Assembly (NCBI RefSeq): GCF_002113885.1
Contig: NW_018406352.1
Coordinates: forward strand, 126,196 to 190,195
Origin: Mizuhopecten yessoensis
Lineage: Eukaryota
Length of the DNA stretch: 64,000 bases
Reading direction: 5' to 3'
Position numbers and translations under genes: made by a program. The stretch's first letter is position 1. Each line of letters opens with the position of its first letter. Below the pieces are notes generated by a model that was given only the letters and a program-made list of their open reading frames with translations, did not search any database and was not told the DNA's origin. Positions 1 through 64,000 of the stretch are shown here, piece after piece.

Positions 1-290
1 TAATAACAAATTTTGCTGAGAAATACATGTACATGGATTTAACTAAACATCACTAAGACCTAGATTATATAATTCATCTCTTACTGCTATAGCCCAGTTG
101 AAATCATTTCTACTACAACATTGTAATAAAAATCTATAGGAAGTGGATATAATACAATTTTAAGATTTTAAGATCTGAAACCAATATTTTATCATTCTAA
201 TTTTTCTCATCAAAACTAGAGGTAACCATCTCCATTCAAGATATACCATGTTGTTATTGGCCGATTTCTTCACTTTTAGTATTTTCTTAC

Positions 291-625
291 AACAAGAGGT
301 CCAAGAGGGCCTGTATCGCTCACCTGAATATTTAAGCAGTCATAGCAAAATATTCTCATTAAATATTATATTGCACTACAAATATTTCCCTCGCAAACTT
401 TGTCGGCTCAATCTGTTGAAACAAATAAGATTCTATGCTTTTTGGTTCTTCTTCAGAAGTTGTTTTGACATAATTTTTCCCTCTGACCTTGTAAGTAGGT
501 CAATGTCATTTTCCTTCTCAAACTTTGTTAGCTCCATCCCAAAAAGCTACCAGCCAAATCTTATAATTTTATGCCTTTCGATTATGACATATTTGACACA
601 GTTGACTTTGAAAGTAGGTCAAGTA
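291..625 (-). mobile_element. HINE 3' fragment
   Basis: Minus strand ends tcaggtgagcgatacaggccctcttggacctcttgtt; tgacct-rich internal remnants. Confidence 0.55.
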
Positions 626-640
626 TTTTCAAATACTATT

Positions 641-811
641 TGTAACAGGAAAGAGAATATAATAGTATCATCATCATGGCAGCTTCCTGACCGGGGATCG
701 AACATGCGATCCCATACTTCCTAGTCGGACACGAGCTCTACCACTGAGCTAAAGGGAGATTCACTCTAGCCTAAAGCAAACCTTTATCCTATGTACCATT
801 AAAATCTGACA
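641..811 (-). mobile_element. Solo LTR of the family-1 tRNA-LTR element
   Basis: tgtcagatttt...tagctcagtggtagagc...gttcgatccccgg...cctgttaca on the minus strand; flanks tatt/catt. Confidence 0.65.
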
Positions 812-827
812 CATTGATATAACATTA

Positions 828-1733
828 GTGCAGGCAAATTCGCCATGCACCCAAATTTGCAACCCTGTGACGAAAATGCCATATGACGTCATAATACATA
901 AGATGTGACGTAAATAACGTCACCATAGTCTTCAACACAGTTAAAGCCTTCAAATATTTTGACAAGAAGAGGTATAAGAAGGGAAAAGCTATACTTTTGT
1001 TCAAAACAGTTATGAAATATCTTGTAACAGAACAAATCTTAAATTTTTTGTCTGTGCAACAGACATCTCGTTAACTAAACTCATTAATCTGAGGCCAGTT
1101 GGTTGTTATTTTAAGTATAAATGTATTACATACACATGAAAACACCCATATCTTAACACTATTTGCAGTTAATGCAAGTAAATTGTTTTTTTCTACAAGT
1201 GTACTTTGGTACATGTACAATGTACTGATGATCCACTGCGTGTTTATGGAAATGACGATCGGAAAGATCCGCGATTTGATAATTCGTCAGTTTCCATTTT
1301 CATGCAATGTGAAAGGAATTGGTTGTTGGCCTGAAAGTGCTGCTGTACAATNGGGGGGGGGGGGGATTGTTGAAAGCCCTTGACCCTCTCATCCTGACCC
1401 GATGAAAAATATAATATTGGGCAGTGATTTGGAAGTTTATATTTGTTAAGGACTGAGTCTTTATTGCGTATCATGTAAATTGACATCATCTCAGCCGATA
1501 CCAGCCATCTTTCTCAAATAACATTAATCAGTTTCTTCAAGTTACCGAAAACTAACTATCACAACTAAGAAAAGTCACGTATTTCAATGTTAATCATTGT
1601 TACACACACACATTTGGAGCTGTTTGTATCAGTACGGCTTGTAAAACATAAACAAATTTTTCTTTACATTTAAACACTTAGATTACTTGTAAATTAGTCA
1701 AATGTTTGAAGGTGGCGAAACTGCCTGCACCTT
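828..1733. mobile_element. Non-autonomous DNA transposon (possibly Kolobok-like)
   Basis: 18-bp inverted termini gtgcaggcaaattcgcca / tggcgaaactgcctgcac-cttt. Confidence 0.5.
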
Positions 1734-4707
1734 TGAGCAAAACCACAGAAGGCCTGCATCATGATGACGTCACAAATGTTGCTGCGTGACGTCATTCAGG
1801 CGTGTTTACAACAATGTTTATTTATAGGCGTTTCAGTCGAATCTAATCTTTTGTATTGTTGCTCGTCGGCATTTTGATACATGCCTATTTGGTCGAATTA
1901 TTAACAGAAACCCTTACTAATGTGACGAATTTGCCTTCACTGACGTTAGGTCTCTTAGTAATATATGAATGTTGCAACAAGTTTGGATCTAATGTCTGCC
2001 CCTTGGTAAATACACATGAATGATACATATTAGTCAAAGTGATAAATGGAAATTTCCAAAATATTGGCAAGGAATCATACAAAAATTTCTAACGAGATAT
2101 CTATGTACCTATATATAATCTAATGGCCATGAAGAAATTTACCAATAAATTGCATAAGAATATACATGTAGGCCTGTTACATTTAATTCAGGTATTATTG
2201 TACAGTTGTATAGTTCAGACCTTCAGCAATTTTGAAAATGGTTTGCCCTGAGGAAAAGGTGTCTGGCATTTAACCATTGATGTGAGAACTCGGTGAATTT
2301 AAAATCAGGTCGAATAAACACTACCTGTATTTTACAATACACAGAACCAGGTAAGAAGGTAGGGTGTGGCACATCATATTCATAGCTGATACTTACGATC
2401 TATATCTGTTTGACTGAAGGAATATGCCTGGAACGGAAAAGATAAATATATTAAAATGTCATTGTTTTCTAATTTCTATACAATAACAATTATTGCAGTT
2501 GTTTACAACACATTACAATCTCAGGTGTAACTCACCATTTTGACAGGTGCTATTTCGGTGATTTACTGCGGGACATCTTGTGAATTAAATCCTACTCTTA
2601 TAATATAAATACTCTGTATGTAAAAGGTTAAAACAAAAATTATTTAATCGATAACATTGAAATTTTCTCTTTAATGAAGCATACAAATATATTTTTTATC
2701 TGACATTCATCCCGCATATTTTAAGGGAGATAACTCCTATGTCATGAGGTCCAAGTGTCATAGTTGAAACCTTGAACAGTCCATACATTTTGCACACTCT
2801 GATTATGTTTTGTTGAAGCAAAGGCTTATTGAAAATAGTTTCATCAAAATTCCTGTTGGAAAGAGTATGTAGTCACTAAAGGTAAGCTTTTCTACCAGTT
2901 TGTTTGATGCAATTTAAAAGACATGTTCCAGCAAGCCGGAAAACAGACGACAACATTTTGCTGTGTCAGTTTGTAAACATGATCCAGCGGCATGGTTGCA
3001 GGGCTATTATATAGGTCGGTAAGCCGGCCCGTGTCTGCACGTATCTTCTTGTCAGTGTTATCATAACTGCGAATGTATGTCAGGATGTGTATTGACTGAC
3101 ATATGTACAGTACCAGTAGGTCACATCTACTTAACCTTTATCAGTTTATATAATGTTTTGATGAAAGTTATGAAACATTGAACGCCTCACCTTTCTGAAA
3201 AGATTTGTTTTTCTTCGAATTGTATCTTTGTTAGGGTGACAGTCAAAAGCTTCTTATTATTAAATTTTGATTAGGTTATAATTGCTGTAACTTACTGTAA
3301 TATAGCATGGCAAAACAGTTCATCGCCAGGCTCCAAAAATCTGAATGACCCAAACATCAAAAAAAAAAATCCAAATATTGAAAAGTTAAGTTGATGCATG
3401 GGCCATTTTTCCATTAGTTTATATGAGGAGCGTAAGACTATAAAATGTCTGACCTTTTTTCTAATTTGTTTATTTTTTTTCTAAAACAGACAATTGTTTT
3501 TTCGTCCAAAATGACCCGGAACACCGTGGCAACACTGGACAATATTATTTTAACTCGTTTCCTCTAAACCATTGGACACAGAGTCTCTAATATTTGAAAA
3601 GTTGGAAGTACCTATTGCAGGACCGATCGCCTCTGGTCTGACCTACTGGTCCTATGGTTGGCTGCCCATGCCAAGGCGCCATAAAGTTTATGGATGTTGT
3701 AACCAAATGTACATGTAACTCCATGGTCAATTTATATCAACAGCAGTCTAGGCAATGTATTGTTCCTTTCCTTGACCTGAGCACGTGAAATCCGCACTTT
3801 GTGTTAACTCTTTCAAGTCACGCCTTAACATCCATTGGCACCATGAACCTCAGTTTTCACCTACTTGTTTTAGTGTTGCCGGACCAATGAACTAAGTTCT
3901 ACAAGGATACGCCTTTAGAAGCATATAGTGATTAAACCGGTGTTAAATTGACATAATTGACATTTGATGCCCAACTAAATATACCCAAAGAAGGTCAGGG
4001 GTGTACAATTTCAAATTTGAAGTACTAGCCCACAGTTTCATTCTGAAGAAAGTCTACTATAGCTGTTACCCGACCTATAGTTTCAAAATAAATATTAAAA
4101 ATGTTCACTACCTCCAACATATAAAGTCTACTAGCCCCGGGCATCGGGCTAGTGTAATTGTATAACGTACATTCCTGAAGGTGGTACTGTATAAGGGTCT
4201 CTTTTAAATTTGGCACCATGAGCATGATGAGGCTGACAAACTTTGACCAGGTACAGAATGCTTATCCTGAAGTTTGGAGGTCACAGTTGTTTCAAAAGCC
4301 AGGTTTCAATTGGCCGCTGGAAATGAGTTACCTTGATACCTTGACATGTTTACAGGCCTGTAGATAAAAAAAATACATTCTGTCTGACATGACCGTGTAG
4401 TTTCTTTAATTTGAGCTTATAAAATTAATAAACTTTATTTTTCTTACAACAATTATGAAACAAGTTTTTCCAGCTTATATTTATTAGTCCTTGTTTGCCT
4501 GGATTGGAGCATGCATACGAGGGATTGTTATCATAGAAGGAAACTGTAGAATCCATGTGGTGATACAGGTGATCAGTACTTTGTCTAAATGGTGAAAGTC
4601 TAGTGTATGATCCGGTCCACTGTGCTACCCAACCTGCTTTTGTCTTATAATCATATGCACTAGAGAAGATTTTTTTTTGTGCCCATATGACACTATGATG
4701 CATACAT

Positions 4708-4999
4708 CGCAATGGCTAGATCGGGTTTCGAACCTGGAGCTACTTGGTCGCTGACGATTGACCCAGTCCAGTTCTGCTACATTCCCCCTTCTTTTTCGAA
4801 ATCTTGAACACACAACTGTTTACAACCCAGGTTGAATCAAGGGTTGGCAAAGCAAGCTCATCAATTTTGTAACAAGAGAAAGAGAAATTTATGCAACGTC
4901 CAGACTTGGAATGATCTTGGGACCTTTCAAACTCTAGATTGATGCTCTACCAATTGAGCTACAGTGTCACTGACATTCAACCCAGTCCAGTTCCACTTA
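4708..4999 (-). mobile_element. Second, degraded copy of the family-2 tRNA-LTR element
   Basis: Same LTR (tgtagcagaactggactggg...gtagctc; ...tctcttgttaca), PBS-like region and PPT aaaaagaagggggaa on the minus strand. Confidence 0.65.
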
Positions 5000-5578
5000 T
5001 GTCTAACAAAGACATAGAGTTGTTATTTTGTAAGCTCCTTGTTTCAATTCATGAAAACAATGCTTTGTTCGGGTTCTTGCGTTTCTTTCTTCTCGATATA
5101 TGAAGCCTATAATTTCGATATATATAAATACTTTTAGTCTAGCTACTTTATAGACTGCAAGTGTAGGTCTTAATATATATTATTAATTAAATGAATCCAA
5201 ATAGAGAGGTTATTAAATAGATAACAGACACAAATGATAAAAGAAACACTAAATACAGTTGTATCACCAGGTTAGTCTGTCTTGCTACAGTAGGTCTCAG
5301 CTCGTAGTGCACGACCGTCCCGCTTTGTGCCCTAGCTGTGAGTGATAGGATGAGGGGTTGTGGTGTGTGAGGAAATGTGGCCGCACATGCACCTACGAGA
5401 ATACTCGCGAGGCATGCACAGTGACAGGTGCTCGATGTCCATACTTGTCACACTCTCTCACTCAAGTGTGACGTAAACATACACATATGGACAGACTAGG
5501 CCGGGCCTATTTATTGATTATTTCACATAATATACACTTGTAGTCTACAATTTGTTTGCCTCTTTTTCTAGGGTTTCA

Positions 5579-5755
5579 ATGTTAGGAATGGGTGTGTCCG
5601 TAGAAGAGACAAATTTACGCCCAGACGTCCTCAACCAATCCAATCTCAGCCTCCTTGCCAGCTCCCCAAATGTAGACCAAACTACCTCACCGAATTCCCA
5701 TGGTAACGGGAATGAAGAACATCATCATCATGAAGAACATCGAATCAATCAAAAG
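5579..5755 (+). CDS. SLC25A42: Mitochondrial CoA transporter SLC25A42-like, coding exon 1 (low-complexity N-terminal extension)
   Basis: Acceptor tttttctag ends at 5571, ATG at 5579, donor AAG|gtaaga after 5755 (phase 0), joining in frame to exon 2. The start codon is uncertain (second Met 3 codons later; an upstream exon is implied by the acceptor). Confidence 0.75.
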
Positions 5756-5787
5756 GTAAGATATTCATTCCAGTTTGATTTCCTTAA

Positions 5788-6333
5788 TGTCAAAACAGGA
5801 CAGTCAGCAGTGTGAGTAACATAATAAGTTGTCAAAACAGGACAGTCAGCAGTGTGAGTAACATAATAAGTTGTCAAAACAGCACAGTCAGCAGTGTGAG
5901 TAACATAATAAGTTGTCAAAACAGCACAGTCAGCAGTGTGAGTAACATAATAAGTTGTCAAAACAGCACAGTCAGCAGTGTGAGTAACATAATAAGTTGT
6001 CAAAACAGCACAGTCAGCAGTGTGAGTAACATAATAAGTTGTCAAAACAGCACAGTCAGCAGTGTGAGTAACATAATAAGTTGTCAAAACAGCACAGTCA
6101 GCAGTGTGAGTAACATAATAAGTTGTCAAAACAGCACAGTCAGCAGTGTGAGTAACATAATAAGTTGTCAAAACAGCACAGTCAGCAGTGTGAGTAACAT
6201 AATAAGTTGTCAAAACAGCACAGTCAGCAGTGTGAGTAACATAATNAAGTTGTCAAAACAGGACAGTCAACAGTGTGAGTAACATAATAAGTTGTCAAAA
6301 CAGGACAGTCAACAGTGTGAGTAACATAATAAG
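5788..6333. repeat. 42-bp minisatellite, 13 copies, in intron 1
   Basis: Unit tgtcaaaacagcacagtcagcagtgtgagtaacataataagt. Confidence 0.97.
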
Positions 6334-7597
6334 ACAGTTGACGGTACATGCAGTGTCTCTAGTCTAAAACATTACACAGACATTCCAAGACTTCACAATC
6401 ATGCGGCCAAGTATGGCAAATTGCTGTGTGCCTGCATGCATTTTCTTATTGACAGAACTTGAGATATATCAAATTGTATTTATCACATGATTATCGGACG
6501 TGGTATTCAGTATATACACCCATGTCATGTCATGTGGACAAGTTTAGAACATATACATCATATTACAAGAAGATAGAACTGATATATATATATATATATA
6601 TATTTATTTTCGTTAAATTTCAAAAAGTTGGAAATATATATAGATATATTGTGTATGAGCTTGTGTAATATGACTACTTGTGATGTCGTAAAATGATAAT
6701 GAATAGACACCCAGAGTATTCTATGACAGCAATATATATATATAGGGCGCCGAGATTTTTAGACTTCACAACATTCACATTTCTAGATCATGTAACAAAA
6801 AGAATGGGTTTTTTTCCATTTTATACTCATCACACTTTTTTTTTTTCTTTTTTTTTTTTGCCAGACATTCCCTTTCTGGTTAAGATTTGGGAAAGTTTGA
6901 TGTAAAGTTGACCTTAAATAAAAGAATCTCATTGATTATTCTGTGATCAAAGAATTAATAACACCGTTATAAAATACTGTTGTCCAGTTGTAAAGAAGTG
7001 CTTGCTTTAAAACAGGAAAGAGTCTTCGATTAAAATATCCAAGGATCATTTGCATCTTTTTTTTTTGTGAAAATCACCTCCAGTTTAAGTGTGTTACATT
7101 ACAAACACATATTTAGAGTAAGATTAACTTTTTGATAAAAAATTAGCCATCATTTCATATTTATTGCCAGTGATTTTCAAAATACAGTATTTTGAACCTC
7201 TATATAATGTCTATCGTTTTATCTACCTCGTTTACTTACCGCCAATATATTTCACGGTCCAAATTGCTCTATTTCTTAAGAATTCCTTTATATCTTTCCC
7301 TCAGTTTATCACCAAACCCCTCTAGAATTTTATCACCAAACCCCTCTAGAATGCCTGAGTAATATTTGGCAAAATGGCTGCAGTATAATGAGGTTTTACT
7401 GTACCGTGAAATTTTACTGATAAATTACAAAATCACTTATCCGGGTAATTACATACATGAGTATGTGTACATTGTAAATAATGCCAATTGCCATCTACTG
7501 TATACATATGGCTGTAGAATGATAATGTGGCTAAATTTAGATAGACTTTAAAACTGATTGTTGACATTGTTAAAAATGAATTATATCTTTTTTACAG

Positions 7598-7706
7598 GTC
7601 CCAAACCATAACAAAATCATCACGTCTCTCATAGCCGGAGCAGTGGCTGGAGCTGTAGCCAAGACTGTCATCGCACCCCTCGACCGAACAAAGATCCACT
7701 TCCAGA
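7598..7706 (+). CDS. SLC25A42: SLC25A42-like exon 2
   Basis: tttttacag|GTC; encodes [36 protein letters not shown] with the carrier signature Px[DE]xx[KR]; donor A|gtaaat (phase 1). Confidence 0.95.
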
Positions 7707-8641
7707 GTAAATACGAAACATAAACCATGTCTTCAAAAACAAAAAAAATGTTTTCTGAATTCTATTTCATAATCAGCTCATTTAAAAAATGTAGAGGAAA
7801 TAATCAAATAATGTTATTGTTCATTTAGTTTGAAATTCATACTTGCCAATTCTCCTTATTTTGGAGGGAGACTCCCTTATTTTGGACCCGAAATTGAGCA
7901 TTTTCAACCAGTGAATTAGCTCAGTTGTTTGTATTCTCTGAGATCTGATGGTTTCATCTGAAAGAACAGCTCAAAAGATGCCATTTTAAAGGGCTATTTT
8001 TTCCCTAGGGTGTAAATCACACATTCCATTTATAATCTTAATTCTTAGCTTGCATAATCTCCCCTTGAAAACTTCAAAAAGTTGGAAAGTTCACGTGGTT
8101 TTTTTTGATGGAATGATATTATTAAATTGATAAAATACAAGAAAAGACAGAAAATTTGAAAAAAATACTTTTCATATTTTCAACTCAGCTAAACAAACTG
8201 GAGAAAATGGAACTCATTTTAGCTCTAAATGAGAAAGGGCTGAAACAGGAGTACTGTTAGGTAATAAGATATAAATCAGTGTAAAATTGGAAATGATATC
8301 ACTACACTTTCTGAGTTTGAATGAAAAGCATGCTTATTGTGAACATGATATTTTATTCTTCTACTGGTATGAAATTGGCTTCAAAAAATCCAACTCTTGA
8401 ACAGGTTTTGTCATGAATTCTTCGCTCTCCTTGGATTTGATATTTATAAACATGTTTTAGTGTATTTTTTATTATTTTTTATCACAGTTTCTTACAAACC
8501 GTATTCTGTGCTAGATGCGTATGTTCCTGTGCTATACTTTTTGGAGAAAATCAAACTATTAAACAAGTTTTGTCATTCTTCTATCTCCTTGGATTGGATG
8601 TAAACATGTTTTAGTGTATTTTTTATCCTTTTTTTTTGCAG

Positions 8642-8828
8642 TTTCTAATAAACAATTCTCTGTGCGAGATGCGTATCAGTTCCTGTGCAATACTTTTAAG
8701 AATGAAGGATTCCTGGCGCTATGGAGAGGGAATTCAGCGACGATGGCGAGAATTATCCCCTATGCAGCTATTCAGTATACCGCCCACGAACAGTACAAAC
8801 GGTTCTTCATGTGCAATTCCAAGAGAAA
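8642..8828 (+). CDS. SLC25A42: SLC25A42-like exon 3
   Basis: tttttgcag|TT; encodes ...[33 protein letters not shown], typical of SLC25A42; donor AA|gtatgt (phase 2). Confidence 0.96.
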
Positions 8829-8848
8829 GTATGTGATATAAATGATTG

Positions 8849-8939
8849 TTAACCCTTTCACCACTGTAGACCATAATGGACTCATCCCTATAAATGCATG
8901 GTAGAGTCTACTAAAGTTACATAGGGGTGAAAGGGTTAA
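8849..8939. mobile_element. TTAA-flanked piggyBac-type MITE of about 90 bp (family a; other copies at 10803-10893, 11187-11277, 17721-17815)
   Basis: TIR ttaaccctttcacc...ggtgaaagggttaa and a shared core in four copies. Confidence 0.75.
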
Positions 8940-9097
8940 GGAGATACGCTACCTTACTTTACGACATAAACTGTAAACATGTATGTAGTCAGTGTTTTAT
9001 TTACGTGCGAGTCATGAGTCAAATACTCACATTTTTTCAATTCACCTCCTTGGATATTTAAAAATTAATTATCTGTTTTACATAGGATGACTCAATG

Positions 9098-10590
9098 ATT
9101 TTACAGAACATGTCGGGAAGTGACTCGCTTTGTGAATTTTACAGAACATGTCAGGAAATGACTCGCTTTGTGAATTTTACTGAACACGTCGGGGAAATGA
9201 CTCGTTTTGAGAATTTTACAGAACATGTCGGGAAATGACTCGTTTTGTGAATTTTACCGAACATGTCAGGAAATGACTCGCTTTGTGAATTTTACTGAAC
9301 ACGTCGGGGAAATGACTCGTTTTGAGAATTTTACAGAACATGTCGGGAAATGAGTCGCTTTGTGAATTTTACAGAACACGTCGGGGAAATGACTCTTTTT
9401 GTGAATTTTACAGAACATGTCGGGAAATGACTCTCTTTGTGAATTTTACAGAACACGTCGGGGAAATGACCCGTTTTGGGAATTTTACAGAACATGTCGG
9501 GAAATGACTCGATTTGTGAATTTTACAGAACACGTCGGGGAAATGACCCGTTTTGGGAATTTTACAGAACATGTCGGGAAATGAGTCGCTTTGTGAATTT
9601 TACAGAACACGTCGGGGAAATGACTCTTTTTGTGAATTTTACAGAACATGTCGGGAAATGACTCGCGTTGTGAATTTTACAGAACATGTCGGGAAATGAC
9701 TCGTTGTGTGAATTTTACAGAACATGTCCGGAAATGACTCGCTTTGTGAATTTTACTGAACACGTCGGGGAAATGACTCGTTTTGGGAATTTTACAGAAC
9801 ATGTCGGGAAATGACTCGATTTGTGAATTTTACAGAACACGTCGGGGAAATGACTCGTTTTGGGAATTTTACAGAACATGTCGGGAAATGACTCGATTTG
9901 TGAATTTTACAGAACACGTCGGGGAAATGACCCGTTTTGGGAATTTTACAGAACATGTCGGGAAATGACTCGCGTTGTGAATTTTACAGAACATGTCGGG
10001 AAAAGACTAGCTTTGTGAATTTTACAGAACATGTCGGGAAATGACTCTCTTTGTGAATTTTACAGAACACGTCGGGGAAATGACTCGTTTTGTGAATTTT
10101 ACAGAACATGTCAGGAAATGAATCGCTTTGTGAATTTTACAAAACACATCGGGAAATGACTCGCTTTGTGAATTTTATAGAACATGTCGGGAAATGACTC
10201 GCTTTGTGAATTTTACAGAACACGTCGGGGAAATGACTCGTTTTGTGAATTTTACAGAACATGTCGGGAAATGACTCGCTTTGTGAATTTTACAAAACAC
10301 ATCGGGAAATGACTCGCTTTGTGAATTTTACAGAACATGTCGGGAAATGACTCGCTTTGTGACTTTTACAGAACATGTAGGGAAATGACTCGCTATGTGA
10401 ATTTTACAGAACGTGTCGGGAAATGACTCTCTTTGTGAATTTTACTGAACACGTCGGGGAAATGACCCGTTTTGGGAATTTTACAGAACACGTCGGGAAA
10501 TGACTCGCTTTGGGGATTTTACAGAACATGTCAGGAAATGACTCGCTTTGTGAATTTTACAGAACATGTCAGGAAATGACTCACTTTGTG
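9098..10590. repeat. 38/39-bp minisatellite, about 39 copies, in intron 3
   Basis: Unit ttttacagaacatgtcgggaaatgactcgctttgtgaa and its variant with cacgtcgggg. Confidence 0.97.
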
Positions 10591-11430
10591 AAAAAGGTAG
10601 ATAAAACACTGGCGTAGTTGACATTATTTGCATTGGATTCAATTTAGCTACGGTCGTCAGAGATTGTTTGAAATAAACATAACCTCCCTGGATATAGCAT
10701 GGACTCGGTGAAATGTGCAGAGGCATGTTTACCTGTTAATGTGTACTATATCTGTCATCTAAGCAGAAGTCTGCTTATATTCAAGTATGTTTGTAGTGTT
10801 ATTTAACCCTTTCACCACTATAGACCATAATGGATTCATCCAGATCAATGCATGGGAGAGTCTACTGTAGTTATGTGGGGGTGAAAGGGTTATCTTGATT
10901 ACAATGTGTTGGCCCAAGACGAATCTACAACCTTTATTATGATGACCGCCCCAAATATTGCTAGTACAATGTAAATTGATGTGTGCACAATTTTGTGTAA
11001 TGGTTCAAAAATGGCTGACATGTGACATGGTACAAAAGCATACAGTAGTAATGGGAGAATTTGTAATTTTCCGTTGTAACCTTGTCCACACTAGGCCACA
11101 GAGGTTGAATTATATTCAAGAATACTTGGATTATATAAAAGAAAACATACGTGTTTAGAACAGAAAAATAGGATTTTTTAGATCTTTTAACCCTTTCACC
11201 ACTGTAGACCATACTAGACTCATCCATATCAATACATGGGAGAGTTTACTAAAGTTACTTAGGGGTGGAAGGGTTAATGAATGTGTCCGTTTAAATGTTT
11301 CTGTCAGGAGACCTGCATTTTTTGTTTGAATAGAGTGCAAGACTGATTAGGATCTTGAGATTTGGAGACAGGAAGGCCCTCTATCTTACACATGAGTGTG
11401 ATTTATTTTTGAGATCATGTACCTTTATTA

Positions 11431-12069
11431 TGTAATAGGAAAGAGAGAAGTGTGCTTCCACCGGGGATCTAACCTGTGATCCCTAGGTTCCTAGTCGGAT
11501 GCTCTACCACTGAGCAAAAGGGAAATTCCCTGTAGTGCAAAGCTAGAAGGCGACCGTAATCCTTTTTACAGTTTCACTACCTTTCCCCCCCCCCCCCTCC
11601 CATCATTTTTTAAATGTGTTTGCCCCCCGAATACCACAACAACCAAGGTTTTGTCACCATAGGGAGGGCCATGGACATCATTTGTTACAGGGAAGAGAGT
11701 AGTGTGCTTCACCCAAGGATCAAATTTAAACTGCGATCCCTAAGTTCCTATTCGGATGCTCTACCACTGAGCAAAAGGGAAATTCCCTGTAGTGCAAAGC
11801 TAGAAGGCGACCGTAATCCTTTGAATATTTAAAATCTGCCATGCTACTCCCCACTTTTTAAATGCATTCGCCCTCGAAGACAACAACAACTCCTTTCACC
11901 ATAGGGAGGGCCATGGACACCATTTGTTACAGGTAAGAGAGTAGTGACTGTACACTTGCTTCCACCAGGGATCAAACCTGTGATCCCTAGGTTCCTAGTT
12001 GGACGCTCTACCACTAAGCTAAAGGGAAATTCCCTCTACTGTAATCATACGTACAATTAAAATCTGACA
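11431..12069 (-). mobile_element. Tandem LTR-int-LTR-int-LTR array of a tRNA-LTR miniature retroelement (family 1)
   Basis: Three TG...CA repeats (11925-12069, 11683-11841, 11431-11570), each with an A box (tagctcagtggtagagc-like) and a degenerate B box. They are separated by about 85-110-bp internal segments that start aa-tggtgtccatgg and end in a G-rich PPT. Confidence 0.72.
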
Positions 12070-12126
12070 CAATTATAATACTGATTTAACACATTTTTTT
12101 CAGTTTTCTTTATTACTTTTTTGTAG

Positions 12127-12243
12127 ACACCTCCCGCCTATCAAACGGTTTATGGTGGGTTCTATGGCCGGTGTCACCGCCTCCTCTCTGACATATCCCT
12201 TAGATCTAGTCCGAGCTCGAATGGCCGTCACAGCTAAGGACAG
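12127..12243 (+). CDS. SLC25A42: SLC25A42-like exon 4
   Basis: ttttgtag|A; encodes [38 protein letters not shown] (second carrier signature); donor AG|gtatgt (phase 2). Confidence 0.95.
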
Positions 12244-12377
12244 GTATGTCAAAACTACATGTCACTACTAAACACAGGTGTATCTTAATTATATGGACGT
12301 CACAGCTAAGGACAGGTATGACAAAACTACATGTCACTACTAAACACAGGTGTATCTTAATTAAATGGCCGTCACAG
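12221..12377. repeat. 72-bp tandem duplication spanning the exon 4 donor
   Basis: atgg(c/a)cgtcacag at 12221, 12293 and 12365. Confidence 0.92.
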
Positions 12378-12818
12378 ATTGAAAACCGGGGTCCAAGATA
12401 AATATTTGGGGTCCTCATAAAGGATTATTTTTAAGTATTCATTACTTAAAGTCATATACATAATTAAAATTTTCAGACTAGATTTTTTGAAGTTGTCATT
12501 TCAGGGAGTCATGGGACACATGTGTTAAGTTTTTTATGGGTTCTGGAATGGAAAATGGGGGTATTTGAGGCAGAATTCTGCTTAATGTGAAACCCTGTGT
12601 TCAGGTGTTAAAATGACCCCGGGCATTTCAATTTTCTGACCTTGATTAAACTTAGAAACAGCAATAAATGTGACCCATAAAAGTTTGATTTATAAATGAG
12701 ATATCAGTAGTGTTATTAAAGAAAACATCCAGACTTTGCCGTCAGTTCAACGAATTGAGAAATTTGAATCTTTGAAGATCTTTTAATGAAAGTTTGACTG
12801 ATTTTTAATATTACGCAG

Positions 12819-12970
12819 ATACCACAACTTGTTTGAAGTGTTCCTGAAGATTAAGGCAGAGGAGGGCCTGAGGACGCTGTACCGCGGTATTGTTCCCACA
12901 CTGTATGGCTCCGTGGTCTACTCCGGCCTCGGGTTCTGTACATACGAAACTCTCAAGAAGTGGCATGCAG
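12819..12970 (+). CDS. SLC25A42: SLC25A42-like exon 5
   Basis: ttacgcag|A; encodes YHNLFEVFLKIKAEEGLRTLYRGIVPTLYGSVVYSGLGFCTYETLKKWHA; donor G|gtaaac (phase 1). Confidence 0.95.
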
Positions 12971-13503
12971 GTAAACTTTCATCACGTTTTCCCAGGCATT
13001 TTTGTTATTCTTGTGAATTTTCTTAATTTGGTGGTGAATTCCTTGATATTTTCTTGCAAAAATTAACCAATTTCTCCTTATCATCAAATTCCTGAATAGC
13101 TCTGAACAATTAGTCTATCTTGACTTCTAATAGTCACAGCAAAAATTATTAACTCACTCACCCCCGCAATTTCATAATGAAGTATTCCAACCTTTGAATT
13201 GGAAGGGTTCAAATGTGTTTTAAGGGGTGAATTAGTTAAGAACATATTATCTGTTTTAAGCACAGAGTTTTATATGTGCAACATTATAAAGGATTTCCTT
13301 GTCACCTTCCACTTGTCTCTGTATTTCTACATAGAGTTTGGATCATGTTAGACATGAAATTTCATTCTTTTGACCTGAAGTACCTACTACCCATGAATCC
13401 TATAGGGACGGAATGGCCATAAAGTGGAGTAAACTGTTAACCTTGTTTGGCTTTTTGTATCCACAAGCTTAACCTCCTTCATATTTCTTGTGATTATATT
13501 TAG

Positions 13504-13626
13504 AATACAACAAAGGGAAGGATCTGACCTTAGGAGAACGTCTGTGCTTTGGAGCATGTGCTGGACTTCTGAGTCAGTCTGCCTCCTATCCCCTGGACAT
13601 CATACGGAGGAGGATGCAAACTGCAG
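13504..13626 (+). CDS. SLC25A42: SLC25A42-like exon 6
   Basis: atatttag|AA; encodes ...[30 protein letters not shown] (third carrier signature); donor G|gtaaca (phase 1). Confidence 0.95.
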
Positions 13627-13977
13627 GTAACATGTTAGCAACATTCCGCAGACGTGTATAGCCAGGTAACATGTTAGCAACATTCCGCAGGTGTGTATAG
13701 CCAGGTAACATGTTAGCAACATTCTGCAGACGTGTATAGCCAGGTAACATGTTAGCAACATTCCGCAGACATGTATAGCCAGGTAACATGTTAGCAACAT
13801 TTCGTAGACGTGTATAGCCAGGTAACATGTTAGCAACATTCAGCAGACGTGTATAGCCAGGTAACATGTTAGCAACATTCTGCAGGTGTGTATAGCCAGG
13901 TAACATGTTAGCAACATTCCGCAGGTGTGTATAGCCAGGTAACATGTTAGCAACATTCTGCAGACGTGTATAGCCAA
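13624..13977. repeat. 39-bp minisatellite, 9 copies, starting at the exon 6 donor
   Basis: Unit caggtaacatgttagcaacattccgcagacgtgtatagc. Confidence 0.97.
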
Positions 13978-14845
13978 GTAGGAATTAAAATTAGAAAAAG
14001 TAAACCTATCTGTATCAAAAAAAAAAAAAAAAGAGTAGAAACTGCTTATTTTAAAATCTAGACTAGTTCAGTTTAGGGCTGTTAACAGTATAATATTGAG
14101 GATGTAATATAGTCATCGCTTTGTCAGCATCCTCGATATCCAGATTTTGCTACGACATAGTCCAGGGGTGCAGAGAGCGAAAGTGAGCGTAACCCCTGGA
14201 TATTGAGTGCTAAAGATGTCGGTGACTCAACTGAAAACTGACAATGAGATTGACCATTTGCAATTGATTTTAGGTGTCGTAGTGTTAACGATATCTCGTG
14301 AACCCCAGATTTGGTCTAGTTCATATTGACACCATACAGAGTAGTATGGTAATGGTGAGTTCTACACAGAATTATGTTTTGGTGGTCATCTGTCAAGTTT
14401 AAGGAGTCAAAGAAGGTTCATGATATTCTTACTTTGGTATCTATGTAATTCATGCAGTCTATGAAGTAAAGATGTCTTTATAGACAGAAATTTCAATAGA
14501 CCAGACTGTTTAGTGATACAATTATAACATAAATTAAGAAATGTCTGTATTAAAAAAAAAAAATGTAAATTAGTTTAACTCATTCACCCCTGAAGACATA
14601 TTTGAACTCCTCCAATTCAAAGGATGGAATAGTTCATTATGAAATTTCGCAGGTTAATGATCATGAATTAACAGAAAACTTTTTCGCTAACTACTACCTA
14701 TGTTTATCATTGAATAGTACGCATCATAAGAAACAACTTCAGAGACAACTTGATCTATGAAGTAAATGATTCGTGGTGATTGTCCATCGTTTTAACACTA
14801 AGTTTGAACACTTTGCAGTGGTTATGATATGAAACCATAAGGTAG

Positions 14846-15233
14846 TATATCAGAACTGGACTGGCGCAGCGAATTTGACCAGGTAGCTCAATTGGTAGAA
14901 TGTCTGTCTAGAGTTAGGAGGGTCCCGGGCTCAAACCCCAATCTGGCCGTTGCATTTATCTTTCTCCTGTTACAAAATTGGCTAGCTTGCCAACCCATGT
15001 TTCAAGCACTGGTAGAATGCTTAGCAAGCCAAGGGGACATCTGAACCCGAGTTGTAAATAGTTGTGTCTTCGGGGGGCGAAGACTTGGAGAAAGAAGGAA
15101 GGAATGTAGCGGAACTGAACTGAGTTGATCGTCGGCAACAGGTAGCTCAATTGGTAGAGTGTCCGTCTAGAGTTCGGGGGGTACCGGGTTCGAATTCCGA
15201 TCTGACTATCGTATTTCCCTTTCTCCTGTTACA
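14846..15233 (+). mobile_element. Miniature non-autonomous LTR retroelement with tRNA-derived LTRs (family 2)
   Basis: Two 129-bp direct repeats (14846-14974, 15105-15233; TGTAGC...GTTACA). PBS-like tggctagcttgcc follows the first LTR, and polypurine ggagaaagaaggaaggaa abuts the second. Each LTR has an A box (TAGCTCAATTGGTAGAG) and a B box (GGTTCGAATTCC in the second, degenerate in the first). Flanks gtag/atag are a candidate 4-bp TSD. Confidence 0.75.
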
Positions 15234-16462
15234 ATAGAATAAATAGTTTGAAGTTCTAATTGAAGATATTGAAGCCTTGAAACTGAACTGTGATCAGCTT
15301 AAGGATCTCTGTACCAAAAACTATAATTAAGTATTGGAACCTCATTTCTCACAGCAAATAGTTTTGAGAAATCATTTCTGAAAAGAAAAGCATACCTTGC
15401 AGACTTTCATGAGAAATAATAAAGATGAAATAAACAAAATTTTATCAACAACAGTGTGTTAAGGTAATAGGATTGTGTCACCATTTCTCAGTAGAATTTC
15501 TTCAAGTTTTGTAGTTATATTGCTTTGAAGTAAAGAAAAATTTCCNATATTAGTATTGCATTAATGTATATCAATTTAATAAATGCTGAAATTGTGTAAA
15601 ATTAATTCTCTATACACGATTTAAAAATTGACATTTTATAATAAAACCATATACACATAGTAATTGCATGTAAGAGTTATCGTTCTTGAAAAACTTCACA
15701 GTAGTGAAATAGGTAGCCGGTTTCCTGAAGTACAGAAAAATGGACACATGTGACTCATTGATAAAAAAACAACTGAATTAATGCCTGGATTGCTTTGAAA
15801 TACTTTAATAGTGAAAGAACATACTGTTCTGTCAATAATAAACATACAATATTCATCAGTTTGATATTAAACATTAGAATTGTGATACTGTCTCCCTACA
15901 TTGGATTTTCAACTAGGGATGTAATTCCTATTTCCGTTTAGCAATACACTCCAATGACCTTAAGAACTCGCTTCAAAAAGTTCACATGACCTATGACCTT
16001 CAGTAGACCTGGATTGGAACCCTGATCTTTTGACTGCTTTACTATCGCTCTAACCAACTGAGTCGATGGAAGTGTTCTGGCCCAAGTGTTCTACAGTTAT
16101 ATCCAAATGGAAGTTAAGGGGAGGTAACTGCATATAGGAAAAACACAGTGAAGTTGGACAGGCATCCTTAAAACATTGATTGAAGAAACCAGTTTAAATC
16201 AAGCGAGTCAGACTTCTTACCTACATATTTAAAGATTGAGATCTTTTCGTCCCCAAATGTCTCTAATAATTCACTGTACCAGATAAAACTGCAAATGAGT
16301 GCCAGCTATCACGAGGGAAACTTCAGGGGGATCCAGTTACTAGATTGTTCGATTAGTTTTTCGCCTCTTTACTGTAACAATTACGCAGTTTGATCATTCT
16401 AAAATAATATCCACAGTTCTAGATGGAGTGTCTAGGACAGGAACAGGGCCTTAAAATGATAA

Positions 16463-16652
16463 TTCTGTCTTTGCGTATTGCAGAGTTATCGGCTCTTGTG
16501 AGCAGGTATTGATTGTTACGTCTTTTGTTTGTGAGAGTAACGTCATAATTTTTTGAGAAAACGACGTAATTTTCTCACACCAACTAATGACATAACAATC
16601 AATACCTGCTCACAAGAGCAAATAACTCTGCAATACGAAAAAAGAGGGAATA
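16463..16652. mobile_element. Palindromic MITE of about 190 bp
   Basis: cgtattgcagagttat...tgtgagcaggtattgattgtta / taacaatcaatacctgctcaca...ataactctgcaatacg. Confidence 0.65.
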
Positions 16653-17035
16653 GAACAGTCCCAACACATAAAGCGATGTGATCAGCAATTATTAGTTTGC
16701 TGATAAGGATATCTATTTACAGATAGCAGTTTTTCAATTTCACACAGGGCTTTCCCTATTCCCTTGAAAGTATATTTGTGACTTCCCAACATGAGCTTTG
16801 ACTCTTGGGTTACAAAGGACAGCTTGTCTCTTAAAAACCAGTGAAAAATCCTATTTGACTTCTGAAATTGCAAATAAAAATAGCTAGTGTCAACTGAATG
16901 CCTTATTAATAATAATTGTTTAGAATGTTTAGAGATTTTTTTTGGAAACAAGTTAAATGGTGTGTCTTTTCACTGAAGAGAACTCATGATTCTTATATAA
17001 GATGGAGTAATTAAGTTGACTTTTTTCCATTTTAG

Positions 17036-17253
17036 GTGTAACAGGTCATTCAAACGACTACCGGAGCGTCACTGAAACATTTAAACGTGTGGTAAAGGAA
17101 GAGGGGTTCCGAAGAGGTCTGTACAAAGGCCTCAGTATAAACTGGGTAAAAGGACCTATAGCTGTGGGCGTCAGTTTTGCTACCTTTGACGTCACAACGC
17201 TATGGCTCCGGCGCAGGAAAATGTTTCACATAGACGAATTAGATGGAGACTAA
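17036..17253 (+). CDS. SLC25A42: SLC25A42-like exon 7 (terminal coding exon)
   Basis: ccattttag|GT; encodes VTGHSNDY...[31 protein letters not shown]...DGD*, with TAA at 17251-17253. The seven exons sum to 1083 nt = 360 aa + stop, with consistent phases. Confidence 0.95.
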
Positions 17254-18530
17254 GGAAAATTCATCAACATTTAGGATTCAAACAAATTGTAAAGACATTT
17301 TTAATGAAGTATATTTAGTTTTATATTATTCTGACCTTAATTATAAGATATATGCGCAGCATAAGTATATATTGGATATGTGTGACTGTTCGGTATCAGA
17401 AAGATGGTATTCTTTTATCTTCTTATCTTTCTCTTAATCCTATTGTTTACCTCTAAATTCTTGTTTAAAGTTTCCTTGATATTTCTTGGGTCAGTCCTTT
17501 ATGAAGCAGTTTTTAAAATGGCCTGGTTTACTATATAGCTAGTCGATCGTATTTGATACTACAGTAAATCAGGGACGCAAGAAGCTCAGTAAAACTAAGA
17601 CAAATGTTTGATTTTCCTCAGGAATTGTCTTGCAAGTGGATGCAAGCAATTGACTATAAACTTGTCCTACTGTCATGTGAATCGTGCTTGATCCCATGTT
17701 GATTTTGTTTGATTCCCATTTTAACCCTTTCACCCCTATGTAACTTAAATAGACTCTTTCATAAATTGATATGGATGAGTCTATTATGGTCTACATGGTC
17801 TTATGAAAGGGTTAATCTTGCTTGATTCAAATGCCAATTTTATGTTATTCCAATGCACGTCTCGTTTGATTCCCATGCCAATATTTTTTTATTCCTATGT
17901 AAGGTTTTATTTGTTGCGTTAATTTTTTTCTTTCTAGTTTTACCCAATCTTGCTTGTTATTGTTCATGGGTAGAAAAACAAATCTGCTCAATTTTGTAAG
18001 TTCATACGTAGAAAAATACATTTCATCACCTACCGACCCCTGTTATCAGTGTCGTAACACCCATTACTTAAATTGTGTTATGAACATATGTTTAACACCT
18101 TCACCCCTGAAGACACATTTTGAAATTTCAGGGGTGAATGAGGCGAGATAAAACAATTAAAATGTTCCAACTCAATGAGTTAATACCATCCAGTGGAGCT
18201 TTGATTCACAGTATGTTCCCACTATTTCAACTGTGATGACACAGACTTCCAAAACGATTCTGACGTCAAAAAAGAAAAATCTTGCATGCAGTCAAAATGT
18301 TGATACATTAGATTTCAAGTCAGTGTTAGAAAATGTTGTTTGCACAAATATTTGCAATAAATCTTGGATATTTGATACACAGATCTTAATTTTACACTGA
18401 ATTTGTTTCCGTTTCATATATAAGATTCACAGAACTCCTCACAATTGCTAATTGCTAGCTATCAAATGCTCATTAAAGTAATGGAAGGTCTTATATTGGT
18501 TTCTCAAATCTCATAAAAAATGGAAAGTTC

Positions 18531-18911
18531 CAGGTTTAGACACTAAATTTGTATGCTTGGTAGTCCACAGGACTATATTTGAATAGATTACTTACTAGTC
18601 CTTCGTCAATGTAACCAAGTCCAAGATTTCCTGATAAGGAAACATCGCGATCTACAGCACGAAATATCAAAGTTAGTTGACTGTAGGGGACTTTAAATAG
18701 CTGTCATAAAAAAAAGTTTTTGAAAATTTTTGACAATTATCATGCAATATATCGTATTTAAAGCAGTTTTCTAAATTTGAAAAAGGAATATTCTTATTTA
18801 ATTATCATATTTTTCACAAGTCCAAAGGACCAGTTAGGTTAGGTGATTCACTAGTCCTTGCTGAAATCTACTAGTCCAGGACTAGCCGACTAGTGTTAGT
18901 GTCGAACCCTG
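18531..18911. mobile_element. hAT-like MITE
   Basis: TIR caggtttagacactaa / ttagtgtcgaaccctg with repeated actagtcc subterminal motifs; no clear TSD. Confidence 0.5.
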
Positions 18912-20172
18912 CTATCCAAAATCAGTTGTTTGTTTGTTTGTTATGTTCTTTTTTAATTTTGCTATTCCATTTCCCCCTGTTCCTCCTCCCGAAACATTAG
19001 TTTCATACCTTTTGATGATATTTCACAATTAAGTATGTTAAAAGTCCTGACTGATGTTTTCAAAAAACAGTTTTCATTTTTTTTTCTTTTTCTAATTGCA
19101 ATTGTTTTTTGTTTGTGTTGAAAATAAGAAATCCAATTTTCATAAATCATGATATTCCTCCCCGAAATACTGGTCCTTTGTTGTTACTGTTCATCTACAT
19201 TGATCATTATAGCTGATGTGTTCTATAAGCCCCGGGATCATAAATCAATCTTAGACTTAGGGATATATGCTACCTATCATATTATTTTCTTTGTAAAAGA
19301 TCTCTAACATGGATATGATGTAGAAGGTAGCATGTGTCCTTTAGTCCAAATATTGATTGTAGACAAAATAATTACTTCATCTCAGAAATCAGTTCAAATA
19401 AAACTGCAATTATACATTTTAACAATTTTTAAAATGAAATTTCAAGAAAGCATTGAATATTTGACTAACTCAAGTATTTGGACACAAGTCAAGATTTTTC
19501 TTTATCCAGGGGTCAGCTATATAGTCATTTAAGGTTTTTCAGTGCTGTGAATTGAAAAATAAACCAAGGATATTACATTTTTCTGAAGATATTAAGGTGC
19601 TTTTGGTCGATCAATCACCATCATTATTACATAAGTGTATAAGAGTAATCTTGATTGAAAGGTTCATTACCCAATCAAAATCAATGTAACAGCTACTAGC
19701 TATAGCTTGGTTATTAATAGTAAAATTACCATAATTGTGATTTGCCAATTTTTTTTCAGTAAGAAAGACATTCGTTTATAGATTTAACAATAATTCTGAT
19801 TCCTACATAAATAGGCAAAAATAGTTACATTCCTTCTACTATTTCAAAAGAAAATTGTATTACAGTAAACCTTCGGTTATTTTGAACAAAATCAAATAAA
19901 TATTGTCAATCCTGTTCGAATTACACTAAATTATAACCGCTAAATAAAAAGTAGTTTGAACTATCCAAGTCGACATCGGTAAAAATCACAGCAAACAGTC
20001 AAGTCATTGGTACGGAACAACGACGGCCTTATTGCGATATATACTTGCAAATTTGGAGATGAATAGTGGTAGATAATCAATTAAAAAGAACAATTGCAAA
20101 GCAGAGACAAGTATGTAGGCCGCTAAGCGGTAGATGTATATGATACTTTGAATACTTTTTGATACAATGACT

Positions 20173-20275
20173 TGCTATTTCGTTTCCCTCCCTGCTATTT
20201 CGTTTCCCTCCCTGCTATTTCGTTTCCCTTACTGTTATTTCGTTTCCCTCCCTGCTATTTCGTTTCCTTCCCTGC
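20173..20275. repeat. 20-bp tandem repeat, about 5 copies
   Basis: tgctatttcgtttccctccc. Confidence 0.9.
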
Positions 20276-20291
20276 CTTACATTTGCCCCCA

Positions 20292-20381
20292 TTAACTCAT
20301 TCATCCCTGAAATTCTTATTGAACTATTCACACCTTTGAATTGGAAGAGTTCAAATGAGTCTTCAGGGGTGAATGAGTTAA
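20292..20381. mobile_element. TTAA-flanked MITE family b (other copies at 13149-13239, 14575-14671, 18092-18142)
   Basis: TIR ttaactcattca(c/t)ccctga...tcaggggtgaatgagttaa. Confidence 0.7.
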
Positions 20382-22118
20382 GCACCTACGTCAAGGTAAA
20401 CAGTGACGATCTAGATCATGGCAAATATTAAATGCTGATTAAGGTCAGTGTGAACATTCAGTGCTGATGAGGTGAAGGTCTATATTCTGTGGTGATATAC
20501 CGCCCGCCCCCTTTCCATTACACATACAATGAATATCTAGTCTGTCCACACGATCAAAGGTTAAAGCATTGTTTCGTTTAATAGGATACGATGTCCTTAG
20601 CAACAATGATCTAGTTCTTATACATTTGTCTAATGTATTTATTTTTACTTAAACTCGGTGGTACATGTATATGGTAAGTTTGTATCACCCTGAATAAAGT
20701 GAAACTTATTGTGTCACAATGTAGTACTGATTCTTTTAGCTGTGGTTTTCTACCCTAATCTTATCATGGCCCGAAGCTTTATACCATAAAAATATCTTTA
20801 TTACATTTGAAGTATACTTGAATTTCTTACAGGTGTGCAGTACACTGTGATAAGGTCAATGTGACATTCACCGTAAGGTCAAAGTTCAAATACGTGCTAA
20901 ATTTCCAGCGAAATATTGTCAATTATGGATACGAATTTTGATATGAGGTATTCATAAATATGCTCCGAGTATTATCGTTACTTTCTGCTCACACTGTAAA
21001 TCTGTTTAAAGTAAAAAAATATATATACTTTTCTCCAAATATAAATTTCAAAGTATCCAGATAATAATTTAATCCAAAATGTATCCAAGTTAGCAAATCT
21101 GAGAAAGAATAATGCTAGAATTTGTGCAAATGTTCATTAAGTTACGAAAATTATAAGATAGTCAATGGATGTTACAGTGTGATTGTACTCTTCAATTAGA
21201 AATATGTTTCAAGTTTGATTTGAATGAATGAAATAAAAGAACGTTAGATCATTGCAAAAGACTTTTTTATTCGTTCTACAAATAATTATAAAACATCTGC
21301 TGTGATCTGGGAAACTATATCAACAAAAATGAACAACTCGTATCTTCGATAGCAGATTTTAATCCTGCTACATGCATGTGCGTGAATATGTTGGTAGGAG
21401 GCCAAAACCACTTTTACTACCATTCTGTCACTGCATGGTAAAGACCTTTCAAAAAGGGATCCTGATAGATGAAAACTGTCAAATATTAATTATTTGTGTA
21501 CTTACACTAGTCAATAGGGGGCATGGTACTATTAACTATGTTTAACTTAAATTGATTCATCAATTGACACATCAATGGAGACCTACCAAAAATAATCATT
21601 CATATATCTTACACGTATTATAAACAGGCAAGGTAATGTTTGGTTTGCTGTCGAAATACTGTAAAAGTGGATTTTTTGTCGTGTGGAAATGTTCACGTTA
21701 TGATCCTTTAAACTGATCGCGTTGGCAATAATTCTGAAATCTAGATATTCTATTTATCTATAATCTATGAAATATATGAATTAAATATTCACGTTCGGAT
21801 ATTTTTATCGCTAATTTACTCAACGCAAAAAGTGAAGATTTTTGTCACACCACGAAAATGTTCATTTCTGCAGTAACCGACAGGTTGCATAAGGTGACAT
21901 CATTTTGTTGTTAACTTGCATTATATTATTAGGAGATACGTTAAGGGATAGTTATCTTACATTTGTCATTAAGGTAATTCGAGATCCCTTGACGGATTGT
22001 TTACCGTCTTCTGTTGTGACGGGCTGACAACAACGAGAGCGAACAGTGATAGATCAGAATGTTATAACAGAGACACGTTATATATGAACTATTTACAACT
22101 GAAGAACGCATTGCTATC

Positions 22119-23756
22119 TCACTTACAATATTTGAGGATTTTAATTGTAATATCTCCCTCATCATCTTCCATCTGTGACCACAGTGTATTCCCAGACCCT
22201 ATGCATATCGCACCTTTATATCCTGCACCTGAGTGCAATGTTCTCAGGTACTGGCCAGTCCCACTTAATAATTCTATTGTCTTCCTCTTCATATCCGCTA
22301 TAATCAGGTTTCCAAAGGAATCGTAGTCAACTGACCATGGACCGAATGTTTCTGGTGTAACAGGCTCCTGTCCCCGGATATCTTCTCCTCTGTAGGTAAA
22401 TAGTTGATCGAGTGTTCTGTCATACACGCCGATATGCATTGTTGAGTTATATGGGATATCTTCTTCACTTTCCTCATTTTCAATACCGTGTACCACAGCA
22501 ACGTTTCCTGTCACTGAACAGTTGGAAATTCTGAATGGAGGTAAGAAATCTGATTTTTCTTCATTGGTGATGGTGTGTAGAACAGATCCTGTGGTGTTGT
22601 GTAAAGTTAAACTGCTCTTTGTACCCACCATAACGCCATCGTTGGTTATGTGTAGACAGCTCGGTTTGTCATTTGCTTTGAACTGTGGTACAGGTGTTGC
22701 TGGTTCTTGTAATTCATATATAGTTCTATCATCACTACAGAACCAGAGATGACCCGTTTCAGGGGACACACATATATCACGGGCATCATTGTGAAGTTCA
22801 ATTTTCTGTTTGGTTTCACCTTTATCATTTATCTGAAGTACTGTTTTCCCGCCAGCATCCAGAATCCAGGGGCAACCTTCTGGAGTTAGGCATATTGACC
22901 AAGCCATCGCTGGGACTGAAAACTGTGATACAACAATTGGGTTATCGAGCAGAACATATAAAGGAGGCTGACCTGGTGATTTCCCAGCGTGAGTGCCTGC
23001 TTTCTCGATGTCAGTGTGACCAGCAGAGCTCTCTTGGCATTGGTCTAATTTACCGATGGTGGATGTAGCAGCCGCTAGTGTTTGTGAATGGCCGGTAGAA
23101 CCAGTGGTAAATTTACCGATTGCCTGTTTGAGATGATCAGTGATTGTTGTACAAGGTGTGTATTGGCAGGTTTGTAATACAGGTGGGTTGGAATCTGTGT
23201 AACTTCCAAGTGTATCGAAGTCAGTGTCAAATATCTCAACATCTGTGCTTGTCTGTAGAGCCTTCTTACATTCTTCTACTTCTGCTAATACAACGTCATA
23301 TCTGTGCTGTTTGTCTTTCTTATAATGTCGTAATAACTCAAAATTACTTCTCTCCATTTCATCACGAATAGAAGTGAAACCTGCTATCAGTTCATCTATT
23401 TCTTGTTTACATTTTACACCTTGGAGCTTCATATTGGAAGAAACTGTCTTGAATTCTGAAGAAGTTTCTGTCATTAGGTGTTCTTTTGCTATGAGATCAT
23501 CTTTAAGAAGAGGAAGTGTGTTCTTTTCTGATAGGTTGACGAAATCCAACATGACCGTTTTTTTCTCCTGAGCAACGACGCTAAGTTCCTCTAGGTTGTG
23601 AGTCTTGTGAACAGATTTTATACTGCAAGTTGTACACATAAGAATTTTACAATCCTGACAAACATAAACAACATCTCTCAGTCTGTGGTTTGGACACTTC
23701 GTACTACCTTTCTGTCTGACAGCTTCCTGGTGAGAGCCTGATATTGCAGCAGCCAT
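22119..23756 (-). CDS. TRIM-like protein copy A (B-box, coiled coil, NHL-like beta-propeller; no RING), 545 aa, intronless
   Basis: B-box pattern CPNH-x7-CQDC-x4-CTTC-x5-HKTH, then a heptad-rich helical region, then NHL-like repeats (e.g. PWSVDYDSFGNLIIAD); long intact ORF with paralogues in the window. Confidence 0.9.
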   Translation of the reverse strand: MAAAISGSHQEAVRQKGSTKCPNHRLRDVVYVCQDCKILMCTTCSIKSVHKTHNLEELSVVAQEKKTVMLDFVNLSEKNTLPLLKDDLIAKEHLMTETSSEFKTVSSNMKLQGVKCKQEIDELIAGFTSIRDEMERSNFELLRHYKKDKQHRYDVVLAEVEECKKALQTSTDVEIFDTDFDTLGSYTDSNPPVLQTCQYTPCTTITDHLKQAIGKFTTGSTGHSQTLAAATSTIGKLDQCQESSAGHTDIEKAGTHAGKSPGQPPLYVLLDNPIVVSQFSVPAMAWSICLTPEGCPWILDAGGKTVLQINDKGETKQKIELHNDARDICVSPETGHLWFCSDDRTIYELQEPATPVPQFKANDKPSCLHITNDGVMVGTKSSLTLHNTTGSVLHTITNEEKSDFLPPFRISNCSVTGNVAVVHGIENEESEEDIPYNSTMHIGVYDRTLDQLFTYRGEDIRGQEPVTPETFGPWSVDYDSFGNLIIADMKRKTIELLSGTGQYLRTLHSGAGYKGAICIGSGNTLWSQMEDDEGDITIKILKYCK

Positions 23757-24255
23757 ATCTCGTTTTGTGTATCAATATCTACTGTTCAGCCATTTTGTCA
23801 AATAAACCAGGAAGGCGTTCGTTATCTGTATTCATACCGAGGTTCGACGTTATGGCCTGTCTATTATGTGTCATTATATTTTGCCTTTAAAGTAAATAGA
23901 ATTGACTTTTGTGTGGTCGAAGTATTTACAAGCTCTTCCCTGTATAGATACTTTTGTCAGGTTAACTTAACAATACTTCGATATTAACTGCATATTATAT
24001 AGGTGTATATGATATTCTATGGATCAAATATACTTCGAAAGTTCTGAACTTTACAGGACTAAACGACATTTGATATATTCCTTTCCGTGTTAATAAATAT
24101 GTTAGTGAGAGGCGCACAATACTTGTTAAGGCCATTCTGTCACTGGTAAAGACCTTTCAAAAGAATTTTTGATCGATGAAATGTTAGATGCGCAATATAT
24201 AGACCATTTACAAGGACAAACACTGTTATTTATTCACTTATGATATTGAATAAGT

Positions 24256-25487
24256 TTTTCAGGTCACCTGAGACAAAGTCTTAAGTGACCTATTGCGATC
24301 GCCTTTTGTCCGTCGTCGTCCGTCGTCCGTCGTCCGTCGTACGTCGTCCGTCGTGCGTCCGTAAACAAGTTACATTTTCGACTTCTTCTCCAAAACCACT
24401 GAACCAATTTCAATGAATTTTGCAGAAACCTTCCATGGCCAAAGGTCAACAAAAATAGTGGCCGGTTTAGTCCCAAGCCCCCAGGGGCCTGAGAGGCGGG
24501 GCCAAAAAGGGTCAAATTGACCAAAATTTCAAAATCTTCTGAAGACCCAGATGTGGTAGAATCAAATACTCTTCATATATTGAAGGGTCTTAGGTGCTTT
24601 ACAAAAATTGTTAATTTATGACCCTGGTGTCTCACGTTTCCCCCTGGTGAGGGGGTAAACTTTACTATAGTTTATATAGGGAAATCACATTTTGGACCAA
24701 CATTTGTTCAATTTCCATTGGAAGTAATTCAATTTGGGTTAGCATTATCAGTATTAGGTAGCAGTTTGATAGTATGCACATATGAGCCCTGACTGACCCA
24801 CAGGGGCTGATGGTTTGGGCGAAAAAGGGTTGAATTGACTGAAATTTCAAAAATCTTCTTCCCAAGACCCACATATGGTAGAATCAAATACTCTTCGTAG
24901 ATGGAAGAGTCTTAAGGTGCTTTATCAAAATTGTGAATTTCTTAACCCTGGGGTCTCATGTTTCCCCCTGGGGAGGGGGTAAACTTTACTATAGTTTATA
25001 TAGGGAATTCACATTTTGGACCAGCATTTGTTTAATTTCCATTGGAAGTATTTCAATTTGGGTTAGCATTATGTTAGCATCACAGTATTAGATAGCAGAT
25101 TGATAATAAACACATATCATCCCTGACTGACCCCCAGGGGCTGATGGTTTATAATGGCAAATGATACTTTGAATATTACATGTTAACAACTTGATTGGAA
25201 TTATAACCTTGAGTTGACAGTTTGAATTTTGAGCCAGCCCTACCCCCAAGGGCTGTAGGGTTGGGCTCAAAGGAGTCAGTGTGCTAAAATTTCTTCATTT
25301 TCCTTGTTTAGAATCAGAGGTGCTAGTTTCAAATACTTTTAAGTCTGAAATCAGTATGCTAGATATTGAATAAGGTGGTTTTATTGTTTTTTGTCACTTT
25401 GAATAATATTTCTGTTCATGTTAAAAAAAAAATTAAATCTCTGTTTAAATATATCAGGTGACCGTTAAGGCCCATGGGCCTCTTGTT
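24256..25487 (+). mobile_element. Non-autonomous Helentron (HINE) family I
   Basis: T-run then subTIR aggtcacctga, a (GTC/GTCC)n microsatellite, internal repeats of about 321 bp, 3' subTIR tcaggtgacc and palindrome aggcccatgggcct-cttgtt. Confidence 0.85.
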
Positions 25488-25506
25488 TATTTTGAATTTT
25501 TTTTTA

Positions 25507-25585
25507 TCATCATCTATCATTTGTGACCACAGTGTATTTATTACCCGATCCCTTGCCAATCACAGGTAGGCCTACTGGTCATTCG
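25507..25585 (-). pseudogene. TRIM-like C-terminal stub
   Basis: catcatctatcatttgtgaccacagtgtatt... resembles the GSGNTLWSQMEDDE-coding segment of A-D; near-identical to the stub at 40925-40995. Confidence 0.6.
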
Positions 25586-26003
25586 AGTAGGGTCTGTCGG
25601 CATACATCAGCGCTGGTCCTTTTTGCGCGCCCGAGAGTTCGTTATTTCACTTTTTTCTTCCGATTCTTAAATATTGTTCACTTACCTAGGTGTGTGCAAA
25701 ATATTAGGTTTATCATAACAGTAGAATGTACCGAAATACGTCGATAAATACTATTTTTAAGAGGGCGGATCGAGTGTCCACGGTGGTGTTCGCGCGCCCG
25801 AAAATTCGTTAATCAATAAAAAAAATATACCGAAATATAAGAAATATCCTAATAAAAATATGCGAACTATTTCATTACATGCATTACTTAAGGGAAGTAA
25901 CTCGTATGGACCTACCTGTAGAACTCTTAGCCATTCATAAACAAAATAAGAATGTTACCGGGCTCTGCGACGAGGACGCAGTTCTACATAAGAGCCCATT
26001 TAA

Positions 26004-27223
26004 TTAGCTCACCTGGCACGAAGTGTCAAGTGAGCTTATGCCATGGCGCGGCGTCCGTCGTCCGTCCGTCGTCCGTCCGTCCGTCCGTTCGTCCGTCCGT
26101 TCGTCCGGCGTCCGGCGTCAATATTTTACTTTAAGCAAACTGAGATGAAGGGCTACACAGTTTGTTAAAATAAATGACCTTGATCCATTTTCAAGGTCAC
26201 AGGGGTCAAATATGTTAAAAAATTTAAACATCTTCTCGATAACCAAACTGCCAAGGGAGATGCTATTTGGCCAGTAGCATGTTTGGGTGAAGGGCTACCA
26301 AGTTTGTTCAAAGGAATGACCTTCAATTATAATCAAAGTCTCAGGGGTCAATTGTCTTAAAAAAACTTTAAACAACTTCTTCTCAATAACAAAAATGCCC
26401 AGGGTGATGATATTTGGCCAGTAGCATGCTGAGATGAAGGGCTCCAAATGTTGTTCAAATGGATGACCTTCATCCATATTCAAGGTCACAGGGGTCAAAT
26501 ATGTAAAAAAAACTTTAAACAACTTCTTCCCAATAACTAAAATGCCAAGTGTGATGATATTTGGCCAGAAGCATGCTTGGATGAAGGGCTACCAAGTTTG
26601 TTTAAATATATGACCTTCACCCATATTCAAGGTTACAGGGGTCAAATATGTTAAAAACTTTAAACAAGTTCTTCTCAATAACCAAAATGCACAGGTTGAT
26701 AATATTCAGTCAGTAGCATACTAAAATCAAGGGCTACCAATTAAGTTTGTTGAAATGTATGACCTTGAATCATATTCAAGGTCACAAGGAGCAAATATGT
26801 TCAAAATATTTAAACAAGTTGTTCTGAATAACCAAAAGACTCAGGATGTTGATATTTAATCAGTAGCATGCTGGGATCAAGGACTACTATGTTTTGTTAA
26901 AGTGAATGACTTCGACTTATATTCAAGGTCACAGGGGTCAAATTTGTGAAATATTTAAACGACCTCTTCTGAATAACCATGGGTCCCAGGATGTTGATAA
27001 TTTGCAAGTTGCATCCTGAGATGAAAGCTTATACAATGTGTAACACATAATGACTTTGTTCGACTTTCAATCACAGGGGTGAAATGTTTAAAAAAACAAA
27101 ATTGAATGAATTTTAATTATAAATTCTGATAATTTGCCTGTAGCTTTATCTTAGATCACTATTAAGGTTACAAGTGTGAGATTTATACCAGGTGAGCGAT
27201 GAAGGCCCATTGGGCCGCTTGTT
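26004..27223 (+). mobile_element. Non-autonomous Helentron (HINE) family II
   Basis: ttagctcacctgg, (GTCC)n, about 7 internal tandem repeats of about 146 bp, ccaggtgagc and hairpin ggcccattgggcc. Confidence 0.85.
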
Positions 27224-28527
27224 TTATTTTATTTTATGATTTAATTTTTAACTAATTGCCATCAATTTCAAATAATTACATTATGTTTTCAATATTTGTT
27301 GTATATATTATTTCTGTCTCTAATTTTAATCTAATCTAATGTTCTAATATATGTATATTAAAATAGTATTTTTTGTTTAATTAGTTTGTTGTACATAATT
27401 AATAATAATGGTTAACATTTACATCAATTTAGTTCCAGTTGATTTTATATAAAATGATATTCATTTGATCAAATTGAATTCTCAATTTTACAAACAATTA
27501 AAAAAGTTATTTTTTCAAAAAGTAACGTTATACATATTACTGAACTATTTGTTAATTCATTGATTAAGTTATAAGTACATATCATAATATGTAATTAATA
27601 ATGAAAGATTATTTTGAAATCGAAAGATTGAAAACAATAATTATCTGGATTTATTTATCTTATATAATACATTAGTGATGCACAGAGTAGGAGATTCCAG
27701 CTTTTTATTTAATTAATGGTTTATATTTGTGTTTTGTTTTTAAATTTATAGGTGTTTATTTCAGCGTAACAACACAGATCATCACTTATGCAAGTGTACC
27801 TGACGAGGTGAGAAGCTGTGGTTGTTTGATTTGTTTGAGGTGGAGTTTTTATTATTAAATTGTGATATAGGAGTGAGGCACAGAGGAGGACAGTATAAAC
27901 CAATTCATGCAGTCTACCCTGATTTAGCCTCCCTGGGTATCATTGGGACTTACAAGCTTTATGGTTATTAATGGGTTTTTTTTTATCTATATTTTGTTTT
28001 TAATTGTATAGGTATTTATTTCATCTTAGTAACACAGATCATTCATTTTTGCCAGTGCACCTGACGAGGTGAGAAGCTGTGGTTGTTTGAGTTATATTAT
28101 AAGATATATTATTATTTATTAATGTCTTAGTTAATTTTAATTTTTTTTATTGATATCTATTCATACTCATACCCTTTGACCCTGCTACCATCCCTTTTTT
28201 TATAAAGAGTCACTTTCCCGCCTGCAGGGTTTCAAGTGTAATTTATCTAAGACTCGCTTATTGTAACTCATTTTTTTTCTCTTTCTGGTATTTTTAATAC
28301 CTTCGATAGAACACTGTGGGATAGGAGACAGTTCTAATGAACAGAACTCCCCGCCTGAGATCGGAAAAAAGATTTTGCAGCAAGCTATTGTCTATCGGAG
28401 GATCCTATACTTATATGTATGTTATGATATCGATAAGCAAATATAGTTATAGAAACTTAAATTTAACCATGTTTTCCTACCTATCCCGTTTTGTATCACT
28501 GAAATGGTCCTAACCTATACGCAGTAC

Positions 28528-29125
28528 ATGTCCTATGATACAGACCCCCGTCTTGCGGTTGGCCTGCACAGGAAGGGATAACTAGAGATGTAACTTTATA
28601 TTTTTATTGGTTGTGATGGTTTTAACACTAACAGTTCTTGTGAAACATAGTTGATAGCCCCCGCCTTGGGTTGGCATAAACTATGATATCATTGTAAGCT
28701 GAAAAGGGGCACAGAGGGGCAGACTCCAGACCTCCTGAAGTCTCAGTATGCACCAATTATTGCTTGGATCAGTAGCAATCCAATCTGGTACAGTCTCCCT
28801 GGGTATCCAAAGGGTCCTAACCTATACACAGTATGAAATCACCGACTACAGGGACGTCCGCTACTGTGTGAACGGCACTACAAGATCAGCTTACGAAAAC
28901 ATCAAAATGTCTAGCCTCAGCAGGATGAAGCGGCAAATGATCCAGTTTGCAGACTGCAAGGCTACAGTGAAACGGCATTCAACCGTTCTAATACATCTTG
29001 ATGTCAAACGATATCTTGCAAAAGGAGGGAAACTATACCGCCTTCAGAATGGAACCTTGGCAGCCCCGGGAAACGCCAAAGAAATGATGAAGACAAGCTT
29101 TTTTCACCGCGTGCAGTTCTTATGA
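28528..29125 (+). pseudogene. Degenerate intronless Tpt1/KptA-family (RNA 2'-phosphotransferase / ADP-ribosyltransferase) gene
   Basis: ORF 28748-29125 has CVNGT..YENI...LSRMKRQMIQF...VLIHLDV....GGKLYRLQNGTLAAPGN....SFF.RV, which follows the Tpt1 NAD-binding lobe (HGT; GLS.M.R.HIH; ID; G..FY.S.NG...PGN). Upstream broken frames give IGCDGF and WISSNPIWYSLP, resembling DGF and IRANQGHS. Total span is about 200 codons. Confidence 0.7.
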
Positions 29126-29140
29126 ACTTGCAAACAAAAC

Positions 29141-29175
29141 GACCCTTTTTAGGGCCACCAAAGTCTCTAAAAGGG
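29141..29175 (+). terminator. Histone-mRNA-type 3' stem-loop plus candidate histone downstream element
   Basis: aaaac-GACCCT-TTTT-AGGGCC-acca (6-bp stem with one mismatch, 4-nt loop) starting 16 nt after the TGA, then AAAAGGG at 29169-29175. Confidence 0.7.
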
Positions 29176-29299
29176 TCCATTGATGCTCGAAATTACGTAC
29201 TTCTATCTGTCCTGTCCTGTCCGCTCTGAATTACGCATTCCCTGACCTAACCGTACCGCGGCGCGTTCGCTTTGCTTATGACACGATATAGCCACCATG

Positions 29300-31232
29300 T
29301 ATAGTCAGGGATGTAAATTGTTTTGTTGTACTGAAACAATAAGGGATGTAAATTTAAGTTATATTATTGTACTAGACACAAAGTTAGAGATGTTGACCTG
29401 TACAGTCAGGGACGTAAATTAAAGTTGTATTATTGTACCGTTACAGTTAGGGATGTTGGCATGCATAGTCAGGGATGTGAATTTAAGTTGTATTATTGTA
29501 CCGCTACAGTTAGGGAGGGATGTTGACCTGTACAGTTAGGCATGTAAATTTAAGTTAATACTATTGTACCGGTGCAGTAAGGGATGTTAACATATACAGT
29601 CAGGGAATAATCTGTACAGTCAAGGATGTATATTTAAGTTGTATAACTGTACCAATACAGTTAGGAGACGTTGACCTGTACAGTCAGAGATGTAAATTTA
29701 AGATATATTATTGTAAAGGAATGTTTACATGTACAGTCAGGGATGTAAATTTAAGTTGTTTTATTATACCGGTACCGTAAGGGATGTTGACATGTACAGT
29801 GAGGGATGTTGACCTGTACAGTCAGGGATGTAAATTTAAGTTGTGTTATTGTATTGTTTCAGCTAAGATGTTGACCTGTACAGTCAGGGATGTAAATTTA
29901 AGTTGTTTTATTATACCGGTACCGTAAGGGATGTTGACCTGTATAGCATCCCTCACTGTACCTGGACAATAAAACAACTTAAATTTGCATCCCTGACTGT
30001 ACCGGTACAACAATATAACTTAATTTTACACCCTCGACAGTACAGGTCAACATCTCTAACTGTACCGGTACAATAATGGAACTTAAATTTACAACCTTGA
30101 GTATACAGGTCAACATACTAGCTGTAAAAGTTCAATAAAACAACTTAAATGTACGTCCCTGACTGTACAGGTCAACATCCTAGCTGTAACAGTTCAATAA
30201 AACAACTTAAATTGACATCCCTGAGTGTACAGGTCAACATCTCTAACTGTACCGGTACAATAATACAACTTAAATTTACATCCCTGAGTGTACAGGTCAA
30301 CATCCTAGCTGTAAAAGTTCAATAAAACAACTTAAATTTACGTCCCTGACTGTACAGGTCAACATACCTCACTGTACCGGTACTGTAATATAACTTAAAT
30401 TTACATCCCTGACTGTACATCTCAACATCCCTAACTGTACTGGTACAGTAAAAAAACTTAAATTTACATCCCTGACTGTACAGGTCAACATACCTCACTG
30501 TACCGGTACTGTAATATAACTAAAATTTACATCCCTGACTGTACAGGTCAACATCCCTAACTGTACTGGTACAGTAAAACAACTTAAATTTACATCCCTG
30601 ACTGTACAGGTTAACATCCCTAACTGTACCGGTACTGTAATAAAACTTAAATTGACATCCCTCAGTGTACAGGTCAACATCTCTAACTGTACCGGTACAA
30701 TAATACAACTTAAATTTACATCCCTCAGTGTACAGGTCAACATCTCTAACTGTACCGGTACAATAATACAACTTAAATTTACATCCCTGAGTGTACAGGT
30801 CAACATCCTAGCTGTAAAAGTTCAATAAAACAACTTAAATTTACGTCCCTGACTGTACAGGTCAACATACCNTCCCTGACTGTACAGGTCAACATCCCTA
30901 ACTGTACTGGTACAATAAAACAACTTAAATTTACATCCCTGACTGTACAGGTTAACATCCCTAACTGTACCGGTACTGTAATATAACTTAAATTTACATC
31001 CCTGAGTGTCAGGTCAACATCCCTAACTGTACCTGTACAATAATACAACTTAAATTTACATCCCTGAGTGTACAGGTAAACATCCCTAACTGTACCGGTA
31101 CAATAAAACAACTTAAATTTACGTCCCTGACTGTACAGGTCATCATCCCTAACTGTACTGGTACAATAAAACAACTTAAATTTACATCCCTGACTGTACA
31201 GGTAAACATCCCTAACTGTACCGGTACAATAA
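29300..31232. repeat. 63-bp satellite array with an internal orientation switch at about 29945
   Basis: Unit gggatgttgacctgtacagtcagggatgtaaatttaagttgttttattgtaccggtacagtta; forward to about 29945, reverse-complement afterwards. Confidence 0.93.
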
Positions 31233-31339
31233 TATTACTTATGCGTGTAGAAAAAAAATTAAAGATCATCATCTGTATGAGCTTTTAGCTCTAAGTCCGA
31301 ATGTGGGTCATTGTTAAACCTATCCAAAACTAGATTTAA

Positions 31340-31630
31340 AACAGTTGACGGAAACAATTGGTATCAAGAGCTGTGGAACGATATAGGACAATTTAATGGA
31401 AACAAACTACGGACTTATCGAACGTATAAATCAGCTCTTGTACCAGAATCATATACTAGTATTTAATTTGGTCAATTTTAGACATAGGCAGTTGTTAACT
31501 AACTTCCGTTGTAGTGAATTGTCCTTCTGTAGCTCTAAACGATAACAAACAATCAGAATCCAAAAGTTTTTTTGAAGATGAACGTCATTCCTTGGTAGAC
31601 TGTGCATTTTATTCTGATTAACGACATTTT
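31340..31630 (+). mobile_element. LINE ORF2 C-terminal fragment (CR1/RTE-X-like)
   Basis: GNKLRTYRTYKS..PESY and EDERH.LVDC.FYSD (terminal zinc-knuckle region). Confidence 0.5.
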
Positions 31631-34600
31631 AGTTGTGAGGTGTATATTTACTTTTAATTTGACAGATGTAATTGTTATACAGGTAAACGAATAATGATAC
31701 TTATCACCAACACCAGAAAAACATAATGGGCATATCTTCTCATACCGTGGTATCCCAGACCATCGGCTAGTTTTAATACGTAATGTGTATTAGATGTTCT
31801 GAATGAACACACAGTTATTCTATTTTGACATTTAAATTTCACTTAAAATAGTCTAAAATTCAAATTGAGATTTGAGTATTTCGTACGTTTGATCACGTTA
31901 TGAAATAAAGAATACGCAGGTCAATAAAAACCTATTTTTAAAAGGCATTCGATACTGTTTTCCATAAAACATATTTCCGTATCATTGAGATGGACTGAAA
32001 ACGTAAACGGAGAGAGATCTTCACCCTTGACCCTGATTTACCCCGATGTTACAGAAATCAGATGTAGAAATCATGTTTGTAACCTTCGATTTTGTATTCT
32101 TGTAAATGTTATATATCCCTTGAAAGATTTTCCTGTAATGTTACTTTTTATTAAACTGGCCATAAACCTATCTTCACGGCAGTGTTATATGCTTTATTTT
32201 CATCTTCAATTCCTCCAAATAAAGTTTACAATATATTTCATATCAATAAAGACAAAATAATACAATAGCAAAATCAAAACAATGGATAATTACATACATG
32301 TCACAAAAAATTGTATATATGTTATGTATTGGACATATGGTAAGGTATGCGTACATTGTACAAGAAAATTTACCCTAACGATTATATGAGCATGTGAATC
32401 AATAAAGAAAGTGTCATACATAATTTTGTAGTTACTAATTAAACATATCGATAAATGTATACAGAGTTACTTTCAAATCAGCTGCTGTAAATTGATAACA
32501 TTTTATAGACATATGCCACAGAAGTAATTCTATATTCTCCCAATTCATTATTTTCTAACCTGAAGTTAACTTCGCCTCTAAGCAGATGATACACAATTTC
32601 ATCTTCAGATCATTAATTTATATAATGACTAAATGTCAGGTCGTGTATATTGGCTATATCCATCCATAGCTTATCTCTAAAAGTACTCGTAAAATCACAT
32701 CTTAATACAACATATTCTGTATGATCTTGGTAGAGCACACCACTCTTGTGACAAAGTTTTGTAGTTCTACTATTTCTAATAGTTACAATTAGATTAATTA
32801 TAAAATGTATCTTATCTCTGTATAAAGGGTATTTTTTTATAACAACCATAGACAGTGCGGTTGTAACTTATAAAATATAATAAAATAAATAAAATAAACA
32901 TACAACATTTGATAAAGCGCCCTATCTAGCTAACATAAGCCACTCTAAAGCGCTTTACAGTACATAGATATACAATTTTATACAGTCAATACAATTAGCA
33001 TATATATTAATCAATACAATATTGAGGAATTCGCAGGAGCTGCCTCATCAGGCTCTAAGTACTAGTCCTATGCCACCTGGCTAATATCTCCCTATGTTTG
33101 TATGTGTGTGTGTGTGCTGGAGATGTATTGTGTTGCTTATCGTGAATATTATTAAATGTGCTAAAATCATAGTCACTTGAAATACGTTCCCTAAAATCAT
33201 TTTCCTGTTTGGTTAAAACAGACACTTTTCCAGTGTCTCTTATCAGGAAAATTACAATGATCTATAATTTCATGCACATATTTGTTCAGACTATACTTCT
33301 GAATTATTCTTTATGAAATTGGACAGAAAATCAATCGATTCAAAAAGATCTTAAATGATGACGTATTCCTACCAATTCTACATAACGTTAGCCTATTAAA
33401 AAATAGTAAACTCTGGACGTCAACAATAATTTCTATGGATTACCATTCTATTAGACTAACAGCATATATTTTCCCATAAACCCATCATCACGGCAGTGTT
33501 AAATACTTTACGGAAATCAACATAGGAGAAATAAACGAATAGTAAGTGCATGCAGGGAAAATAAACGGAGTACGTCGTGCATGCATCATATTTTCTGTTG
33601 TAGAAAAAACCTATCCTATTTCTAAATTCAGCTAAATAACAGTGATTTCATTGTTTATCAAGTAATTAATGAATCAGCGTATCCATACAGATACAGATAT
33701 TATTTAGTACTAATCACGACAACGCAAAACGAACGCACCAGTACAGTCGCGTCCTTCCGGTACAGGCAAGTACGAGTACAGTCTGGGATGTACGCTGACA
33801 GGTCCTTATGGGGTCATTCTCACTTGACAGTTCGGGTCTCACTAAAATGCGCCATAGGAGAATTAGCGCCATAGGTACGCCATAGGAGTTTTTGCACGCC
33901 ATAGCAAAATGTAAGTGTTATATCCAGGAAAAATGTTTCCATTGGCATACATATTTAACATGTTTAGGTAAAGTATCATTTAAAAAAATGTGCACTTTGT
34001 TAGAAAATCGATCTTAATTACGAAGCACTTTTACACTAAAATGCGCCATACGTGTTTTTTCACGCCATAGCAAAATATAAGAATTATTTTCAGCAAATAA
34101 CTGTTTTTCCCCTTTGGTATATGCCTTTAACAGGTTGTGGTAAAGTTTCATTCTTAAAAATCACTGTGAGTGTGGAACCAGTTTGTGAGAAACTTAATGC
34201 AAAACACAAGGTTCAACATCAAAAGCCAACTACTTTTGCCCAAGTGCTATATAATGCTATTGTTAATCATGTATCGTCTCATTCTGTGCCGTCTCCGGGA
34301 CCACGTTTTGTAGCTGTTAGGTCAGTGCCGACATCAGTCCCTGAAGCATGTGTTTCTATCGACAGCAAGGACATGCTAGTATTTTTAACAGAAAAAAAAA
34401 ATGATCTTCCTCAAAGAATTGTGTATAAGTAGACATTGTCATACATTGAACACTGTTATTAGCATAATGATTTGTGAATCTTAGATCATGACATTCTAGA
34501 GGATACTTATTCATTTTTGATGGACGTTGTTCCCCAATGAAGCCTATAGTTTATACCTAGATCAACCATTAACATTTCATTATATCAATATTTTGGCCAG

Positions 34601-35104
34601 AAAATAACTTTACCATATCATGTTACTTCATTGCTGTGTTAGTAGTAATGTGAAATTAGCTGTCAGTGCTGCAAGTTTGTTCATTTTTGATAATTATTCA
34701 ATCATTTTGATTTCAAAAACACTTTTTTGGTACACGTCATGTATAACTGTTACAAGTAGTTGTGTACAGGAAACCGTATGTAAATTGTATAATCGTTTTA
34801 TTTTTTTGCCTATATCAAATTAGTAAAAAAAATGATGCCAGTATAGCATTAGAATATTTATTCAATTGATGGTTGTTTGAAAAATTAAGGGGTAAATTTT
34901 TGATTTGCCGGGGGGATGTTATATACATGGTATATATTATATTATAACCATCAATAGAATATCCGGAATTAGCCGTTTTTGTGTATTATGCTATTCCGTC
35001 GCCTATCTCGTTTCTTTGTTATATTGTTTGACTTGCTGTTCCGGGAATAAAATGAAAAGTTGAAGAGTGAAGTTGTTTCGATTCATCTCAGTTTTTGGTT
35101 GAGG

Positions 35105-35222
35105 CACAGGGGCACGTTACAAATGTCTGAAATACACACATATGCTATACTGATATGGGTCACAACACCCATATCAGTATAGCATATGTGTGTATTTCAG
35201 ACATTTGTAACGTGTCCCTGTG
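35105..35222. mobile_element. 118-bp fully palindromic MITE with a 7-bp TSD
   Basis: 56-bp inverted arms (1 mismatch), 6-nt loop cacaac, termini CACAGG...CCTGTG, flanked on both sides by gttgagg. Confidence 0.85.
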
Positions 35223-36220
35223 GTTGAGGTACAGGTATTCACAAGAAATTACCCTCGTTTCGAGTCTAATTTCACCAGTCCTTTACGATAGCAACTGTAT
35301 AGGTGAAACGTTATTTGATACCTAGTAATCCCATTTTCAATTTAACAGGCATCTTATCATCAAATCTATAAATTAAACCTTTAAGCATGTTTTATTACGT
35401 AATAACTTATTAACGTTTGATCCCATTCTTCAGTTTGTATTGACTGATGAATGTGCTTTCCCTTTGTAGTGTAGATTGTAGCATAGCCCATTAATGGAGT
35501 TGCATTTATGACAGCCCAGGCTCATAGGTCAGATGGCAACAAGCCAAACCCCACATCTAATACACAAACAGTCCGCACCAACTGAGGGGAGAAACAACAA
35601 TAAAAAACGTTATCATTAATACTCTATCTAAACTGATAAACTTGAATATTCCAAGGCAGTCCAGCTGCATCTATTTTTTCCTACACAGCACAGTATTGTA
35701 ACAAAGAGAAAGGTTCAATAGCCCCCTTCTCCCGCTTTGTATTTTCCAGTAATTCATACAAGTAAAAAATATCTTTCGTAAGATAACAATAAGAAGGTAC
35801 AGTTACCATCGATGGAATGAAAATAGTCAGGGTATTGCACAAGAATTATTTTCTTAATAAAGTTTTGTTTTTATTTGTACCATGTAAGTGACCGGTATAT
35901 AAATGGTGTAAACAAACCTATTTATACATTTGTGTTAAGCGTGAATACATAAATAATTTCTGACAATACTCTAGAGTACTACAATACTAGAATAATACTC
36001 TGACATGTTTTCTTGACAAATAATTACACAAATATATGTGAAAACGTGAATTTATTTATCTGCATTAAAATAATCGAAATATGCCAAAATAAGTTTTTAT
36101 TATTTTGACTGCTCTATCTGACCATCATACATTTGCCAAACAGATTGTATCAATTATTTTATGGATTACATAAAAACAATATTGCATGTATTTAATTGTG
36201 TAGAAGAAGTTAAAAGTAGA

Positions 36221-36326
36221 TATCTTGACAAACATAAACAACATCCTTCTGTTTGTGGTTGGGTCATTTCGAACGACTTTTCTGTTTAATAGTCTCCTGG
36301 TGAGAGCCTGATTTTGCCTCAGCCAT
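36221..36326 (-). pseudogene. TRIM-like 5' remnant (start to the middle of the B-box)
   Basis: Translates as MAEAKSGSHQETIKQKSRSK*PNHKQKDVVYVCQD (first B-box Cys codon is now TGA); the upstream ccaggaagg promoter-like flank is retained. Confidence 0.75.
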
Positions 36327-36461
36327 TCCACGTCTGTTCTTTTCTATGCCCAGTGTATATTTACTTCTATTCAACTATTTGGTAGTATAGACCAGGAAGG
36401 TGTTCATTTCGTACAGGTATCGAGGTTTGTCGTTATGCCCTTCACATTTCTACGTATATTA

Positions 36462-37911
36462 CGTCCATAAACAATTTACATTTTCGACTTTTTCTCCAAA
36501 ACCACTAAACCAATTTCAATGAAATTTTGCAGGGACCTTTCATGGACAATGGTCAACAAAAATAGTGGCCGGTTTAGTCCCAAGCCCCTAGGGGCCTGCG
36601 GGACAAGGCGAAAAAGGGTCAAATTGACTAAAATTTCAAAATCTTCTTCTCCAAAACCCCTGAACCAGTTTCAATGAAATTTCGCAGGGACCTTCCATGG
36701 ACAATGGTCAACAAAAATAGTGGCCGGTTTAGTCCCAAGCACCCATGGGCCTGAGGGGCGGGGCCAAAAAGGGTCAAATTTAAAAAAAAATCTTCTTCTC
36801 AAGACCCAGATATGGTAGAATCAAATACTCTTCATAGATGGAAGTGTCTTAAGGTGCTTTACCAAAATTGTGAATTTCTTGACCCTGGGGTCTCACGTTT
36901 CCCCCTGGGGAGGGGATAAACTTTACTATAGTTTATATAGGGAAATCACATTTTGGACAAACATTTGTTTAATTTCCATTAGAAGCAATTAATTTGGGTT
37001 AGCATTATCAGTATAAGGTAGCAGTTTGATAGTATGCACATATGAGCACTGACTGACCCCAGGGGCTGATGGGTGGGGCCAAAAAGGGTTAAATTGACTG
37101 AAATTTCAAAAATCTTCTTCTCAAGACCCAGATATGGTAGAATCAAATACTTTTCATAGATGGAAGGGTCTTAAGGTGCTTTACCAAAATTGTGAATTTC
37201 TTGACCCTGGGGTCTCACGTTTTCCCTTGGGGAGGGGGTAAACTTTACTATAGTTTATATAGTGAAACCACATTTTGGACCAACATTTGTTTAATTTCCA
37301 TTGGCAATAATTCAATTTGGGTTAGCATTATCTGTATTAGGTAGCAGTTTGATAATAAGCACATATGAGCCCTGACTGACCCCCAGGGGCTGATGGGTGG
37401 GGCCAAAAAGGGTCGAATTTACTGAAATTTCAAAAATCTGCTTCTCAAGTCCCAGATATGGTAGAATCAAATACTCTTCATAGATGGAAGGGTCTTTAGG
37501 TTTATGACCCTAGGCTCTCACGTTTACCCCCTGGGGAAAGAGGGGGGCAAAATTTATTATGGTTTATAATGGAAAATGAAACTTTGAATATTACATGTTA
37601 ATAACTTGATTGGAATTATAACCTTGAGTTGACAGTTTGATACTTTGAAAATTTTGAGCCAGCCCTACCCCAAGGGCTGTAGGATGGGGCTCAAAGGAGT
37701 CAGTGTGCTAAAATTTCTTCATTTTCCTTGTTTAGAATCGGAGGTGCTAGTTTCAAATACTTTTTAGTCTGAATTCTGTACGCTAGATATTGAATAAGAA
37801 GGTTTTATTGTTTTTAGTCACTTTGAATAATATTTCTGTTCATGTTAAAAACAAAATCAACTCTCTGTATAAATATATCAGGTGACCGTTAAGGCCCATG
37901 GACCTCTTGTT
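36462..37911 (+). mobile_element. HINE family I, 5'-truncated copy
   Basis: Near-identical to 24360-25487 with extra internal repeat units; ends tcaggtgaccgttaaggcccatggacctcttgtt. Confidence 0.85.
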
Positions 37912-38969
37912 ATCTATAACATATACTGAATGTTTGAAAACAACTGAACGTTTGAGTATGTAAAGCATTGCGCATTTTATTGCACGTATTCAATAATGAT
38001 TTTTTCAAGAGTAAATGAGTGATGAAAATCTTACTGCAAATTCAGAAATACTATCGTCAACCGTCAAAGATTTAGACAAGAGGTTAACTTGAAGTTAACA
38101 TGAAAATGCGCAATATGCAGACACACACTGGTATGCATTGCATACGAACATTTCAGATTTTTTATGGGTTTTTTTAAAAACCATAACCACAATATTTTAC
38201 TAGCTTAGTAAAATAATTCTAAAAAGCAACTCATACTTTAAGAAACTTGTATGAACAAATTATAAAGTAATGGATGAGCGAATTGCAGCTTCTGATCAGA
38301 ACAAAATAAACAATTTACACTGTATACAACATAATATACAAAACATTGCTTCATATATATAAAAACAATCTCTCTCACTTTCACAATTTTTACAACTACA
38401 CAATAATCACACGGAAAACAATATTGCACATGTAAGGTGTGGGTTGTATTCTACAAAATTACCACATTGACTACTTAAACAAACATAAACCATTACAGAG
38501 TAGGCAGGAATCTACTGCAGTGTAATCAAGTATTGCACGATAGCAATCGAGTAGGCTGTTATTGCCAACAATTACAGTGTTCCGACAACGATAAATTAAT
38601 GTAAATTAATGGTCAATCCACGCCTGGAATATGTCACAGCAAAAAGGAAGGCTCTGTGTGCGCCACCTTGTTGATGATGTATATTTGTTGTGCTAATTTA
38701 CTCAACGCTAGAAATGTGTGACGATTTCCACACCACGAGAATTTTCATTTTTGCAGCAACCGATTATCACAAGGTGACATGTCATTTTAACTTAACTTGT
38801 AACATTATATTATTAGAGGATACGTTATGAGATAGTTAACTTACATTGGTCATTTAGGTCTTTCCCTTGACGGATTGTTTACTGTGTCTTCTGTTCTGAC
38901 GGGCTGACAAAAACGAGAGCGAACAGTGATAGATGTGAATGTTATAATAGAGACACGTTATATAATGAA

Positions 38970-40619
38970 CTATTTACAACTGAAGAACGTGTTGCTATCG
39001 CACTTACAATATTTGAGGATTTTAATTGTACAATGTCCCTCATCATCTCGCATCTGTGACCACAGTGTATTCTCAGACCCTATGCATATCGCACCTTTAT
39101 CTTCTGCACCTGAGTGCAATGTTCTCAGGTACTGGCCAGTCCCACTTAATAATTCTATTGTCTTCCTCTTCACATCCGCTATAATCAGGTTCCCAAAGGA
39201 ATCGTAGTCAACTGAGAATGGACCGAATGTTTCTGGTGTAGCAAGCTCCTGTCCGCGGATACCATCCCCTCTGTAGGTAACTAGGTGATTGAGTGTACTG
39301 TCATACACGGCGATGTGCATTGTTGAGTTATATGGGAAACTGGTACAGCTTATGTGTATTACAGCTATGTTTCTCGTCACTAAACAGTTGGAAATTCTCA
39401 ATGGTGGTACAAAATCTGGTTGTTCCTCATTGGTGATTGTGTGTAGAACAGATCCTGAGGCTGTGTGTATAGTTAAACTGTTTGTTGTACCCACAATTAC
39501 ACCATCACTGGTTATGGATAGACAAGAAGGCTTGTCCTTTGTATCGAACTTTGGTACAGGTGTTGCTGGTTCTTGTAATTCATAAATAGTTCTATCCTTA
39601 CAACCGAACCAGAGACGACCCGTTTCAGGGGACACACATATATCAATAATATCACTGTGTAGTTCAATCTTCTGTTTTGTTTCACCTTTATCATTCATCT
39701 GAAGCACTGTTTTCCCGCTAGCATCAAGAATCCAGAGGTTACCTTCTGGAGTTGTACACATTGACAGAGCTACTGCTGACACTGGAAACTGTGATATAAT
39801 AATTGAGTTATCGAGCAGTTCATACGAAGGAGGATGGTCTGGTGAATTTTCAGCGCGAGTGCCTGCTTTCTCGATGTCAGTGTGACCTGCAGAGCTCTCT
39901 TGGCATTGGTCTAATGTACCGATGGTGGATGTAGCAGCCGCTTGTGTTTGTGAATGGACGTCAGAACCAGTGGTAAATTTACCGATTGCCTGTTTGAGAT
40001 GATCAGTGATTGTTGTACAAGGTGTGTATTGGCAGGTTTGTAATACAGGTGGGTTGGTATCTGTGTAACTCCCAAGTGTATCAAAGTCAGTGTAAAATAT
40101 CTCAACATCTGTGCTTGTTTGTAGAGCCTTTTTACATTCTTCTACTGCTGCTAATACAACGTCATATCTGTGTTGTTTGTCTTTCTTCTGATGTCGTAAT
40201 AACTCCAAATTACTTCTCTCCATTTCATCACAAGTAGAAGTGAAACCTGCTATCAGTTCATCTATTTCTTGTTTACATTTTTCGCCTTGGAGCTTCATAT
40301 TGGAAGAAACTTTCTTGAATTCTGAAGAAGTTTCTGACATTAGGTGTTCTTTTGCTATGAGATCATCTTTAAGATGAGGAATTGTGTTCTTTTCTGAAAG
40401 GTTGACGAAATCCAACATGGCCGTTTTTTTCTCCTGAGCAAAAACGCTAAGTTCCTCCAGGTTGTGAGTCCTGTGAACAGATTTTATACTGCAAGTTGTA
40501 CACATAAGAATTTGACAATCCTTACAAACATAAACAACATCTTTCAGTAGGTGGTTCGGACATTTCGTACTACCTTTCTGTCTGACAGCCTCCTGACCGC
40601 CTGATATTGCAGCAGCCAT
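38970..40619 (-). CDS. TRIM-like protein copy B, 549 aa (stop-loss adds a 10-aa C-terminal tail)
   Basis: Intact ORF, collinear and highly similar to copy A; TGC replaces the TGA found in A, C and D. Confidence 0.9.
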   Translation of the reverse strand: MAAAISGGQEAVRQKGSTKCPNHLLKDVVYVCKDCQILMCTTCSIKSVHRTHNLEELSVFAQEKKTAMLDFVNLSEKNTIPHLKDDLIAKEHLMSETSSEFKKVSSNMKLQGEKCKQEIDELIAGFTSTCDEMERSNLELLRHQKKDKQHRYDVVLAAVEECKKALQTSTDVEIFYTDFDTLGSYTDTNPPVLQTCQYTPCTTITDHLKQAIGKFTTGSDVHSQTQAAATSTIGTLDQCQESSAGHTDIEKAGTRAENSPDHPPSYELLDNSIIISQFPVSAVALSMCTTPEGNLWILDASGKTVLQMNDKGETKQKIELHSDIIDICVSPETGRLWFGCKDRTIYELQEPATPVPKFDTKDKPSCLSITSDGVIVGTTNSLTIHTASGSVLHTITNEEQPDFVPPLRISNCLVTRNIAVIHISCTSFPYNSTMHIAVYDSTLNHLVTYRGDGIRGQELATPETFGPFSVDYDSFGNLIIADVKRKTIELLSGTGQYLRTLHSGAEDKGAICIGSENTLWSQMRDDEGHCTIKILKYCKCDSNTFFSCK

Positions 40620-40924
40620 ATCTCGTTTTGTGTATCATTATCTACTGTTCAGCCATTTTGTAGAATAAACCAGGAAGGTGTTCTTTATCTGTATTCGTAC
40701 CGAGGTTGACGTGATGTCCTGTCTATTGTGTGTCTATTTATATCTTGCCTTTATATTTTTACGACCTGTAAAGTGAATAGAATTGACGTTTGTGTAGGGG
40801 AAGTAATTTAAAGCTCTTACCTGTAAAGACAGTTTTGCACACCTCATTTGATAATACTGCAAATTAACTGCATAATATTCAGGTGTATATGTCATTCTAT
40901 TGATCAAACATTATTTTTTGTTCT

Positions 40925-40995
40925 ATCATCATCTATCAGTTGTGGCCACAGTGTATTACCCGACCCCTTGCCAATCACAGGTACTGGTCATTCGC
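40925..40995 (-). pseudogene. TRIM-like C-terminal stub upstream of copy B
   Basis: The minus strand reads ..IGKGSGNTLWPQLIDDD, homologous to IGSGNTLWSQMEDDE. Confidence 0.6.
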
Positions 40996-41735
40996 ATTCT
41001 CTCTATATATATATATTCTACCATTTAATCATGAGTATCTCCTGTCTTGATATTTTGAACTGGATAGAATTTACGTCTGCTTTAAAAAGGCACTATTCTG
41101 TGTAATCTACTGAATCGATACCAAAGGCACCACCATACATTTGAAACACTGAATGCATTGTGTGTTTGGAGGGATGCGTGCTTGTCTAAGAATTTCGGTG
41201 CGTGCGTTCAACGCGAGGTACGGTAATTGAGGAAAGGGAAATAATACCTCGAATACCGAAAAATACACGCATTTTTGCATACTCGTACATTGTTGTAGAT
41301 GTGTGTGTGAGTACTTGATGGCGTCTACTGAACTTTACAAGGCAGTTTTAGGAATATCTTTATTAACCATAAAAGATTTAGAATGAGACAAGTGGTCAAT
41401 GTTGACAAATTTAAGGAAATGATGTATATTATGGTTGCTGAAGAAGACCGGTAAAGATAAACGACTGTCGTGTTGTCTGATTCAGGCTTATCATCTTATT
41501 ATTCTGTCGATGGACACGCAGACATACATTTGTAATGCAAACCATCCTGGTGTGTATTGAAGACGTTACATTTCAGGTGCTATTAAAGAGAATATAACAA
41601 TATTGTTTAGGCTGCCTGTCCCAAATCATGAAACCGCGCCCTAAATTTGTTTTGGATATAACTGAAGTAGAACTGGACGCACCGGGCTACTTGTACTGAT
41701 AAGGTTAATCAGTTACTACGAGCGATCATGTTACG

Positions 41736-41926
41736 GCCCGATTTCTCACCCCGACACGATTTCTCACCCCGACACGATTTCTCAACCGATTGAGATATCG
41801 TACTAAAAGTGCTGCGGTCGCAACACGATTTCTCACCCTAACACAATTTCTCATCCGGGTGAGAAATCGTGCAAAACATATGGGTGTAGGTGACACGTTT
41901 TCTCATCCGGCACGATTTCTCACCCA
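41736..41926. repeat. Cluster of direct and inverted acacgatttctcaccc motifs (probable DNA-transposon subterminal repeats)
   Basis: At least 6 direct copies plus inverted gggtgagaaatcgtg. Confidence 0.55.
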
Positions 41927-43019
41927 AACTCTCAATTAGGGATGGATTTTGTCCGTGGTGTCATAAAACTTGCCGATCTAAACCCCTAAAACATATAAAA
42001 ATTACATGTTATGCCTACTTGTTTCTATGCTTCGACTATTGAACTGACTTTTCAAGGTTTCGTCCATTTAGATAAATGCACTTATGGTCTTTATAGTATA
42101 TACAAGTGTTTTTGTAATATAATGTTGTTTGAAACGTTTAACATGTAATATTACAGTTATCTTAAAAGTAAGTCAAGTGTCCTGCAACAGTTCTAGGTAT
42201 CTGCTGGTCAAATATTAAGAGTACTTGGCACAGGTGGTACATACACATAATTGATAGACTACTGACGTACGATACCACAGCACAGCATTACAGACACTTC
42301 GAGGCAGGAGAGTAAAAATATTTGATACACAATGAAATTAAGTAACTTGAAACTAAATAAAAAGACCACAACAGGATCCGAGAAGATAAACAAACCAGTG
42401 TTCAGAAATTACTGAGACTGTGATAGGTGTTGCGGAAAGTTAAACGCATTTTACATCATATTATGTAATACCTGTCGTAATGTCTGTCAGCTTGTTGAAG
42501 GTCACCAGCTTTCTAAACTCAAGTGAATATATTTTAAATTATTTATGCACTGGAATGTTTTAGCTGCAAATCAGATGCAAACAAAATCCGATACTCTTTG
42601 TTATGATAAAGTGAACCTTACTTTTTAATCATACCGTATGTATTTTGTTCACATAGATTCAGTGAGGCGACAAACCGGTAGACATTTACGGTGGCCCGTT
42701 AGAGCTTTAATATGAACATGATTTATCAATTACTGCCACTACTTTATCTGGAAACGAGACCGCCAATTGCTTATGACACGGAAGTTTATAAATCTACAAT
42801 ATTCATTTTTGAAATGCGCAACAGAAGTCTTAAAAAATCTTCACAGATTCAATTAGACGATGAAAACAAATACTGTTGCCCAATTCATACAATGCACGTG
42901 CGCGCCCCTTCTTAAAAACATTCAAACGCAATCCGGTTCACCTAAATTAATCCGTTTCGATACTTCAACACGGATTCCGACATCATCAGTATCGTACGAG
43001 AATCTACATGTCATCAAGC

Positions 43020-45020
43020 CAACAACAGCTGGTCGCTGCAAGTCATTTATTCCTCGGAATTTTTGTACTTAAAATGCCCCGTGGTTTTCGAGTAGAAAAA
43101 CAGATCCGTAGAAAAGCAGAGAAACAGTGGCGAAGGACCAAATCATACATTCATTAACAGATTTATAGGGAACAATGTCGGCTAGTTGGTTCACTTCTCA
43201 TTCAGTCAAAGAAGTCTTATTATTTCGAAAGGATTGAAGAATGTGGTAAAGACCATAGACACCGTTTTAGACTCACCAAACATTTAATGGGTCAGAAAGG
43301 TGAAATTGTCCTACCAAGCTGTAATTCTGAAAAAGACTTGTCGAACATGTTCAGTGACTAATTTCTTCTAAAATCAGCTCGATCAAGAAAAATATGTCGG
43401 AAGTGAACTCTCCTGCTGATGATATTTCTGTCATGATTGCTGACATTAAATTTGATGGGGGACCATTGACAAAGCTCTCACCAACAACCCAGGACGAGGT
43501 GCGCAATATCATCATGACCTCGCAATCGAAGTCCTGTGAGCTTGATCCACTGCCTAGAGACCTATTAAATCAATGTATTGAAGCACTGCTTTCCTTGATT
43601 ACCTCAATTATGAACAATCAATGGCGGCTGAGTCAAAGGTTCCACGGTGTTTCAAGAAGGTACATGTTAGACCATTGTTGAAGAAGCCTGGAATGGACAA
43701 GGAGGATTTGAAGAACTACCGCCCAGTTTCAAATCTGCCTTTTCTGTCTAATAATGACATAGCTTCTGCATTGAATAACAAGTGCAGAGCGGTGCTTGGC
43801 ATGCTGGATTTGTCAGCTGCATTTGACTTCATCGACCATGGCATACTTTATAAACGTCTTGAGTACTCGCATGGAGTGATTTCTACCGCACTATGCTGGA
43901 TACAGTCTTATCTGAGTTAACGACGACAGTGTGTTGCCATCAGATGTACCACCTCACAGGAAAAAGTAATACATTTCAGGGTTCCTCAAGGGTCGGTGTT
44001 AGGTCACGAAAATATTGCCTGTACTCTAATCCGATCCGAGAGATTTGTCGTCGCCATAGCCTTCGCTATCATTGCTATGCTGATGACACACAAATGTGCA
44101 TGGTCATCAAACCACAGAACAGTTGGGATACAATTACAGAAAATCTGAAAGCTTGTCTGACAGATATCTGTACCTGGATGAACGCAAACATTCTAAAGCC
44201 TAATCCGGAAAAGACGAAACTAATCGTCTTTTCCCCAAAGTTTTAGCAAACAATGGCTCTCCAGCTCAAGGTCGGTGCCAGAAATATTGAGACTGTCCAA
44301 GCTGTTAAAAACCTAGGGATATACTTTGATCGAACGCTATTGCCAAATCCTGTTACTACCAGATAAGGAACATCGGCTGTATCCGACAGTTTATAACTGC
44401 AGATACATGCAATATGTTTGTGCATTCACTTGTTACCTCTCGGTAGGATTATGGGAACGCCCTGATCTGTGGTATATCTGACAAACGAACTAGTCGTCTG
44501 CAGAGGGTCTAGAACACTAAAGCACGGCTGATCACTAGTACTCGAAAGAAAGAGCACATCACGCCTGTGCTATATTCATTACACTGGTTAACTGTACGAT
44601 ACAGGTCGCAGTACAAAATGTTGGTGTACACATACAAGGCACAAGGAACAGCTCTCCAGTACCTACATTAGCTTGTTACCCGGTATCAGCCGTCGCGATT
44701 ACTGCGGTCGGAGTCAGAATCATTGTTGTCTGTCCTAAAATCTCGTACTGTGACCTATGGAAACCGGTGCTTTAAGAGGGTTTCGGCCACATTGTGAAAT
44801 AGCTTACCATCTGCTATTAGAAAGTCAAAAACCCTGGCAAAATTCAAGATAGACATCAAAACTCACCTCTTCATGCCTGCATTTTTGGCTCTTTGCAAAA
44901 ATGTCATGTAAATACTAATATATAATACTATTATCCATATGGTGTAAAGCGCTTTAGAGTAATTTTACAAATTATATAGGGCGTTATATAAATGCTGTAT
45001 ATTAATTATTGTTATAATTA
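43020..45020 (+). mobile_element. Degenerate 5'-truncated L2/CR1-group LINE (RT ORF2)
   Basis: Motifs [48 protein letters not shown] and YADDTQ spread over broken frames; 3' tail gtaaagcgcttt...gcgttatataaatg. Confidence 0.88.
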
Positions 45021-45436
45021 TTAGAGAATTAACACATATGCTACCACCTCTTTTGATGGCAGTACCTGTATTTATCTATTTATCTATTATTCATATACTT
45101 TTAATTCCACTAAATATCCTAAACATAGAAACGTTTCCAAAAGACAATTTGCGCGAGATATACCGTATATAAAATAATATGCAAGTCATATCTAACAAAG
45201 GACACATTTCTTTGGCCAAAGGAACAAAGGACACGAATTTTAATACAACATGAACTAACTAAAGCAGAGGTGAAATCATTGCTCTGGAAGGGTACATACA
45301 TTTCCCTTTTTTATTATAAAGTATAACAATATCTACTAGTAACAGGAACCATTACACCATAAGGTGCCGAAGCTAACCAAGTAGTCGCAAGTAATGGATC
45401 AGAAATTTATCGCAATGTCAAAATACAAAAATGTAC

Positions 45437-46100
45437 TAGGGTTGTCAAACCGGTCTTATTTTTGTAACCGGTTACTCTTCTACCGATCGAGTAACTGGTT
45501 AATCGGTCAATTTGGTAGTCAAATAATAAACAGCAACAAATACATTATGTGTTTGGAAAACGTATTTACACCACAAACATACATGTATATATTAATCAGT
45601 ATGATAGTTTACTCGTATATTTCAATGTTTACAGAGGAAATCATATGCGGTAATATTATTCTTTAGAACAAAATTTGCTTGACAAACGTTTTAAGACATG
45701 CTTGCTCATTCAAGTGTGTACTCTTCAGATTATCTTTACATCTCGCATGTAAACGCGCCTTCTATCTCAGAAAGTTTATATTTTATGACTTTGTATTCTG
45801 GCTTCCTTTTAAAATCTGTTCAGCTTTTTTATGGTATTAGCGACATCTCTTTGTCAGAATTTAAATAAGAGTACAAAATTAACACTAACATGTAATCCCT
45901 GAACACTGTTTTTATTACAAAACTTTCCAATTTTGGTCGCATCTATACAAATGCAGATAGTCTGTAGATCTAAGCCAGGGAAACATGGGGCTCCCAAAAG
46001 AGGTAAGTAAATGTCCGACTTTTCGGTTAAGGATTTTGGTAACCGGTTCGTGGTCTTTCGCCCGAGTAACCGGTTAACCGGCTAACCGATGACAACCCTA
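45437..46100. mobile_element. hAT-like MITE
   Basis: TIR tagggttgtca / tgacaacccta with subterminal aaccggtt repeats; no clear TSD. Confidence 0.6.
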
Positions 46101-46700
46101 CATAATAGATCAACATACCAAATCTATAACATCGGTTAATATCTAAATGTCGACCAATGAGGACCCGACCTAACACGGACACATTGTCAAATAAAAAAAT
46201 CAACACAGATCGCAGTAGTGTTCGTAGTGACACTGCACACTTTCACTTAGGGATATTGCACAATGCATACATTTCGACTAATAAGAAGACAGTCTGCAGC
46301 AGCCGTTTTACGGAAGATGTTGGCATTTTCCCCATCTTCAAGAACACGATTAACATAGTAAACAACTTTTATTGTGGTCCATAAATCAGAACAGAAATTA
46401 TTTTAGCCTGAAATGACTCAGCAAATGATAGGCCATGATTTAGATCTGTCCGGAAACTTAACATCGAATATCATCAGTGACTACATGTATTATGTAAAAG
46501 AGTGGATTAATTAGGTTGCCTTACAAGCGTCAGCTAGGAGAATCCTTGGCGGGGAGTAAAAGAACCTGGGTTGGTGTTTGAAAAAAGGGGAGAATAGTGT
46601 TGGTTTGGTTTGTTTTAGTATTGTTTAACATCCTATCAACAGCTATGATCATTTAAGGACGGCCCCCCTATTTGCAAGATGCATGTATGTAGTGTATGCG

Positions 46701-46858
46701 TGTAAAAGAATGGATTAATTAGGTTGCCTTACAAGCTTAAGCTGTAGGGAATTTCCCTTTAGCTTAGCGGTAGGGCATCGGGCTGGAGAGTCAAGGGTCG
46801 AGGGTTCGTGCCCCAGCGACGGCACTATCTTTATCACTTTTCTTCGTCCTACTTGACA
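46701..46858 (+). mobile_element. Solo LTR related to family 1
   Basis: tgtaaaa...ggttgcctt...agggaatttccctttagcttagcggtag...ggttcgtgcccc...ttgaca; its 5' 35 bp are also repeated at 46493. Confidence 0.55.
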
Positions 46859-47299
46859 TTTCTCATTTTAAGGCAGACCTACCACGGAGCCAGAGACGGA
46901 TGCTGAAAGTTGTAAAATCAGGGAACATCTCAAAATTATTTTTCATTTCACCTGGATTCTGGATTCCTGTCCGCTGCCTGCGACAAAACACTAGAGAACG
47001 ATCTTTTAGTGCTTATTTCCTGCAGTAACATCCCCTGATTTTCATTACATGTACAACTGATAAAGTTATCTTGGCTGATCTCACCTTACTGGGTTTTTTT
47101 TTCAGAAAAGACATTTTTTCAAATTATGATTTATACTGAAAACAAAGACTCGGTGCATCCTAGAGTTGATCGCAGTAGTATAGAAATCCGAAAATTCACT
47201 CCCTGAAATGATCCTTAGAACAGTCTTCTAAGAATAGCATGAAATGATTATATGATTATGAAGTGACGACATTTAAATTATGCTTACATTACCTGTGGG

Positions 47300-48543
47300 A
47301 GGTGTGCAGTGCACTGTAATAAGGTCACTGTGACCTTCACAAAAAGGTCAAAGTTCAAATACGTGCTACATTTCAAGCGAAATAGCGGCCATTATGGATA
47401 CTGCATTTGATATGATGTAGTCACAGAGATGTTCTGAGTGTGACCGTCAATTTCTGCCCACACTGTTTGTAGTATTTCGGTATACTATTGTTCCAAATAT
47501 CAACTTCATAGCATCCAGATGATTGAATAATCAAGATTGAAATGTATTTGAAAAAATATCAAAAAAATGTATTCAAGTTAGCAACTTTGAGAAAGAATAA
47601 TGCTAGAATCTGGGCAAATTTTCATTAAGTTGCTAACATTATAAAATATTAAATAGATGTTTCAGTATAATTGTATAATTCAATTACAAACTTTTTCAAG
47701 TTTATTTTTGAATGAATGAAGTAAAAGAACGTTAGATCATTGCAAAAGACTTTTTATTATTAATTTCGTTCTACAAATTATTTTAATAAATCTGCTGTGA
47801 TTCAGGGTACTGTTTAAACAAAATTAACTATTTCATGTCGGCGAAAACAGCGTTTTTAATCCTGCCACATTTTTATATTCATGAATATGTTGGTAGGAGG
47901 CACACACCTCCTTTTATTGCCATTCTGTCACGGGTAAAGGCCTTTCAAAAAGGGATCCTGATAGACGAAAACTGTCAAATATAAATTATTTGTGTACTTA
48001 CACTAGAAAATAGGGGACATGTTACTATTAACTACGTTTAACTTTAATTGATCAATTAATTGACACATCAATGGAGACCTACAAGCAGTTATCATCCATA
48101 TAGCTTACACGTATTATAAACAGGCAATGTTTGGTATGCTGTCAAAATACTGTAATGGTGGAATTTTGGGCGTGTTGAAATGTTAGCGATGTGATCCGCT
48201 AAACTGATCGCTTTGGTAATAATTCTGAAATCGAGATAATATATTCATCTATTATATATGAAATCTATAAAGAAACATTCGCGTGCTGATGTTTTTGCGC
48301 CAATTTACTCAACGCTAGAAATCTGAAGATTTTCAAACCACGACAATTTCCATGATAGTAACCGATACCTATCACGACGTTACATGCCATTCTGTTGTTA
48401 ACTTGCATTATATTATTAGGAGATACGTTAAGGGATAGTTATCTCACATAGGTCACGACGAGAGCGAACAGTGAGAAATGTAAATGTTATAACAGAGACA
48501 CGTTATATATGAACTATTTACAACGGAAGAACGCATTGCTATC
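47300..48543. repeat. Duplicated 3' flank shared by TRIM copies A and C (paralogue at 20831-22118)
   Basis: Collinear matches over about 1.25 kb (aggtcaaagttcaaatacgtgcta, gagaaagaataatgctagaa, aagggatcctgataga, ttgacacatcaatggagaccta). Confidence 0.9.
47321..47357. promoter_or_regulatory. Perfect IR3 (ERE-type) palindrome plus DR1 nuclear-receptor element
   Basis: AGGTCA-ctg-TGACCT (47322-47336) and AGGTCA-a-AGTTCA (47345-47357); homologous copy at 20853-20888. Motif only, function unproven. Confidence 0.4.
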
Positions 48544-50062
48544 TCACTTACAGTATTTGAGGATTTCAATTGTAATATCTCCCTCATCATCTACCATCTG
48601 TGACCACAGTGTATTCCAAGACCCTAAGAATATCGGACCTTTATTTTCTGCTCCTGAGTGCAATGTTTTCAGGTACTGGCCAGTCCCAATTAATAATTCC
48701 ATTGTATTTCTCTTCATATCCTCAATAAGCAGGTTTCCAAAGGAATCGTAGTCAACTGACCACGGACCGAATGTTTCTGGTGTAATTGGCTCCGGTCCCC
48801 GGATACCTTCCCCTCTGTAGGTAAATAGGTGATTGAGTGATCTGTCATACACGGCGATGTGCAATGTTAAGTTATATGGGAAATCTTCTTCACTCCCCTC
48901 CATTTTAATACCGTGTACCACAGTTATGTTTCCCGTCACTGAACAGATGGAAATTCTAAATGATGGTAAACAATCTGATTTCTCCTCACTGGTGATGGTG
49001 TGTAAAACAGATCCTGTGACAGTGTGTATAGTTAAACTGTTTTCTGTACCCACAATTACACCACCGTTCGTTATGCCTAGACAATACGGTTTGTCGTCTG
49101 TTTTGAACTGTGGTACAGGTGTTGCTGGTTCTTGTAATTCATATATAGTTTTGTCCTCACTACATGAACCAGAGACGACCCGTTTCAGGGGACACACATA
49201 TACCATTGGTGTTACTGTGAAGTTCAATCTTCTGTTTGGTTTCACCTTCATCATTTATCTGAAGCACTGTTTTCCTGCCAACATCATACGAAGGTGGATG
49301 ACCTATGGTCTCGATGTCAGTGTGACCAACAGAACTCCCTTGACATTGATATACTGTGTCGATAGCGGATGTAGCAGCCGCTTGTGTTTGTGAATGGCCG
49401 GTAGAACCAGTGGCAAATTTACCGATTGCCTGTTTGAGATGATCAGTGATTGTTGTACAAGGTGTGTATTGGCAGGTTTGTAATACAGATGGGTTGGGAT
49501 CTGTGTAACTCCCAAGTGTATCAAAGTCAGTGTCAAATATCTCAACATCTGTGCTTGTTTGTAGAGCCTTCTTACAATCTTCTACTTCTGCAAATACAAC
49601 GTCATATATGTGCTGTTTGTTTTTCTTTTGATGTCGTAATAACTCCAAATTACTTCTCTCCATTTCATCACAAATAGAAGTGAAGCCTGCTATCAGTTCA
49701 TCTATTTCTTGTTTACATTTTTCACCTTGGAGCTTCATATTAGAAGAAACTGTCTTGAATTATGAAGAAGTTTCTGTCATTTGGTGTTCTTTTGATATAA
49801 GGTCATTTGTTAGATGAGGAAGTGTGTTGTTCTCTGATAGGTTGACGAAATCCAGCATGGCTATTTTCTTCTCCTGAGCAACGACGCTAAGTTCCTCCAG
49901 GTTGTGAGTCTTGTGAACAGATTTTATACAGCAAGTTGTACACATGAGAATTTTACAATCTTGACAAACATAAACAACATATTTCAGTCTGTGGTTCGGA
50001 CATTTCGAACTACCTTTCTGTCTGACCGTCTCCTGACGCGAGCCTGATATTGCTGCAGCCAT
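48544..50062 (-). pseudogene. TRIM-like copy C, pseudogene
   Basis: Collinear with A/B/D, but has GAA>TAA at 49760-49762, in-frame deletions in the linker and first propeller blade (near 49290-49310), and a 1-bp insertion frameshift near 49165 (tggttcAtgtagt vs tggttctgtagt). Confidence 0.88.
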
Positions 50063-52399
50063 ACCTCGTTGTCCTTACTACGCCCTATGTACTGTCTTCT
50101 ATTGAAGTTTTACTATTGTGTAGACCAGTATACGTATTGTGATTTGTCGTAATGACATTTGTGAATATGTGTATATACTTCATAATACTTTTATCTTATT
50201 ACGATGTGTTATCTGAATGGAATTTACCTCTGTTTGAACATTGTACGTGCATGTGATGTCAATTAACATGATTACAAAATCACAAAGGGGAATTTAAAAC
50301 ACTGTTGTACACACCACACTGATTACAATGTTGTGATAAAGCGGTATACATGTATAAATACCTCGAATTATTATTTATTATTATAAGATTAAATTAATGT
50401 TGAAAAAAACGTTGCCATTTCTAGAATAAACTGCTTATCATTAAGTATTATAACTAGACAACTGGTAAATGATGACCATATTTAGGGAAACGATGCCTAG
50501 TGGCACCTAGAAAAGATCGTTTTGTTGTCCTATTCAGGCTCAATATTTCTAATCATTCTGCTGATTTAAAAGCTAGAGATATATTTAATAGCATGAATAT
50601 TAACACACTGGTATGTATTGAAAACGCTACATTTTGTTGTTGTGAAGGGATATTAAAATAAAGAAATACATATATAAATACTGTAAGACTCCCTGTCCGA
50701 CTGCAGGTAAAACACTGGAAATTTCGCTGTAGATATTTCTACACATTACCTGTCCTTGATTTCGTTTTGACCATATTGCTGCTGATAGTGCAGAACTATG
50801 TCAGGACACTTGTATTGATTAGCCAGTTCAGCTGGTTAAAACAACTATTGTAAACCAGGTCCAGGGTTCGAATCCTGTTTGTCTAAACGCTGTTGTTGAT
50901 TTTGATAAAAATTTTTTTTGTTTCTTCTGTTTTGTTTTCATAAAAGCCCAAAAAGGTTGTAGTTGCCTTTCAGAGAATAATTTTGAAAATCGTTTTTGAT
51001 GCTAGTTACAAAGGTTCCAATTCACAGTTAAATTGCTGGTAATGGTACGACGATCTTAAAAAATACTGTAATTTCAAGTATAAATAAACAAGTCTTATAC
51101 GATTAAAGCTGTATAGGAAACACATGAATGCATATATTTTACTCTCGCCGATATATGAATTTTATGATTTGATTTTAAATACAGATGAATCCTTTAAGCA
51201 CAATAAATTACACAGTAACTTATCAATCCGTGATCACATGTATCTGCTTCTATTGCTTGCTATACGAGTTTATGCTCTGTAGTACAAATTGTAGCATGGC
51301 CACTGTAAGTCAGTTAATTACATCGAAAGATTCCTCTGGCCTGATCAATGCGCACAAATAAACCAAGAGGATTGCTCCAAAATTTACTTTCCTAATAAAG
51401 CTCTTTGTATTCATACACTGTAAGATTATGTATGAGTGTGTAAACATATCCTCGTCATAATATACCTGTTATAGTGTAAGATGTTTGAAAATGCAATCGA
51501 AAGTATTATTATAACGGCTGTACTGTATTGTAATGGAAAAGTGAATGTTGTATAGAGTATTTAGATCTGTCAAGAATCTCTTTTCATTCAGCACAAGTCT
51601 TAATTTGAAATCGATTCAATCTATACAGTGTTTTGATTGCTTACATAGCAAAATCTGCATTTCCATTGAAATTTGTACATAGGTGGACACAATAGATAGC
51701 AATACCTGGTATTAGGAGGAACTGTTTTCGAATAATTTATTGAAACGCCTTCGGAAAGAAAAAATTGCATCCACGTGATCCAAATAAATAGCATAGCAGT
51801 GAACATCTTGTTATATTAATCGTACGTCACAGTGAGATTAGGACATAATATAATGATGTTAACGGCTTGCCAGAAGAAAATAATTATGTATAACATTTAT
51901 GAAAGTCTGACAAAAAATATGCCCACCAGAGTGATCACAAGTTTAAGTAAAAATGACCTTGATCTTTGGCCGATGACGACCATACTTCATCTTATCAAAG
52001 GTTTTTCGAACGGAAACATAACTTTGAAGCTAATCTGTCAGGAAATAGCGGATTGATGTCAAGGTGTGCATGAACGAACGGATGGACAGAGAGGACAGAA
52101 ACATATCACTTCTACTTCGTAAAGCGTGAATTTCAGAAAACCTATAACATAGTTTATAGATTTGTCAAAAGATATTAAATAGTTGTTCAATTTGAACTGG
52201 ACAGCAGTGACCTACTTATAAAACATAAACGTGAGAAACAGCAGAATTTTAATACAAAATATAATACATTTGTACCATATTCTTTAATATTTCTTTAATA
52301 AATAAACAACACGAGAATAATGAAATGTCAACAAAGCCATTATTCGAACTCAAAATTGATTAAGCAATTGGAAAACATTAATAAATGACAGATTGACAT

Positions 52400-54200
52400 G
52401 AAGATCCTTGAAATTTACGGTGTTCCGGTAGTATAAGCCTTTCTGTGTCATCGACGACACCCACCGCGTAAACTTAGGTCAACTCCAAGTAATGTCACTT
52501 CCTCACATCATGAACCTGGAAGGTGATAACAAAACAAGCAAGGCACACCAGAGAACATTACCAAAACAGCGTCCATCACACAAACACCATAGATAGGTTA
52601 CAATGATGTTACCGTCAGAGAAGGAAAGTTCACATAAAATGGAAACTGTCCTGCTTATCGTACAGCTTACAAGTAAGCCGTCCGTGCAGACGAATTCTTG
52701 ATTCCAAGCTCAGGAGGGTGTGGTCTCTACTTTTCTTATTTTTCGAAGACAGCACATTGTCAATATAAACTGAAGGCTTTAGCTAGGTTATTATTAACAC
52801 TACTCAGTGAAATTCAGCCCCATACAACATCAAAAACGAATCGGCAGGAAGAGGGGCACAGTTCATTCCAATGGAAATGTCTACAGCCTGCCGGAAAATC
52901 TTGCCACCAAACTCACAAAAGTTTATTTCAAGCAGAAACTCAATGATTCTCGCAATCTTATCCTCGGTATATTTCAATTTGATGTCAGGTAAGGGAGGGT
53001 AAAGTGTCGGAATGCAAACATTTTTTAAAAAGAAATATTTTTGAAAGGAGGATTTTCAGGATTGAACAAAATAATGTTATAAGTCTTCAATATCCACCTT
53101 CCATATATTTCGCTTCTTTAGAATATGGTGCCGAAATTCTGCTCTAATCCTGGTTAGATGGTACTGAAAATGAAAGCGAGAAGTTTTGATCATGACTTGG
53201 TTTATAAACTGAAAAATGTAGTGATAAAACTTTCTATAAGTATTCTTTTGAAGTTTTGGAATCCAAAACAAACGAAGTACGTCCGTATCCTAATTATGAA
53301 TGGGTATTGTAGTACAGAGTCGCGATTTGCTAGTAATTTGTCTTTTGAACATTTGGAATGTTTCTATGTAGGTTTCATTGGTTATGAAGCAAAAACTTTA
53401 TTATTTTTACAAGTAGGCAAGATAATAGTGTTTGCAGACAACAATTAAGTAGTTAGATGCTTTAATTGCAGACACAACTTCATACCTACCATAAAGATTG
53501 TTGACTGTGGGTTGGACACCGCGTTAAAGAAATGCAGACTTCTGTTTTGTTTTCATTTTAGATATAAAATCAGTCACTAATTTTAGGAATAATGGTCCTG
53601 ATATATTTGACCCAATCTGAAAGTGAATCAGATCAGTAGCTATTGTTTTGCCCTTGTCTTCAATGGAATTCATTCATTAGTATCTTGAAATTTTCATCCA
53701 AGTTGATAGTGAGTCTCTCGATACTTGGGGCCCTTCATGAAATGATCTCGTAGCTTTGCATCATGGATAATATTAAGATCGCAAGTAACTACGTGTTCAT
53801 CCGAACCTACTTGTATTGGGATGTGGAGCAAAGCAAAGCCGAAGGGAGATATTCTATAGTCATTTGAATTCAGCTGTTTTACCTTTAGCTTGTAATTAAA
53901 AAGCTTGGAAAGAATGGCATAAGAATAAGTGTAATTATTGTTTGGGTACCGTAGTTAGTACATGTATGCTTGCTGCTATGTTTATGTAACGAAATGTAAC
54001 ATCAGACAACTTCACCACGTCATTTTTTATGCAGGATTGATTGATCTAAGGAAGAACCCATTTCCTGAAAATTTATTACCTTTATTTCCTGCCAAAAGAA
54101 ACAATGGTTATGATCTACTTCTGAAGTACTTACATGGGTACTATCTTTTTAAATACATAGGAATGTTTCGTAATGCTTTTGGAATCAGAGGGATGGAAAT
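52400..54200 (-). mobile_element. Degenerate Penelope-like retroelement fragment
   Basis: Minus-strand peptides DLNIIHDAKLRDHFMKGPKYRE and FWIPKLQKNTYR resemble the GPKYREP and YWIPKLHK motifs of Penelope-like RTs; boundaries approximate. Confidence 0.55.
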
Positions 54201-55859
54201 TTATCAAAAAATGATTTTTTTCATAAACTTTGTATAGACATAAAACCTTGCTACCCAGGGTAAACACAATCAGAGATTTTGACCTTAAATTACCTTAGGA
54301 CATTAAACCAAATAAAAACCAACCTATGGACAGCCAGGCGTTTGGACCCATGACTATTGTATGATGGTTTAGGAGTAGATATGACAATATGGTTGATAAT
54401 CATTATATGCTTAATAGCGATGTGGTTTGTGTTATATCGTTTAAAATACTTTTAAATATAACGTCATCGGAACTTTAGATAAGATGTACGACTGATTGTG
54501 CATTAGCCGATCGACATTGTGACCTACATTCTGACCGAGATGTAAGAAATCATCGTTTCATTTAATTATATATTTATTTAGCAGACAAATGAAGGACGAC
54601 GACCTCGCAGTGCCAGCACCGGATAGCACACTCTGATTACGCTGTAGATATTTGTTATCATCTAAACGCTGTTTTTGTCATACCTTAGATGTTTATAAAT
54701 ACAAGTGTCACGTTCGTTTGTGTCGCTATAAAATAGATGTGACCTAATCAACGGGCACTCAAGCGTAATGGGTGGGTCCAGCGGTAGAGATTTGCTCCCA
54801 ACCTAAACCTTCTAATTAATATATGTCATCTCAAAACATTGGAAGTAACATTAAGTATTTGACTTTTTTATTGGCACATTCTTGGTTTGACCTTTGTGTT
54901 TTTTAATTCTGTTTGTCAGTTTATTCTACTTTTTTTAAGTTCTGAAAGGTAAGAGCTCCTTTTTAGAAATAAAATATCAAATTCTTTGTCTGTTTGTAGT
55001 AAAATTGTTTCCAATTCATAGTAAGAGTCTTTGCAGAGGTACGAGAATCCTTAAGTATGTACTGTTGTTACGAGTATACCTGACCAGGTCGTGCACCCCC
55101 TTGGTAACAGGACAGACCATTCTATGACTAGGAAGGAATACACAATGCGTAAAATGTTCATTTTGGTATAATAATATTCCAGAACAGATAAACTGAATCA
55201 ATTCGTCTAACACACAACAAGTTGATATGTGGAATAAGAAAAGAAAAAAACCCTCAATAGATCCACTCTCCTTCTTCGCCTCTATCTTTCTTATTTATAC
55301 CCCTAAAACTTTTATGGTACAGCATTTCCTGGTGAGAACGTGTTATGAACGGAATTGAAAAAGTCTGGGTATTGCACTGAAAATTATTCGATTTAAAGTT
55401 TGTTCATATTATGTAAGTGACCGGTACATAAAAGGTGTAATACTATAGTGTGTATCAAAGGGATAATGACCTATTAATATATTCGTGTTAAGCGTGCATA
55501 CATATGTAGATGCAAACATGTATTTTACTGCCATGTTATTGGCAAGTCATAACACAGAAATATGTGTTGTCGAAAATGATAATTTATTTATCTTAATACA
55601 AGTAATCAAAGTATGCCAAATTATTACAAATATATATATATATCTTGATAGCAATTTAAGGTATCAGATTAATAAATCAACATTAGATGGGAGATATCCA
55701 TTATAAAATTTCACTTAAGGATACATACATTAATAATTTTCCTAGGTCTGTAGTGTTTTTATACTGAGTTCCCATTCTTTTGTTGCCCTTATGCTTCGTA
55801 TAGCGTTAAGTACAAGTAAATGTATCGCGGTTTACCTACGCCTTCTGAGTATAATATAT

Positions 55860-55945
55860 TATATAATATACAACATTTATATATCGCCCTATATAATTTG
55901 TAAAATTACTCTAAAGCGCTTTACAACATGTAGATAATAGTATTA
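55860..55945 (-). mobile_element. 3' tail fragment of the same L2-like LINE
   Basis: Reverse complement of the 44925-45000 tail (ctctaaagcgctttaca); a related tail lies at 32895-32960. Confidence 0.6.
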
Positions 55946-57292
55946 GATATCGTTGTTACAAAAGGCTTACAATCATCATTATACATTAGGCATAAAGATA
56001 TTCATTTGAATGTGCACATAAACGAATTAATAAAGGGTGGAACAACATAACGAGTACAACAACTTAAAGGATTAAAAGACAAACTCGAATTGACATTGAC
56101 AATAGAATAAATTAAACCAATTAGTAAAAGGAGTTAACATAAGAAAAAAAAAATGCTTTCATCAAATAGACTGTATCAATAATTCTGTATAGTACATAAA
56201 AACAATAATGTATGTGATTTGGGAAAAATAATTGAGAGTCATAACTTCGTAAGATGTTGTGAGGTAATAAAATAAACATCAACATAGCCTAGTTATTGTG
56301 AACGACACATTGTCAGTTCTATGTTTAACAGTGCAGGATAATCAGTCAGCTGGCATTAAATAAAAAGCCACATTGAAAACACGTACGTCTGTACGTGTGT
56401 ACAGTATGAAAACGATATCACAACATTTTTCTTTGCAAATATATTCACGACTAGACATTTTAATCTAGAACAATGCATCATCTAAATGACAACGTATTGA
56501 TATCATAATGACAAACTGACAGCGAGGTCAGTGGTATGTTCTGTTCCTTAAATGTGTTACAATTAGTACCTTAGATTGTGTGTTGATTATATATATACAA
56601 TATGGATTTTAAAACTAATGAAATCGTTTTGGAGAACACACAGATAGTTAGATAACATGCACTGAATGGGACAAGTCACAAATCAATTGTCTGTTTACTT
56701 ACAATTGTCGTTAGGACATATGTCAACATTGAGATAGCTTACACTGATAATGCACAAACGGTTAAATCTTCAGTTAACTTTTTTTGATCAAGTAACGGAA
56801 AAGTCAACGGAAAGTTACAACAAATCATTCAGATATATAACACTTAACAATAAAGAGATTAACTAATTAATCAAATTGATCAGAAAGCAGACAAATAAGC
56901 TGTCGATAACTGTAAAATGGAAATGGGATATATTTTATTGATCTATAATATGTAAAACCTATAAATAAATATTCGCGTTTGGAAATTATCGCGCTAAGTT
57001 ACACAATGCGAAGATTTGCACACCACCAAGATGGCCATTGGTGCAGTAACTGATACTTATCACAAGGTGACACGTCATTTTTTACTTAACTTGCATAATA
57101 TCATTAGGGGACACGTTAACAGATTGTTAACCTACATCCAAGGTCATTAAGGTCATTCCTTTGACCAATTGTTTACTGTGTCTTCTGTTCTGCCGGACTG
57201 ACAACAACGAGAGCGATCAATGATAGATTTGACTGTAATAACAGAGACTCTAAATATATGAACTATTTACAACCGAAGAGCGCATTGCTATC

Positions 57293-58927
57293 TCACTTAC
57301 AATATTTGAGGATTTTAATTGTAATATGTCCCTCATCATCTTCCATCTGTGACCACAGTGTTTTCCCAGACCCTATGCTTATCGCACCTTTATATTCTTC
57401 ACCCGAGTCCAATGTTCTCAGGTACTGGCCAGTCCCAGTTAACAATTCTATTGTATGCCCCTTCACATCCGCTATAATCAGGTTTCCAAAGGAATCGTAG
57501 AGAACTGACCATGGACCGAAAGTTTCTGGTGTAACAGGCTCCTGTCCCTGGATCCCTTCCCCTCTGTAGTCAAATAGGTGATTGAGGGTTCTGTCATATA
57601 CGCCGATATGCATTGTTGAGTTATATGGGAATTCTTCACTCTCTTCGTTATCTATAATGTGTACCACAGCTATGTTTCCTGTCACTGAACAGCTGGATAT
57701 TTTAAATGGTGGTAAGAAGTCTGATTGTTCCGCTTTCGTGATAGTGTGTAGAACAGATCCTGTGACTGTGTGTAAAGATAAACTGTTTTCTGTACCCACA
57801 ATTACACCACTATTGGTAATGCCTAGACAAGATGGTTTGTCGTCTGTTTTGAACTGTGGTACAGGTGTGGCTGGTTCTTGTATTTCATATATAGTTCTAT
57901 CATCACAACAGAACCAGAGACGACCCGTTTCAAGGGACACACATATATCATAGATAATATTTTGAAGTTCAATTTTCTGTTTTGTTTCACCTTTATCATT
58001 GATCTGAAGCACTAATTCCCCGCCATCATCCAGTATCCAGAGGTTACCTTCTGGTGTTAAACTCATTGACAGAGCTGCTGCTGAGACTGGAAACTGTGAT
58101 ATAATAATTGAGTTATCGAGTAGTTCATTCAAAGGAGGTTGACATATTGACTTCCCAGCGTGAATGCATGCTTTCTCGATGTCAGTGTGACCAGCAGAAC
58201 TCCCTTGACATTGGTTTAATGTGTCGATGGTGGATGTAGCAGCCACGAGTGTTTGTGAAGGGCCGGTAGAACCTGTGGTAAATTTACCGATTGCCTGTTT
58301 GAGATGATCAGTGATTGTTGTACAAGGTGTGTATTGGCAGGTTTGTAATACAGGTGGGTTGGTATCTGTGTAACTCCCAAGTGTATCAAAGTCAGTGTCA
58401 AATATCTCAACATCTGTGCTTGTTTGTAGAGCCTCCTTACATTCTTCTACTTCTGAAAATACAATATCATATCTGTGTTGTTTGTCTTTCTTCTGATGTC
58501 GTAATAACTCCAAATTACTTCCCTCCATTTCATCACAAATACAAGTGAAGCCTGCTATCAGTTCATCTATTTCTTGTTTACATTTTTCACCTTGGAGCTT
58601 CATATTTGAGGAAACTGTCTTGAATTCTGAAGAAGTTTCTGTCATTAGGTGTTCTTTTGATATGAGGTCATCTTTAAGATGAGGAAGTGTGTTCTTTTCT
58701 GATAGGTTGACGAAATCCAGCATGACCGTTTTTTTCTCCTGAGCAACGACGCTAAGTTCCTCCAGGTTGTGAGTCTTGTGAACAGATTTTATACAGCAAG
58801 TTGTACACATAAGAATTTTACAATCCTGACAAACATACACAACATCTTTCATTCTGTGGTTGGGACACTTCGTACTACCTTTCTGTCTGACAGTCTCCTG
58901 GTGAGAGCCATATATTGCAGCAGCCAT
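57293..58927 (-). CDS. TRIM-like protein copy D, 544 aa
   Basis: Intact ORF with the same B-box/coiled-coil/NHL-like layout. Confidence 0.9.
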   Translation of the reverse strand: MAAAIYGSHQETVRQKGSTKCPNHRMKDVVYVCQDCKILMCTTCCIKSVHKTHNLEELSVVAQEKKTVMLDFVNLSEKNTLPHLKDDLISKEHLMTETSSEFKTVSSNMKLQGEKCKQEIDELIAGFTCICDEMEGSNLELLRHQKKDKQHRYDIVFSEVEECKEALQTSTDVEIFDTDFDTLGSYTDTNPPVLQTCQYTPCTTITDHLKQAIGKFTTGSTGPSQTLVAATSTIDTLNQCQGSSAGHTDIEKACIHAGKSICQPPLNELLDNSIIISQFPVSAAALSMSLTPEGNLWILDDGGELVLQINDKGETKQKIELQNIIYDICVSLETGRLWFCCDDRTIYEIQEPATPVPQFKTDDKPSCLGITNSGVIVGTENSLSLHTVTGSVLHTITKAEQSDFLPPFKISSCSVTGNIAVVHIIDNEESEEFPYNSTMHIGVYDRTLNHLFDYRGEGIQGQEPVTPETFGPWSVLYDSFGNLIIADVKGHTIELLTGTGQYLRTLDSGEEYKGAISIGSGKTLWSQMEDDEGHITIKILKYCK

Positions 58928-59464
58928 ATCTCGTTTTGTGTATCAATATCTACTGTTCAGCCATTTTGTCGAATAAACCAGGAAGGTGTTTTTTTATCTG
59001 TATTCATACCGAGGTTTGACGTAATGTCCTGTCTGTTGTCTGTCTATTTATATATTGTCTTTATATATTTTTACGACCTTTAAACCGAATGGAATTTGCG
59101 TTTGATTTGAAACAATGTATATACGCGTGTCGCCTTTCAGTCTGACAACAAAGGTACTCACTGGAATTTAAATTACTGAATACGTTGTGCATTTAAAGCT
59201 CTTATCACAAGACATGTGTGTGCTTCATAGTTTAAATCTAGTCCGAATTATTCTGATGTTTTATCGACTTTTTCATATCGGTCTGTCGTCGATTAACGTC
59301 AGAACTCCGGCCCTCTATAATGTCAGAAATATCCCTCAATTTACGAATAAAAACTTGGAATCTTCATATGAAATTTGTGAAAGGTCTGTCAAGTAACTCT
59401 TGAGAAATAACTATTAACTGTTATAATCCTATATAGTTACCTGAAGGATTGGGAATTCCATAGG

Positions 59465-59565
59465 AGGAAGATGACGAGGGAAATTACAGTTTAGCCCCTC
59501 AAAAACTGGAAGTGAGATAGCAATGCGTTCCCCTGTTGTGAATTATATATATCATTACGTATCTC
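59465..59565 (+). pseudogene. Inverted TRIM-like 3'-end fragment
   Basis: gaagatgacgaggg...cctcaaa...aagtgagatagcaatgcgttc matches the stop region of copies A/C/D, but on the opposite strand. Confidence 0.65.
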
Positions 59566-62500
59566 GGCTCAAAACTTCACTTCCATCACAGTTCCATCTC
59601 GTGGATACCCGCGATACAGTACAGACATACAGAATATGAATTTAAAACATATTATTGTGATGAAGTAGTTTTAGCAAATTATTTCTCAATAGACACACAT
59701 GCCTTGTTGAACTTTATGAACAATAACCAAAACAAAATTAAGGAAAATAAACATGCATTTTTTTAAGAATGGAACGCAGCCAGACCAGGATTCGAACCCT
59801 GGACCTCCGAGCACTATAACAAGGTGAGTGAATAATTTGTAGTACCCTGGTCCAGTCTAACAGTTGCATCCAAAACAAAAATTATGGGGAGGTAACTCCA
59901 TTAATGAAACCTACTGTATAGCTCTATAGTTTTTTTCTACAGTTTAAAAGGGTTCCTATACTTGGAAAAGACAAAGTTTATAGACCTTAGTGTATATAGG
60001 TATAGATGTGGGATCGTGAAAAAGTGTGCGATCTCTATTGAATATACACATTATTAACTTCAAACAATAATTTTAAAGATGATTGATACAAAAAACAATA
60101 AGATAAACTGCCAATTAACAGAAAAATACTGATTGTTACATTTCAAATAAGCACGAAAATCGCCACCAACATAAAATAACAATAGAGTATAAAATCATAT
60201 TCAATGAATTTCTTTGAAAATGAACTTTGTTTTCGTCGATATTAAAAAAAAGTCATAGATGCAAAAATAACTACTTATAATTTTCCATGGTTAAAAGACG
60301 ATATCAGGCAAAATGGGCCTACGTTTGTATTTGATATTATTAGTTAACCTAGAAGTAATGAGATAATGAAGTTCAAGTAGACAATGATGATGTTAGCTTA
60401 CATAAAGACACTCAGGCAATCATACGTTTTGTTGGAGTTGTTGGTGAAATACACCAGTTGTACAAGGCTATAGTGTTTTACTAGTGCACTTTGGTGTAAT
60501 GGTTAGTCTGCATTCAGATTTATCGGGAAACGGAACAGACGTTTCAGTAAAGAGTTTCTCCTGTGAGCCTTGTACATCATGGAAGGCCTTTCCAACTCCA
60601 ACAACGTAGGATCCGGTAATATCAGGTAATATTTATGACACTGGGGCATTGTTATTAGGTCTTACCTGTTTTATTCTCCAACTCTTCACAGGTAAGTCTC
60701 CCAATTTGGCCAAGAGAGATGAGCTTTACTCTCATATCCGGTCATGTAAGATAACGTTGGCCATGTAAGATAATCATGCCTGCTGAGTCTATCTTACATG
60801 AGCGTGATGTCATAATGTCTCAACGATGACGTGGCGTCACGAATTTGGAAATACCGATGCCGCAATGCGTAAAAGGCAACGTGATGAAATTAAAACCTTT
60901 AACGATATATTTACCGTACACGTTTGAAAGAGGAAATTATTTTTTTCTCCGGAAACTCTGTTAGCAAATATAGGGTATGCTTAATGTCGCTGACGAAATA
61001 GTTTTCGTCAAAAAAGCTCTGGGGAAAAATTGATATTTTCAAAATGGTAGCCAGTCCAAACGCATTTTCATGGTTTCTGAGCTTATTCTGGTGGTTGGAA
61101 TGAGAGAAAAATACTCTTGCATGCCCAAGTGTGTAGGATAGGGAAATTCCACCCTGAAATTTGGCAAATTTGACGGCAAAGAAGATCTTATTTTGTCAAT
61201 GATTTGGAAAACGATATGAAGAGACCTAAATACAGTCAATACCTAATACTGTTTTCAATGTTTACATTTGACTTTTTGATCAATTGACACTATTGCAGGG
61301 GGCTATAAGAACGCTAGATTGAGCACAAAATCTATGCTTCATCATGATATTTTTTTATGAATACGGGCCCAGTATTTATATATATATAAATATAAATCAC
61401 ATGCTTATTATTAAAAGCCAACGTTGCAGTACACTATGAAATGTATATCAGCAGAACTATTAAGCATAAAACACGTTCAAGAACGTCATCTTACAAATAA
61501 GTCCCCGTGACTTTTATCGAAAAAACAAGAATTCTGTCAGAAATCGTTACGATGTTTGACATTTCAATTTCCACACTAAACACAATTCCCTGGTTACGGG
61601 TTCCTAATCATTGCCAATCAAAATACACAAATGTCTGGTTACACACATAGGATGCTTTAAATGTTCATTGGAACTCGTTAACATTAAACATTATAATCCC
61701 TGGTCACGGATAACGAATGAACTGATGACACAATTGTCTGGTGGTTACGGGTAACAAATCATTGCCATTCCAAATATACGGATCTCTCTGGTTCAGAATC
61801 GTACCGTAGTGTATTAAGTCCATTGACTCCCTGATTACAATCCTTTAGTTATGGATTCCGACATGTCCATTGCCACTACAAATCTCTGGATATCAATTGT
61901 ATTGGGACGAACCGTCCTTTTTATTTGTGCATTGCCACTCAAATCTAAAAATTCTCTGGTTATGAATCATCTTTTGTCCTTGCCACTCCAGCACGCAGGG
62001 CTCTGACTACTGGTCGCGAAAGTCTGGTGTTTGATTTTTCCATTGCTATAAAAACAAATCAAGTTTCCTTAAGGGAATTGTTTGTCGTTTCCTGTGTTCA
62101 TAGCTTCTCCAAATACATTTCGCATTTATCTTTTGGTCCGTTTTTTATCTGTTAGATGTTATGTTTTCATTGATACTAGTCACGTATTTTCTGATGTTTT
62201 TTATGCACATTGGTATTCCAAACACGTTTCTGATAACATTTTGCAAATCACATCGCTTTTACGTAATTTCTCTCTACTTGATGCATATTGTCTATCCTGT
62301 ACATAATTTGATGGTGGTAATCGGGAAGAAAACATACATAAGGACGTGACAAGACGTGTGTCTTCGATGAAGCAAATGACTTCAACTCTTCTGGGACACC
62401 TGGTCTTATTCTCCTTATATTGTGTCAGGAGTCATCATGTAAATCTTCCTTTGATCATATTTTGCTCTAGATTTTGAGATCAAATTAAGGTTTTGTTTAC

Positions 62501-62778
62501 ACTCCGTTATTTTCTCTTCTTCTTTTTGTGTCAGTTTCTGAATGTGCTGGATGTACTCTGTATTCACTTGCTAAATTTACTAAAATTCAAAGTGACTGTT
62601 CATATTTCCTTTACGTTTACATTCAATGTCACACAAAATATCAAAATTCGTGGTTACATAAAAAAATGCATGTTTCCAGTAACTTAAAGCAAGATGTATT
62701 AAAGTGAAAACCTAGTGTTCCTGTGATCACGTGTGCCTGTTGATATAATATTTCATGTACAATGTTTATCTGTCAATC

Positions 62779-64000
62779 CTATTTGTAGTACTTGAGGAGT
62801 TGTTTCTCCTAATCGTCCGTCTGTGACCTTGTTGCAATCCAATATTTCCTTGTTGTCCGTTGTATATGAGGGTTTTAATGTATTGGCCCGACCCACTGAT
62901 CAGTTCTATGGAATTGTGTTTCCAAACACCTACAACGACGGTTCCTGGTCCGAATTTGTCTGGTGTTACTGTTTCCTTACTCTGGATGTCGTATCATCTG
63001 TAAATGAAACTGACTTTGAGATTTCGGTCGTAAACAATGATGTGCATTGTGTACCTATTCAGGCTTGTATTCTCCTGCTTTCTACTTTCCTCCCAGCTCA
63101 CCGAGGCTATGTTGCCCATTTGACGTGTAGACCAGTTTGTAGGTTGTAATATTTATACTCCCGATCTCCCGATTGACATTTAATTTTGCGACAAAGACGG
63201 TTTGCTGACCGCTGAACCAGATTTGTTCTGTAACCGGACATCGAGACTGACATCTCTGATTTCCGCGTCATGCTTCATCTCCTCTTCAATACCACCAAGT
63301 TTATGGAACAGAAGTACGGAGCCGTTGTTGTACTCGAGAACCGCCAATGCGTTTCCTTCGGGTGTAGGACATATTGACCGGAAAAGCTCTGATAATTTGA
63401 ACTTTGTCATCACTGTCGGTTCGTCCAGCAGGTTGTAGATCGACGATGTGAATGTACCAAGAGCTCGCGTCAAGTGAGGCATCACGAACTTCCGGGAAGA
63501 GAACTCTGCTGTTTGTAATACATGTAAACTGGGAGTAGGGACGTTTCTTAAGGTGTCAATTCAGTATACTACTTGTCAACCAGTGAACCTGTTTGGAGCG
63601 CTTTCTTACATTCTTCAATTTCTTGAGTGAGAACGTCATATCTTTTTTGTTTCCTTTTCTTTTGTTGCATAAGTAGTTCCATGTTTACCCTTTCCATATC
63701 TTGGCATATCAAAGTTCATTGTGCTATTAAGTCATCTATTTCTTGAAAAAAAATCTCCTTGATTTTGCATGTTAGAACATATTTCATTGAACATGATAGT
63801 TTTCCTCCAGTTGGTTGTCAGTTGACATCAAATCCTGTTTAAGTTGAAGGAGAGAACTGTTCTCAGCATCGTTGACAAAGTCATGCATGGCAATTGTCTT
63901 TTCTGCTACAACTTCAGTAAGTTCCTCAAGGTTGTGCGGCTTGTGTATAGACTTGATGCCAAATGTTGTACACATACGTGTTTTACAATCCAGACAAGCA
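62779..64000 (-). pseudogene. Divergent TRIM-like copy E, pseudogene, 5' end outside the window
   Basis: Fragments CTTFGIKSIHKPHNLEEL, QEIDDLIA, YDVLTQEIEECKKALQT, SICPTPEGN and terminal LKYYK* align to A-D but are interrupted by several stops and frameshifts. Confidence 0.8.

Follow-up and report, generated by a model that had tools for sequence, protein, structure and literature searches.

A dead Tpt1/KptA-like gene fragment in a scallop genome and its transposon-borne relatives with a histone-type 3′ stem-loop

A 5′-Truncated Tpt1/KptA-Like Gene Copy in Mizuhopecten yessoensis

The window, as we refer to the whole 64,000-nucleotide stretch of M. yessoensis DNA analyzed here (contig NW_018406352.1), contains on its forward strand a Tpt1/KptA-like gene fragment (28826..29125) that was delineated by tblastn, blastn and Pfam searches and consists of the C-terminal 99 codons followed by a stop codon (29123-29125). 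A B-box protein that the window also encodes is present, letter for letter, in the M. yessoensis assembly GCA_002113885.2. The open reading frame into which the gene fragment falls (28748-29125; 125 aa) matches the Pfam profile PF01885 (PTS_2-RNA, Tpt1/KptA) with an E-value of 6e-10 and a score of 39.9 bits (cutoff 26); the match begins at residue 32 of the frame and spans profile positions 94-173 of 177, that is, the C-terminal lobe, and a weak NCBIfam match agrees with this assignment. When the intact relatives of this gene were compared with the window by tblastn, residues 82-180 of the M. yessoensis protein P0001 were found to match positions 28826-29122 with 90% identity. At the DNA level, the similarity to the intact paralogous locus (L001) extends over positions 28829-29247 (94% identity; blastn) and ends on both sides. 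Both a start codon of its own and the N-terminal lobe are absent from the fragment, so that only the C-terminal lobe of the two-lobe Tpt1 fold is represented. Its frame is open, with a replacement at one near-invariant position of a motif (alignment A4), and the region with three of the four presumed catalytic tetrad residues, as judged from a motif alignment made without a residue-numbered reference, is missing.

The initial annotation of this DNA, made from the sequence alone, had correctly recognized the Tpt1/KptA-like character of the C-terminal half, but it had also described a decayed frame of about 200 codons, of which only the 99 codons just described could be recovered. No N-terminal half was detected: a tblastn search of the entire window with P0001 and its Pecten maximus relative P0002 (E<=10) matched nothing beyond residues 82-180. 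Its presence in the segment 28528-28825 was likewise rejected after tblastn and tblastx comparisons with P0001, P0002 and a second M. yessoensis locus (L003) gave no match there. Because only residues 82-180 are matched and the DNA similarity starts at position 28829, we regard the segment 28528-28825 as unrelated to Tpt1. The 26 codons that precede the fragment from an ATG onward (28748..28825, forward strand) match neither P0001 nor P0002 and represent a chance 5′ extension of the frame. A 99-nt repeat on the same strand (28706..28804) is also found twice beside the transposase end of a second M. yessoensis element (L004, 3618-3716 and 4062-4160; 82% and 78% identity by blastn).

On its downstream side, the fragment is followed by a flank (29186..29247, forward strand) that the window has in common with the intact paralogue, as defined by the end of the blastn match, a motif census and alignment A1. 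A short motif occurs twice in this flank (29186-29199 and 29224-29238), and its occurrence at the scallop loci is restricted to sequence immediately 3′ of the stem-loop described below. The similarity to L001 stops at 29247, about 90 nt past the site at which a histone-type transcript is expected to be cleaved. Therefore, the copy in the window arose at the DNA level rather than by retroposition of an mRNA; a processed pseudogene was rejected both for this reason and because the 5′ end joins other repeat sequence. Since its N-terminal lobe is absent and the stem of its 3′ stem-loop is damaged, the window copy is without function. It is certainly a dead, 5′-truncated copy of a non-histone Tpt1/KptA-like gene, in keeping with the dead member of a non-histone gene family that had been proposed for this position.

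A Degraded Histone-Type Stem-Loop Follows the Gene Fragment

Downstream of the stop codon, a degraded histone-type 3′ stem-loop with its flanking sequences (29136..29161, forward strand) is present, the hairpin of which is composed of a 5′ arm (29141-29146), a loop of 4 nt (29147-29150), a 3′ arm (29151-29156) and a trailing ACCA (29157-29160). A purine-rich run (29169..29175, forward strand) is located at the site expected for a histone downstream element (HDE), 9-15 nt after the ACCA, where it was read directly from the sequence; it is identical in L001, and purine-rich runs are found 7-15 nt after the stem in most of the relatives. The letters of the stem-loop, of the ACCA and of the purine-rich run given in the initial annotation were all found where it had placed them. 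The frame upstream of the stem-loop is the PF01885 match and not a histone; no histone reading frame was seen there, as had been noted before.

An Rfam scan of the whole window at the gathering thresholds produced no match. With relaxed thresholds, the best match was that of the Histone3 family (RF00032) to 29136-29180, which scored 25.6 bits against a gathering score of 34 bits (E-value of 2e-5 in a 201-nt slice and of 0.006 in the whole window). It stays below the threshold because one stem pair is non-standard: five of the six pairs are standard in the window copy, compared with six of six in all eight relatives. The histone 3′ stem-loop claimed at the outset hence stands as the best RF00032 match and as the counterpart of an intact element in L001, but neither as a match above the gathering score nor as a fully paired stem. 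Folding of the window hairpin (-5.1 kcal/mol, z=-0.7) is no better than that of shuffled sequence, in comparison with -12.2 kcal/mol (z=-3.5) for the hairpin of the intact paralogue and a range of -9.8 to -12.2 kcal/mol among the relatives. A loose stem-loop pattern is not rarer in the window than expected by chance.

Considered by itself, the window hairpin is only suggestive. Its low score, its shuffle-like folding and the frequency of the loose pattern are all features that one would anticipate if it were a chance match beside a pseudogene, unrelated to histone processing. However, the hairpin is positionally orthologous to the L001 stem-loop, which scores above the threshold (35.9 bits), and it resides within the 94%-identical block. 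The alignment refutes a coincidental origin, which we consider next to impossible. As judged from sequence comparison, it is the relatives, and not the window copy alone, that establish the stem-loop as more than a chance feature.

A second Histone3 match in the window (38162-38206; 22.6 bits) corresponds to an AT-rich hairpin without an open reading frame upstream and was for these reasons dismissed as a chance match. Membership of the gene in a histone cluster was considered as well and rejected: apart from this chance match and the stem-loop of a GDSL-like gene in Ylistrum (see below), no further Histone3 match or stem-loop was present in the window and in the 20-kb flanks, and no histone reading frame was seen in these flanks.

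Intact Relatives Encode Compact Tpt1/KptA-Like Proteins

An intact 180-aa paralogue (P0001; LOC110463684) is encoded in the M. yessoensis genome (L001/L005). A second paralogue of this species (P0003; L003/L004) is annotated as a 117-aa product, and its frame is interrupted relative to P0001, since tblastx places its two halves in different frames. Relatives were also found in P. maximus (P0002, 179 aa; LOC117340572; L002), in Ylistrum balloti (P0004 and P0152; L006 and L011, two loci that are 99% identical over 11 kb), in Pinctada imbricata (P0009; L007) and in the bivalve-like ENA assembly ERZ26273219 (P0006 from L008, and P0155 from both L009 and L010). Four of the loci that we analyzed contain runs of N (L001, L004, L005 and the metagenome contig L013). 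The intact relatives are single, uninterrupted and intronless reading frames of 170-185 codons that match the full PF01885 profile with 64-98 bits, and a TATA-like box is located about 35-42 nt before the ATG of every intact gene. Between species, pS reaches about 0.7-0.9 and is thus saturated, and pN amounts to 0.23-0.50; from these values we conclude that the reading frames are under purifying selection and that neutral sequence would be expected to have been randomized over the same divergence.

The AlphaFold model of P0001 (pLDDT 93.7) possesses the two-lobe fold of Tpt1/KptA/TRPT1 proteins, and its best PDB matches are members of this family, with query-normalized TM-scores of 0.77-0.88; the values are 0.85-0.88 for mammalian TRPT1 (7yw3/7yw2) and about 0.78 for archaeal and bacterial KptA/Tpt1. 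The conserved LRH, (I/V)R..GHS, HGT and R..(I/V)HF motifs can be recognized in most proteins of the bivalve family. Unlike the established Tpt1/KptA/TRPT1 genes, those of the bivalve family are short (about 180 aa), intronless and transposon-borne, and their products lack the Gly-rich insert of eukaryotic TRPT1 (alignment A4). The first Arg of the Arg-His dyad is missing in P0001 and P0002 and kept in the other members (alignment A4). Residues corresponding to Arg-His-Arg-Arg, the catalytic tetrad of Tpt1 enzymes, are kept in P0004, P0006, P0155, P0009 and others, as read from a motif alignment without a residue-numbered reference.

The 3′ Stem-Loop Is Conserved among the Relatives

Stem-loops scoring above the RF00032 gathering value follow the Tpt1-like genes of L001/L005 (at the 35.9 bits given above), L002 (35.7 bits), L006 and L011 (39.4 bits), and L009 and L010 (40.2 bits). 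Those of L003/L004 (27.4 bits) and L008 (28.3 bits) are below it; both have a perfect stem, combined with an altered 3′ flank in the former and with an unusual loop in the latter. Hence, an expectation raised by the initial annotation, that intact copies would also end in the stem-loop, is borne out by threshold-passing elements for the first group of loci and only by sub-threshold ones for the second. At the loci of two more distant relatives, Pinctada L007 and the metagenome contig L013, no stem-loop was found.

Several features distinguish these hairpins from sporadic matches. At each stem-loop-bearing locus, 8-31 nt separate the stop codon from the start of the stem, and in about 190 kb of locus sequence the pattern occurs only after these genes and only on the strand of the gene. 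Genuine histone genes are recognized by a published pipeline through a list of 16-nt stem-loops (PMC7807067), in which those of L002/L009/L010 and of L001/L003 appear letter for letter. The 26-nt core of the stem-loop has a mean pairwise identity of 82%, compared with 61% for the following 40 nt and 44-51% for control flanks. Among nine aligned sequences, 98% of the stem cells are paired, and the sole unpaired cell is that of the window copy. A single compensatory change was observed in the stem. With so little variation among the stems, covariation falls short of significance, as the observed value was attained in 111 of 500 shuffles; consequently, the case for the stem-loop rests on its conservation.

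With its 6-bp stem, 4-nt loop, A-rich 5′ flank and ACC(A/C) 3′ flank, with its position near the stop codon of an intronless gene with a short leader, and with the purine-rich run that follows, the element resembles the 3′ end signal of histone genes. It differs from it in that the upstream reading frame is not a histone and is transposon-borne and located outside of a histone cluster; any processing of its transcript via SLBP and U7 is predicted from sequence. In the genes of Ylistrum and of L009/L010, an AATAAA is located directly behind the hairpin, so that polyadenylation might occur instead of or in addition to histone-type processing. A comparable arrangement is known from H2A.X-type genes with dual stem-loop/poly(A) 3′ ends; these, unlike the bivalve genes, are histone genes (PMC7807067).

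The Tpt1-like gene is not the only one so equipped. The Ylistrum reading frame immediately upstream of it encodes a homologue of GDSL/SGNH-type hydrolases (Lipase_GDSL_2, 43.5 bits, cutoff 32.9) and carries a histone stem-loop of its own 28 nt after its stop codon, with 36.6 bits in L011 and 29.6 bits in L006.

One might view the stem-loop as an inert relic of a Pack-MULE-style capture of a host histone 3′ flank, present on an mRNA that is polyadenylated in the ordinary way. Such a scenario would draw on the ability of MULEs to capture host gene fragments and extra reading frames (PMC6446971), on the AATAAA after the hairpin in some copies, and on the non-significant covariation of the stem. 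Yet a relic of 26 nt should not outlast synonymous sites that have become saturated, nor would it be expected to keep its distance of 8-31 nt from the stop codon in all stem-loop-bearing lineages. Furthermore, the second Ylistrum gene possesses a stem-loop of its own, and a broken stem is found in the one copy that is clearly dead, that of the window. Taken together, these data make the relic scenario unlikely, and we favor a histone-type 3′ end that has been maintained for use.

The Gene Family Is Carried by a Mutator-Like Transposon

Two different loci of the assembly ERZ26273219 (L009 and L010) encode identical Tpt1-like proteins within elements that are 97-99% identical. The similarity between these loci begins and ends exactly at terminal inverted repeats (TIRs) of about 285 bp (alignment A2), and a separate 9-bp direct duplication flanks each of the two insertions. 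The L010 element has a size of 10.3 kb; that of L009 (6.7 kb) is devoid of the transposase segment and has kept the Tpt1-like gene. On the opposite strand, the L010 element encodes a 705-aa product that matches both PF00872 (Transposase_mut; 28.1 bits, cutoff 21) and PF10551 (MULE; 28.8 bits, cutoff 27.6), and a 255-aa product of this element gives a weak GDSL match. A third element of about 3.2 kb (L008), bounded by TIRs of about 330 nt, contains only the Tpt1-like gene and its stem-loop.

Two M. yessoensis loci (L004 and L005) are collinear over more than 6 kb. In both, OTU-like and transposase-like frames, homologues of the L010 transposase, precede the Tpt1-like gene by 3-6 kb and run on the other strand; these frames are broken into several pieces, with no single long reading frame. 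A pair of 205-nt inverted repeats brackets the whole unit in L005. The same OTU-transposase is located upstream of the Tpt1-like gene in Pinctada (L007), and relatives of this OTU plus MULE transposase are present in oysters, mussels, clams, a brachiopod and tunicates. The transposase from ERZ26273219 is closest to proteins of Pinctada and Saccostrea (48%). One Mytilus relative of the transposase contains a NADAR domain.

The TIRs, the 9-bp duplications and the MULE transposase show that the Tpt1-like family is cargo of a Mutator-like DNA transposon. Of the two carriers that the initial annotation had offered, a mobile element or an endogenous virus, the former has thereby been substantiated, and no viral genes were found in support of the latter. 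For a virus that uses histone-type mRNA ends as the source of the fragment, one can point solely to the compact and intronless style of the gene. The genes called at eight loci of 12-20 kb, and the corresponding Pfam lists, include no capsid, polymerase or other viral hallmark; they comprise transposase, OTU, GDSL, and RT/RNase H and integrase fragments of ordinary repeats. There are no virion or viral replication genes among the reading frames of the window either, and TIRs with 9-bp duplications are marks of a cut-and-paste transposon. We therefore judge a viral origin to be very improbable, and return to the transposon as the carrier.

Inverted repeats were not found in the examined flanks of the P. 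maximus, Ylistrum, Pinctada and L004 copies, nor was a transposase homologue in those of the P. maximus and Ylistrum genes; the genes of these two scallops may be immobilized or domesticated copies. These flanks could also be taken to indicate that the gene is altogether a domesticated scallop host gene, that its proximity to transposases is incidental, and that the window fragment is the remnant of a segmental duplication. The annotation of family members as ordinary loci by NCBI and the purifying selection on their reading frames would fit such a history. It is at odds with insertions bounded by TIRs and target site duplications (TSDs) at two loci of one genome with identical products, with a third TIR-bounded element that holds the gene (L008), and with the transposase homologues that accompany the gene in three taxa. 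We see little likelihood in a purely host-gene history and retain that of a gene carried by a transposon.

A possible trace of the element itself was detected in the window. A segment on the forward strand (25620..26005) matches the inverted-repeat arrays of L005 (blastn, alignment A3), with 83-92% identity to L005 positions 3316-4003 and, in inverted orientation, 76% identity to positions 10941-11164. Its orientation is that expected for the left end of an element. Neither a right-hand repeat partner nor a transposase homologue was found in the window, and the 2.8 kb that separate the segment from the gene fragment are unrelated and contain a 147-bp tandem array. The region 25620-29247 is possibly a decayed and rearranged copy of the element; the connection of the segment with the gene fragment is no more than suggestive.

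Discussion

The evidence from the window and from its relatives leads us to view the region 28826-29247 as an inactive relic of an accessory gene from a MULE family of pteriomorph bivalves; the intact version of this gene is organized in the style of a histone gene and would use SLBP and the U7 snRNP for the formation of its 3′ end; we assign a probability of roughly 75% to this reading. Under this proposal, the intact gene would be a compact, histone-style unit with a TATA-like box, no intron, about 180 codons, a stem-loop and a purine-rich element. Its product would be a Tpt1/KptA-fold homologue of NAD+-dependent RNA 2′-phosphotransferases and nucleic-acid-end ADP-ribosyltransferases. SLBP would bind the transcript, which the U7 snRNP would cut a few nucleotides beyond the stem; the resulting mRNA would be non-polyadenylated, with an abundance and a translation that track DNA replication. 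The transposon would thereby make its Tpt1-like enzyme in S phase. In histone transcripts, the cut is made 4-5 nt past the stem. It is established for histone mRNAs that they are bound by SLBP, are cleaved in a U7-dependent manner, have no poly(A) tail and vary in abundance with replication (e.g., PMC10730174). For the bivalve gene, we infer SLBP/U7 processing and S-phase coupling from the conservation of the stem-loop sequence.

A more far-reaching proposition is that a bivalve MULE family has recruited the SLBP/U7 pathway to process the transcripts of its accessory genes, those of the Tpt1/KptA type and that of the GDSL/SGNH hydrolase of Ylistrum, so that their expression would be tied to S phase, and that it would represent the first conserved client of this pathway that is a non-histone gene of a selfish element; to this we give even odds. 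The literature, which we covered in part, yielded no earlier case of a histone stem-loop at the end of a transposon gene or another non-histone gene, nor of Tpt1/KptA in transposons. To our knowledge, the stem-loop/U7 pathway is, in the textbook view, exclusive to replication-dependent histone mRNAs. A conserved client outside the histones, if true, would mean that other genes can recruit this pathway, and it would provide a natural reporter of what suffices for S-phase coupling. It would also mean that the timing of an accessory enzyme of a transposon relative to DNA replication can be encoded in sequence. For genome annotation, the consequence would be that genes of this kind may be systematically absent from transcriptomes that depend on poly(A).

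Accessory reading frames have precedents among MULEs, as exemplified by mudrB of maize MuDR, VANB/VANC of Arabidopsis Hiun and mutB of yeast Mutyl, and an OTU domain has a precedent in MuDR-6_HM. A published survey of MULEs includes mollusc groups and an OTU-bearing cnidarian group and does not mention an accessory gene of the kind described here (PMC6446971). The bivalve element conforms to known MULEs in its long TIRs, its 9-bp target duplications, a size within the 8-11 bp typical of MULEs, and its Mutator-family DDE transposase, in the OTU domain within the transposase of the M. yessoensis and Pinctada copies, in the orientation of its extra reading frames, which is independent of that of the transposase, and in the existence of deletion derivatives. 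It departs from them in the nature of its accessory genes, which code for a homologue of Tpt1/KptA and in part of the copies also for a GDSL/SGNH-like hydrolase, and in the histone-type 3′ end of the accessory gene, a feature that the survey does not mention either (PMC6446971).

Through the protein family encoded by the accessory gene, a transposon lineage of the OTU/MULE type would be connected with NAD+/ADP-ribose chemistry at the ends of nucleic acids. Tpt1/KptA homologues remove 2′-phosphates from RNA and can ADP-ribosylate phosphorylated nucleic-acid ends. It is conceivable, although speculative, that the enzyme acts at nucleic-acid ends made in the course of transposition, or that it serves to evade host control. 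The PDB matches of the P0001 model include KptA-DNA complexes (9ld6 series), in line with a chemistry directed at nucleic-acid ends.

A GDSL/SGNH-hydrolase-like gene and a short motif accompany the Tpt1-like gene

Immediately 5' of the Tpt1-like gene of Ylistrum balloti, we found a GDSL/SGNH-hydrolase-like ORF of 173 aa at both loci of this species (L006:9114-9704 and L011:~3000-3596). This ORF is terminated by a histone-type stem-loop of its own, which scores 36.6 bits in L011 and 29.6 bits in L006 (Rfam RF00032; gathering score 34 bits). The Ylistrum GDSL-like gene is a second non-histone gene bearing a histone-type stem-loop. A weak GDSL-like product is encoded by the 10.3-kb Mutator-like (MULE) element L010 as well, there without a stem-loop.

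All scallop loci carry, on the gene strand, a short motif composed of CTCG/T, a few A/T residues and ACGCA, and its occurrence is confined to the region ~30-300 nt 3' of the stem-loop. Two copies are present in the window (29186-29199 and 29224-29238); the others lie at 10604-10860 in L005, where the motif is embedded in 99-bp tandem repeats, at 10428-10500 in the second M. yessoensis paralogue locus (L004), at 6598-6680 in the Pecten maximus locus (L002) and at 10621 in L006. The motif may act as a terminator, form an extended processing element, or serve as a subterminal repeat to which the transposase binds.

Relatives of the element transposase

One relative of the element transposase, P0200 from Mytilus coruscus (859 aa), carries an annotation that includes a domain of NAD/ADP-ribose metabolism, NADAR. 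This domain and the Tpt1-like gene, taken together, hint at a recurrent tie of this MULE lineage to ADP-ribose chemistry. In L004, a separate ORF (2374-2805, +) that matches the N-terminus of the Pfam family 'Mutator' (PF20700; E=1.6e-13) adjoins, on its left and on the opposite strand, the OTU-MULE remnant; this ORF probably represents a distinct MULE inserted close by.

Sequence environment of the gene fragment

A 21-nt direct repeat with one mismatch occurs at 28507-28527 and 28814-28834 of the window, and its second copy overlaps the point where the gene fragment is broken off on the 5' side; the repeat may mark the rearrangement behind the truncation of the gene. Beginning ~100 nt past the end of the gene-fragment homology, a ~1.9-kb satellite of 63-bp units (29342-31241) forms two inverted arrays, whose arms of up to 150 nt are ~90% complementary. 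A tandem array with a 147-bp period (26140-27025) lies in the stretch that separates the TIR-like segment from the gene fragment, and further arrays are found at 5788-6333 (42-bp period), 9098-10592 (38/77 bp) and 13624-13980 (39 bp).

The window also contains a tandem family of intronless, TRIM-like genes of ~545 aa, which combine an N-terminal B-box zinc finger with a beta-propeller-like C-terminal half. Three copies are intact (22119-23756, 38970-40619 and 57293-58927, all on the minus strand) and one is broken (fragments within 48544-49738, -). Sub-threshold matches were obtained to eukaryotic LSU rRNA (16169-16320, -; 45.7 versus 50 bits) and to a tRNA (15139-15204, +; 26.3 versus 29), the latter possibly a SINE head. 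A LINE fragment lies at 43893-44246 (+), in the form of an ORF that contains a reverse-transcriptase-like YADD motif.
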